The position numbers and the translations under genes were made by a program. The notes beneath the pieces are model-generated. The model worked only from the letters and a program-made list of their open reading frames with translations. It did no database searches and was not told the DNA's origin. From positions 19,654,001 to 19,718,000 of the forward strand of contig NC_042999.1 of NCBI RefSeq assembly GCF_006345805.1: DNA of 64,000 bases, written 5' to 3'. This DNA comes from Octopus sinensis. Its lineage: Eukaryota. Within the stretch, counting starts at the first letter, position 1; each line of letters begins with the position of its first letter. This document shows positions 1-64,000 of the stretch, in pieces.

Positions 1-89
1 GTATATATACATGTAAATACTTACATAGGTATAAATGTGTGTTTATGTAGATATATATATATATATACATACCTCGTTCAGAGATTTAT

Positions 90-111
<22 letters not shown>

Positions 112-120
<9 letters not shown>

Positions 121-202
121 AGAGAGAGAGAGAGAGATAGAGATAGGTAGATAGGTAGTTAGGTAGATAGATAGGTAGATAGATAGACAGATAGATATAT
201 AG

Positions 203-239
<37 letters not shown>

Positions 240-335
240 TATAGATAGATAGATAGATAGATAGATAGAGTGATAGATAGTAAGATAGATAGACATATAG
301 ATAGATAGACAGATAGACAGACAGATAGATAGATA
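112..335. repeat. (AG)n/(AGAT)n microsatellite
   Basis: Direct reading of tandem agat/agac units; the ORFs called here are low-complexity artefacts. Confidence 0.95.
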
Positions 336-761
336 TAAATATATGTCCATGTTTTTATATATGTATACACAATCTCGTAGTTTCAGGTTTTCATAAGTAG
401 CAGTCACAGACATGCTTATATTTTCAATATTTTCTCAATACATACACACGCACACAAACATTTCCTCCCCACCTCCTTTCTCTCTTCTTTTTATCATTCT
501 TGTGCATTCATACACAATTCTACACATTCACATACGCAAAACGAAGCCAAAATAAAAATAGAATTTCACAACAACACTCTTAGACTTAAACCATTTTTCA
601 TTCACATATTCCCATACATTCATCATATTCATGAATATATATTTATATAGACAATCACCGAAACCTACCCTCACAGCAAAGCTTACTCTTTCTACCTCCA
701 TCCCCCCTCTCTCTCTCCCTCTCTCTCTCTTTCTCTCTCTCTCGTTCCCTGGCTGGCGAAG

Positions 762-846
762 AGAAATGGGGATATTGAATTTTGCTCTGAAACTGGCAAA
801 GATGATTTAAATTGTGCTCCAGAAACCCAGTGCATTGGGTCTCAGG
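762..846 (+). CDS. Possible internal exon of unidentified gene (RNGDIEFCSETGKDDLNCAPETQCIGSQ)
   Basis: AG after a CT-rich tract, open frame, GTAAAA donor ending in phase 1, compatible with the candidate at 4525. No homology recognised. Confidence 0.2.
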
Positions 847-1114
847 GTAAAATACTTATAAATAGCTTTGATATTCGTTTCTCAATCTATTTTCTACATA
901 TTTATGAGTTCTGCACAGTTTTAAAACTTTGTACATTTTCTAGCAGTAGAATATTCAATGTTGTACATTTTATCCATTCTATAAACTGACATTTGCATCA
1001 AGATATATTTTGATTTACATCTTAAGAGTATTCTTTTAGCTATCTATCTATCGATCGATCGATTGGCCCATCTACCTCTCTCACCCTCATCCCTATACAT
1101 ATATACATAGATAC

Positions 1115-1191
<77 letters not shown>

Positions 1192-1224
1192 CATACATAC
1201 ACACACAAACACACACATATATAT

Positions 1225-1648
1225 ACTCTTTACTCTTTACTCTTTTACTTGTTTCAGTCATTTGACTGCGGCCATGCTGGAGCACCGCCTTTAGTCGACC
1301 AAATCGAACCTGGGACTTATTCTTTGTAAGCCCAGTACTTATTCTATCAGTCTCTTTTGCCGAACCGCTAGGTGACGGGGATGTAAACACACCAGCATCG
1401 GTTGTCTAGCAATGCTAGGGAGACAAACACAGACACACAAACACACACAGACACAAACACACACATACATATATACATATATACGACAGGCTTTTTTCAG
1501 TTTCGTCTACCAAATCCACTCACAAGGCATTGGTCAGCCCGGGGCTATAGCAGAAGACACTTGCTCAAGATGCCACGCAGTGGGACTGAACCCAGAACCA
1601 TGTGGTTGGTAAGCAAGCTACTTATCACACAGCCACTCCTGCGCCTAT
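1225..1648 (-). mobile_element. tRNA-derived CORE-type SINE, family A (abundant octopus-like SINE)
   Basis: Head ATAGGCGCAGGAGTGGCTGTGTG with B-box-like GGTTCAGTCCC, CORE-like CTTGGGCAAGTGTCTT, internal (TA)/(TG) microsatellite and (GAGTAAAA)n tail; >15 copies in the window. Confidence 0.85.
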
Positions 1649-1774
1649 ATATAATTTTATATATAATTTTATATATAATTTTATTTTTTTATTTCTTTCA
1701 GTCATTTGACTGTGGCCATGTGACCATGCTGGAGGCACCATCTTTAGTTGAGCAAGTCAACCCCAGGACTTATT

Positions 1775-2239
1775 CTGGTCCTCTATGGATCACATCCCTA
1801 CTTCTCAACATAGTCACCGTTTCTCTCAATAGCAATGTTCCACCTTCAAAGGAGAGCATGTATCCCTGCCCCGTAAAATTCTGTTGACTGTTCTTTGAGC
1901 CACTTCTTCACTACAGTTTTCACTTCCTCATCACTAGAATTATGTTTGCCTCTCAAATCCTCTTTCATGGGGTCAAAGAGATGATAGTCCAGTTACGAGG
2001 AAGTGAAAACCACAGTGAAGAAGTGGCTCAAAGAACAGTCAACAGAATTTTACAGGGCAGGGATACATGCTCTCCTTTGAAGGTGGAACATTGCTACTGA
2101 GAGAAACGGTGACTATGTTGAGAAGTAGGGATGTGATCCATAGAGGACCAGCTTCATTTTAATGTATGATGCATGTTCCTGTGCTGGTAATTATACCTGT
2201 CCTAAACAAAATGGCATTACTTTCTGACTCACCTTCGTA
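1775..2239. mobile_element. Palindromic mariner-derived MITE built from transposase 3' ends
   Basis: 155-bp arms 1775-1929 and 1997-2151 are near-perfect inverted repeats. The arm translates EEVKTTVKKWLKEQSTEFYRAGIHALL*RWNIATERNGDYVEK* (mariner C-terminus), the spacer gives DYHLF, and the element ends in TIR plus TA at 2238-2239. Confidence 0.8.
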
Positions 2240-2937
2240 CTTAAGGGCACCAAAAACTTTTAAGTGCTTAGGGCTTTTATGGGCCTTAACCCGGCCCTGG
2301 GTTCAAGGTCCTGAGATCAGCCTTCACCATTTCGTCACCTGTCTTGCTGGGTCTCCCTTTTCTGCAAGTTCCATCCATATCAAGTCCATATATAATTACA
2401 TACGGAGGTTTAAGTGAATATGTGTCATGTCAAACATATGTGAAAACATTTACTTATAGAATATTACAATCAAAACAGACATTTCCTTACTCCAATTACC
2501 AACCTTTCAAATAATCAATACATTCTGAAGCATTCAATGGACTTTTTGCTATTTATTTATATTGTTATTTGTAACGGAACATGATGAATAGTTAATTGAT
2601 AATTAGGATTATATATACATAATGTACTACAGTTGATGGATAATTGCTACTGTATGTATAGTGTATTAAAAGTGTAGTCGATTGATAATTGGTACTGGGT
2701 GTATAATGTACAGCAAATATATGTATGTGTGTGTATTTATGTATATATATCAATATATTATCTGTACATAGGTATGTGAGTGTATCTACATATGTGTATG
2801 TTTGTATGTATGTGCTATATTTTTATGTGAGCGTATATGTTTTTATCTGTATGTGTGTATATATATATATACATATATATATGTATATGTATATATATGT
2901 ATATATATATATATATATGTATATAGATATATGTGTG

Positions 2938-2986
<49 letters not shown>

Positions 2987-3180
2987 TTTAAAATATGTAT
3001 TTATGTTTATATACGTATGTATATTGATGTATATGTGTTTATGTGTATGGATGTACTAGTGATGATAAATGTCAAAAGAACACTAATTACGTAATTAAGT
3101 TCATTAGCTGCCTCAGCAAAGAGAGTGAAACAATACTTAGTGATGTGTATTATTACATTCATTATGTACCTTATCACAAC

Positions 3181-3822
3181 ACTCCTCACTCACTCACTCA
3201 CTCACTCACTCACTCACTCTCACACTCACTCACACACAAACTCACACACTGACACAGTCACTCACTCACTCATTCACTCACTCACGCACTCACTCACACA
3301 CTCACTCACTCACACACACACTCACTTACTCACTCACACACTCACTCATTCACTCTCACACACACACTCACACACTCACACACTCAGTTACTCACTCATT
3401 CACTCACTAACTCATTCGCTTACTCACTCTCACCCTCACTCACTCACTCATTCACTCACTCACTTACTCACACTCACACACTCACTCATTCACTCACACA
3501 TTCAGTCACTCACTAGCGCACTCACTCACTCACACACTCACTCTCACCCTCACTCACTCACACACTCACTCACTCACACACTCACACTCACTCACTCACT
3601 CACTCACACACTCACTCACTCATCACTCACATATTCGCACACTCATGCGCTCACACACACACACTTACTCACTCACACACTCACTCACTCACACCCTCAT
3701 TCATTCACTCACTCACACACTCACTCACACACACACTCACTCACTCACATACTCACACACTCACTCACTCACACACTCACACACTCACACACTCACTTAC
3801 TCACACACGCACTCACTCAGAG
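3181..3822. repeat. Degenerate (CACT)n/(CA)n microsatellite
   Basis: About 640 bp of ctca/caca units. Confidence 0.95.
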
Positions 3823-4023
3823 TGTTAAATAATAAGGCACCAAAAGAGAATGACTTTCCCTAGACACAACAGAATATGCTTCAACACACCAACTCACATA
3901 AAGAATCTTACAAACCAAATCCAAACACGACCTGTAATATCAATTCCCTGAGAATTGATTTCAACCAAACAATTCAGAAGACTTAAGTTTAGCTTCATAA
4001 TATTGTTAAAAATAAATGATGTG

Positions 4024-4340
4024 AGGGCGCGTGGCTTAGTGGTTAGGGCATTCAGCTCATGATCGTAAGGTTGTGAGTTCGATTCCCGGCGACGCGTTGT
4101 GTCCTTGAGCAAGACACTTTATTTCACGTTGCTCCAGTCCACTCAGCTGGCAAAAATGAGTTGTACTTGTATTTCAAAGGGTCAGCCTTGTCACTCTCTG
4201 TGTCACGCTGATTATCCCCGAGAACTACGTTAAGGGTACACGTGCCTGTGGAATGCTCAGCCATTTGCACGTTAATTTCACGAGCAAGCTGTTCCGTTGA
4301 TCGTATCAGCTGGGACCCTCGTCGTCGTAACTGGCGGAGT
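4024..4340 (+). mobile_element. tRNA-derived CORE-type SINE, family B
   Basis: A box TGGCTTAGTGG and B box GTTCGATTCCC, followed by CORE-like TTGTGTCCTTGAGCAAGACACTT and a non-tRNA body. Confidence 0.8.
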
Positions 4341-4524
4341 CTTTAAGAAGAAAAATAAATGAATAAATAAGTAACAAATTTAAAATTAAATTTTGCTCAA
4401 TTTTGTTTTATTTTCTGGATAAAAAAAACATGCCGGGAACATTTTGCAAAATATCTAACTAATTTACATAATTATTTTAAATGAATTATTTTCCTAATCA
4501 ATAAATTTCCAATATCTACTGCAG

Positions 4525-4595
4525 AGCTTGGGGATATATATTGTATTCTTAGATTATTTTCTCTCTGGAATGGAAAAGAAGAAGTTTCCAAAATG
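4525..4595 (+). CDS. Possible exon (ELGDIYCILRLFSLWNGKEEVSKM)
   Basis: CTGCAG acceptor, open frame, weak GTTATA donor; phase fits the candidate at 762-846. Confidence 0.2.
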
Positions 4596-4648
4596 GTTAT
4601 ATGGTTCTTGATCTTCATCATTTAATGTCAATGTCCTGTGCTGGCATG

Positions 4649-5391
4649 AGGATAGCTGTGTGAAAAAGTGCCACACCCTAGCGGTTGGGGTAACCTGTGG
4701 AAGAGGTAGACCCAGGAAGACCTGGGATGAGGTGGTGAAGAACGACCTTCAATCATTAAGCCTCACCGAGGCAATGACTAGTGACTGAGACCTTTGGAAA
4801 TATGCAGTGCGTGAGAAGACCCTGCAAGCCAAGTGAGACCATAACCCGTAGCCTATGCCAGGGGTGTAACCCGCCCACTTTGTGTACCTTTCCTTATTGG
4901 ACACTAAGTTCTGCTTGCAAAGACCTGTTGAGGCAAGTGAAATTGAAATCGAATCAAATTTGATGACTGGCACCCGTGCCAGTGGAGCACTAGCCGCACC
5001 ATCCGAGTGTGATTGTTGCCAGAGCAGCTGACTGGCTTCTGTGCCAGTGGCACATAAGAATACTGGTGGAATGTGAAAAAACATTCAAGCGAGGTCATTG
5101 CCAGTGTCACTGACTGGCTCCTGTGCAGGTGGCACATAAAAAACACCATTTGAGTGTGGTCATTGCCGGTACCGCCTGACTGGCCCTTGTGCCGGTGGCA
5201 TGTAAAAGCACCCACTACACTCTTGGAGTGGTTGGTGTTAGGAAGGGCATCCAGCTGTAGAAACTCTGCCAAATCAGATTGGAGCCTGGTGCTGCCATCT
5301 GGTTCACCAGTCCTCAGTCAAACCGTCCAACCCATGCTAGCATGGAAAGTAGACGTTAAACGATGATCATGATGATGATGATGATGATGAT
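4649..5391 (+). mobile_element. 5'-truncated RTE-type LINE (ORF2 C-terminus, 3' UTR, (GAT)n tail)
   Basis: Encodes degenerate GRPRKTWDEVVK; 3' end GGAAAGTAGACGTTAAACGATGAT(GAT)n matches the longer copy at 30071-32484. Confidence 0.85.
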
Positions 5392-5394
5392 TAG

Positions 5395-5458
5395 CATTTT
5401 AAAATGAAAGAAGTAACCCTGAATCATGATGAAATTTCCCCCAGTATTTTATATAAAG
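5395..5458 (+). CDS. Possible exon (HFKMKEVTLNHDEISPSILYK)
   Basis: Open frame running phase 0 to phase 1, GTACTC donor; the acceptor lacks a pyrimidine tract because it abuts the LINE tail. Confidence 0.15.
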
Positions 5459-5679
5459 GTACTCAACCTTCTTTTATGAATGTCAGTAGCTCCAAAAATA
5501 ATCATTCAACAAGCATTGTATCTCGTTTTAGAAAGAAAATGATTTCATTCTTCTGTTCTTACCTTGAATAAATTATTTAAGTTGCTCTAAAATCATTTAT
5601 AAATTGTAATTTTAACATTTTATTTGCATTTCACATACTTAAAGCTCCATTTTACCTTATTGCTTTTTTTTATATATGT

Positions 5680-6076
5680 TCTTTTATTCTTTTACTTGAT
5701 TCAGTCATTTGACTGCGGCCATGCTGGAGCACCACCTTTAGTCGAGCAAATCGACCCCAGGACTTATTCTTTGTAAGCCTAGTACTTAATCTATCGGTCA
5801 CTTTTGCCGGACTGCTAAGTTGCTGCAATGTTGGGTGGGGGACAAACACTGACATACAAACATATACACACACTGACATACAAACATATACACACACATA
5901 CATATATACATATATACGATGGGCTTCTTTCAGTTTCTGTCTACCAGATCCACTCACAAGGCTTTGGTCGGTTTGAGGCTATAGTAGAAGACACTTGCCC
6001 AAGGTGTCACACAGTGGACTGAACCCGTAACCATGTGGTTGGTAAGCAAGCTACTTACCTCACAGCCACTCCTGCA

Positions 6077-6080
<4 letters not shown>
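5680..6080 (-). mobile_element. SINE family A (internally deleted)
   Basis: Head and tail match the other family A copies. Confidence 0.8.
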
Positions 6081-6119
<39 letters not shown>

Positions 6120-6382
6120 GTTTTTCTCCTCTACATTGCCCACACATTAGACATTCTCATAACCAAGGTAACTGAATCCCATTTACAATCCACAGATTCG
6201 TTATATTCAATTCTGCCCTCTTTTTAACCTCTTTCATTTTCCTTCTTGCTCTTTTCCTATTTCTACTTCTGGCTTCTTCAAGATGATTCCATTTTTTTCC
6301 CTTTTTCAGCTATCATTGGTTGTTGATTCAAAACGATTTGGCTTTTTAGTTTTTCTAATTCTTACTCCTTAACCTTTCACAG

Positions 6383-6470
6383 TTCATTGCCATGTTCTTT
6401 CTAATGATGTTCTGATTCAGAAATCCAGGAAGCATTTACTGCTTCAGCTTTTGAAGAAGAACGGCATAAA
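6383..6470 (+). CDS. Possible exon (HCHVLSNDVLIQKSRKHLLLQLLKKNGI)
   Basis: Strong pyrimidine tract plus TTTCACAG acceptor, 88-nt open frame, GTATGC donor, in unique non-repeat sequence. Confidence 0.35.
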
Positions 6471-7444
6471 GTATGCACTCTCTTTGGTCTCTTTACGAAA
6501 ATAATTTTTTTTTTAATCAGTTATGAGCAAACACATTATTGTAACAAGGAGAGGGAATAAATGGGAATAAATGGATTCTTTAATATTTTCCAAAATATGC
6601 AAATATTTTTTAAAACTCCATTTAATTATTCAGCATTTATATTATTTGTAATCTACACATTAAAAGATATTGCCTAGAGGCAAAGCATAACCGACCATTA
6701 TCAGTTAAGCACTTTTTTTTCATTTTTTTTTTATTTCTCTTTTCTTTTGTTTCTTTTCCTTTTTTTTTTTCCTTTTTTCTTTTTATTTTTTGTTCTTTTT
6801 TTCTCTTTTACGATCCCTTTTGATTGAAAACCTACGCCACCTTTTTTTTGTTTCTTTTGTTTTTTTTCATCCCCCAAAAGAAAAGCTCTACCTTGTAACT
6901 TGTCCCATCTGTGTGCAGCCCTGTGTGGCCAATAAAGAAACTTATCAGTTAAGCACTTTATGGAAATTAGAATTTCTTTTTTTCTGTTTTACTATATATT
7001 GTGCTTAAATAAATACTCATCAGACCTCCCACAGAATTATACATGAAAGGATCAGGGCTCTTCTAATGGCAACCCAACTGGCCTTGACATTTCTTAATAA
7101 ACGAAAGATAACATAAATTTTATGGATGCTTATGGAAGGGCGGTGAATATCGCCATGTCACAAGATCATTCTCATTCATCAATAGCATAAAAATTTCAAT
7201 GTATATAATATAATGTATTCATGAACAGATATTGATGTCGCATTTATAATTATGATACTAATATCGTAATTTTTTAAAAATTCATTTTATGTTATCCTAT
7301 GCTGTTGACATAAATCTCTTGGGTTTTACGGTCTGTATGGATACTTTGTTTTACTGGATTGATTTTCCTCCTAAGCAATATCCATACAAGTGCTGATTGA
7401 GGCAAACATCTGGATTTCACATCTCCTTTCATATGTGTGTGTAT

Positions 7445-7865
7445 ATAGGCACAGGAGTGGCTGTGTGGTAAGTAGCTTGCTAACCAACCACATGGTTCCG
7501 GGTTCAGTCCCACAGTGTGGCAACTTGGGCAAGTGTCTTCTGCTATAGCCCCGGACCAACCAATGCCTTGTGAGTGGATTTGGTAGGCGGAAACTGAAAG
7601 AAGCCTGTCGTATATATGTATATATATATATATGTATGTGTGTGTGTATGTGTTTGTTTGTCTGTGTTTGTCCCCCTAGCATTGCTTGACAACCGATGCT
7701 GGTGTGTTTACATCCCTGTCACTTAGCGGTTCGGCAAAAGAGACCGATAGAATAAGTACTGGGCTTACAAAGAATAAGTCCTGGGGTCGATTAGCTTGAC
7801 TAAAGGCGGTGCTCCAGCATGGCCACTGTTAAAGGACTGAAACAAGTAAAAGATAAATGATAAAA
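7445..7865 (+). mobile_element. SINE family A, full length
   Basis: Complete head, body and tail. Confidence 0.85.
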
Positions 7866-7874
7866 GATATATAT

Positions 7875-7937
<63 letters not shown>

Positions 7938-8276
7938 AAGGGTTAGGCAAAAGAATTTGCTTCACCACACACCGAACTTTAGAAATAGCAGCAAAAAAAA
8001 AAAAGAAACTAGCTATTTCTCCTACTGTAAGAAACAACTTCCAGACAATATATGCTCAAAAACAAATCATGTAGGCAGAGAAAGAAAATAACGAAATTCA
8101 CCCGGCATAAGATTAACTGTACGCGTTTCGAAATTAGATAGATATGAAAAATGTAAGAATTGCATTTCCATTCTGATCATTTTTCATACCATTATCATAC
8201 CGATAATGGTCTTTTACATACCGAATCACTACTTGGTGGAATTATTAATTATTAATTAATTAATTAATTTTACCCT

Positions 8277-8315
<39 letters not shown>

Positions 8316-8363
8316 AATATATTAAAGAATGGAGTTGAACGATGAATTAACAAAATTCCTTTA

Positions 8364-8446
8364 TTTTCGACATATGTTTCGAAGGCTGCATATTCCTAAT
8401 TGCAAAGGAATAAGGAGTATATTATGCCGCTTTCTCATGAGGAAAA
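8364..8446 (-). ncRNA. Type I hammerhead-ribozyme-like motif (G5C variant, probably inactive)
   Basis: Minus strand reads UUUUC-CUCAUGA-[G-C-closed extended stem II]-GAAA-CAUAUG-UC-GAAAA, i.e. stem I, core, stem II, palindromic stem III and GUC triplet. Confidence 0.5.
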
Positions 8447-8825
8447 GCAAGGAACTTATGTCAACATCAAGATGCACAAAAAACTTTTAGATGACTGCTC
8501 ACACGGGGCCCATAGCGATAATCTTTTAAAAAAAACATACAAATTTCCACACGAAGGCACGTAACTTCAAACGTGTCTTCTCTGATGTGAATTTGCTATC
8601 CAGGTATCGGTTAACCGAATTACCTATAACAAGATAATTCATTCTACTACTCAAATATATATATATATATTTATATATATATATCATATATAATATATAT
8701 ATGTATTCTATATATATATAATATCCCTGCATAACTCACATCTATTTTCATTCCTCCACCTTACTCTCTATTTCATACCAAAGGTAAACCATACAGATTA
8801 AAGCCACTTAGCACAGATTGACCTT

Positions 8826-9530
8826 GAACTCTGTTGTGCATGTGCAATAAGTTTTAAAGTTCTAGCTCACTTCCACTGTTTACAGCAGTGCTTGGAAGGA
8901 AGGTGTGTAGCATGTGATCGTCACAAGGACCATGGCAGAGAAAATTGAGCTGAAAATCTGCATCAAATTTTGCCAAAAGCTTGGCGATACCTGCTCAGAG
9001 GCCTACACAAAGTTTTTGAAAAGTTTTCATCGTTCTTGACACAATCAAGGTCTGAAACCCGAGTGTCTCTTTGGTCTGCAAAAGCATTTTTGGTGCAAAT
9101 TTGGCAGACACATGACCCATAACCAAATCTTCAGTGATAATGGACTGAACTGAATGATAACTAATCTGCACATCCTCTGATAACTCACAGATGGTGATTT
9201 GATTATTTCCCCTCACATCTGCATGCACATCTGCAATGTTTTTCTCAGTTCTGCTGGTTGTGAGTCTCCCATAATGTTCACCAATATCAACATTTTTTGG
9301 CCATCTTGTAAATGTCTGAAGCACTCATACACTTGTGTGCAGCTCACACACTCCTCACCATGCACTTTCTGCAACTCTGCATAGGCCTCTGAGCAAGTAT
9401 CACCATGACAACTTTCTCTGTCAAGGTCAATGCGATAATCATACGCTACACACTTTCCTTCCAAGCACTGCTGTAAACAGTTGAAGTAAAGTAGAGTGTT
9501 AAAACTTAGTGTACATGCTCAACAGAGTTC
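8826..9530. mobile_element. Fold-back mariner derivative made of two transposase 5' ends
   Basis: Inverted arms at about 8826-9010 and 9370-9530; translations ICIKFCQKLGDTCSEAY and ITICELSEDVQISYHSVQSIITEDL...VSAKFAPKML resemble the mariner HTH region. Confidence 0.7.
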
Positions 9531-10206
9531 ATATGCTTAATGATTTATAGGTACACAGTACTTCATTATGCAAAAATAATACACCATAAAGTATATTAAA
9601 TTATTTTATAAGTCAACAACGTGTAATTCTGTGCTAGCAGTGCTTTTTACATTATTTTGTTTAGGTTATTTCTACAGATATTCTATAAGAATTTTAGCGA
9701 GCACTGATTTTTCTACAATGTCTTGATGTTTAATTGAATCTTTTTCTAGAAATTAAAATTTTTGAAGTAGCAAGCAGTTCAAGTTAAAAGAAATTAATCA
9801 GCTAATTATGCCTTAGCTTCGTTGTCGAGTACCAAGCACATGCAAATGATATATCATGACATTCATAAATTCCAGCGTAGAATACATTTGCAATAGTTTA
9901 TTGAGATATAAGAGGCATTATGTACATATGTTTATAGGAATGCTTCAAAGAAATGAGAAAACCCAGACCACAGTCGAACCCTCCAACCCATGCTAGCATG
10001 GAAAACGGACGTTAAACGATGATAATGATGATGACTTTGTAAATATAAGTAATACAGAAATAGAAGAGGAGTAAAACTAATTCAACATTTATATTAGAAA
10101 TGGAAAAAATAACTTTGTCCTGTTTATTACATTTAAACAAGGTTTATTTTGGCTTTGAACACATTTGAGCTTTTTTAAATTTATAAATATATTTCCATTC
10201 TTAGTA

Positions 10207-10377
10207 TATAGGCGCAGGAGAGGCTGTGTGGTAAGTAGCTTGCTTACCAACCACATGGTTCCGGGCTCAGTCCCACTGTGTGGCACCTTGGTCAAGTATC
10301 TTCTCAGGCCGACCAAAGCCTTGTGAGTGGATTTGGTAGATGGAAACTGAAAGAAGCCCATCGTATATATATATGTA

Positions 10378-10416
<39 letters not shown>

Positions 10417-10545
10417 GTGTGTGCCTTTGTGTCTGTGTTTGTCCCCCACCACAACTTGAGAATAGTGTGCTGAAGTGTTTACATCCCTGTAACTTAGCAG
10501 CTTAACCAAGTTTAACAGAGACTGATAGAGTAAGTACCAGGCACA
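10207..10545 (+). mobile_element. SINE family A (3' part missing)
   Basis: Family A head and body. Confidence 0.8.
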
Positions 10546-10549
10546 TAAA

Positions 10550-10687
10550 AAGCATCCACTACATTCTTGGAATGGTTGGCATGTAGAAACCTTGCCAGCT
10601 CAGATTGGAGCCTGGTGCAGCCTACTGGCTTACCAGTCCTCAATCAAATCGTCCAACCCATGCCAGTATGGAAAGCAGACATAAACA

Positions 10688-10728
<41 letters not shown>
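10550..10728 (+). mobile_element. RTE LINE 3' end with (GAT)n tail
   Basis: Matches the LINE terminal ~170 bp. Confidence 0.7.
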
Positions 10729-10811
10729 ATATTTATTCTCTGTTTGTCTTTTTGTTCTGATTACAAAACCATTTCTTTGTACAGAATAATAATTTACATT
10801 CTCAGATTTAG

Positions 10812-10907
10812 GTTTGTCATACTCAGACTTTAAACAGTGCTGAATTAACCATTAAGCAAAACAAGCTTGTGCTTAGAGCATCTAGGGGAGAGGACACCAC
10901 AGAAATG
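10812..10907 (+). CDS. Possible exon (VCHTQTLNSAELTIKQNKLVLRASRGEDTTEM)
   Basis: TTTAG acceptor, 96-nt phase 0-0 open frame, GTAAAT donor, unique sequence. Confidence 0.3.
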
Positions 10908-12332
10908 GTAAATGGTTTACAGCACAAAAGAAATCACTTTAAACTTGCTAAAATAATATTCAATGTGTTTTTTTTTTATGACTGGAACTATAATTTCAAA
11001 GTGTTCATGTTTTCATAGTGTGGATCTGACCAAGAACTTTACAATTAAATAAAAGTGGGAAAAAACTTTCCAAATATAAATAAATATGCACAAATAAGCA
11101 TTATTTTCTATTTTACTGTTAGTTTTGTTTCATTTTGGAAAAATAAATTTGCTTAATGGTTTATTATCTATATTTTAAATTACATATATATGAGGGCACT
11201 AGAGTCTTATATGTGCTTAAGGCCTCAATGGGTCTTAATCTGACTCAGGACTTAGGACTTTTAAGGCTGGATCTTAATTCAGTTTCCATGGTCTATAAAT
11301 AACTGAGATTACAACACACCCTGACTCCAAATGGGACGTCAGTTCTTTGTAGGTTTAGCTTCCCAGTTATTACTAGAGTCATATACAGCTAAGTGGACTG
11401 AAGCAACATTAAATGAAGTATTTTCTCCAAGAACACAATAAACTGTCCCATTTAGGAATTAAAACCACACTCTTACAACCATGAGGACAACATGCTAACC
11501 ATCAGGATATGCACATTCTCTAAGCTTTTTAAAAACCACCAAAAGTGACATAGACTTTGAACTTGTCTTTGAAAAGCTAACTATACAAATGTCAAGTCGG
11601 ACTGCTGAAATCTACAAATTTTTTTTTTCATTTCCTCACTGTTTACTTTCTGTTGTTCCTTTCTGCTGAAGAGTGTTTGCTCAAAACATAAATGACTTTT
11701 CCTTTTTCCCGAGCATCAAACTAATACACTTGCTTGTTGTTCATACACCTGTCTTCATCATTTATTTTTCTATAAATTATAACTATACTATACAAACTTC
11801 CAGCTAGTAATTTGCAAAACTGTAACCCTTCAACTTAGAGTATACAAGTCTAGACTTTATTTCCGAATGTCATTGTATTCACACGGCCATTTGCAACTGA
11901 CAGCAGTTTGCAAACAATACATCGATTTTACTATGGTTTCATCTAACTGAGGAGACTGAGGTAGTCTTGAATCATTAATAGAATTAGGAATTCAACTGTT
12001 CCTAATTAAGCTATAATGAACTAATAAGGAAATATGAAATGTTCTAAATATAAGGGATTAACCTAAAACAGAAGATTCCCATCTTTATTACATGTTTCAA
12101 AGACGGGCTGTTTGCATATGCTGTCCAATAGATGAGGTGTGTGTGTGTGGATGGATGGATGGACGGATGGATGGATAGACAGATAGGCAGACAAACAGGC
12201 AGATAAACTGACTGACAGACAGGCAGGCAGATAGACAGATACACAGATCTTTTTTTGCTTGTTTCACTCATTGAACTGTGGCAATGCTGGAGCACAACTT
12301 TGAAGGGTTTAGTCAAACAAATTGATGTATAC

Positions 12333-12740
12333 GTAGGCACAGGAGTGACTGTGTGGCAAGTAGCTTGCTTACCAACCACATGGTTCTGAGTTCAGTCCCA
12401 CTTGGGCAAGTGTTTTCTACTATAGCCTCAGGCCGACTAAAGCCATGTGAGTGGATTTGGTAGACGGAAACTGAAAGAAGCCCGTTGTACATATATAATA
12501 TCTATATATATGTGAGTGTGTGTTTGTGTGTCTGTTTGTCCCCCCAACATTGCTTGACAACCTATGCTGGTGTGTTTACGTCCCCATAACTTAGCAGTTC
12601 GGCAAAAGAGACCAATAGAATACATACTAGGCTTACAAAGAATAAGTACTAGGGTCAATTTGCTCGATTAAAGGCAGTGCTCCAGCATGGCCACAGTCAC
12701 ATGACTGAAACAAGTAAATGAGGAAAGAGTAAAGAGTATA
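12333..12740 (+). mobile_element. SINE family A
   Basis: Full head-to-tail match. Confidence 0.85.
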
Positions 12741-12936
12741 CTTTCACACAGTTTCTGTCTACCACATTTCCTAACACAGCTTTGGTTGGCCTGGGACTAT
12801 AAAACTACTGGCCCAGGGTTCCACATAGTGAAAGTGAAACTAACTGTGTAGTTGTAAAGCAAGATTCTCAACTACACAACCAAGATCCGTGTACACACAC
12901 ACACACACAGGCATTAATAGATAGGTGAGAATTATC

Positions 12937-13953
12937 CTTTTACTTGTTTCAGTCATTTGACTGTGGCCATGCTGGAGCACCGCCTTTAGTGAAGCAAATC
13001 GACACCAGGACTTATTCATTGTAAGCCTAGTACTTATTCTATTCTATTGGTCTCTTTTGCCGAACTGCTAAGATATGGGGAAGTGAACACACCAGCATCG
13101 GCTGTCAAGCAATGTTGGGGGACAAACACAGATACACAAACCCCTCTCTCTCTTTCGGAGAGGCACTGAGCAGCTATACGCACACATACACACACGGCAG
13201 TAACTTCCGTCTACCGAATTCAATCACAAAGCTTCAGTCGGCTTGGGGCTATAGTGGAAGACACCTGCCCAAAGTTCCACGCAGTGGGACTGAACCCGAA
13301 ACCACATAGCTAGGAAGCAAGCTCCCTAACCACACAGCCATATATACATACATACATACATACGACTGGCTTCTTTCAGTTTCTGTCTACCAAATCGACT
13401 CACAAGGCTTTGGTTGGCCCGAGGTTATAGTAGAAGACACTCCCCCAAGGTGCCACACAGTAGGTCTGAACCTGGAACCATGTGGTTGGTAAGCAAGCTA
13501 CTTACCACACAGCCATTCCTATGCCTATAAATAATTTATCATGCATACTCTTTTACTCTTTTACTCTTTTACTTGTTTCAGTCATTTGACTGCGGCCATG
13601 CTGGAGCACCACCTTTAATCGGGCAACTCGACCCCGGGACTTATTCTTTGTAATCCCAGTACTTATTCTATCGGTCTCTTTTGCCGAACTGCTAAGTGAC
13701 GGGGACATAAACACACCACCATCGGTTGTCAAGCAATGCTACGGGGACAAACACAAACATACACGCACATATATATATACATATATATATGACGGGCTTC
13801 TTTCAGTTTCCGTCTGCCAAATCGACTCACTAGGCTTTGGTCGGCCCGAGGCTATAGTAGAAGACAGTCGCCCAAGGTGCCACGCAGTGGGTCTGAACCT
13901 GGAACCATGTGGTTGGTAAGCGAGCTACTTACCACACAGCCACTCCTGCGCCT
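12937..13953 (-). mobile_element. Cluster of family A SINEs (degraded copy, 5' half 13345-13526, full copy 13547-13953)
   Basis: Repeated family A head and tail motifs on the minus strand. Confidence 0.8.
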
Positions 13954-14456
13954 ATAAATAATTTATCATGCATGTTTAGGAAACTTTCATTTAGCCTCAT
14001 TACATAAACAAATGCATGATTTGAGGAAAGATGTATATTTATTCATGTGAACTATTTTCCAATTTATTCACAGACATGCTGCCTTGTTACTTTAGTTAAT
14101 TAACATGCCACCAGCGAAAGTAATGGTATGCAAATATACGAAATCACTGAATATTACTTACAGCATTTTAGATAAGTAACTCTAAGCTGCTTTATATTTC
14201 TGTTCTGTGAAATGAAGGAGACAGTCTTAGCAAGAGCCTAAAGAAAGTAATCTACTCATCTGTTCAATAATTTCTCTGCAAAGAAAGAAAGTGAGAGCCT
14301 CGTGGTTAGACCTCAAGTATTTTATTTATACAGTAATTCTAAATGTAATTTTATTAAACATATGCATGTAAATTCATGCATAATTTATCCACACTTAGAT
14401 TGCTTCATCCTTCAGAGAATATCTCGCTCAGAGATTTATTATTACTTATATCTTAT

Positions 14457-14639
14457 ATAGGCACAGGAGTGGCTGTGTGGTAAGTAGCTTGCTTACTGAC
14501 CACATGGTTCCAGGTTCAGTCTCACTGTGTGGCACCTTGGGCAAGTGTCTGCTACTATAGCCTTGGATCAGCCAAAGCTTTGTGAGTAAATTTGGTACGG
14601 AAACTGAAAGAAGCCTGTCATGTATATGTATATATGTAT

Positions 14640-14697
<58 letters not shown>

Positions 14698-14878
14698 CGT
14701 ATCTGTTTGTGTGTCTGTGTTTGTCCCCCAACATTGCTTGACAACTGATGCTGGTGTGTTTACGTCCCCGTAACTTACCAGTTCGGCAAAAGAGACCAAT
14801 AGAATAAGTACTAGGCTTACAAAGAATAAGTCCAGGGGTTGATTTGCTCGACTCAAAGGTGGTGCTCCAGCATGGCCC
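14457..14878 (+). mobile_element. SINE family A
   Basis: Head and body match. Confidence 0.85.
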
Positions 14879-14889
14879 TAGACCCTGGT

Positions 14890-15345
14890 GTATTTATTGC
14901 TCGCTGTGTCCTTAGAAAGATCTTTGAACACATTTTTGATCTTGGCTCTCAGCTTAGCCTTGGTCTTACTGGCAGAGTGGGTATATATTACTCAGCTGTG
15001 TCCTACACATTGTAATCTATATGATTATAATCAGGTGGGCGGAATTAGAAAGCCAGAAATTGAGGCTGTAGCAGTCATAGAAATTTTCCATCAATCACTT
15101 CTGAGGTTTGCCAAAGAGCAAAATCCTGCTGCCAAACATATAACCCTCCAGTAGCAACCTTGTCCAGTCAAGGATTGATCACAATCTCCAGCAGCTTCAC
15201 ATAGTCATTTAAATTGACCCTAAGGACCTGTTCAAAGATGTGGGGTGCATAACGTCACCTTCACGAGAGACACACCCAAAGACCATCATCGTTTGGGGTA
15301 ACTTGGTTTTCATGATGACCCTGCTACATCTTTGGTGTAGAAAAT
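14890..15345 (-). pseudogene. Degenerate Tc1/mariner-superfamily DDD transposase fragment
   Basis: Manual translation gives MKTKLPQTMMVFGCVSREGDVMHPHIFEQ...YVWQQDFA...LNFW..NS with stops and frameshifts, resembling maT/DD37D catalytic motifs. Confidence 0.7.
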
Positions 15346-15378
15346 GCTGGTATCATCTAGAAATATTAAGCATAAACT

Positions 15379-15575
15379 ACGAGGGTGAGTCAAAAAGTAA
15401 TGCCATTTTGTATAGAACAGGTATAATTACCAGCACAGGAACATGTATCATACATCAAAATGAAGTTGGTCCACTGTGTATCACAGCCCTAATTCTCAAC
15501 ATAGTCACTGTTTCTCTCAATAGCTATGTTCCACCTTCAAATGAGAGCATGTATCCCTGCCCTGTAAAATTCTGG
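15379..15575. mobile_element. One arm of the palindromic mariner MITE family
   Basis: TACGAGGGTGAGTCAAAAAGTAATGCC TIR, reverse complement of 2040-2239. Confidence 0.75.
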
Positions 15576-15900
15576 GATTAGACAGCACATAACAATCCCT
15601 GGGTCCAAAATACTTAGAATTCAATACTTCAGAATCTGATGGTAATGGTCAACTTCCAAGATCAACAGTAACATATGCTAAATATTTGTATGTTTTAGAA
15701 TCAATCATCTAACGACTGAGGTTATCTTTATTTGGTTTATATTAACATTTTTTGTACAACAGTTACGTTGAAATATACTATTTTTATTTCAATTAATTTT
15801 GAAACTTATGAATAATTTATCAAAATAACTTTATCATTTTTGTTGGAAGAATATAATAGTCCTAACACCATCACCCGACCATTAAGCATTTGGCAGTTTC

Positions 15901-16335
15901 AGATCTTTTCGGTTTGACCGGCAGTTTTTTTAAATAATTTCCACGTAACTAAACACTTTTAAACTTTGTATACTGGTAGAATGTGTTTATAAAACATCTT
16001 TTTCTCTTGGCTCTATTGAGAAAATTTTATAGTTTGTAAGATATTTGTTGTTTTTTTTTCTTCAATTTCTGCAATTTCAACCAATCAATGACGTCTATTG
16101 AGGTGAAAACATTCCATGCCGTATGAATATGTCCCTCGTTTAAGAAACAGATTGGGTTTATTTACATTTCTGAAGAGAAAAATATACCCTTCCCCCCCAA
16201 CCCTATCTCTAACTAACCCTAACTCTAACCATAACCCTAAATCAGATTGAAATGCAATAGATCGATATTGGGATCATAATTATGGGTGACAATTTCATAT
16301 GACACCGGTAGAAAAAACTGCCGGTCAAACCGAAA
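15901..16335. mobile_element. TIR element related to the GGATCTTTTC family in the U2 spacers
   Basis: CGGTTTGACCGGCAGTTTTT / AAAAACTGCCGGTCAAACCG inverted ends; the left end resembles 47063-47140; internal CCCTAA-like run. Confidence 0.65.
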
Positions 16336-16507
16336 CCAGGTTCACTTATACTTATTTCAGCTCTTTGCTCTCTTCAGAGTATAGGCCATCGGTGTCTTTG
16401 CTTTACTAATCTCATCTTTGAACTGTCTTTTCTTTCTTCTACCAGGTCTTTTTAGCTTTCAATTGTCATTGATATTTGTCATTGGCTATCAATTGCCATT
16501 GATACTT

Positions 16508-17442
16508 GCCAGATCAAATTGGAGCCAATTGCAGCCTTCTGGCTTACCAGTCCTCAATCAAACCATCCAACTCATACCAGGATGGAAAGTGGACGTTAAA
16601 CGATCATGATGATAATGATGATGATGAACGCGAACCTTCCCCCAAAAATTCCTCACGTTGGGCCAAAATTTGAAATCATTATTGTCATTGGACAATAAAC
16701 TTCGCTTGCAAAGACCTGTTGAGGCAAGTAAAATCAAAATCACTGACGTGGCTGATAACAGTACCGCCAGATTGGCACTCATGCCAGTGGAACGTTAAAA
16801 GCACCCTCCGAGCATGATCATTGCCAGGGCCGCTGACTGGCTCCTCTGCTGGTGGCATGTAAAAAGCACAATTCGAGCGTAATCGTTGCCTTACTGGAAC
16901 ACGTGCTGGTGGCATGTGAAAAACAACATTCAAGCATGGTCATTGCCAGTGCCACCGGACTGGCTCCCATGCTGGTGGCATGTAAAAAGCACCTTTTGAC
17001 AGTACTGTCAAAAGGCAGCGAACTGGCAGAAACGTTAGCACGCCAGGCGAAATGCTTAGCAGTAATTTTGTCTGCCATTACATCCCGAGTTCAAATTCCA
17101 CCGAGGTCGACTTTGCCTTTCATCTTTTCGGGGTCGATAAATTAAGTACCAGTTATGCACTGGGATTGATGTAATTGACTTAATCCCTTTTTCTGTCATT
17201 GTTTATCCCCTCCTTGTTTAGCCCCTTGTGAGCAATAAAGAAATAAGTGCTGCCTGACTGGCCCTTGTGCCTGTGGCACGTAAAAGTACCCACTACACTC
17301 TCGGAGTGGTTGGCATTACAAAGGGCATCCAGCTGTAGAAACTCTGCCAGATCCGAGTGGAACCTGGTGCAGCCTTCTGGCTCACCAGTTCTTAGTCAAA
17401 TAGTCCAACCCATGCCAGCATGGAAAGCAGATGTTAAACAAC

Positions 17443-17474
<32 letters not shown>
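16508..17474 (+). mobile_element. RTE LINE 3' UTR fragments (16508-16626, 16690-17474)
   Basis: 3' UTR repeat units and (GAT)n tails. Confidence 0.75.
17012..17227 (+). mobile_element. tRNA-derived SINE family C nested in a LINE 3' UTR
   Basis: CTGGCAGAAACGTTAGCACG...GAGTTCAAATTCC...GTCGACTTTGCCTTTCATC...AATAAAGAAATA. Confidence 0.8.
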
Positions 17475-17902
17475 CTTTCATAAATTTGCATTTTTTCTAG
17501 ATAAGGATGTTGGCCTTATGCAAACCCATTTTTGCCTCTATGAAGTGGTGATCTATGTTTGTCTGGCCCCTATCCTTTGACCTCTCCAACACGAGAAGCC
17601 TTATCAAGAGCTAGCTCTCTGCTCGTACAGCTCTCTGAATCATCGAAGATCACAAGCCACCACAACAAGGATTGGACCTAGTGGGGTAAGATTAACATAC
17701 CCACACCCTTTGCAATCAATTTCTGAGGTCCTATAGATGGTCACAAGTACTGTCCTCCCTCATCTGCATAATCATTTAAAATATAACAATTTCACACACT
17801 AATAAAAAACCAGAAATATCTGGGGATGTGGCATAAGCTGGACAGACCTTATTTATGCATAAAAGTCCTAGAATTCCATGCTCATGGAGTTTTGTCAGCA
17901 AA

Positions 17903-18437
17903 CGCAGGAGTGGCTGTGTGGTAAGTAGCTTCCTTACAAACCACATGGTTCCGGGTTCAGTCCTACTGCATGGCCTCTTGGGCAAGTGTCTTCTGCTATA
18001 GCTCCGGGCCGACCAATGCCTTGTGAGTGGATTTGGTAGATGGAAACTGAAAGAAGCCTGTCGTATATATGTGTATATCATCATCATCATCATCATCATC
18101 ATTTAGCGTCCGTTTTCCATGCTAGCATAGGTTGGACGGTTCAACTGGGGTCTGGGGAGCCCGAAGGCTGCACCAGGCCAGTCATATATATGTATGTGTG
18201 TGTATATGTTTGTGTGTCTGTGTTTGTTCCCCTAGCATTGCTTGACAACCGATGCTGGTGTGTTTACGTCCCCGTCAGTTAGCGGTACAGCAAAAGAGAC
18301 CGATAGAATAAGTACTGGGATTACAAAGAATAAGTCCCGGGGTCGATTTGCTTGACTAAAGGCGGTGCTCCAGCATGGCTGCAGTCAAATGACTGAAACA
18401 AGTAAAAGAGTAAAAGAGTAAAAGAGAGTAAAGAGTA
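17903..18437 (+). mobile_element. SINE family A interrupted by a minus-strand LINE tail (18078-18180)
   Basis: The 5' and 3' halves of the SINE flank (CAT)n-TTTAGCGTCC LINE end sequence. Confidence 0.8.
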
Positions 18438-18916
18438 AACAGGTCTCAGTCAAATTTAAATGTTGAAGTGAATCTAACGGTTTTTGTGTGTTTCTTAAAT
18501 TGGCTTATAAACACCTTCCTGGCTGCAATTGTTTTCGTTCCAGCACGCGATCTCAGATCAGGTCACTTGCTATGCAAGTACATCTCTGTAAGTCCAAGAA
18601 TTATCAGCCATAAACTGCTCTTAATATTTTAAGCAAAACTGTAGCAGAAAATAACTAAATTGGCAAAATAGTTTTGTCCATTACTATCAGTTCTGTCTTC
18701 GCAATGACACAGATTAAGTTAACTTAGCACCGATGCCACCTACATTCTTGAAAGAGAGAATTTGTATGCGATCAATACACACACGAAAAACACACACACA
18801 TGCAAGGAATTCACACGTATCATGCATATGTTTCCATGACGATCTAAGTATTGCAGACAGATAAATACATGAATAGAAAGAGTCAGAAAGAAACAGATAA
18901 TTAATAAAGGGGTGTC

Positions 18917-19081
18917 AGAGAGAGAGAGAGAGAGCGTGAGAGAGAGAGAGAGAGAGCGTGAGAGAGAGAGAGAGAGAGCGTGAGAGAGAGAGAGAGAGCG
19001 TGAGAGAGAGAGAGAGAGCGGTGAGAGAGAGAGAGCGTGAGAGAGAGAGAGAGCGTGAGAGAGAGAGAGAAGAGAGAGAGA
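18917..19081. repeat. (GA)n-GCGT compound minisatellite
   Basis: Repeated gagagagagagagagcgt units. Confidence 0.9.
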
Positions 19082-19149
19082 AATGCAGACACAAAGTTCT
19101 AGGGAAAAGTGGAAGAAACATATACATACATATATATATATTTTATTAA

Positions 19150-19182
<33 letters not shown>

Positions 19183-19241
19183 TACACACTCACGTATATA
19201 TATATGTCAACATATATGTGTATATATGCATGTATGAGTAT

Positions 19242-19273
<32 letters not shown>

Positions 19274-19282
19274 CACATACAT

Positions 19283-19354
<72 letters not shown>

Positions 19355-20924
19355 CACACATATGTATATATATATATATATATGTATACACACAAATGTG
19401 TATATATATATATACACACATATATATAAATGTATGTAGTTATGCATGCATATGTGTGTGGGTGAAAGGAGAAAGAGGGAGAGAAGACAGAGCAAGAGAG
19501 AGAGAGAGGCAGACAGAACGAGAGAGAGAGAGAGAAAGTTATGGTTAGATCTGTATATGTTTGTATATGTGTATATATGTATGTATGTGAAGAGAAAAAG
19601 GAAGAGAGAGAGAGGGAACAAGACAGAGTGAGAGAGATCGTTATGGGTAGAACTATGACGAAACGAAAGAATAATTAACCAAATTTATACATAACACACA
19701 TACACACACACACGCACTCACAGACATTATGTATTTCTTCTTCCTTTTTTTTCTTTTTGTTATTTACTTTATTTATAAGATATTTTGCATACATATTGCA
19801 CTAAACAGAGATTGATATATTAATTGTACATATTGATTCCTAAATCAAACAATCGATGCAAGACTCTTAGAATTTCAACAATGGTCGAGACGATAGTTTA
19901 GGGTAATTTGTTACCAAGACAAATGTTAAACATAGAGCAAATCTTTGGCTGTCTCGAAAACCTATTTTGATTTCTATGGTTCAATTGCCAACCAAATAGT
20001 TTACCAAGATATTAAATAATGCTGTCGGCTAACAGCTATTGAAATTGACTTTGGAAATACCAAGTATTTTTACTGTTTTGTTTTGTTTTGTTTCAATGTT
20101 TTAATACTTTCCCCTTTTATTTTATTTTTTTTTTTTATATTTTGGTATTTGATATCGTTTAATTAGCATTTTGCCTCGCAAACATTCCATCGTCAGACAA
20201 AAGCCAAAAAACGTTTATCTTAATAAAAGGATATAAAATGATTTCTAAAAATATGCAACTATATATAAAAATATCTATACAGAGCTATTTCTAGACTGGT
20301 GGAATCATCACCAAACAGCACCGACAATGAAAGCCATTAATACCAACAACAACAACACTAACAACAACTGCGTTACTATTATTACCGATACCAGTATTTC
20401 GGTGGATTCATTCTTGTCCATCTCCTGTACCTTTATCGCATTACAGAGTGTTCGTGTCATTGTTTTGTATTCATTATCATGGCTTCACCCATCAATGACA
20501 CTGACACAGTTGAAAAAAAAAACAAAAAAAACAACAATAACAACAACAATAATTGCTATCATCATCATCATCATAATCATCGTCGTCATCATTGTCATCT
20601 CATCTCATGAGTTTATTTACAAAATGCAATTATTTAAATGTCCTATTTCACTTACTTCCCAAATGAATAAGCTTTTTATTCAAATGGAATTAGGATGAAA
20701 TTGAAGAAGTGATGTACTGGGTCATAATTATGAATGCAAATATCACCATTTCAGCATGGACACACGGACACACACATGCACACACACTCATTAGTTATTT
20801 CGAATTTGCTTTGTTTAGTGCAGTGCAGCAAATAGTAAGAGCAATTACCAAGTTCACACACATTTCTCAATAGTTTCCATACATAGCTACATACAAACAT
20901 GCACAGACATGCATACACAAACAC

Positions 20925-20971
<47 letters not shown>

Positions 20972-21258
20972 AGCAGACACATTCTCACACAGATGAACAT
21001 ATATATATATACGCAAGTGTAGTAACATCACTAAAAAATTCCTCCAAGATTATCTACATCGCTAAATAATTCAATTCCTATGTACAAGCATGCACACAGA
21101 CAGATAGAGAGGCACATTTGTTAGCAAATATCTAATAAGTGATCTCGAAAAAGCAAGAGTTTTTAGGCAAAAAGAGCAGCTAAGCTAAAATGCACTTGAC
21201 AAAATAAAGTAAATAAAATTATTAAAAAAATATACATGGGTTCTTTCTAAAAATTCAA

Positions 21259-21399
21259 TCATCATCACCATCATCATCATCATCATCATCACATCATCAT
21301 CATCATCATCATCATCATCACCATCATCATCATCACCATCATCATGATCATCATCATCATGATCATCATCATGATCATCATGATCATGATCATGATCAT

Positions 21400-21442
<43 letters not shown>

Positions 21443-21500
21443 CCACCATCACCACCACCACCAACACCATCATCATCGTCATCATCATCATCATCATCAT
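21259..21500. repeat. (CAT)n/(CAC)n microsatellite, expanded LINE tail
   Basis: About 240 bp of trinucleotide repeat abutting a LINE 3' end. Confidence 0.9.
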
Positions 21501-21950
21501 CCTCGTCGTTTAACGTCCGCATCCATACTGGCATGGGTTGGACAGTTTGACTGAGGTCTGGAGAGCCAGGAGGCTGCACTGGGCTCCAATCTGTGTAGTG
21601 GGTGCCTTTTACGTGTCACCGGCACGAGAGCCAGTCAAATGGGCCTGGCATTGGCCACGTTTGGATGGTGCTTTTCATGTGCCACCGACATGGGAGCCAG
21701 TCAGGTGGGCTTGGCATCGGTCATGTTCGGATAGTGCTTTTTACGTGCCCTCAGCACAGGAGCCAGTCAGGTGGCCCTCACATCAGCCACATTTGGATGG
21801 TGCTTTTTACATGCCACCAGCATGGGCGCCAGTCAGTGGGTACTGGCATCAAACACGTTTGGATAATACATTTTATGTGCCACCGAAACAGGAGCTAGTC
21901 AGGGGGCACTAACCGCAGCTACGATTTTAGTTTTACTTGACTCAACAGGC
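21496..21950 (-). mobile_element. RTE LINE 3' UTR fragment
   Basis: CGTTTAACGTCC terminus and ~60-bp internal repeats. Confidence 0.75.
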
Positions 21951-21951
21951 T

Positions 21952-22235
21952 ATAAACACACCAGCATCGATTGTCAAGCAATGTTGCAGGGACAAGCACA
22001 GACACACAAACATATACACACCACACACATACACACACACACACACATATATATATATACATACATATATATGACGGGCTTCTTTCAGTTTCCGTCTACC
22101 AAATCCACTCACAAGGCTTTGGTCAGCCCGAGGTTATAGTAAAAGACACTTGCCTAAGGTGCCACACAGTGGGACTGAACCCAGAATCATGTGGTTCGTA
22201 AGCAAGCTACTTACCTCACAGCCACTCCTGCACCT
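21952..22235 (-). mobile_element. SINE family A (5' two-thirds)
   Basis: Family A head and body. Confidence 0.8.
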
Positions 22236-22599
22236 GATGGTTGTGAATAAACATCATCATTTTACAAGCACGGTTACTCTTTTCCAGTCTTCTGTAAAAG
22301 ACACATGTTTTCATTGGAAAATAGTACTTTGCCTAGAAAGAGATAACAGCTACCAACAGGAGAGGCAACCTGTTGTCAAACAACTGCTTCAAAAAATTCT
22401 GTCTCATCCTTGCAAGTATGGAAAATTGGATGATAATTGATGATGAAATAAAATTAGGTTGCCTAGAATATTTCCAAGGATTTTGCTTATAGAAGTAGTG
22501 TGCATCTGACAAAATGTGTCCAAGTTGCAGAGATGAAGCAAGTTTATAAAAGCTGGTGCTATGATTATTATTATTATTGTTATTGTTATTATTATTATT

Positions 22600-23153
22600 G
22601 AGTGAGAGAGCAGTGCATGCCATCAAAGTGACACTGGGGTAAAATATACGAAGCCCAATATACCCATCATGACTGCCCGTCTGATAAAGGTACACCAGGC
22701 ACATGCATCACAACCATATGTGCACGACATGGTGATCTCATATCAAGATAAACAGCACATGACCTTGCAGGTGGGGCCCAGGTAGAATTTTCTTCAGGTT
22801 GAGTAGCCCATCCCGCTCAAAAGGTCCCTGAATAAGGGTTGTTTAAGGATGTTGAAAGAACCATCCATGTTTCCAGAGGTGAATTATTCAAACCCCAAAG
22901 AATCTCTCTCAACACATGGCTATGATGCTCCCCCACTACTTCTGCTCGTGATCAGAGATGCACATATCGTCAGCCACTAAGGGACATGCTCAACTGGTTA
23001 CGGTCAAACAACTGACAAGCAAATCTGTGGTATTGAGCAGAATATTTGCTGTAGCTCATCTTTTATACGAAAACAAAACAATGTACATGATAACACTTCC
23101 AATCAGTTAAGATCAGAAGCCATGAGAGCCACTGCCTGGTACTGCATCAGGGC

Positions 23154-23154
<1 letters not shown>
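22600..23154. mobile_element. Unclassified ~555-bp element bounded by (ATT)n tracts
   Basis: GC-richer block precisely flanked by ATT repeats at 22564-22599 and 23155-23195. Family not identified. Confidence 0.4.
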
Positions 23155-23195
<41 letters not shown>

Positions 23196-23196
<1 letters not shown>

Positions 23197-23650
23197 ATCA
23201 TTCAATAGTTTAATTTTTAATAGCGTGCTTTCACTTCACTACCGAGTGCAGCTCTCTGTGCCTTGGGTATGTGCTGTGATTTGTTGTGATGCTCTGATAG
23301 TTACTGTATTGAAAGTGTTCTGTGCAGGATGTGTGCAGTGCCTAGTAGTGCAATTTTCTGTATATTATATGTGTTTGTAAGTCCTGGTGTTTTTGTTATG
23401 TACATGTCTGAATATTTTTTTATCATGCCTAATGCACCTACTATGATAGGAATTGTTTCTGTTTTTAGATTCCACATATTGGTTACCTCTATTTCCAGGT
23501 CTTTGTATTTTGAAAGTTTCTCCATTTCTTTTAGAGACACGTTGTTATCTGCTGGTATTGATACAGCAATTAGAAAGCATTTTTTTTCTTCATGATCTCT
23601 GACAACTATATCTGGTCTGTTGGCCTTAATTTCTCTATCAGTGTTTATTA
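23196..23650 (-). mobile_element. R4/Dong-like non-LTR retrotransposon 3' fragment with restriction-like endonuclease domain
   Basis: INTDREIKANRPDIVV...KEMEKLSKYKDLEIE...IPIIVGALG...ALLGTAHILHRTL is a PD-(D/E)xK RLE C-terminus; stop at 23301-23303; flanked by (TAA)n. Confidence 0.8.
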
Positions 23651-23677
23651 TTCTTCTTCTTCTTCTTCTTCTTCTTC

Positions 23678-23714
<37 letters not shown>

Positions 23715-24507
23715 CGTGTTGGTATCATCACAATAAGAGTGTGTTTGACAATAAGTAATGGAACTTTGGTCATTAATATACATAAGGAAGAGTGTCAGAA
23801 GCATAACAAAACTATATGTACAGAAAATAAACAGAATACTTGTGAAACGGAACCACTTTAATATTGCAATGAAATAGTCTAACAGGAAATTCAGATCAAA
23901 TGAATGATGGAAAGAGCCCTTAGGCAAGCAATTTTGCTAAGATTTTACTTATATCAGACACATTTAATGGTGCTGCTGATGTCAGCAGGAACAACATTAC
24001 TTTTACATAAGTGTTTGTGAGGGAGGTCAGCAGTGTTAGATGTGGAGTAGCTGATTTCCAATTGATCTAATGCTATTGGAAACCATATTGGTGGTCAATG
24101 AGAAGGAAAAGAGATTCGGTGTGATATAAAAAGTGATTGTTTAAGGCCAGTACTTCAAACACATCAAATATATTGGAAGCACAAACGACAGATTTGCTGT
24201 TAGCAGAATCAAAGCAAACAGGTTACTATTTTCTGTGACTGGTACTGTCATGTGTGTCTATTGGACAAATAGCTTAAAGGGGAAAAGGGATAAAGAATTT
24301 AGTGAGGATATGGGTTCAATCAGGAACACACTGTGTGTTAATTATAACAGGAGCACAGTTGAGCTGAAATGAATAGAGATGCTTTTACACTCAATAAGAC
24401 AGATGAGAGAGAGAAAGCAGAATGATGTAGGGATGTATTCTGTGGATTGTGTTATATGTAAAATTCAAGGCAAGCATGCAGAAACTAAAAAGGGGTGTAT
24501 CAAAAGC

Positions 24508-24714
24508 CTTACTCTTTTACTTGTTTCAGTCATTTGACTGCAGCCATGCTGGAGCACCGCCTTTAGTCGAGCAAATCGACCCCGGGACTTATTCTTTGTA
24601 AGCCCAGTACTTATTCTATCAGTCTCTTTTGCCAAACCACTAAGTTACGGGAACGTAAACACACCAGCATCAGTTGTCAAGTGATGTTGGGGGCACAAAC
24701 ACAGACACACAAAC

Positions 24715-24747
<33 letters not shown>

Positions 24748-24914
24748 AACGACGGCTTCTTTCAGTTTCCATCTACCAAATCAACTCACAAGGCTTTGGT
24801 TGACCCAAGGCTATAGTAGAATACATTTGCCCAAGGTGCCACGCAGTGGGATTGAACCTGGAACCATGTGGTTGCTAGGCAAGCTACATACCACACAGCC
24901 ACTCCTGCACCTAT
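24508..24914 (-). mobile_element. SINE family A, full length
   Basis: Head-to-tail match. Confidence 0.85.
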
Positions 24915-25892
24915 AACTGTCATAATAATCCAACAATTCTGCAGAATGGTGTATTCTGCATTGTTTATTTATCTTTTTATTTTTTTTATTTCAGTATACT
25001 ATATTGCCATCATCAATTCAAACTCTGCGCAATGTTTTGTGAGATGGGAAATTTTAACAGACAGATATATATGATCAGTGAATAGCACTTGTCATTCTTT
25101 GGTACGTTTACTTAGCAGTTTTACTTTTTAATAGTGCAGTTGATATCCCAAATGATCCTATAAATGGAAGTTAGAAATCCAGTATTCATTTCAGTAGAGA
25201 AGAGAAAATGGGAAAAAAATTTCTTCGAAATCTTTTTTTCATATGTTTTGAATAATCTAATTTTAAACTACGTCTCTTTTATGTAACACAGTCGAGTGCT
25301 CTTGAAATAGAAAGCAAAATTAAAACAAATCAAATAATAATTGCAAATGTATCATTTGTTTCCTGGATTTTCCATTTTATTTCTTTATATTTATCTTTCT
25401 ATTATTTCTTTGAAATTGTAACATTTTCTCTCTTGAGCTTCCTGTTGCTCAAATTGTTCTTTATTTAAAAAAAAAGCAAAAAAAAAGCACACAATCCTTC
25501 ATTCTTTAACCAACTGAAGTTCTTCACTGTAAAAATAGATATCACAAAGCAAATTCCCATAAGAATTCAGCATCAATTTAAATTATATTTGCATTTAATC
25601 AATTACTGTCCATTTATTAGAATTTCATGGATTTAGCGAACACTAACTCTTATATTAGCAATTTACTGCATATAGAAACTATATTCATTTCAGATTTGAA
25701 TAATGTTTACATTCCTCTTTTCTTTACCTCAGTTAGATATTTGTTATACTGTTGTCCCTTTCATTTCTCTTCCCGGTATTCTTGCAGTATATTTCTCATA
25801 GAATTGATCCCCTTCACCACATCTTCCTCTTCTCCTGCTCCTTCTTCCTGTCCCTGTGATGCTCAATAGTAATGTAATTTTTATTCAACAGA

Positions 25893-26062
25893 TAGGTGCA
25901 GGAGTGGCTGTGTGATAAGTAGCTTGCTTACCAACCACATGGTTCTGGGTTCCATCCCACTGCATGGCTCCTTGGACAAGTCTCTTCTACTATAGCCTAA
26001 GGCCAACCAAAGCCTTGTGAGTGGATTTGGTAGACGGAAACTGAAAGAAGCCCATCGTATAT
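25893..26062 (+). mobile_element. SINE family A 5' half
   Basis: Head and CORE-like segment. Confidence 0.8.
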
Positions 26063-26330
26063 ACACTGTTGTCCCTTTATGATCTTGCAGTATATTTCTC
26101 ATATATTTGACCCTCCTCAGCTCTTCCAACATATTTTTGTGTATGTTTCAATTCATAAAGCATGTTGCCTAAATATTTTTCAAAATATGAGCAAGTTAAG
26201 TCATCAAGTTAAATCTAAATCACAGAATATATCATAGAAATATTTCATAATGGAAAATGAAGCAATTAAAAGGAAAAAAATGTTCTTCCTTCTGTAGTAT
26301 TCGAAACTATGTAGCAACTTTTCAAAGATG

Positions 26331-26487
26331 CAGGGGCGGACTGAGCTGTCAGTTTATCGGGCACTGCCTGAGGACTGAAGTTCTGAGGGGCCTGCACACT
26401 ACATGTTAATTTTTCTAAAACATACATTCAAAGAGGCCCGGTAAGCAGTTATGCCTGAGGGCCCTTAATAATCTCAGTCCACCCCTA
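26331..26487. mobile_element. Small MITE
   Basis: TIRs AGGGGCGGACTGAG (26332-26345) and CTCAGTCCACCCCT (26473-26486), one mismatch. Confidence 0.6.
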
Positions 26488-26800
26488 CAAAGATTTTAAA
26501 AAGTGAATTTGTATTATAGAACCAAGGGCAGTTCCATGCAGATTGATTTTAAGGGTTGAGTACTTGTTAATATAATGGCAAGTACATGTTGCTGAAGATT
26601 CACAATTTATACTAAAGTCACAGGATACAACCATCCCATCCACCAGTGATGATGAAATTTTTATCAGCCGATACAATCTGTGCATTTTATAGCACCTAAT
26701 CTCTACTCAAGATAATTTTTAAATTCAGAATGTTAGTAGCTACACTGTACCAATTTATGCTGTCTACATTGTTTGCTAAAGGAGGTGAGAAAGTATGTAT

Positions 26801-26848
<48 letters not shown>

Positions 26849-27410
26849 GACTGAGAATTAGTGTGAGAAAGAAAGAGAAACAGGGCAATAGTGATTCCGT
26901 TATAACCCAGCATTTCACAATCTTCTTAAAATCCTCAGTTTTGTTCCCAAGTGGACCCAAGGCCTAGGTCCCTTCTTTCATGTATCATTGCAGATGATTT
27001 CGGAATATGTGTGCAAATTTTGGAGAATATTCTTTGAAACACGGTGGTTCAGAATGAACATGCATCAGTACTATACACACAAAACACATATACACCACAC
27101 ATGCACACAACTGTACATCTATAATTACTACCACCACTGGCAACGCTTGTGTGTATATATGATTCACTTGTGTATCTGGCTTTATGTGTATGCCTTTATG
27201 CACATGCGCACACACACACACACACACACACTCATATATATCCGTAAGGATGTATTTGCACATATGTCTATAAGTGCTTATTCAGTGAGTGTATGTGTGT
27301 GTGTGTGTGTGTAAATATTTATGTTTGTATGCACTTATGTATGGATGCATTTGTGTGTGAGTGTATATATGCATATATATATGCTGGTTAGTAATAATAA
27401 CTCTCTCTCT

Positions 27411-27455
<45 letters not shown>

Positions 27456-27458
27456 CAC

Positions 27459-27508
<50 letters not shown>

Positions 27509-28027
27509 TATATATATATATATGTATATATATATATTATATATATATATATATATGTATTTATACACCTACCTGAAAACAAATATGAACTAAAAACCAA
27601 AATACAATCAACCATACCAACAAACTAGCAAAACTAACTCGTTCACTCACACCCCCAACACCCACTCACCCATGCCCACACAGCAGTTTTCATTTACTAA
27701 TTAACAAGTAATCCAACTAATATGACTGCCCACAGTTATTGTCTGTTATTTCTAAGTCTTCACAATTAGCCATGTTTGACTATTTTAGCATTTATTGTTA
27801 TTGTTAATCATATTTCCAGTCTTATAATTAACCATGTAATCACTCACCTGCTAAGCCAATTAAAACTGGCAAAGTAACAACCCACCCTACTCTCACCCAT
27901 TATTCATCTGTGAATCATTACTCAGTTTTCTGTATTCTCACTTGATCAAACTTTGTTGGCCTCAACACTTATTTACCAAAAAGAACTCAACATGGGCATG
28001 TGGTAAGAAGCTTACTTTCCGACTGTG

Positions 28028-28430
28028 TGATCCTAGTTTCAGTCCCACAGTGTGGCACCTTGGGCAAGTGTCTTCTATTATATCCTCAAGCAGACCAAGA
28101 CCTTATGAGTTTGTAAGCCTAGTACTTATTCTATCGGTCCCTTTTCCCGAACCTTACTTTCCAACAGTATGATCCTAGTTTCAGTCCCACAGTGTGGCAC
28201 CTTGGGAAAGTGTCTTCTATTATATCCTTGAGCAGACCAAAACCTTATGAGTTTGTAAGCCTAGTACTTATTCTATCTGTCCCTTTTCCTGAACCCTACT
28301 TCCCAACTGTATGATCCTGGTTTCAGTCCCACAGTGGGGCACCTTGGGCAAGTGTCTTCTATTTTATCCTCGAGCAGACCAAAACCTTATGAGTGGATTT
28401 GGTAGATGGAAACTGAAAGAAGCCTGTCAT
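28028..28430 (+). repeat. 142-bp tandem repeat of a chimeric SINE A fragment
   Basis: Units start at 28028, 28170 and 28312. Confidence 0.8.
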
Positions 28431-28802
28431 ACACTCACACAGACACACACACACGCACAAATATATGCTTTTATTCTTTTATTTGTTTCAGTCATATGAC
28501 TGCAGCCATGCTGGAGCACCACCTTTAGACAAACAAATCAACCTGAGGACTTATTCTTTGTAAGCCTAGTACTTATTCTATCAGTCTCTTTTCCCAAACC
28601 TCTAAGTTATGAGGACATAAACACACCAGCATCGGTTGTCAAGCGATGGTGGTGGGACAAACACAGATACACAAAGATATTGTTATCTCCAATGATAAGT
28701 CTATTGAATTACTATTTAGTATTAGTTTTCACAACTTGTCAGTAAAGAGTCACTTCCAGTTTGTATCTGGGATCAAGGTCGTTTTGTTTTCCGGAAAAGG
28801 GA

Positions 28803-29145
28803 TCATTATCATCATCATCGTTTAACGTCTGGTTTCCATGCTAGCATGGGTTGGATGGTTTGACCCGGGTCTGGGAAGCCAGGAGGCTCCACCAGGGCCC
28901 AATCTAATCTGGCAGTATTTCTACAGCTGGATGCCCTTCCTAACACCAACCAGTCTGTGAGTGTAGTGGGTGCTTTTTACGTGCCACCAGCAAAGGGTCC
29001 AGAAGAGGCTGGCAACATCCATGAACGGTTGGTGCTTTTTATGTGCCTCTGGCACGGATGCCAGTCAAGGCGGCACTGGCATCGGCCTCATTCGGATGGT
29101 GTTTTTTACATGCCACCAGCAAGGTTATCACAAGTACAATTTCCA
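28803..29145 (-). mobile_element. RTE LINE 3' UTR fragment
   Basis: (CAT)n-CGTTTAACGTC terminus and GGATGCCCTTCCTAAC motif. Confidence 0.75.
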
Positions 29146-29459
29146 TTTGACTTTTATTTTGATGTTGATGTACTTGACTCAGTAGGTCTCCTCAAGCACA
29201 GCATGTCACCCTATGATCCAATGTAAGCACAACAGGCCATCCTGCAAGGCATGAATTCACTTCATTTGTCGGGCCTTCACAGTCACAGCATATCTCCAGA
29301 GCTCTTGGTCTTTCGTCATTGCCTCTGTGAAGCCCACCTGCTGTCATTCTTGAATGTTCTTCTTTGGTTATTTCATGTTACAACAAACATGGCTTTGTAC
29401 CAGTGTTACCAACTTTCTGCTGCTTCTAGAATGATGAGCTGACAAAGGTTTTTCTACTG

Positions 29460-29743
29460 TTGCTGCTTTGTGTAGAAATCTAGGCAAGCGGGGTCACAAT
29501 CACCACTGTGATTACAAAGACGAACAATGGTTTAAATTTTTCAGAGCCATTTATTTTCTACTCATACGTAACACCGTGCAGGCATACACTTACCATACAT
29601 TTGTATAAACTTATGGTACACTTGCACGATGTTACATTTGAGTAGAAAATAAATGGCTCCGAAAATTTTAAAACCTTGTTCATCTTTGTTATCACACTGG
29701 TGATTGTGACTCTGTTTGCCTAGATTTCTACAGAAAGCAGCAA
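29460..29743. repeat. ~284-bp imperfect palindrome
   Basis: The left arm from 29460 is the reverse complement of the right arm ending at 29743, with scattered mismatches and a short loop. Confidence 0.85.
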
Positions 29744-29758
29744 TAGATATACATATAC

Positions 29759-29810
<52 letters not shown>

Positions 29811-29814
29811 TATG

Positions 29815-29852
<38 letters not shown>

Positions 29853-29871
29853 ACACACACACATACACAAA

Positions 29872-29978
<107 letters not shown>

Positions 29979-30070
29979 TCTTCTACTATAGCCTCGTGCC
30001 AACCAAAGCCTTGTGAGTGGATTGGTAGACAGAAACTGAAAAAAGCCTGCTGTATATATATATATATATA

Positions 30071-32484
30071 TCATCATCGTCGTTTAACGTCCGTTCTCCA
30101 TGCTAGCATGGGTTGGACGGTTCGACGGGGTTCTGGGAAGCCAGAAGGCTGCACCAGGCTCCAGTCTAATTTGGCAATGTTCTACAGCTGGATTCCCTTC
30201 CTAACGCCAACCACTCCGTGAGTGTAGTGGGTGCTTTTTACGTGCCACCTGCACAGGTGCCAGGCGGGGCTGGCAACGGCCACGGTCAGATTGGTGTATT
30301 TTATGTGCCACCGGCACGGAAGCCAGTCGAAGCGGTGCTGGCATCGGCCACGAGTCGGATAGTGCTTTTTACGTACCACCAGACCAGGGATCCTGGCTGG
30401 TTCAATTCGATTTCGATTTCGCTTGCCCCAACATGTCTTCACAAGCAAAGAGGGTTGGCAAGGGTGCCTGTCGTACGGTCTCATTGGAGTATTTTACGTG
30501 CCACGGCCACGAGTCGGATAGTGCTTTTTACGTACCACCAGACCAGGGATCCTGGCTGGTTCAATTCGATTTCGATTTCGCTTGCCCCAACATGTCTTCA
30601 CAAGCAAAGGGGGTTGGCATGGGTGCCTGTCGTACGGTCGCATTGGAGTATTTTATGTGCCACGGCCACGAGTCGGATAGTGTTTTTACGTACCACCAGG
30701 CCAGGGATCCTGGCTGGTTCAATTCGGTTTCGATTTCGATTTCGATTTCGCTTGCCCCAACATGTCTTCGCAAGCATGGGGGGTAGGCATGGGTGTCTGT
30801 CGTCGGATGAGGTTCTATATCGACTTCGCTTGCCTCAACCGGTCTTTGTGTCCAAGGGAGGAAAGGCATTCATAAGTGGGCTGGGCTCACTTGTCCTGCC
30901 TGGTCTTCTCACGTACAGAATATTCCAAAGGTCTCGGTCTCTGGTCATTTCCTCAGTGAGGCCTAAAGTTCGAAGGTCGTGCTTCACCACCTCGTCCCAG
31001 GTTTTCCTGGGTCTACCTCTTCCACGGGTTCCCTCAACTGCTAGGGATTGGCACTTTCTCACACACCTATCTTCATCCATTCTCGCCACATGACCATACC
31101 AGCGCAATCGTCTCTCTTGCACACCACAACTGATGCTTCTTAGGTACAACATTTCTCTCAAGGTGCTAACGCTCTGTCGAGTATGTACACTGACATTACA
31201 CATCCATCGGAGCATACTGGCTTCATTCCTCACGAGCTTACGCATGTCCTCAGCAGTCACGGCCCATGTTTCGCTGCCATGTAGCATAGCTGTTCGTACA
31301 CACGCATCATACAGTCTGCCTTTTACTCTGAGCGAGAGGCCTTTAGTCACCAGCAGAGGTAAGAGCTCCCTAAACTTTGCCCAGGCTATTCTTATTCTAG
31401 CAGTTACACTTTCAGCGCACCCACCCCCACTACTGACTTGGTCACCTAGATAACGGAAGCTATCAACTACTTCTAGTTTTTCCCCCTGGAAAGTGACGGA
31501 AGTTGTTTTCTGCAGATTTTCGGAGGTTAATGCTCCCGAGCATCTGCCACATACAAAAACTATCTTCCCAGTTAGCCTACCTTTGACATTGCTGCACCTC
31601 TTATGTGTCCATAGCTTACACTGGGTACATCTTATAGAGTTTCTACCTACACCTTTTCTACAGATCGAGCAGGGCCATCTTCCTGAAGATATTGTGGATT
31701 GTCTACCTTTCTACTTATTAGTACTTTGGTTTTAGCTAGGTTGACTCTAAGGCCCCTTGATTCTAAACCCTCCTTCCACACCTGGAACTTCTCCTCCAGT
31801 TCTGATAGTGACTCAGCAATAAGAGCAAGGTCGTCAGCATAGAGGAGCTCCCAGGGACAGCCTGTCTTGAATTCCTCCGTAATTGCCTGGAGTACTATGA
31901 TAAATAGGAGGGGGCTGAGTACTGAACCCTGGTGGACCCCAACCTCTACTTTGAATTCTTCTGTGTACATGTTGCCAACCCTAACCTTACTTACGGCATC
32001 TCTGTACATGGCTTGCACAGTCCTCACCAGCCATTCATCTATCCCTAGTTTCCTCATTGACCACCAGATAAGGGATCGGGGGACCCTATCAAAAGCTTTC
32101 TCCATGTCAACGAAAGCCAGGTACAGGGGCTTATCTTTGGCTAGGTATTTCTCCTGCAGCTGCCTTACCAGGAATATAGCATCAGTGGTACTTTTCCCTG
32201 GCACGAACCCAAACTGCATCTCATCTAAACTAACTCTCTCTCTAATTAGTTGGGCTATGACCCTCTCCGTAACCTTCATTACTTGATCCAACATCTTGAT
32301 ACCTCTGTAATTATTTGTATCTAGGGCATCACCTTTACCTTTGTAGCAGTTGACCAGTATGCTGCTGCACCAGTCATTGGTATGACTCCTTCGTGTATCA
32401 CCTGGTTGACTATACGGGTGACTAGGTTATAGCCGACACTGCCAGATATTTTGAGCATCTCTGCAGTAATTCCTGATGGGCCTG
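30071..32484 (-). mobile_element. 5'-truncated RTE-type LINE, 2.4 kb
   Basis: RT domain, C-terminal RWYGHVARM/GRPRKTW motifs, tandem-repeat 3' UTR and (GAT)n tail at ~30071. Confidence 0.92.
30835..32484 (-). pseudogene. LINE ORF2 remnant: reverse transcriptase plus C4HC3 finger, two single-base frameshifts (~32382, ~31695)
   Basis: NYRGIKM...QFGFVPGKSTTDA...FVDMEKAFDRV...GVHQGSVLSPLLF...LLYADDL; the downstream frame is open from ~31690 to 30835. Confidence 0.9.
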
Positions 32485-32489
32485 TATAT

Positions 32490-32665
32490 ATATATATACA
32501 GCAGGCGTTTTTCAGTTTTTGTCTACCAAATCCACTCACAAGGCTTTGGTTGGCACGAGGCTATAGTAGAAGACACTTGCCCAAGGTGGCATGCAGTGAC
32601 ACTGAACCCAGAACCATGTGGTTGGGAGGCAAGCTTCAACCACACAGCCATATTTGCACCTATAT
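32490..32665 (-). mobile_element. SINE family A 5' half (inverted partner of 29976-30070)
   Basis: Family A head at ~32665; shares private variants with 29976-30070. Confidence 0.75.
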
Positions 32666-32861
32666 GTGTGTGTGTGTATATTCCATGAAAGTTAGAGGTT
32701 ATGAATCCAACCAAGGGATAATATCTATCTCATATATATATATATATATCGAACTCTCTCATGCACCAATTGCTAAAAGGCATTCGTGAAGTAAAATCAT
32801 GTAGCAACACAAATGGCGGTGCCCCAGCTGAAACTAGATAAAATAAAAAAAAAAAAAATAA

Positions 32862-32945
<84 letters not shown>

Positions 32946-33578
32946 ATGTATGTATATATATATATATATATTTATTTATTTATATATGTACAGAAAGTTA
33001 ATTGTCTGGCCAGTCATAGAGTGACCAATGGTTTCACACACATGTGCTTAGCCTTGTATGTGATTCATCAGTCTTTAGTGGCCATGGCTACTGGAGTCTT
33101 ACGAGTAATATATAAGGCTAAATGCTTCATGAATGTGAAACCATTGGTCACTCTGTGGCTGGCCATACAATTAACTTCCTGCAAATACATTACTGTTCTA
33201 GCCTTTGGAGTGTGCTTCTTTTGTGTATGTATGTGTGTGTGCGTATGTGTGTGTACCTGTGCGTGTATGTGCAATAAAGGCACAGTCAAAGACCTATTTT
33301 GTGATTCTATACAGCTATGACATGGTATGCAGGGACTTCAATTAGTTGCCATGGTACCAGACCATTCTGCAAAGATTAAAAGGAAACGAAATAGATAGTG
33401 GAGTATTATTTGCAATAGGACTGTGCTCTGTTGTTTATTTCCTCCAAATTTTTGATGGGATAACTTGTATATAAATGGTGGTGCACCAGCATGGCCACAG
33501 CTCTGAGCTGAAACTAGAGTAAAAAAAACAAAACTTATGTAATTATCATTTCATTTCCTATTGTAGCATAGCCAGCCC

Positions 33579-34487
33579 ATTTAAGAGCACCCTTCAATCA
33601 TTGTGGAATAAACGGCACTTGTGAAGACCTGTTGAGGCAAGTGAAGTCGTTGTTGTGGCCGATGACAGTACCTATTTCTTTATTACCCACAAGGGGCTAA
33701 ACATAGAGGCGACAAACAAGGACAGACATAGGTATTAAGTCGATTACATCGACCCCAGTGCGTAACTGGTACTTAATTTATCGACCCCGAAAGGATGAAA
33801 GGCAAAGTCGACCTCGGCGGAATTTGAACTCACAACGTAACGGCAGCCGAAATACCGCTAAGCATTTCGCCCGACGTGCTAACAATTCTGCCAGCTCACC
33901 GCCTTGACAGTACCTCCTGATTGGCACCCATGCCGGTGGCACGTGGAGATCACAATTTAAGCATGGTTGATGCCAGTCCTGGCTGACTGGTCCTGTGCCA
34001 GTAGTATTTGGAAAGCACCATTCAAGCGTGGTTGTTGCCAGTACCATCTGACTGGCCTCCATGCTAGTGGCACATAAAAAGCACCATTCGAGTGTGGCCA
34101 ATTTCAGTACTACCTGATTGGCACCCATGCTGGTGGCATGTGGAGAGCACCATTCAAGCATGGTTGATGCCAGTGCTGGCTGACTGGTCCCATGCTGGTG
34201 TTACATGGCAAACACCATTTGAGCATGGCCAATGTCAGTATGGCCCTTGTGCTGGTGGCTGGCCCTTGTGCCGGTGGCTCACCCTTGTGCCAGTGACAAG
34301 TAAAAAGCACCCAGTACACACTCGGAGTGGTTGGCGTTAGGAAGGGCATCCAGCTGTAGAAACATTGCCAGATCGGATTGGAGCCTGGTGCAGCCTTCTG
34401 GCTCACCAGCCCTGAGTCAAACCATGCAACACATGCCAGCATGGAAAGTGGACGTTAAACGATGACGACAATGACGACGACGATGAT
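33579..34487 (+). mobile_element. RTE LINE 3' UTR, interrupted by SINE C
   Basis: 3' UTR repeat units and terminal GACGTTAAACGATGAC tail. Confidence 0.75.
33674..33904 (-). mobile_element. SINE family C with 11-bp TSD
   Basis: TSD TGACAGTACCT at 33663-33673 and 33905-33915. Confidence 0.85.
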
Positions 34488-34908
34488 TCCAGATAATTTT
34501 TATTGATTTTATAATTTCAGATACAAAATATATACAAAAACAACTTTGATGAGGTACAGCCGAAACTCTATAATTCTCTGCAGCCAAATAATTAAAATTG
34601 ATTTCTCAACATTAAAGATGACAAATTGAATTGTTGGCTTTTAATTTTTCACTTTTGTCTTCATTCAGAAATGGATGTCAATGGTTTCACTTCAACCCTT
34701 TAGTATTCAGCTTACTGAGTTAAATGTAATGCTTATTGATTCTCATTGTTTTGAATTAATCATGCATTGTCTTGTAGCTTTAAGATTTTGTTATTGTGAT
34801 TGTTCGTTTTTAGAATGACGTTGTGTAGAGTGGGTGTGAGAGGCTGAATCTGTCCAGTCTCTACATAAAACAGACAGAATATCTGGATGGGATATAGTTG
34901 GTTTAAAT

Positions 34909-36722
34909 CAGTGGTTCCCAACCTGTGGTCCACGGAACCTTGGTGGTCCACAATGGTAGTACTGAGGTCCATGAACTAAATTCAAAATTTCATATATATA
35001 TATATCATCATCATCATCATCATCATCGTTTAACGTCCGCTTTCCATGCTAGCATGGGTTGGACGGTTCAACTGGGGTCTGGCAAGCCCGAAGGCTGCAC
35101 CAGGCCAGTCAGATCTGGCAGTGTTTCTACAGCTGGATGCCCTTCCTAACGCCAACCACTCCGAGAGTGTAGTGGGTGATTTTATGTGCCACCGACACAG
35201 GTGCCAGACGAGGCTGGCAGACGGCCACGCTCGGATGGTGTTTTTTATGTGCCACCGACACAGGTGTCAGACGAGGCTGCTGACGGCCACGCTCGGATGG
35301 TGTTTTCTTATGTGTCACCGACACAGGTGCCAGACGGGGCTGGCGGACGGCCACGCTCGGATGGTGTTTGTTATGTGCCCTCAGCACGGAGGCCAGTCAT
35401 TGCGGTACTGGCTACGATCACGTTCGGATGGTTTTCTTATGTGCCACCGGCACTGGTACCACAAGGATACAATTCCATTGATGTTCATCTATTTTGATTT
35501 GGTTCGATTGATTTGATTTGATTCGATTCGATTCTCACTTGCCTCAACAGGTCTTCACAAGTGTCACAAGAAGGAAGGTATGCACAGGTGGACTGACTAC
35601 GTCCCAGGTAGGGGCCACGGATTATGGCTTCACTAGTCTTGCCGGGTCTTCTCACGCACAGCATACTTCCATAGGTCTCGGTCTCTAGTCATTTCCATGG
35701 TGAGACCTAACGTCCGAAGGTCGTGCTTCACCACTTCGTCCCAGGTTTTCCTGGGTCTACCTCTTCCACGGTTCCCTCAACTGCTAGGGATTGGCACTTT
35801 CTCACACACCTATCTTCATCCATTCTCGCCACATGACCATACCAGCGCAATCGTCTCTCTTGCACACAACAACTGATTCTTCTTAGGTACAACATTTCTC
35901 TCAAGGTACTAACGCTCTGTCGAGTAAGTACACTGACATTACACATCCATCGGAGCATACTGGCTTCGTTCCTCACAAGCTTACGCATGTCCTCAGCAGT
36001 CACGGCCCATGTTTCACTGCCATATATATAATAGAAATATGTTACAAAAAGAAAATAGAAACTACATGTGGAAAAATAGGGGGAAAGTAAGAAGAAAAAT
36101 AAGTGAAAATGCACATTGGAAATCAAAAAAAGTAAAGGACTTTTATGAAAAGTAACGATATATATATACAGTTAGATGAACTGAGGTAGGAATAAAAGTA
36201 ATAAAAGTCATTATTGTGAATTGTTAGAGAGATTCAAAAGCATAATGGTTTTGTGAATTTACTAATCATTGCTTTGAATGCTCATTGATTATATATATGG
36301 CAAATGAAAGATGGAAGATGGAACATTAGAACATACGAGAATTTATTAATCACAACAATGGTTTTGACACATCTAGCATCGATCCCTCATGGGTGGGACA
36401 CTCAACAACTGGCTCAGGAGCATCCAGTGGTGCAGATGTATTTTGTTGGGTGATAAATAAATACAACACATTAAAAGGTGTGGTCAAGGTTGGAAGGCTT
36501 TTGATCATTGGTGAGTATGATTTTGTAGAAAGAAAAGCAGCCAGATGGAGGAAATATTTTCATTTATACAGAAGATCAAAAATAAAATCAGTGATGGTAA
36601 AAAGAGAAACGAACACACAATCCAGTGAGAAAGGTATTAAGGATAAGCATATTAATAGGGGTCTGTGGGAAAACTTATTTAAATAAAAGGGGTCTTTGGT
36701 AGTGAAAAGGTTGGAACCACTG
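34909..36722. mobile_element. hAT-type non-autonomous element with 8-bp TSD
   Basis: TIRs CAGTGGTTCCCAACC / GGTTGGAACCACTG; TSD GTTTAAAT at 34901-34908 and 36723-36730. Confidence 0.8.
35005..36024 (-). mobile_element. 5'-truncated RTE LINE nested in the hAT element
   Basis: GSETWAVTAEDMRKL...RRLRWYGHVARM, nearly the same as 30835-31290; (CAT)n tail at 35005. Confidence 0.9.
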
Positions 36723-36774
36723 GTTTAAATGCTAAAGGGTCATGAAAAGTAAGCAACTATTTGTGCATTAAGAT

Positions 36775-36997
36775 TAGTGGCAGAAACGCTAGCACACTGG
36801 GCGAAATGCTTAGCAGTATTTTGTCTGCTGTTATGTTCTGAGTTCAAATTCCACCAAGGTCGACTTTGCCTTTCATCCTTTCGGGATCGATAAATTAAGT
36901 AACAGTTATGCACTGGGGTCGATGTAATCGACTTATTCCGTTTGTCTGTCCTTGTTTGTCCCCTCTCTGTGTAGCCCCTTGTGGGCAGTACAGAAAT
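36775..36997 (+). mobile_element. SINE family C
   Basis: Matches 17012-17227. Confidence 0.8.
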
Positions 36998-37943
36998 AAG
37001 ATTAGGGTTTTTTTTATCAATAAAACTATAATTATGCCATTTTCCTAGCAAGATCATCAATTGGGTAACATTGTCATTGGAAGTCGTTCACTGTGCTAGA
37101 AATAGTAACCAAATCTACCTCAAATCACCCACACACCACATCTTCTTAGAAAAGCAAGCATTCCTTGAATATATTGTAGTTCTAGATCAAACAGATAATG
37201 GCATTCTAGATAATGTGGTTCTAGATATTAAAGGTGTGGTCAAGGTTGGAAGGCTTTTGATCATTGGTGAGTATGATCAAAGCTGATCTGGGGTCACACA
37301 ACAACAACAACAGCAACAGCAACGGTGAAAGGCATCATATAATAAAAACAGTTATTTGTGTATAAACAGAATATGAAAACATTAAAATCAAGAGGTGTCA
37401 ATCGTCTGAACCAACAAATGTTTCCATGCAATTTGGTAATTCATGTTTAATGAAGTGATGATGACTTCATTAAAAGATCGATCAGAGATTTTTTTTTCAC
37501 TAGAAATGATGATTTATAGTCACCAGTCATAAAGAAATTGAAAATAAATGAACAAAAACGTACGCGACTCTCATGCTGAAGTGGAAAGAAATAAGAATAA
37601 AAGAGAGAAGCACACGTATTTATTATAAATCAAATATAATTACTAGAATTTAAGGTGACTTCTGATGGTCTGTGTCTGTCTCAGCTAGCATCAATATAGT
37701 AAAAATTCTATTTAAAAAAGTGATAAAAGGCCTCACACAGATCGTTAGATGTTTTCTTTGTTCATGGTAACATTTATTCATTTCTTTATTGTTATTACTA
37801 TTATTGATATTATTGTTGTTGTTATTTATTTGAAAGACAAGGATTCTCTCTATGGTAGATACATAGACATAATTCTCATTGTGAACGAATAAGTAAGTAA
37901 ATGAGTTCAGCATATGTTGAAGAGAATTTTAGCAAAATGATCG

Positions 37944-38237
37944 TTACCAGCGCCGCCTTACTGGCACCTGTGCTGGTCGCATGTGTAAAAAGATTCGAGT
38001 GATGAGGTTGTTGTTAGTACCGCCTGACTGGCCCTGTGCTGGTGACACATAAAAAGCACCCACTACACTCTCGGAGTGGTTGGCGTTAGGAAGGACATCC
38101 AGCTGTAGAAACCATGCCAGATCAATATTGGAGCCTGGTGCAGCCATCTGGTTCGCTAGCCCTCAGTCAAAATCGTCCAACCCATGCTAGCATGGAAAAT
38201 AGACGTTAACCGATGATGATGATGATGACGATCATGA
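37944..38237 (+). mobile_element. RTE LINE 3' end
   Basis: Terminal motif and (GAT)n tail. Confidence 0.75.
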
Positions 38238-38918
38238 TTCTCTTTTGAGGGAAACTAAATGGATTTAGGTACCTAGGGGTTCCAAAGGTGCTTGGAAAAT
38301 ATTCTTCATTGATTTGTTTTTAAATTCATGGTGCTTTGTAATAAATTCTTTCAAGTCTTTTGGTACCAGATAATATTCCATTTGTTTGGAACTTACAATT
38401 CTGTAAAATTTTGGATTTTCTCTTTCTCTGTCTGTCTAGTTAAGTCTGTCCATAGTGTATTGTAGGTGCATATGCATCCATATATACGTATATGCATACT
38501 TATAAATGTATATACATGCATATGTATACATACACTTATAAATGTGTGTATCTATTTATATATTTATCTACATATCAACCTATCTATCTATCTATCTATC
38601 TATCTAACCTCTCTGTCTATATATCTACCCTCTTTATAATGTTGGCAAATGAAATAGGGATAAGAATGTGCATTGTCCATTTAATTGGAAAATTCTGTAA
38701 GTGGCTGAAGATTGCTCGACATTTTAAAACTGATATAATACTTACAGTGTTTAATAGAATGAAGCAGCATGAAACAATTGTACTAGTCTACCTTGGATAT
38801 ACTTGCTGCTTATTTTCATTATAATCACCCCATTTGATTTACATGGATAATACCATACAAAATTCTGGTGCTGTTAACTTAAGTACCATATTCATCTGAA
38901 TTTAAAATTTGCTGAACT

Positions 38919-38951
<33 letters not shown>

Positions 38952-38985
38952 TATATATTATATATATATATATATATATATTTAT

Positions 38986-39323
38986 ATTACCAGCGTTGCT
39001 TTACTGGCACTTGTGCTGGTGGCATGTGGAAAAACATTCGACCAAGGTCGTTTCCAGTACCGCTGGACTGGTTATTGTGCAGGTGGCATGTAAAAAACAC
39101 CATTTGAGTGTGGCTGTTGCCAGTACCGCCTGACTGGTCCTCATGCCTGTGGCACATAAAAGCACCCACTACACTCTCGGAGTGGTTGGCATTAGGAAGG
39201 GCATCCAGCTGTAGATCTGCCAGATCAAGATTGGAGCCTGGGGCAGCCATCTGGTTCGCCAGTCCTCAGTCAAATCATCCAATCCATGCTAGCATGGAAA
39301 GTAGACGTTAAATGACAATGATG

Positions 39324-39324
<1 letters not shown>
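38986..39324 (+). mobile_element. RTE LINE 3' end
   Basis: Terminal motif GGAAAGTAGACGTTAAATGAC. Confidence 0.75.
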
Positions 39325-39365
<41 letters not shown>

Positions 39366-39410
39366 GAAAAAAGTCAAGATAGAAAATGCTAAAATAATTT
39401 TATAAAAACA

Positions 39411-39452
39411 TTTCAGTACCGGTTTCAGTCATTGAGACTTTTTCAACTGTAA
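39411..39452 (-). ncRNA. Minimal hammerhead-like motif with U3/A8 core
   Basis: CAG-UUGAAAA-AGUC(UCAAU)GACU-GAAA-CCGG-UA-CUG; stem III is the palindrome ACCGGU. Confidence 0.4.
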
Positions 39453-39673
39453 CAATTTAATAATTAAATTTAGAAAAATTTGTTTTTTTAAAAGAATATT
39501 TGTATAGTATTCAAATACAAGGGGCATTTTCCCTTTTTTTTCTGCCTGTCTCTGCCTGCCTTCTGACAGAGACAGGCAGAAACAAGGAAAATGTCACTTG
39601 TATTTGAACACTATAAAAATATTCTTTTAAAAAAACTTTTCTTTTAATTTTTCTAAATTTAATTATTTAATTG

Positions 39674-39714
39674 TTTCAGTTGAAAAGTCTCAATGACTGA
39701 AACCGGTACTGAAA
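39674..39714 (+). ncRNA. Minimal hammerhead-like motif (mirror copy, one A shorter)
   Basis: UUUCAG-UUGAAAA-GUC(UCAAU)GACU-GAAACCGGUA-CUGAAA with a 6-bp stem I. Confidence 0.35.
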
Positions 39715-39890
39715 TGTTTTTTATAAAATTATTTTAACATTTTCTATCTTGACTTTTTTTCCATATATATCAACTCGTGTGTTCCTTTTCATTCTTATAC
39801 ATATATAAGCACAAAAAAACACAACAACGCGAGGACGTGGAACAAATATAGTATTATTGGACGCTCAAGAAAGAAGGAAAGAAGGTGGGT

Positions 39891-39924
39891 TTAACGTTTC
39901 GAGCGGAGCTCTTCGTCAGAAACA
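39891..39924 (-). ncRNA. Minimal hammerhead-like motif
   Basis: GUUU-CUGACGA-A-GAGC(UCC)GCUC-GAAA-CG-UU-AAAC. Confidence 0.45.
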
Positions 39925-39999
39925 TAGGAGAAGGAAAGATCCAGAGAAGGGAAGACAGACGAAAAAAATCGCCAACGGTACACACGAGGTCACATTTTG

Positions 40000-40068
<69 letters not shown>

Positions 40069-40710
40069 TGTATGTATGTATGTATGTATGTATGTATACA
40101 GAAAACATATGTTAGATAATAATGGTGATGATATATACATTTCTAAGCCATACCTTAAGCTGATGGGTCATTGTGCTTGAGATATATAAAGGTTTCTCTT
40201 TTTGCATTGTAAGAAACTCCCCATGTTCATTGTTATTTTATATATAAGTAAGCAAAGAAGCACCTACATACACAAAAAATAAAACCTACATTAATGTAGC
40301 ATTTTTATGTTTTTATGATCATTGTTCAAACATAACTTTAGCCATTTCATCCTGGCATCAGTTGGACAAGAATTTTGAGAGTGTTTTACGACTGAATGCG
40401 TTAACTGACGCCAATCCTTTTAGTTGCCTTTTGTGACAGAGAGGGACACATTGTTCCAATTCTAAACACCCTGATACACATGATTATTTAAGTGCTTGTA
40501 AGCTTATATCACTGCAGTTATATATATATATATATATGCATTTATGTGTACATTTTAGTCACAACTAAGGGAATTTCACTTTAGTTATGTACCAACCAGG
40601 GTGCATTTCATATGCACTGCTACCATCTGTAGCAAAAATAGTGTTCACCTTTCGATCAATTTTGATAGGGAATAAAAACTATGAATCTAATGGATTCTTG
40701 AATTTGAAAT

Positions 40711-40975
40711 TATCAGAGGGTGTTGTTTAAGATTAGACCCTCATAAGCACGTTCTTTGCTAGCTTCCTCTTAAAGAAGCTTGGAAGTAAAGAGGTTCACC
40801 ATTATCAGTGTAATTAGCTTTAAAGCTTGTCTTTGAATGCCATATCACAGAGTGTTGTTTAAGATTAGACACTCCTAAACACTTTCTTTGCTAGCTTTCT
40901 CTTCAAGAAGATTAGAAGTAAAGAATTACATCATTATCAGTGTAATTAGTATTAAAGCTGGTCTTGCAATACCAA
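40711..40975 (+). repeat. Two diverged ~132-bp tandem units
   Basis: GTGTTGTTTAAGATTAGAC at 40720 and 40852. Confidence 0.75.
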
Positions 40976-41216
40976 ATTTGGATAATATGCTAGAAATAAT
41001 AAAATAAATACAAGCAGGAACACTAATTACATGATCCTTGAGTTTAGGGCATTATTTTCCCTTTTGTAATTTTACATTTAGTATAATTTTTGATTAGTGG
41101 CTGGTGAGGAATTCCTTTCTTTCTGGGGTGATTCCTGTTTAAAACTTCTTTGTCAGAGACTTGAAATATTTTGTGCTGATGGTCATTTTTTTTTATTGTT
41201 ACATACATGGTTATGC

Positions 41217-41265
<49 letters not shown>

Positions 41266-41369
41266 AACATACATATATATACATATATATATATATGTAA
41301 ATATATATATATATATATACACACATATATATATATACATACATATATATATATATATTATATATATAT

Positions 41370-41411
<42 letters not shown>

Positions 41412-41427
41412 TATATATATATATATG

Positions 41428-41476
<49 letters not shown>

Positions 41477-41562
41477 ATATATATATAATATATATACACA
41501 CATACATATATATATATATGTGTGTGTGTATATATGTATATATATATGTATGTATATATACC

Positions 41563-41818
41563 CAGAGGTTATGAAGTAATGTGGGCGGCAACAGCAGTCA
41601 TTTTCGATGTAGAGGAAAGATTAACCATATTGAGCATGAGGAAGAAAGAGGCGACGAATTGGAAAGGCAAACAACTTGAGATGATAATTCAAGCGGACAA
41701 TTCTATGCTGGGGGAGGGGCATACTATACGTGTATCGGTGGAGGGACGTAGGCCCAGATGTTTCAAGTGCGGACAGAAGGGCCACGTTCGCTCCGAATGC
41801 ACGAAGGAAAAAACGGTT
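41563..41818 (+). pseudogene. Retroelement ORF1/gag-like fragment with CCHC zinc knuckle
   Basis: IRVSVEGRRPRCFKCGQKGHVRSEC; CX2CX4HX4C at 41759-41800. Confidence 0.7.
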
Positions 41819-42429
41819 TTCTTCACAACTTCAATCACTGTTCTTTCATCTTTACATAATGGCAATCAACGAACAACCGGTCTTTACAAACTGGTTACGA
41901 CATCGGCATCTCATAATATTATATACAAAATAAAACTCAACCGTGACAGACACACACACACATACATATATTGGCCAACTGCAAGCGCTTTTGCGTCTGA
42001 CCACGGTCACTGCCACATCGATATTCTTCACTCTGCCGTAAGACTTCATTTCAACACACGCCAGCTGAATTCAATTCGTCCCCAGTCGAAAGATGCCTGT
42101 TGTTATGACCTGCTATTATTTTATATTATTGTTATTTTTATTGTATGCCTATTTTTCCGTCCTTGTTTTCGTATACATTCGATGCTTTTTTTCCCAAGGA
42201 ATCTAACACTCTTAGATTAGTTTTTCCTTGGAGCTGGTTAGATTGGAGCAATCTCAAGATTAATCAATCGAATTTGCGAGAATGATCTGGTACTTGACTG
42301 GAGATAAAACACTTCGAATGAACCGTCCTGTTTTTTTTTTTTTGGTACCGTCTATCTGGATGATTTGTTGTCCCTTTTTGTATCATTTAGTTGTCCGGAT
42401 GTTTTGCGTTCTTGTCCCAATTTGTATTT

Positions 42430-42476
<47 letters not shown>

Positions 42477-42542
42477 GGTCCCGGGTTGATTCGGGGTTAA
42501 CCACAGTAAATAAGGTACTCAATACATAGCAGAGTAAAATTA

Positions 42543-42670
42543 ATTTATTATATAGAAGGAGCTTCTACAGGACTAGAACTGTTTCATTCAAGAGAAATCT
42601 TAGGCTTCCTGAAGATTTCTCTTGAATGAAACAGTTCTAGTCCTGTAGAAGCTCCTTCTATATAATAAAT
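42543..42670. repeat. Perfect 59-bp inverted repeat with 10-nt loop
   Basis: 42543-42601 is the exact reverse complement of 42612-42670. Confidence 0.95.
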
Positions 42671-42684
42671 ATATATATATATAT

Positions 42685-42720
<36 letters not shown>

Positions 42721-42734
42721 GCATATGACAGAAA

Positions 42735-43000
42735 TTGTTGTATACAGTGCTCAGGTGCACTACAACTAAAAAAAAGCCATCAGGTGTACTGTTGGCGGAT
42801 TTCAGGAAGTTTTGAAGAATTTAGTGTCTCGACAGCTAACGACAGAAGCTTGAACAATTCTGAGCGTGAAAAAATGTTTCCGAAAGTCATGGGTGATGCG
42901 TTGCTTTTTGATTTTGTCAGCATGTCCACGAGTGTTTAACATAAGGAGTTTAAAAAGGTGCTCAATGTTGTTGGAAAATGGTAGGTGTTCCTGTTTTTAT
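42735..43000 (-). mobile_element. CR1/L2-type LINE 3' fragment
   Basis: Manual translation NNIEHLFKLLMLNTRGHADKIKKQRITHDFRKHFFTLRIV shows the CR1-group C-terminal TRGH...RK.FF motif. Confidence 0.65.
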
Positions 43001-44085
43001 AACTATCCAGAAGGATAAACATATCGTTGAGAACAATAGATTTAGTTGGTAGTCTTGTTATTTTAATACTAGCTTTTGGAAAATAGATGTTAGAAAGGTC
43101 AAGTGGGGAAGACATTATTTCGGCTTCGCTAAAGCAATCTGCCAAATGTAAAACTGCTGTCAAAGAAAAACTCTTGTTTTACCATTGAACCCTATCAATA
43201 GCCATACCCTTGAAATTTATGACCATAAGCCCTACTATTTGCTTGTTTAGCCAGAGTGAAGAAGGAAGCCCCTATTCAGTCATTTCACTTACTAGAAATA
43301 GCAGCTAACTCCACACTAACTCTGCCAAACGAAACTCCAAAGTCGTAAAAAAAACGAAAGATAAGTGTAGGTCAGACAATGTTCTCGATATATATATAAA
43401 GATGGGATAGTCTTTCCTGGCACACCTCCTACCTGACAGCTGAAATGTTAATAAGAACCCTTCAATACAACACCGGAAGTGAATGAGATCGAAACTACTA
43501 TCTCTTGGTTTGAAGTAAACTCCTTAATTTAGCAACGAACCGACCAGTATGTGATCGTCCGATTTGCTAGAAGTAGCAACCAAACCGAAGCATTCGAAGT
43601 TGACGAAGAAAATGTCAGTTGCTTATATATATATATTTCTTATTGATCCATATACATGGTTTGAATATAATGCACCGGTCGAGTATGGGTCGCTCTGGTC
43701 AGAGGTCAGTCGGATTCATGCACCGTGACCTGCAACCCACCAGCCAGTCACTAGCCAACACTGCTGATAAGTTATTAGCCGCGCCCTCTATCTTGGTGAC
43801 GTCACTTGTCTGAGACGTTTACTTTACGCAGTGGTAAGAACGTATGTTACTATTCAACATACAATATCGATATATACTTACAAATATAAGCATGGGGCGT
43901 TTGTCCACTTTCACACGTTAAGTAGGGGCTTTTGTCTGTACCCCTGTTCAGCACCCCCAGCTATCAAGATAGCACCCTCAGTTGCAATCGGCTGGCTACT
44001 TGGCTGCCTGCTACCCAGCAGCCAGTAAACACTGCTGCTAGTGTTGCTGCTGATAAGTAAGTGATTCGCCATACTCCCTATCTTA

Positions 44086-44340
44086 GTGACGTCACTTGTC
44101 TTAGACGTTTACTTTACACAATGGTAAGAACGTTTGTCACTATTCAACATACAATATCTAAATATATTTACAAATAATTGATTTAAAGATATTAAAAATA
44201 TTTTAAACTAGGAAATGTAAGGATTGAATGTGTTTACATAATAGCAGGTAATTAAGTGTGATTGGAATAAATAATTTACACATCAGTGGGTGCATCATAA
44301 CTTGTGTAAAGATAGTCTGTGGAAAAAAAGCGGAAGATTT
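44086..44340 (+). promoter_or_regulatory. U2 upstream block, copy 1 (CRE palindrome plus PSE-region candidate)
   Basis: GTGACGTCAC at -255; block conserved before all six genes. Confidence 0.6.
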
Positions 44341-44529
44341 ATCGCTTCTCGGCCTTTTGGCTAAGATCAAAGTGTAGTATCTGTTCTTATCAGCTTAATA
44401 TCTGATACGGTCCCTATTTGGGGCCATCGATATTAAACTGATTTTTAGAACGAGGCGAAGTGTTAGGGGCTTGCTCCGCCTTTGCCACGGGTTGTCCTGG
44501 TATTGCAGTGCTTCCGGGATTCAGCCCAC
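44341..44529 (+). ncRNA. U2: U2 spliceosomal snRNA, copy 1
   Basis: ATCGCTTCTCGGCCTTTTGGCTAAGATCAAAGTGTAGTATCTGTTC 5' end, branch-recognition GTAGTA, Sm site ATTTTTAG, loop IV TATTGCAG; 189 nt. Confidence 0.97.
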
Positions 44530-45124
44530 TCCCACCTGGGAGATACAAATTAAAAATAAAATCAGATATATCGTTACAACCACTTTTTTTTTCGTCATCT
44601 CAGCGGGTTTTCCATTAGTTATCGTTGCTAAAACCTTCCACGCCGTCAGCAAGCGGTTCCCTTCCGATCCCGACTAAACCCCACGGTTTTTGTTCTCTTT
44701 GTTTCCTCATTTCAAATTCCGTCATCGCTTTCACCCCAACTCCTTCCAGGTTCAGTGCCTTTTGATGAGATCCTTTTCCTTCTAAGCAGTCGATTCAAGT
44801 CTCCACTACTCTAAGTATACTTTCCTTTCTATATCCTTCACATCAGGGCGGACTTCTATACTCTTTCCTGTTTCAGACTTTCGACTGCGGCCATGTTGGG
44901 GCACAGCCACGAACATTTAGACGTTTAAATCGACACCAGCACTTATTTCTTTAAGCCTAGTACGTAAATTATCGTGTATAGCTGAAGATACTTGACCAAG
45001 GTGCCACGCAAAGAACTGATCTCGGACCCATGTTGTTGTGAAGCAAGCTCCTTACGAAACGGTCATTTCTACATATTTTTTTAAATTGCAAAGCAGCTGT
45101 TCCACAAAATACATCTTATGTAAC

Positions 45125-45425
45125 ACATCTGCTTCTAAAGTTGGTGCGACTATGAAATATATCAAGTATCTAACCAGAGGCGGTAAAGTCACCACAATAA
45201 AAGCAATATTCGTGTCAACGGAGCATGCAAGGGAGAACTCGACTCGAACCTTCCAAAGTGGAAATATTTTATTTTTACCTTTATATCTGGGACGTAGGAC
45301 GTCCCGGACAAAAGTTTAAAATGTCCCCCCAGAAGTAGAGGTAGGCTGGATTGTACCACACTTCTATACAAGAGGGAGGACAAGATACAATTGATCGAAA
45401 TTGCAAGAGACGGGCCTACAATTCA
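45125..45425 (+). pseudogene. Degenerate LINE ORF1-like fragment in U2 spacer
   Basis: YLTRGGK...LFLPLYLGRRTSRTK; paralogous to 49163-49612 and 62514-62975. Confidence 0.45.
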
Positions 45426-45623
45426 AGATTGTTATACATTTTGAGTATTGTTATCACTAGTGATATGAAGATAAAACTTTGTATTTTGTATTTTATGTGT
45501 AGATGTATATATATAGATGTACATGTAATATGTACACATATATATACACATATATACATGATCTAGCACTATGACCCGGCAACAACGGGTTATAATGCTA
45601 GTTGGTCTATATATGTGATTTGA

Positions 45624-45941
45624 GGGCGCAATAGCCTAGTAGTTAGGGCAGCGGACTCGCGGTTGTAGGATCGCAGGTTCGATTCCCAGACCTGGCGTTG
45701 TGAGTGTTTATTGAACGAAAACACCAAAAGCTCCACGTTCTCCGACAGGGGGTGGTGGCGATCCCTGCTGTACCCTTACAACACTATTTTCTCACTCTCT
45801 CTCTGTCTCTCTTTTGTTGGCCTGCTCGCTTAGCCTGCGGGGTGGCGTCATTTGAAGGCCAAAAGAATGCAAAGCGCATTGTGACCAGCGATGAATAGCA
45901 ACATCTGATAGCTTGGTCGGTCACGGTGATCACAGTGATAT
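45624..45941 (+). mobile_element. tRNA-derived SINE family D upstream of U2 copy 2
   Basis: A box TAGCCTAGTAG, B box GGTTCGATTCCC, non-tRNA body; three copies in the cluster. Confidence 0.7.
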
Positions 45942-46078
45942 ATGATTTGAAAATCCACTAATCGAGGATTGAACGCTCTGGTCAGAGGTCAGTCAGATTC
46001 ATTCACCGTGACCTGCTACCCACCAGCCAGTCACTAGCCAACACTGCTGATAAGTGATTAGCTGCGCCCCCTATCATG

Positions 46079-46333
46079 GTGACGTCACTTGTCTTAGGCC
46101 TTTACTTTATGTAATGATAAGAACATATATTACCATTCAACCTACAATATCTATATATACTTACAAATAATTGATTTAAAGATATTAGAAATATTTTAAA
46201 CTAGGAAATGTAAGGATTGAATGTGTTTACAATATAGCAGGTAATTAAATGTGATTGGAATAAACAATTTACACATCAGTGGGTGTAATATTAACTTGTG
46301 TAAAGATAGTCTGTGGTAAAACGGGCAAAATTT
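46079..46333 (+). promoter_or_regulatory. U2 upstream block, copy 2
   Basis: GTGACGTCAC at -255. Confidence 0.6.
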
Positions 46334-46522
46334 ATCGCTTCTCGGCCTTTTGGCTAAGATGAAAGTGTAGTATCTGTTCTTATCAGCTTAATATCTGATA
46401 CGGTCCCTATATGGGGCCATCGATATTAAACTGATTTTTAGAACGAGGCGAAGTGTTAGGGGCTTGCTCCGCCTTTGCCACGGGTTGTCCTGGTATCGCA
46501 GTGCTTCCAGGATTCAGCCCAC
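46334..46522 (+). ncRNA. U2: U2 snRNA, copy 2 (C28G variant)
   Basis: Full-length match; GATG instead of GATC at 46358-46361. Confidence 0.93.
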
Positions 46523-47062
46523 TCCCACCCGGGAGACACAAATTAAATCTAAAATCAGATATGTTGCTACAGTCTCCCTTTTTTTTTTACATCATCTCAG
46601 CGGGTTTTCCGTTAGTTGTCCTTGCTGAAGACCTTCCTCGCCGTCAGCAAGCGGTTCACGTTCGATCCCAACTCAACACCACGGCTTTTGTCCTCTTTGC
46701 TTCCTTATTTCAAATCCCGTATTCGCTTACACACCAACCCCTACCAGGTTCAGTGCCTTCAGAGAACTCCCTTTTTTTCTTTCAAGAGGTCGATTCAGGT
46801 CTCCCCTTTAAGTATATACTTTTCTCTCTCTCTCCTTCACACCAGTCTCAGGTGCCAAACAAAGTCACCCGGAAACTGCATTTCCACTTCACTACAACAA
46901 AGTATGACAACAGCAAAAACAATGTAGATGCACAGAAGAAGTGATATTCCCTATCTATCAACCTACTAGAAATAACAGCTAACAGACAGGATCAATTGGT
47001 AGGAATTCCAGTATCTTCCACCAATAGTACTTACTAGTATAGTCTTTGAAAGAAAACAGCAG

Positions 47063-47783
47063 GGATCTTTTCCTTTTGAACGGCAGTTTTCAAAATAATT
47101 TCCAGTTAACTAAACACTTTTAAATTCGGTAGAATGTGTCAAAATAAAACATTTTTTTCTTTTGGCTTTCTTGAGAAATTGTAATTTGTAAGTTTAACGT
47201 CGTTTAATTTTTCGAATTTTAACCAATCGATGGCCTCTATTTAGCTAAAATCATTTGCTGCGTCTAAAACTGAGACAACATCCTGTCACTGTTATGTTTA
47301 CGTTCGAAAAGCGTGTGTATAAAATTATAGAATTATTTTGTTTGTTTATCGTCTAAATTGTTTTCCATTGCTTTCGTTTAAGCCTTTTTTTTCTTCTTAA
47401 ACAATGGAAAATAGTTTAAACAATACACGTGTATGAATAATTTTAGACACATGCGTAACAATTAAATTAATTTAACAATTAAAAAGAAAAAAAACGAACG
47501 GCTAAATTTTAGGGTTTGAGTTAGTGTAGGGTTAGGGTTAGGTCAGTGACAGGATGTTGTCTCAGTTTTAGACGCAGCAAAGGATTTTAGCTCAATAGAG
47601 GCCATCGATTTGTTAAAATTCGAAAAATTAAATTACATTAAACTTATAAATTACAATTTTCTCAAGAGGGCCAAAATAAAAAAAAATGTTTTCTTTTGAC
47701 ATATTCTACCAGTATACGAAGTTTAAAAGTCTTTAGTTAACTAGAAATGATGTTGAAAACTGCCATTCAAAAGGAAAAGATCC
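47063..47783. mobile_element. Long-TIR (~230 bp) non-autonomous DNA transposon, Merlin-like, with 8-bp TSD
   Basis: Termini GGATCTTTTCC/GGAAAAGATCC; TSD AACAGCAG at 47055-47062 and 47784-47791. Confidence 0.8.
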
Positions 47784-48410
47784 AACAGCAGATGCGATTG
47801 TAACGGGTGGGAGGTCTTGAAATCACTATAATCGCCAGTATGTATTTCCGTCTCCAACGCCAGACTAATACCCATACAGCCCCTAATCACTTCAAAAAGA
47901 TTTTGGTATCGCCAGATTTATATAACTGTAAACATTAATATATGATAAATCCAATTTTTACTTTTCAAGATCAAATAAAACTAACAGAAAGATGGAAAAT
48001 AATCCCTTCCACTGAAAGCAAAAGGCCTTGAAATTTTGGGGGATGGGACTACTCGATTACAAAGACCTCAGCTTCCACTGTACTAAATATATTGCTAGAA
48101 ATAGCAGCTAACTGACCACCAACAAATCGACCAAATGATTGCAACATTATTTGCTCAATGAGAACTGAAATGTTAGCTTCACCACAGTCCAGTTTCACTC
48201 CCAACGTTCACCTGACGCTATTGTAACTAATATTTTACGTTTAGTATGGTGAACAGTGGTACAAAACCGAGTACCTGTTGGTTTGAAGCAAACTTGTTAC
48301 TTTAACAACGAACCAATCGCGACCTGGTCGCCCGACTTACAACGTGTAGCAATCTAAACAGAGCATTCGACATTAACGAAGTTGTGAGTCCCTTAAATAT
48401 TTGTCATTGG

Positions 48411-48905
48411 ACTATATATATAAAACTGAGAATGAGTGTCTGTCTATATGTCTGACTGTGTTTCCCTAAAACATGAGAACTACACAACCAATTTCATTCA
48501 AATTTTACACATGCCTTACTTATGGTACATGTCGTTTCTTGGGCAAAAAAATGTTCAACTTCTTGCCAATAGCAATATCATATCTTCTCCACTATTTCAG
48601 TATTATGTGTAAAAAGTGAAACAAAAACATTTCTCTGTTTTATGTTAGAAACTTTCACAATAAAATTAGAGATAATAATAACAATTGAATTATATGTAGT
48701 AAGTAATAATTAAAATCAAACTGAAGTTCAATATAATCGTAACATAACAAAAGTAAAAATAGCAATTGGTATAAAATTGCATCAATGACTTGATCTTGAA
48801 TAAGTGGTTTCACATGAATGGGAATAAATTAAACTAAATCAACCTCGTACTGCTTTTTGATTCACCGTAAGGTTTGTTGTTATTATTATTACTGTTTAAC
48901 TATTG
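48411..48905 (+). mobile_element. Possible Helitron/Helentron-type non-autonomous element (second copy at ~60978-61485)
   Basis: CTATATATATAAAACTGAGAA start followed by GTCT-type repeats; duplicated in the cluster. Classification is tentative. Confidence 0.35.
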
Positions 48906-49162
48906 TTATCACGTTTGTTGGTTTCGTAAGGGAAACGTTGTTGTGTTGCATTTGTTAAATAATTGTAAACTGTTACCGTCCCCCTCTGGGAGAAAGAGCT
49001 TTGGTTATTGTTTAAAAATTAAATTGTGTCCCTGTTTGGTGAAATTGACAATATTTTCACCGTTTATACGGAAGCATTTTTGTTAGAATGCCTTCGATAG
49101 AAGAAAGTCCAAAAATGAATTTCGCTGCAGCCGTCGACGGGCGCGTACTCATTAAAATTAAA

Positions 49163-49612
49163 ATGGAAGAAATACAAACCTATTTCGAATTGATCACCGA
49201 CAAAGACGGTGAAACTAGGATAACACCACCAAAGGACATAAAAAATTAAATTAAAGAAAAGACTATTATCTATAAAGTATACAATGTAGAGCTAAACAGA
49301 TTTGAACAGCTAGAGGAAAGCACCATCGAAAAGTGTCTTGGTGCGACTATGAAATATATTGAAGTATCTAACCAGAGGCGGTAAATTCGCCAGAATAGAA
49401 GCAAGGTTCGAGTCAAGGAAGAACTCGATCGAACTTGCAAAGTGGAAATATTTTATTTTTACCTTTATATCTGGGACATAGGACGTCCCGGACAAAAATT
49501 TAAAATGTTGCCCAAGAAGTAGAGGTAGACTGGATTGTATTCACACTTCTATACAAGAGAGAGGACAAGATACAAATGATCGAAATTGCAAGAGACGGGC
49601 CTACAATTCCAG
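49163..49612 (+). pseudogene. Degenerate LINE ORF1-like fragment
   Basis: MEEIQTYFELITDKDGETRITPP...YKVYNVE...; contains stops and frameshifts. Confidence 0.45.
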
Positions 49613-49808
49613 TCTGTTATATATTTTGAGTATTGTTATATCTAGCGATATCAAGATATAACTTTGTATTTTGTATTTTATGTGTAGATGTATATATATG
49701 GATGTACATGTAAAATGTACACACATATATATACATATATACATGAACTAGCACTATGAATCGCCAACGACGGGTCATAATCCTAGTTGGTCTATATATG
49801 TGATGTGA

Positions 49809-50122
49809 GGGCGCAATGGCCCAGTGGTTAGGGCAGCGGATTCGCGGTTGTAGGATCTCATGTTCAAATCCCAGACCTGGCGTTGTGAGTGTTAATTGAG
49901 CGAAAATACCAAAAGCTCCACGACGCTCCGGCAGGGGGTGGTGGAGATCCCTGCTGTACTCTTTCGCCACAAATTTCTCTGTCTCTCTCTCTCTATTGTT
50001 GGCCTGCTCGCTTAACCTGCGGGGTGGCATCATTTGAAGGCCAAAAGAATGCAAAGCGCATTGTGACCAGCGATGAAGAGCAACATCTAATAGCCTGGTC
50101 GGTCACGGTGATCACAGTGATA
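49809..50122 (+). mobile_element. SINE family D upstream of U2 copy 3
   Basis: Paralog of 45624-45941. Confidence 0.7.
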
Positions 50123-50265
50123 TATGATATGAAAATAAGATGCACTAATCGAGGGTGGGACGCTCTGGTCAGAGAACAGTCAGTTTCATTAACCGTGACC
50201 TGCTACCCACCAGCCAGTCACTAGCCAACACTGCTGATAAGTGATTAGCCGCGCCCCCTATCATG

Positions 50266-50520
50266 GTGACGTCACTTGTCTTAGACGTTTACTTTACGCA
50301 ATGGTAAGAACATATATTACCATTCAACATACAATATCTATATAAACTTACAAATAATTAATTTAAAGATATTAGAAATATTTTAAACTAGAAAATTTAA
50401 GAATTCAATGTGTTTACAATATAGCAGGTAATTAAATGTGATTGGAATAAATAATTTACACATCAGTGGGTGTAATATTAACTTGTGTAAAGATAGTCTG
50501 TGGTAAAACAGCTAAAATTT
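50266..50520 (+). promoter_or_regulatory. U2 upstream block, copy 3
   Basis: GTGACGTCAC at -255; TTACAC-atcagtgg-GTGTAA at about -65 to -45. Confidence 0.6.
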
Positions 50521-50709
50521 ATCGCTTCTCGGCCTTTTGGCTAAGATCAAAGTGTAGTATCTGTTCTTATCAGCTTAATATCTGATACGGTCCCTATTTG
50601 GGGCCATCGATATTAAACTGATTTTTAGAACGAGGCGAAGTGTTAGGGGCTTGCTCCGCCTTTGCCACGGGTTGTCCTGGTATTGCAGTGCTTCCAGGAT
50701 TCAGCCCAC
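50521..50709 (+). ncRNA. U2: U2 snRNA, copy 3
   Basis: Full length, identical to copy 5. Confidence 0.97.
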
Positions 50710-51242
50710 TCCCTCCCGGGAGATACAAATTAAGAATAAAATCAGATATATTGTTACAGTCCTCTTTTTGTTTTCATCATCTCAGCGGGTTTTCCGTTAG
50801 TTGTCGATGCTAAAGACCTTCCTCGCCATCAGCAAGCGGTTCACGTTCGATCCCGACTCAGCCCCACGGTTTTTGTCTTCTTTGCTTCCTTATTTCAAAT
50901 CCCGTCATCGCTTTCACGCCACCCCCTACCAGGTTCAGTGCCTTTTGAGGAGACCCTTTTTTCTTCTGCGAAGTCGATTCGAGTCTCCCCTTTAAGTATA
51001 TTTTCCTTCTCTCTCCTTCACACTAGTCTCAGGTGCCAAGCAAAATCACACGGAAACTGCATTTCCACTTCACTACAACAAATATGACAACAGCAAAAAC
51101 AATGTAGATGCACAAAAGAAGTGGGATTCAATATCTATCAACCAACTAGAAATAGCAGCTAACAGACAGGATCAATTGGTAGGAATTCCAGTATCTGCCG
51201 CCAATAGTACTTACTAGTATAGTCTATGAAAGAAAACAGCAG

Positions 51243-51964
51243 GGATCTTTTCCTTCCGAACGGCAGTTTTCAACATAATTTCTAGTTAACTAAACACTTT
51301 TAAACTTCGTATACTGGTAGAATGTTTCAAAATAAAACATTTTTTTCTCTTGTCTTTCTTGAGAAGATTGTAATTTGTAAGTTTAACGTAGTTTAATTTT
51401 TCGAATTTTAACCAATCGATGGCCTCTATTTAGCTCACATCATTTGCTGCGTCTAAAACTGAGACAACATCCTGTCACTGTTATGTTTACTTTTGGAGAG
51501 CGTGTGTATAAAATTTATAGAATTATTTTGTTTGTTAATTGTTTAAATTATTTTCCATTGCTTTCGTTTTAGCCTTTCGTTTTTTTTTTCTTAAGCAATG
51601 GAAAATAGTTTAAACAATACACGTGTATCTCAAAACAAAATGAATAATTTTAGACACACGCCTAACAATTTAAATTAATTTAACAATTAAGAAACAAAAA
51701 AACGAAAGGCTAAAATTTAGGGTAGGGTCAGTGAGAGGATGTTGTCTCAGTTTTAGACGCAGCAAATGATTTTAGCTGAATAGAAGCCATCGATTGGTTA
51801 AAATTCGAAAAATTAAACTACGTTAAACTTACAAATTACAATTTTCTCAAGAAAGCCAAAAGAAAAAATGTTTTATTTTGACACATTCTACCAGTATACG
51901 AGTTTAAAAGTGTTTAGTTAACTAGAATTTGTGTAGGAAACTGCCGTTCGAAAGGAAAAGATCC
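51243..51964. mobile_element. Long-TIR element, type A
   Basis: Same termini as 47063-47783; right flank is GATATATT. Confidence 0.8.
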
Positions 51965-52861
51965 GATATATTTCGTCTTTACTTTCATTTTACCTGTTGC
52001 AGTCATTAAACTGAGGCCATGCTGGGGCATCGCCTCGAAGAATTTTTAGTCGAATGTATCAACTCCAATATTTTTTCAAATGATTTTCAACAAGGACATA
52101 GTTAAACCTAAATGTCTTTTAACATGATAGAGATAACAGCCAAATCTTTAAACATTATTTTTATAAATTTCAAATAAACAAAAACGGATACCGTGGTTGT
52201 AACAAAACAAACACTTACATATTTTAACTATGGGACGGGGTTTGTTTGAGGGGCTCTTGTCTTAGGGGGCTTTTTTTAAAGAGTCTTTTGACCTGCTCTA
52301 ATTTACCCGCGTTTTCATATCATTAATTACTAAATCAAAAGAAATTCAATTTATCGCATCTTTAACGACTTCGGTTATTGCTTATGAGAAAAAAAAGGCG
52401 GCGACAATGTATATTTCAAAAGTGGATAAAACAAATTCTCATACTGGGGTTGGATGGGGCTGAGATTCTAACTGGGGGTGGAGGTGGGGCTGAGATTCAA
52501 ACTGCAGGTGCTTAACACCCCATAGCTCCCCCATTGCTACGTGCCTGGCTGCAGGTCACAGTACCTGAATCTCACTGACCTCTGACCAGAGCGTCCATTC
52601 CTTGATTAGTGTATCTTACATTCAAATCATATTCATAGACCAATAACAAATATTTAAGAGACTCACATCTTCGTTAATGACGAATGCTTTGCTTTGATAG
52701 CTACACCTTGTAAGTCGGGCGAACAGGTACGGATTGGTTCGTTGTTAAATAAGTTTGCTTCAAACCAACAGGTACTCGGTTTCGTACCACTGTTTACCAT
52801 ATTAAACGTAAAATATTATTTACAATAGCGTCAGGTGAACGTTGTGAGTGAAACTGGACTG

Positions 52862-54080
52862 GGATATTTTCCTTTTGATGGACGGAATTTTCTAGTTAAC
52901 TAAACAATTTGAAACTTCGTATACTGGTAGAATGTGTCAAAAGAAAACATCATTGTTAACAAAATTGAAAGCAAGATTGTAATTTGTAAGATTAACGTAG
53001 ATTAATTCTTCGAATTTTTGCCCATGAAATGCCAGCATTTGAGCTGAAATCATTTGCTGCGTCTAAAATCTCAGACAATATCCTCTTGGAACGTAAACAG
53101 CACACACACACACACACGTGTTATTCATCCTTCTCTCTTCAGTCTTCTGTCTTCTGCATGTGCTAGAAGCAGCAGCTATATCTTTAAATCGATGAATTTC
53201 GTTGTCCAATAAAAATATTAACGATATTTTTTGAAAATTTTCTTTTCTTTTTTTTTACCGAAAAGGCTTCTTCCATGGTTTTGAGGGGCCAGAAACAACA
53301 AAAACAAAACAATAATATGCCTAAATCGGTCTAGAGTGGGATATAAGGGTACGCGGGGAGTGTGGGTCGTATTGTAAAAATTTGCGAAATATTTATTCAT
53401 AAAAGGATGCCCCAGCTTGTCGGAGGCTCTGATGTAAATTGGGAAAAAAATCCTCGACACCAGTGCGTAATTGGTTCTTAATTTATCGACCCCGAAACGA
53501 TGAAACATTGACCCCCGCCCTTCTGGTTAATTTACCTTTTGTGTAAAGTTGTTCCGGCAAGGGGCAAAACACAGAGGGCACAAAGCATGAGATACAAAAG
53601 TATTAAGTCGATTCTATCGACACCAGTGCGAACCCACGAACGTGTATGTATGCTTGTGTGCGTATGTGTGTGTACGTATATCTCCGTTTGTATGTGTGTG
53701 TACGCTTATATATTAATTACTATGTACTTGTGCAAATGTATATGCATGTGTTTCAGAGAGAGAGAGAGAGTGACAGTGTGTGTGTGTGCGTGTGTGTGCA
53801 AGTGTACGTGAGTATGCATTTGAATATAAGTGTGCGTGTGTGTATGCGGCGTGCGTCTGCTATGTTTGTTTATATCGATAACGCAGCAAATAATTTCAGC
53901 TCAAATGTGGTATTTCATTAGTTAAGATTCGAAGAATTAAACTACGTTAATCCTACAAATTACAATTTCGTTTTCAATTTTGTTTACAATAATGTTTTCT
54001 TTTGACACATTCAATCAGTATACGAAGTTTCAGATTGTTAAGTTAACTAGAAAATTCCGTCTATCAAAAGGAAAAGATCC
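52862..54080. mobile_element. Long-TIR element, type B (~1.2 kb)
   Basis: ~200-bp inverted arms ending GGAAAAGATCC; interior has CA repeats and SINE C pieces; right flank is AATATATC. Confidence 0.75.
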
Positions 54081-54413
54081 AATATATCAGAAGTTTGACC
54101 AGGCTACGTGTCAAGAAGTGTGAAAAAATGAAAAATTAAATAAAAGTGGTGCTATTAAGTTAGACATGGCCTGGGCCAATAATGGCCGAAACCTATCAAA
54201 GTATCAAAGTAAATATAAGCTTGGGGCTTTTGTCCACTTTCACACTTTAAGTAGGGGCTTTTGTCCGTACCTCTGTTCAGCACGCCCAGCTATCAAGATA
54301 GCACCCCCAGTTGCAATCGGCTGGCAACTTCGCTGCCTGCTACCCAGCAGCCAGTAACACTGCTGCTAGTGTTGCTAATGACAAGTAAGTTATTCGCCAT
54401 ATTCCCTATCTTG

Positions 54414-54670
54414 GTGACGTCACTTGTCTTAGACGTTTACTTTTACACAATGGTAAGAACTTATATTATCATTCAACATACAATATTTATATATACTTAC
54501 AAATAATTGATTTAAAGATATTAGAAATATTTTAAACTAGAAAATGTAAGGATTGAATGTGTTTACAATATAGCAGGTAATTAAGTGTGATTGGAATAAA
54601 CAATTTACACATCAGTGGGTGTAACATTAACTTGTGTAAAGATAGTCTGTGGTAAAATGGCTAAAATTTT
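54414..54670 (+). promoter_or_regulatory. U2 upstream block, copy 4
   Basis: GTGACGTCAC at -257. Confidence 0.6.
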
Positions 54671-54859
54671 ATCGCTTCTCGGCCTTTTGGCTAAGATCAA
54701 AGTGTAGTATCTGTTCTTATCAGCTTAATATCTGATACGGTCCCTATTTGGGACCATCGATATTAAACTGATTTTTAGAACGAGGCGAAGTGTTAGGGGC
54801 TTGCTCCGCCTTTGCCACGGGTTGTCCTGGTATTGCAGTGCTTCCAGGATTCAGCCCAC
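54671..54859 (+). ncRNA. U2: U2 snRNA, copy 4
   Basis: Full length; G83A in stem IIb. Confidence 0.97.
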
Positions 54860-55394
54860 TCCCACACGGGAGATACAAATTAAAAATAAAATCAGATATG
54901 TTGTTACAACCAACTTTTTTTTTTTTCATCATCTCAGTGGGTTTTCGTTAGTTGTCGTTGCTAAAGACCTTCCTCGCCGTTAGCAAGCGGTTCGCGTTCG
55001 ATCCCGACTCAGCCCAAAGGCTTTTGTCCTCTTTGCTTTCTCATTTCAAATCCCGTCTTCGATTTCACGCCACCCCCTACCAGAATCAGTGCCTTTTGGG
55101 GAGACCCTTTTTTCTTTCAAGAAGTTGATTCAGGTCTCCCCTTTAAGTATATTTTCCTTCTCTCTCCTTCACACCAGTCTCAGGTGCCAAGCATAGTCAC
55201 ACGGAAACTGCATTTCCACTTCACTACAACAAAGTATGACAACAGCAAAAACAATGTGGATGCACAAAAGAAGTGACATTACCTATCTATCAACCTACTA
55301 GAAATAGCAGCTAACAGACAGGATCAATTGGTAGGAATTCCAGTATCTGCCGCCAATAGTACTTACTAGTATAGTCTTTGAAAGAAAACAGCAG

Positions 55395-56100
55395 GGATCA
55401 TTTCCTTTTGAACGACAGTTTTCAAAATAATTTCCAGTTAACTAAAAACTTTTAAACTTCGTATACTGGTAGAATGTGTCAAAATAAAACATCTGTTTCT
55501 TTTGGCTTTCTTGAGAAAATTGTAATTTGTAAGTTTAACGTAGTTTAATTTTTCGAATTTTAACCAATCGATGGCCTCTATTTAACTAAAATCATTTTCT
55601 GCGTCTAAAACTGAGACAACTGTTATGTTTACGTTCGGAAAGCGTGTGTATAAAATTATAGAATTACTTTGTTTGTTAATTGTTTAAATTATTTTCCATT
55701 GCTTTCGTTTTTTTTTTTTCTTAAGCAATGGAAAATAGTTTAAACAATACACGTGTATCTCAAAACAAAAACAAAACGAATAATTTTAGACACACTCGTA
55801 ACAATTATATTAATTTAACAATTAAGAAAAAAAAAAAACGGAAGGCTAAAATTCAGGGTCGGGTCAGTGAGAGGATGTTGTCTCAGTTTTAGACGCAGCA
55901 AATGATTTTAGCTGAATAGAAGCCATCGATTGGTTAAAATTCGAAAAATTAAATTACGTTAAACTTACAAATTACAATTTTCTCAAAGCCAAAAGAAAAA
56001 AAATGTTTTATTTTGACACATTCTACCAGTATACGAAGTTTAAAAGTGTTTAGTTAACTAGAAATTGTGTAGAAAACTGCCGTTCAAATGGAAAAGATCC
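55395..56100. mobile_element. Long-TIR element, type A
   Basis: Paralog of 51243-51964. Confidence 0.8.
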
Positions 56101-56873
56101 GATATATTTCGTCTTTACTTTCATTTTACTTGTTGCAGTCATTAAACTGAGGCTATGCTGGGGCATCACCTCGAAGAATTTTTAGTCGAATATATCAACT
56201 CAAATATTTTTTTTAATGATTTTCAACAAGTACATAGTTAAACCTAAAAAAGTCTTTTAACATGATGGAGATAACAGCCAAATCTTTAAATATTATTTTT
56301 ATAAATTTCAAATGAACAAAAACGGATACGGTGGTTGTAAAAAGAACAAAACAAAACACTTACATATTTTGACTATGGGAAGGGGTTCGTTTGAAGGGCT
56401 CTTGTCTTAGGGGCCTTTTTTATGAGAAAAAAAGTCGGCGACAATGTATTATTTCAAAAGTGGATAAAACAAATTCTCATACTGGGGTGGGATGGGGCTG
56501 AGATTCTAACTGCGGGTGCTGAGCACGCCATAGCTCCCCCATGGCTACGTGCCTGGTTGCAGGTCACAGTACATGAATCTCACTGACCTCTGACCAGAGC
56601 GTCCATTCCTTGATTAGTGCATCTTACGTTCATATCATCTTCATAGACCAATAACAAATATTTAAGAGACTCACATCTTCGTTAATGTCGAATGCTTTGT
56701 TTTGATAGCTATACCTTGTAAGTCGGGCGACCAGGTTGCGATTGGTTCGTTGTTAAAGTAACAAGTTTGCTTCAAACCAACAGGTACTCGCTTTCGTACC
56801 ACTGTTTACCATATTAAATGTAAAATATTATTTACAATAGCGTCAGGTGAACGTTGTGAGTGAAACTGGACTG

Positions 56874-57111
56874 GGATCTTTTCCTTTTGATGGACGGAAT
56901 TTTCTAGTTAACTAAACAATTTGAAACTTCGTATACTGGTAGAATGTGTCAAAAGAAAGCATTACTGAAAACAAAATTGTAATTTGTAAGTTTAACGTAG
57001 TTTAATTCTTCGAATTTTAACCAATGAATTGCCAGCATTTGAGCTGAAATCATTTGCTGCGTTTAAAAACTCAGACAATATCCTCTTGCAACGTAAACAG
57101 CACACACACAC

Positions 57112-57157
<46 letters not shown>

Positions 57158-57804
57158 TTGTTCATCCTTCTCTCTTCTATCTTCTGCATTTGCTAGAAAT
57201 AACAGCTATATCTCTTAAATCGATGAATTTCGTTGCCCAATAAAAATATTAACGATATTTTTTGAATATTTTCTTTTCTTTTTTTTTACCGAAAAGGCTT
57301 CTCCCATGGTTTTGAAGGGCCACAAACAACAAAAACAAAACAATAATATGCCTAATTTGGTCTAGAGTGGGATATGAGTGTACGCGTTGAGTGTGGGTCG
57401 TATTGTAAAAATTTGCGAAATATTTATTCATAAAAGGATGCCCCAGCTTGTCGGAGGCTGTGATATAATTTGGAAAAAATCCTCGACACCAGTGCGTAAT
57501 TGGTTCTTAATTTATCGACCTCCGAAACGATGAAACTTTGACTCCCCCCTTCTGGTTTATTTACCTTTTGTGTATATTTGTTGCGGAAAGGGGCAAAACA
57601 CAGAGAGGACAAAGCATGAGGTACAAAAGTAATAAGTCGATTCTATCGACACCAGTGCGATACCACGAACGTGTATGTAAGCTTGTGTGCGTATGTGTGT
57701 GTACGTATATCTCCGTTTGTATGTGTGTGTACAATTTTATATTAATTACTATGTGCTTGTGCAAATGTATATGCATGTGTTTCAGAGAGAGAGAAAGAGT
57801 GACA

Positions 57805-57844
<40 letters not shown>

Positions 57845-58125
57845 AAGTGTACGTGTGTATGTATCTGAATATATGTGTGCGTGTGTGTATGCGGCGTGCG
57901 TCTGCTATGTTTGTTTATATCGATAACGCAGCAAATGATTTCAGCTCAAATGTGGCATTTCATTTGTTAAGATTCAAAGAATTAAACTACGTTAATCTTA
58001 CAAATTACAATTTTGTTTTCAATTTTGTTTACAACAATGTTTTCTTTTGACACATTCTACCAGTATACGAAGTTTCAAATTGTTTAGTTAACTAGAAAAT
58101 TCCGTCCATCAAAAGGAAAAGATCC
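56874..58125. mobile_element. Long-TIR element, type B
   Basis: Paralog of 52862-54080. Confidence 0.75.
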
Positions 58126-58392
58126 AATATATCAGAAGTATAACCAGGCTAGGCGTCAAGAAGTGTGAAAAAATGAAAAAATAATATAAAAATTTAAGCA
58201 TGGGGTTTTTGTCCACTTACACACTTTAACTTGGGGCTTTTGTCCGTACCTCTGTTCAGCACCCCAGCTATCAAGATAGCACCCCCAGTTGCCATCGGCT
58301 GGCAACTTGGCTGCCTGCTACCCAGCAGCCAGTAAACACTTCCGCTAGTGTTGCTGATGCCAAGTAAGTGAATCGCCATATTCCCTATCTTG

Positions 58393-58648
58393 GTGACGTC
58401 ACTTGTCTTAGACGTTTACTTTATATAATGATAAGAACGTATATTAACATTCAACATACGATATTTATATATACTTACAAATAATTGATTTAAAGATATT
58501 AAAAATATCTTAAACTAGGAAATGCAAGGATTGAATGTGTTTACAATATAGCAGGTAATTAAGTGTGATTGGAATAAATAATTTACACATCAGTGGGTGT
58601 AACATTAACTTGTGTAAAGATAGTCTGTGGTAAAATGGCTAAAATTTT
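58393..58648 (+). promoter_or_regulatory. U2 upstream block, copy 5
   Basis: GTGACGTCAC at -256. Confidence 0.6.
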
Positions 58649-58837
58649 ATCGCTTCTCGGCCTTTTGGCTAAGATCAAAGTGTAGTATCTGTTCTTATCA
58701 GCTTAATATCTGATACGGTCCCTATTTGGGGCCATCGATATTAAACTGATTTTTAGAACGAGGCGAAGTGTTAGGGGCTTGCTCCGCCTTTGCCACGGGT
58801 TGTCCTGGTATTGCAGTGCTTCCAGGATTCAGCCCAC
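58649..58837 (+). ncRNA. U2: U2 snRNA, copy 5
   Basis: Full length, identical to copy 3. Confidence 0.97.
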
Positions 58838-59370
58838 TCCCACCCGGGAGACACAAATTAAAAATAAAATCAGATATGTTGTTACAGTCCCCTTTTTGTT
58901 TTCATCATCTCAGCGGGTTTTCCGTTAGTTGTCGATGCTAAAGACCTTCCTCGCCGTCAGCAAGCGGTTCCCGTTCGATCCCGACTCAACCCCACGGTTT
59001 TTGTCCTCTTTGCTTCCTCATTTCAAATCCCGTCATCGCTATCGCGCTACCCCCTACCAGGATCAGTGCCTTTTGATGAGACCCTTTTTTCTTCTGAGAA
59101 GTCGATTCGAGTCTCCCTTTAAGTATATTTTCCTTCTCTCTCCTTCACACTAGTCTCAGGTGCCAAGCAAAGTCGCACGGAAACTGCATTTCCACTTCAC
59201 TACAACAAAGTTTAACAACAGCAAAAACAATATGGATGCACAAAAGAAGGGACATTCCCTATCTATCAACCAACTAGAAATAGCAGCTAACAGACAGGAT
59301 CAATTGGTAGGAATTCCAGTATCTGCCGCCAATAGTACTTACTAGTATACTCTTTAAAAGAAAACAGCAG

Positions 59371-59873
59371 AGAACTTTTCCTTTTGAACGGCAGTTTTCA
59401 ACATAATTTCTAGTTAACTAAACACTTTTAAACTTCGTATACTGGTAGAATGTGTCAAAATAAAACATATTTTTTTTTTGGCTTTCGTGAGAAAATTGTA
59501 ATTTGTAAGTTTAACGTAGTTTAATTTTTCGAATTTTAACCAATCGATGGCTTCTATTTAGTTAAAATCATTTGCTGCGTCTAAAACTGAGACAACATCC
59601 TGTCACTGTTATGTTTACGTTCGGAAAGCGTGTGTAGAAAATCATAGAATTATTTTATTGTTAATTGTTTAAATTAATTTCCATTGTTTTCATTTTAGCC
59701 TTTCGTCTTTTTCTTTTCTTATGCAATGGAAAATAGTTTAAACAATACACGTATATCTCAAAACAAAGACGAAGTGAATAATTTTAGACACACGCGTAAC
59801 AATTAAATTAATTTAACAATTAAGAAAAAAAAACGAAAGGTTAATATTTGGGCTAGGGTTAGTGTGGTTAGGG
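59371..59873. mobile_element. Long-TIR element type A, right arm missing
   Basis: Left arm and interior present, then a switch to a SINE C fragment at ~59875-60015. Confidence 0.7.
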
Positions 59874-60271
59874 TCGTCAACTTTGCCTTTCATCCTTTCG
59901 GGGATGATAAATTTAGTACCAGTTACGCACTGGTGTCGATATAATCGACATAATCCGTTTGTCTGTCCTTGTTTGTCCCCTCTGTGTTTAGCCCCTTGTG
60001 GGTAATAAAGAAATATATATCAGAAGTTTGACCAGACTAGGCGTCAAGAAGTGTGAATAAAAAAACCAAAAAATAAAATAAAAATATTAGCATATGGCTT
60101 TTTTTCCAACTTTCACACTTTAAGTACCTCTGTTCAGCACCCCCAGCTATCAAGATAGCACCCCCAGTTGCAATCGGCTGGCTACTTGGCTGCCTGCTAC
60201 CCAGCAGCCAGTAAACACTGCTGCTAGTGTTGCTGCTGATAAGTAAGTGATTCGCCATACTCCCTATCTTA

Positions 60272-60528
60272 GTGACGTCACTTGTCTTAGACGTTTACTT
60301 TACACAATGGTAAGAACGTTTGTCACTATTCAACATACAATATCTAAATATATTTACAAATAATTGATTTAAAGATATTAAAAATATTTTAAACTAGGGA
60401 AATGTAAGGATTGAATGTGTTTACATAATAGCAGGTAATTAAGTGTGATTGGAATAAATAATTTACACATCAGTGGTTGCATCATTAACTTGTGTAAAGA
60501 TAGTCTGTGGAAAAAAAGCGGAAAATTT
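60272..60528 (+). promoter_or_regulatory. U2 upstream block, copy 6
   Basis: GTGACGTCAC at -257. Confidence 0.6.
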
Positions 60529-60717
60529 ATCGCTTCTCGGCCTTTTGGCTAAGATCAAAGTGTAGTATCTGTTCTTATCAGCTTAATATCTGATACGGTC
60601 CCTATTTGGGGCCATCGATATTAAACTGATTTTTAGAACGAGGCGAAGTGTTAGGGGCTTGCTCCGCCTTTGCCACGGGTTGTCCTTGTATTGCAGTGCT
60701 TCCAGGATTCAGCCCAC
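60529..60717 (+). ncRNA. U2: U2 snRNA, copy 6
   Basis: Full length; G159T in stem IV. Confidence 0.95.
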
Positions 60718-62513
60718 TCCCACCCGGGAGATACAAATTAAAAAGAAAATCAGATATATCGTTACAACCACCTTTTTTTTCACCTCAGCTGGTTTTCCGT
60801 TAGTTGTCGTTGCTAAAGAACTTCCTCGCCGTCAGCAAGCGGTTCAGTTCGATCGCGACTCAACCCCATGCATTTTGTCTTCTTTGCTTTCTCATTTCAA
60901 ATCCCGTCATCGCTTTCACCCCACCCCTACCAGGTTCAATGCCGAAGATATCAGTCCCTTAAATATTTGTTATTGGACTATATATATAAAACTGAGAAGG
61001 TGTGTCTGGTCTGCCTGTCTTACTGTGTTTCCCTAAAACTTGAGAACTACACAACCAATTTCATTCAAATTTTACACTTGCCTTACTAAGGGTCCATATA
61101 GTTTCATGTGCAAATAAAATGTTCAACGACTGGCCTTGGGCAAGCCCAAGGCAATATCATATCTTCTCCACTATTTCAGAATTACGTGTTAAAAGTCAAA
61201 CAAAAACTTTCTCAATTTTATGTGAGATACTTTCACTGTCAAATTAGAGATAATAATAACAATTGAATTATATGTAGCAAGTGATAATTAAAATCAAACT
61301 CAAGTATAATATAATCGTAACATAACAAAAGTAAAAGTAGCAATTGGTACAATATTACATCTTTTACTTGAACTTGAATAAGTGATTTCACATGAATGGG
61401 AATAAAATAAATTAAATCAACTGAGTACTGCTTTTTGACTCACCGCAAGGTTTTTTGTTATTATTATTACTGTTTAACTATCGATATCACGTTTGTTCGT
61501 TCCTCGTTTCCTACGGCGGTTTTCGATTTATTTTACCGCTTTCTCTTAGGTTATATTACTTTATTTGTCTTTTCTCTGAGTAAGGGAGAATATAATGATT
61601 CAACGTCACTTATACTAAAGTGTTATAATTATAACTAAAAACCCTAACTACAGTTATAACGTCATATAGGCATATACGCATGGAACGCTATATTAATGAC
61701 ATGTATGTTGAATATTTTAATCGTGTCCTTTAATCCGCTGTAAGAAACATAAATCAAAGATTACAGAAATGCATATTTATCTATGCTTAGTTGAAAAACA
61801 AACATGAAGAGAAACATTTTCTTTTAAATTATTTTTTATTATATAAATATAACATTTTATATTATTTACAGTAAGAAAGATAACTTTGTCGTGAAGAAAA
61901 ACGACTATAAATTCCTTAGCTAATTTCTTGTTTCTATCTAATACATTAACCAACAAATCAAAATAGATTTGTGATTAACTTAGACATGGCATAAAAATTA
62001 CCGATGTCTCCAAAAGAGTGAGTGACGTGGAGTTATGTGACAACCAACGATCACTATAGTTTCTTCCCAAAACCCGGATTTTTATAACTGCTCAACTTGA
62101 CTGAAAAGAATCGAAATTCAGGACAAATATTCTTTACGAAACATTTAGAATCTTTATATGAGCAGTTATATTAACCAATAGGAAAAAAGAAAATGATAAT
62201 TCTTCGGCAAAAACATTACGTCATATTGCCAATTCACGCCACATTTCAAAATGGCTAAAATGGTTATTGCTACACTCGCAAGGGAAACGTTGTTGTATTG
62301 CATTTGTTAAATAATTGTAAACTGTAACCCTCCCCATCTGGGAGAAGGAACTTTGTTTATTGTTTAAAAATTGAATTGTGTCCCTGTTTGGTGAAATTGA
62401 CAATATTTTCACCATTTATACGGAAGAATTTTTATTGGAATGCTTTCCATAGAAGAAAGTGTAAAAATGAATTTCGCTGCAGCCGTCGGCGGGCGCCACT
62501 CAATAAAATTAAA

Positions 62514-62975
62514 ATGGAAGAAATACAAACCTATTTCGGATTGATCACCGACAAAGACGGTGAATCTAGGATAACACCACCAAACGAAATACAAAATTAA
62601 ATTAAAGAAAAGACTATTGTCTATAAAGTATACAATGTAGAGAAAACAAGATTTGAACACCTGCAGGAAAGCACCATCGAAAAGTGTCTTGGTGCGACTA
62701 TGAAAGATTAAAGTATCTAACCAGAGGCAGTAAATTCCCCACAATAGAAGCAAGGTTCGAGTCAACGGAGCGTGCAAGGGAGTGCTCGACTCGAACCTTG
62801 CAAAGTGGAAGTATTCTATTTTTACCTTTATATCTAGGACGTAGGACGTCCCGGACAAAAATTAAAATTTCCCCCCCAGAAGTCGAGATAGGCTGGATTG
62901 TAGCCACACTTCTATACAAGAGGAAGGACAAGATACAATTGATCGAAATTGCAAGAGACGGGCCTACAATTCCAG
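62514..62975 (+). pseudogene. Degenerate LINE ORF1-like fragment (best-preserved copy)
   Basis: YLTRGSKFPTIEARFESTERARECSTRTLQSGSILFLPLYLGRRTSRTKIKISPPEVEIGWIVATLLY. Confidence 0.5.
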
Positions 62976-63159
62976 TCTGTTATATATTTTGAGTATTGTT
63001 ATAACTAACGATATCAAGATATAACTTTGTATTTTGTATTTTATGTATAGATGTATATATAAAGATGTACGTAGAATATGTACACATATATACATAAATT
63101 AGCACAGTGACACAGCAACGACGGGTCAAAATGCTAGTTGGTCTATATATGTGATTTGA

Positions 63160-63475
63160 GGGCGCAATGGCCCAGTGGTTAGGGCAGCAGACTCGCGGTT
63201 GTAGGATCACAGGTTCGATTCCAAGACCTGGCGCTGTGAATGTTAATTGAGTGAAAACTCCACGAGGCTCTACGACGCTCCGGCAGGGGTTTGTGGCGAT
63301 CCCTGCTGTAATCTTTCGCCAAAACTTTCTCTCTATATATCTCTGTTTTGTTGGCCTGCTCGATTAGCCTGCGAGGTGGCGTCATTTGAAGGCTAAAAGA
63401 ATGCAAAGTGCATTGTGACCAGCGATGAATAGCAAAATCAGATAGCCTGGTCTGTCACGGTGATCACAGTGATAT
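63160..63475 (+). mobile_element. SINE family D
   Basis: Paralog of 45624-45941. Confidence 0.7.
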
Positions 63476-63479
63476 ATGA

Positions 63480-63694
63480 TTTGAAAATAAGATGCACTAA
63501 TCGAGGATTGAACGATCTGCTCAGAGGTCAGTCAGATTCATTCACCGTGACCTGCTACCCACCAGCCAGACACTAGCCAACACTGCTGATAAGTGATTAG
63601 CCGCGCCCCCTATCATGGTGACGTCACTTGTCTGAGACGTTTACTTTACGCAATGGTAAGAACATATATTACCATTCAACATACAATATCTATA
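63480..63694 (+). promoter_or_regulatory. Truncated (orphan) U2 upstream block
   Basis: CRE at 63618-63627; homology stops at ~63694 and no U2 follows. Confidence 0.6.
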
Positions 63695-64000
63695 TTAAAT
63701 TAATATCCAATTTTTTCACCCGTATTTTGACTTTAATTATAAAATAACATGTTCTCAAACCGGCAGTAAATTACTTGTGCAGTATTTATATCCGAGAAAT
63801 TAGCGCGCCTTAACGAGGGCATTTGAATGTAACTGTGAATATAATCGGCCGATCTGTTAGCCTCAATCCAACCTCGTGTTGATAGCTTCCGTGCAGTTCG
63901 ACAAATTTTATTTTTGACGTACTCTACTGATGAATCGAAGATATTTAAGTAAGAAAAATAACAATTTATTAACGATGAAACAATTGCATAGAGTTAATCG

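What the first reader, a model, noticed from the sequence alone, without database searches (positions are those of the whole stretch)
51243..58133. Split, inverted target site records a transposon-mediated inversion that was then duplicated with U2
Element A's right flank is GATATATT (51965-51972) and element B's right flank is AATATATC (54081-54088); these are exact reverse complements. The ~0.9 kb between A and B contains reverse-oriented copies of sequences found forward elsewhere (52660-52860 vs 48185-48380; 52560-52620 vs the alpha module). The simplest model is recombination between opposite TIRs of two family members, flipping the segment and one TSD half. The same pattern recurs at 56101 and 58126, so the rearranged 4-kb unit was duplicated afterwards. 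Here TIR elements act as hinges that remodel an snRNA array and may swap upstream modules.
Basis: partly seen in the sequence, partly recalled or inferred. Interest (0 to 1): 0.7.

Follow-up and report, generated by a model that had tools for sequence, protein, structure and literature searches.

The report
Transposon-made inversion inside a U2 array
Two small non-coding transposons in the spacer of a tandem U2 snRNA gene array (octopus-like genome) flipped about 2.1 kb of spacer and lost about 0.4 kb, most likely in one aberrant "reversed-ends" transposition; the rearranged 4-kb unit was later duplicated, which makes this a tidy fossil of a known mechanism with no visible effect on the U2 genes.

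Summary
A-type elements (51243-51964, 55395-56100) are followed by GATATATT. B-type elements (52862-54080, 56874-58125) are followed by its exact reverse complement, AATATATC. The spacer between them holds inverted copies of block X (48185-48421) and an 85-bp alpha fragment. Re-inverting restores the order seen in unit 2 and at 43490-43737.

- All A and B arms are pure A-type or B-type to the last base, so there are no chimeras.
- B's left flank is CTGGACTG, not the predicted CTGCTGTT.
- A's right AACAGCAG copy and about 400 bp (47784-48184), both intact in unit 2, are missing.

One event explains all of this: reversed-ends alternative transposition. A's right end and the facing end of a B copy then sitting at 48184/48185 inserted together into AATATATC about 0.9 kb away. 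That inverted B plus the spacer, discarded the segment between the elements, and made an inverted 8-bp target duplication, matching the family's 8-bp TSD.

Later duplication of the 4.15-kb unit is supported (about 92% identity, identical breakpoints). Swapping of promoter modules is not: the inversion lies 590 bp upstream of the next U2.

Known mechanism, new natural example. Interest is modest.

The parts
47063..47783 (.). A0: reference copy of the A element in unit 2. It has intact 8-bp direct TSDs, AACAGCAG at 47055-47062 and at 47784-47791.
   Evidence: This copy shows that the family makes 8-bp TSDs and that the A insertion predates the split of unit 2 from units 3-5.
47784..48184 (+). 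Segment I: A's right TSD copy plus about 390 bp of spacer. It is present in unit 2 and absent from units 3, 4 and 5. It is the inferred inter-transposon segment lost in the event.
   Evidence: no copy in 50256-60000. Its distal part (48092-48138) is collinear with the old paralogue at 43289-43332, so it is ancestral rather than an insertion.
48185..48421 (+). Block X in forward orientation (unit 2). Homology with the inverted copies begins exactly at 48185. The 8 bases at 48185-48192 (CAGTCCAG) are the inferred original target site of B, seen here as an empty site.
51243..51964 (.). A1: 722-bp foldback-like MITE with roughly 238-bp TIRs starting GGATCTTTTCC. Left flank AACAGCAG (51235-51242). 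It has no matching right TSD.
51965..51972 (-). Inverted copy of the target site (GATATATT, the reverse complement of AATATATC), abutting A1's right end.
51973..52861 (-). Inverted spacer segment M. It contains the 5' part of a dispersed repeat (51966 to about 52076), an unassigned stretch, the alpha' fragment (52551-52635, reverse) and block X (52629-52861, reverse).
52862..54080 (.). B1: 1219-bp element with 201-bp TIRs. It shares the terminal 17-mer GGATCTTTTCCTTTTGA with A, and its interior is SINE debris and microsatellites. Left flank CTGGACTG (the reverse complement of 48185-48192). It is inferred to have been inverted together with M.
54081..54088 (+). Forward copy of the target site AATATATC, abutting B1's right end. 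It is followed by R (54089-54210), the beta upstream module and U2 at 54671-54864.
55395..56100 (.). A2: the duplicate of A1 in unit 4.
56101..56108 (-). GATATATT, the duplicate of 51965-51972.
56109..56873 (-). Duplicate of inverted segment M, with alpha' at 56555-56638 and X at 56643-56873 (both reverse).
56874..58125 (.). B2: the duplicate of B1.
58126..58133 (+). AATATATC, the duplicate of 54081-54088. It is followed by R, beta and U2 at 58649-58842.
59372..60021 (+). Unit 5 derivative. A3 lacks its right TIR (it ends near 59870). It is joined to a 5'-truncated SINE fragment (59874-60015), whose 3' end abuts TATATC plus R. This is a roughly 2.3-kb deletion whose right edge lies 1-2 bp from the B-end/target junction.
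50521..50714 (+). U2 snRNA gene of unit 3 (185 bits). The inversion starts 1,251 bp downstream of its 3' end.

Best explanation
The structure is the fossil of one reversed-ends (inside-out) alternative transposition by two related non-autonomous TIR elements.

Inferred ancestral spacer: U2, downstream sequence, AACAGCAG, A, AACAGCAG, about 400 bp (segment I), B in the opposite orientation to today, CAGTCCAG, block X, alpha' fragment, about 0.6 kb, AATATATC, R, beta promoter, next U2.

A transposase supplied in trans recognised the shared 17-bp termini. It paired A's right end with the facing end of B, cut both, and inserted the pair into AATATATC about 0.9 kb downstream with an 8-bp stagger. 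Each element stayed attached to the chromosome by its other end. Three consequences followed:
- Segment I between the two ends was lost.
- B plus the 0.9-kb spacer was inverted.
- The 8-bp target was duplicated in inverted orientation, one copy at A's right end and one at B's now-right end.

The 4.15-kb unit carrying this scar was later duplicated in tandem, probably by unequal crossing-over in the shared promoter-proximal region. This gave units 3 and 4, and probably unit 5, which then lost about 2.3 kb.

Shown directly: the junctions, the 8-mers, the non-chimeric TIRs, the inverted blocks, the absence of I, and the duplication.
Inferred: B's former position and orientation, that everything happened in a single step, and the transposase.
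For: 1. A0 in unit 2 has perfect 8-bp direct TSDs (AACAGCAG on both sides). A1 and A2 keep only the left copy.
2. Homology between unit 2 and units 3/4 stops exactly at A's last base (47783/51964/56100).
3. B1 and B2 have no direct TSD. The orphan flanks of A and B are exact reverse complements over exactly 8 bp, the family's TSD length. P = 2e-4 per random pair.
4. X homology runs, inverted, right up to B's first base (48185 to 52861/56873).
5. Segment I (47784-48184) has no copy in units 3-5, although its distal part is ancestral (48092-48138 matches 43289-43332, upstream of the old X at 43490).
6. There are no chimeric TIRs. Each arm is A-type or B-type throughout, judged by the 10-bp block, GAACGGCAG versus GATGGACGG, and alignment columns 101-125 and 190-200.
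7. A and B share the terminal 17-mer GGATCTTTTCCTTTTGA with 0-2 mismatches, so one transposase could use both.
8. Re-inverting 51965-54080 (or 56101-58125) makes every match to unit 2 and to 43200-44340 forward and in ascending order: U2..A, then X, then alpha', then promoter.
9. This is the published signature of RET inversions in maize: loss of the inter-transposon segment (331 bp there), one TE inside and one just outside the inversion, and 8-bp TSDs precisely at the two termini. The same paper explicitly contrasts this with NAHR (PMC8225341; criteria also in PMC2775673).
Against: - No un-inverted copy carrying B survives in the window, so B's former site (48184/48185) and orientation are inferred.
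- No copy of the intact target (…GACGAAATATATCAGAAG…) exists in the window. Upstream of the target remnant in unit 5/6 there is a SINE tail with no homology to the re-inverted M.
- The 8-mer has a palindromic ATATAT core in an AT-microsatellite-rich genome.
- Only one clean TSD of the family (A0) is available to fix the TSD length and to judge target preference.
- The transposase and the superfamily are unknown.
- Concerted evolution within the array blurs the ordering of events.
Confidence: 0.62

Rival explanations
1. Two-step or 'flip' model. B inserted normally at AATATATC, making its own direct TSD. The DNA next to A's right end (AACAGCAG plus about 400 bp) was removed, either by an A-end adjacent deletion or by resection. 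The segment between A and B was then cut out at the two element ends and rejoined upside-down. On this model B never changed orientation.
For: The breakpoints are still exactly at element ends. The model is compatible with non-chimeric TIRs.
Against: It needs two events, or one event plus a 409-bp one-sided resection that stops flush at an element end. Rejoining excised flanking DNA to transposon ends is not the normal chemistry of cut-and-paste elements. End-joining of flanks usually leaves footprints, yet both junctions here are base-perfect. RET explains the loss, the inversion and the 8-mer in one standard reaction.
Confidence: 0.17
2. One reading: ectopic homologous recombination (NAHR) between oppositely oriented TIRs of A and B flipped the intervening segment and carried one half of B's TSD to A.
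For: It would also place the reverse complement of AATATATC next to A. Long TIRs about 80% alike offer some homology. There is precedent in the Galileo inversions of Drosophila buzzatii.
Against: Three predictions fail. The TIRs are not chimeric. B's left flank is CTGGACTG, not CTGCTGTT. About 409 bp, including A's right TSD, is missing. Identity of 80% with indels over about 170 bp is also a poor NAHR substrate.
Confidence: 0.04
3. Coincidence. The junctions arose by unrelated insertions, deletions or end-joining in AT-rich tracts, and the reverse-complement 8-mers are a by-product of a palindromic ATATAT core.
For: ATATAT precedes several copies of the dispersed repeat that starts at 51966. 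(T)ATATATC also precedes R in unit 6, where no B is present.
Against: The unconditional probability is 2e-4. The match is exactly 8 bp, equal to the family's TSD length. Both junctions are flush with intact element termini. Both elements lack direct TSDs. The DNA between the junctions is inverted and collinear once flipped. The family's one clean TSD (AACAGCAG) is not AT-rich.
Confidence: 0.07
4. A replication-based template switch (FoSTeS/MMBIR-type), stalled at the hairpin-forming foldback elements, produced the inverted segment.
For: A is nearly a perfect hairpin, with 238-bp TIRs plus a palindromic interior. Such structures stall replication forks.
Against: Template switches give microhomology junctions at arbitrary positions and usually produce inverted duplications. 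Here X exists only once per unit, the junctions sit at the exact element termini, and there is an 8-bp inverted duplication.
Confidence: 0.04

Closest known systems
Reversed-ends transposition (RET) inversions of maize Ac/fAc at p1-wwB54 (Zhang & Peterson 2004; Yu et al. 2011; Sharma et al. 2021, PMC8225341)
   Same: - Two nearby cut-and-paste elements with facing termini.
- A short inter-transposon segment that is lost (331 bp in maize, about 409 bp here).
- Inversion of the flank up to a nearby target.
- One element inside and one just outside the inversion.
- New 8-bp TSDs exactly at the two termini.
- Non-chimeric elements.
   Different: - The elements here are two sub-families of non-coding foldback-like MITEs of unknown superfamily, in an octopus-like animal genome.
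- The event is ancient and fixed (copies are 6-8% diverged), not recovered de novo.
- It is only 2.1 kb and sits in an snRNA array spacer.
- No progenitor allele is available.
Galileo (P superfamily, long TIRs) inversions 2j, 2q7 and 2z3 in Drosophila buzzatii by ectopic recombination (Delprat et al. 2009, PMC2775673)
   Same: Natural inversions bounded by long-TIR elements and diagnosed from rearranged TSDs.
   Different: In Galileo both TSD pairs are exchanged, the elements are chimeric and nothing is lost. Here only one 8-mer pair exists, the arms are not chimeric and about 0.4 kb is lost.
Tn10/IS10 inside-end ('inverse') intramolecular transposition giving deletion/inversions; P-element hybrid element insertion
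   Same: Ends from two different element copies act together on a nearby target. The segment between the inside ends is lost, the adjacent DNA is inverted and the target duplication ends up in inverted orientation. (This rests on my knowledge of that literature; hybrid element insertion is described.)
   Different: Tn10/IS10 is a bacterial composite transposon with a 9-bp TSD. P-element hybrid insertion uses sister chromatids or homologues. Neither involves MITEs or snRNA arrays.

Membership tests
RET / alternative-transposition inversion | Both breakpoints lie exactly at the termini of two class II elements, and those termini could serve one transposase. | tested here: met
   Homology to unit 2 ends at A's last base, and the new flank begins at B's last base. 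A and B share the terminal 17-mer.
RET / alternative-transposition inversion | A newly made target duplication of the family's TSD length lies at the two termini in inverted orientation. | tested here: met
   GATATATT and AATATATC are exactly 8 bp, and A0's direct TSD is 8 bp. That the duplication is new, rather than B's own TSD, is inferred.
RET / alternative-transposition inversion | The segment that lay between the two reversed ends is lost. | tested here: met
   47784-48184 is present in paralogous unit 2 and absent from units 3-5. The test uses a paralogue, not the true progenitor.
RET / alternative-transposition inversion | One element lies inside the inversion and the other just outside, and re-inversion restores collinearity. 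| tested here: met
   all matches become forward and ordered. B's own inversion cannot be seen directly because its TIRs are symmetric and there is no outgroup copy.
RET / alternative-transposition inversion | A progenitor arrangement exists with both elements in place and a single-copy target. | not testable with these tools
   No un-inverted B-bearing unit is in the window, and no eukaryotic genome collection is available. Exact-ORF look-ups found nothing.
NAHR (ectopic recombination) inversion between inverted TE copies | The elements at both breakpoints are chimeric. | tested here: not met
   the arms are pure A-type or B-type along their whole length.
NAHR (ectopic recombination) inversion between inverted TE copies | Both TSD pairs are exchanged and no sequence is lost. 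| tested here: not met
   B's left flank is CTGGACTG, not CTGCTGTT, and 409 bp is missing.
MITE / non-autonomous TIR (class II) element | Terminal inverted repeats, a target-site duplication, small size, no coding capacity and multiple copies. | tested here: met
   A has 238-bp TIRs, an 8-bp TSD and is 0.72 kb. B has 201-bp TIRs and is 1.2 kb. Within 50500-58700 no ORF reaches 100 aa. Three independent insertions lie in the window: A, B and the degraded copy at 15901-16335. Genome-wide copy number was not tested.
Specific superfamily (hAT, P, Merlin or MULE, which can make TSDs of about 8 bp) | A cognate transposase, and the superfamily's terminal motif. | not tested
   The termini start GGATC, which is not the hAT YARNG motif or the P CATG motif as I remember them. 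No autonomous copy is in the window, so I assign no superfamily.
U2 spliceosomal snRNA gene array | Full-length matches to Rfam RF00004 above the gathering score, arranged in tandem. | tested here: met
   Six copies score 175-187 bits against a gathering score of 46, all on the + strand, spaced 1.9-4.2 kb apart.

The most novel reading that the evidence does not exclude
The AATATATC site may be a recurrent transposase-dependent break point that has shaped unit length in this U2 array more than once.

- First event: the RET inversion.
- Second event: a break at B's end in a sister unit, patched with a 5'-truncated SINE cDNA. This deleted about 2.3 kb and produced the short unit 5. Its right edge lies 1-2 bp from the B-end/target junction.

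If so, trans-mobilised foldback MITEs would be the main driver of spacer-length heterogeneity in a cephalopod snRNA array. The locus would also be a fixed, natural animal example of RET and of retroposon-mediated repair of a transposase-made break.
Probability: 0.15. Interest if true: 0.5.

Novelty: new member of a known kind. Interest (0 to 1): 0.35.

Why it matters
Alternative transposition is well documented in experimental maize and Drosophila stocks. Fixed natural footprints that can be told apart from ectopic recombination are uncommon.

This locus carries all the distinguishing marks: non-chimeric ends, an inverted new TSD and loss of the inter-element segment. It would extend the mechanism to non-autonomous foldback MITEs in an octopus-like genome.

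It also shows how spacer length in an snRNA gene array varies through TE events followed by unit duplication. It does not appear to alter any U2 gene or its proximal promoter, so its functional importance is probably small.

Tried and rejected
1. Looked for the intact target. A local alignment of the re-inverted 51965-52628 against the sequence upstream of the target remnant in unit 5/6 (59700-60040) scored no better than the forward control (50 versus 55). That stretch is an unrelated SINE tail.
2. Looked for further family copies to measure TSD length and target preference. Only one more copy exists in the window (15901-16335). Its right end is degraded, so it yields no TSD.
3. Looked for other assemblies of the locus by exact-ORF look-up, using three ORFs including one inside B. 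Nothing is on record.
4. Distance-based ordering of the units. Units 3, 4 and 5 are equidistant (p about 0.059) and only slightly closer to each other than to unit 2 (0.068-0.080). The signal is mosaic: units 3-5 differ by 0.049 in the 310 bp downstream of U2, against 0.10 for units 3-4. Gene conversion therefore blurs the tree, which gives only weak support for unit 5 descending from a rearranged unit.
5. A hAT-style reading of the terminus (CAGGGATC…) was rejected, because it leaves no matching right end or TSD.
6. A composite A…B macrotransposon insertion was rejected, because the outer flanks AACAGCAG and AATATATC do not match.
7. ARAGORN calls no tRNA genes in 40000-64000, including the tRNA-like SINE heads there.


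Full report
CONTEXT

The window is eukaryotic. Rfam finds six full-length U2 snRNA genes, all on the + strand, starting at 44341, 46334, 50521, 54671, 58649 and 60529 (175-187 bits against a gathering score of 46). Their spacing is 1.9-4.2 kb. I call them units 1-6.

A LINE reverse-transcriptase ORF at 31647-32294 has its best named relatives in Octopus vulgaris (78%) and O. bimaculoides (64%). This agrees with my memory that the dispersed repeats here look octopod. It is a pointer to the taxon, not an identification.

Two kinds of distal upstream module precede the U2 genes:
- alpha: units 2 and 3, plus partial copies at 43644-43886 and 63461-63695.
- beta: units 1, 4, 5 and 6.

Alpha and beta share the proximal promoter region of about 170 bp.

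THE OBSERVATION

A self-comparison and an alignment of all arms define two related non-coding TIR elements.
- Element A is about 720 bp with roughly 238-bp TIRs and a partly palindromic interior. Copies: A0 47063-47783, A1 51243-51964, A2 55395-56100, and A3 from 59372, which is truncated.
- Element B is about 1.2 kb with 201-bp TIRs. Its interior is SINE debris and microsatellites. Copies: B1 52862-54080 and B2 56874-58125.

A arms and B arms are about 80% alike. They share the terminal 17-mer GGATCTTTTCCTTTTGA with 0-2 mismatches. They differ by a 10-bp block and several diagnostic stretches.

Flanks:

| Copy | Left flank | Right flank |
|---|---|---|
| A0 | AACAGCAG | AACAGCAG |
| A1, A2 | AACAGCAG | GATATATT |
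| B1, B2 | CTGGACTG | AATATATC |

A0 therefore has a perfect 8-bp direct TSD.

Two random 8-mers of this window are reverse complements with P = 2.0e-4. The caveat is the palindromic ATATAT core. ATATAT commonly precedes the dispersed repeat that begins at 51966. The 8-mer alone is therefore not conclusive.

WHAT THE STRUCTURE SHOWS

1. The A insertion is older than the split of unit 2 from units 3-5. It has the same left flank and the same position, with 89.5% identity over 45141-47783 versus 49338-51964.
2. Homology between unit 2 and units 3/4 stops at A's last base.
   - In unit 2, A is followed by the second AACAGCAG, then about 390 bp, then block X from 48185.
   - In units 3/4, A is followed by GATATATT and unrelated sequence.
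3. Block X reappears inverted. Its former left edge (48185) is flush against B's first base (52861/52862 and 56873/56874).
4. In the inverted block, X is directly followed by the start of alpha. The old paralogue at 43490-43737 shows the same X-then-alpha order in forward orientation.
5. Segment I (47784-48184) has no counterpart anywhere in units 3-5. Its distal part is ancestral, because 48092-48138 matches 43289-43332 upstream of the old X.
6. Every A arm is A-type and every B arm is B-type along its whole length, including the terminal nucleotides.

RE-INVERSION TEST

I flipped 51965-54080 (or 56101-58125) and removed one copy of the 8-mer. Every match to unit 2 then becomes forward and ascending:
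- U2 through A (46069-47783)
- X (48185-48421)
- alpha' (50122-50203)
- shared promoter (50199-50520)

The same holds against 43200-44340. That version, however, leaves A with AACAGCAG on the left and CAGTCCAG on the right, and with 401 bp missing.

MECHANISM

- chimeric elements;
- exchange of both TSD pairs;
- no loss of sequence.

All three fail.

The data match the published signature of reversed-ends transposition:
- two nearby elements with facing ends;
- loss of the inter-transposon segment;
- inversion from one element to a nearby target;
- one element inside the inversion and one just outside;
- family-length TSDs exactly at the two termini.

I therefore infer the ancestral order: A, segment I (about 409 bp including one CAGTCCAG), B in the opposite orientation, CAGTCCAG-X-alpha'-0.6 kb, AATATATC, R-beta-U2. 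A single reaction joined A's right end and B's facing end to the staggered-cut target.

Unit 2 then represents both the empty site of B (…CACCACA|CAGTCCAG|TTTCAC…) and the state before the deletion.

A rival I cannot exclude keeps B at the target with its own TSD. It needs a flush 409-bp loss plus a cut-and-flip of the inter-element segment. That is less parsimonious and chemically less natural, because both junctions are base-perfect.

My estimates for all five explanations considered:

| Explanation | Estimated probability |
|---|---|
| RET | 0.62 |
| Flip or two-step | 0.17 |
| Coincidence | 0.07 |
| NAHR | 0.04 |
| Template switching | 0.04 |

AFTER THE EVENT

Units 3 and 4 (50256-54403 and 54404-58382) are 91.5-92% identical along their length and have the same four junctions.

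The duplication boundary lies in the promoter-proximal homology shared by alpha and beta. That pattern is what unequal crossing-over produces and has nothing to do with TIR ends.

Substitution distances put the duplication at about 0.06 per site and the split from unit 2 at about 0.07-0.08. Gene conversion makes the signal mosaic.

The inversion contains no U2 gene and no proximal promoter. It ends 590 bp upstream of the next U2. The alpha' piece inside it was already an isolated 85-bp fragment. I find no support for swapping of upstream modules.

UNIT 5

A3 lacks its right arm. At about 59871 it joins a 5'-truncated SINE fragment through a GGTC microhomology. The SINE's intact 3' end (…AAAGAAATA) abuts TATATC plus R at 60016.

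The right edge of this roughly 2.3-kb gap is thus 1-2 bp from the B-end/target junction of units 3 and 4. There are two possible explanations, and I cannot decide between them:
- The AT-rich site is a general hotspot. It is the RET target, the 5' end of a dispersed repeat and the 3' end of a SINE.
- A transposase-made break at B's end was patched with SINE cDNA.

COMPARISON AND VERDICT

The closest known system is Ac/fAc reversed-ends transposition in maize. The same logic applies to Tn10 inside-end inversion/deletions and to P-element hybrid insertion.

The differences here are:
- the actors: two sub-families of non-autonomous foldback-like MITEs of unknown superfamily, with 8-bp TSDs and GGATC termini;
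- the host: an octopus-like animal;
- the setting: the spacer of an snRNA array;
- the age: the event is old and fixed.

It is a new natural example of a known mechanism, with no evident functional consequence. Interest 0.35.

LIMITS

No progenitor arrangement, no intact target, only one clean family TSD, and no external genome data were available.

Noticed in passing
window 59372-60021: Unit 5 carries a roughly 2.3-kb deletion relative to units 3 and 4. A3 loses its right TIR and joins a 5'-truncated SINE fragment (59874-60015) through GGTC microhomology. The SINE's 3' end abuts TATATC plus R, 1-2 bp from the B-end/target junction seen in units 3 and 4. This is either a hotspot or the repair of a transposase-made break.
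   Followed up: partly
window 43292, 46966, 48095, 51146, 55298, 59274 (+ strand): The 18-mer CTAGAAATAGCAGCTAAC occurs six times on one strand only, with none expected by chance. In units 2-5 it lies about 430-440 bp downstream of each U2 3' end. It occurs again about 90 bp upstream of block X in unit 2 (48095) and about 200 bp upstream of the old paralogue of X (43292). It is a conserved spacer motif of unknown role.
   Followed up: partly
window 43938-44759 vs 60124-60943: The first and last units of the array are the most similar pair (95.4% identity; beta-module p-distance 0.025, against 0.055-0.098 for the other pairs). This suggests either expansion of the array from its middle or recent gene conversion between the end units.
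   Followed up: no
window 48421-50122 and 60943-63470: In units 2 and 6, a composite insertion of 1.7-2.5 kb separates block X (or the U2 downstream region) from alpha. It includes a tRNA-like SINE head near 49805 and 63165. X and alpha are adjacent at 43490-43737 and in the inverted block. The inverted block therefore preserves an older spacer state than unit 2.
   Followed up: partly
window 42543-42670: A 129-bp near-perfect palindrome (96%), flanked on both sides by (TA)n and (TG)n microsatellites. It looks like a small foldback MITE inserted in a TA repeat.
   Followed up: no
window 15901-16335: A third, degraded member of the same TIR family. It has a 210-bp left arm about 74% identical to A, but only 24 bp of right arm and a missing terminal GATCC. 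No TSD is recognisable.
   Followed up: yes
window 30835-32294 and 35728-36126 (- strand): LINE reverse-transcriptase ORF fragments (PF00078). The best named relatives are Octopus vulgaris (78%) and O. bimaculoides (64%). Two high-scoring database hits are labelled as bacterial (Herbaspirillum MAG, E. coli partial). These are probably contaminated or mislabelled records.
   Followed up: partly
window 51966-52076, plus copies at 1217, 5670, 7874, 12253, 12735, 12935, 13567, 18407, 24515, 28477, 44864: An abundant dispersed repeat (…ACTTGTTTCAGTCATTTGACTGCGGCCATGCTGGAGCACCGCC…). Its 5' end is often preceded by TA or CA microsatellite. One copy supplies the sequence next to the RET target. Another (from 44847) ends the U2 downstream homology of unit 1.
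   Followed up: partly
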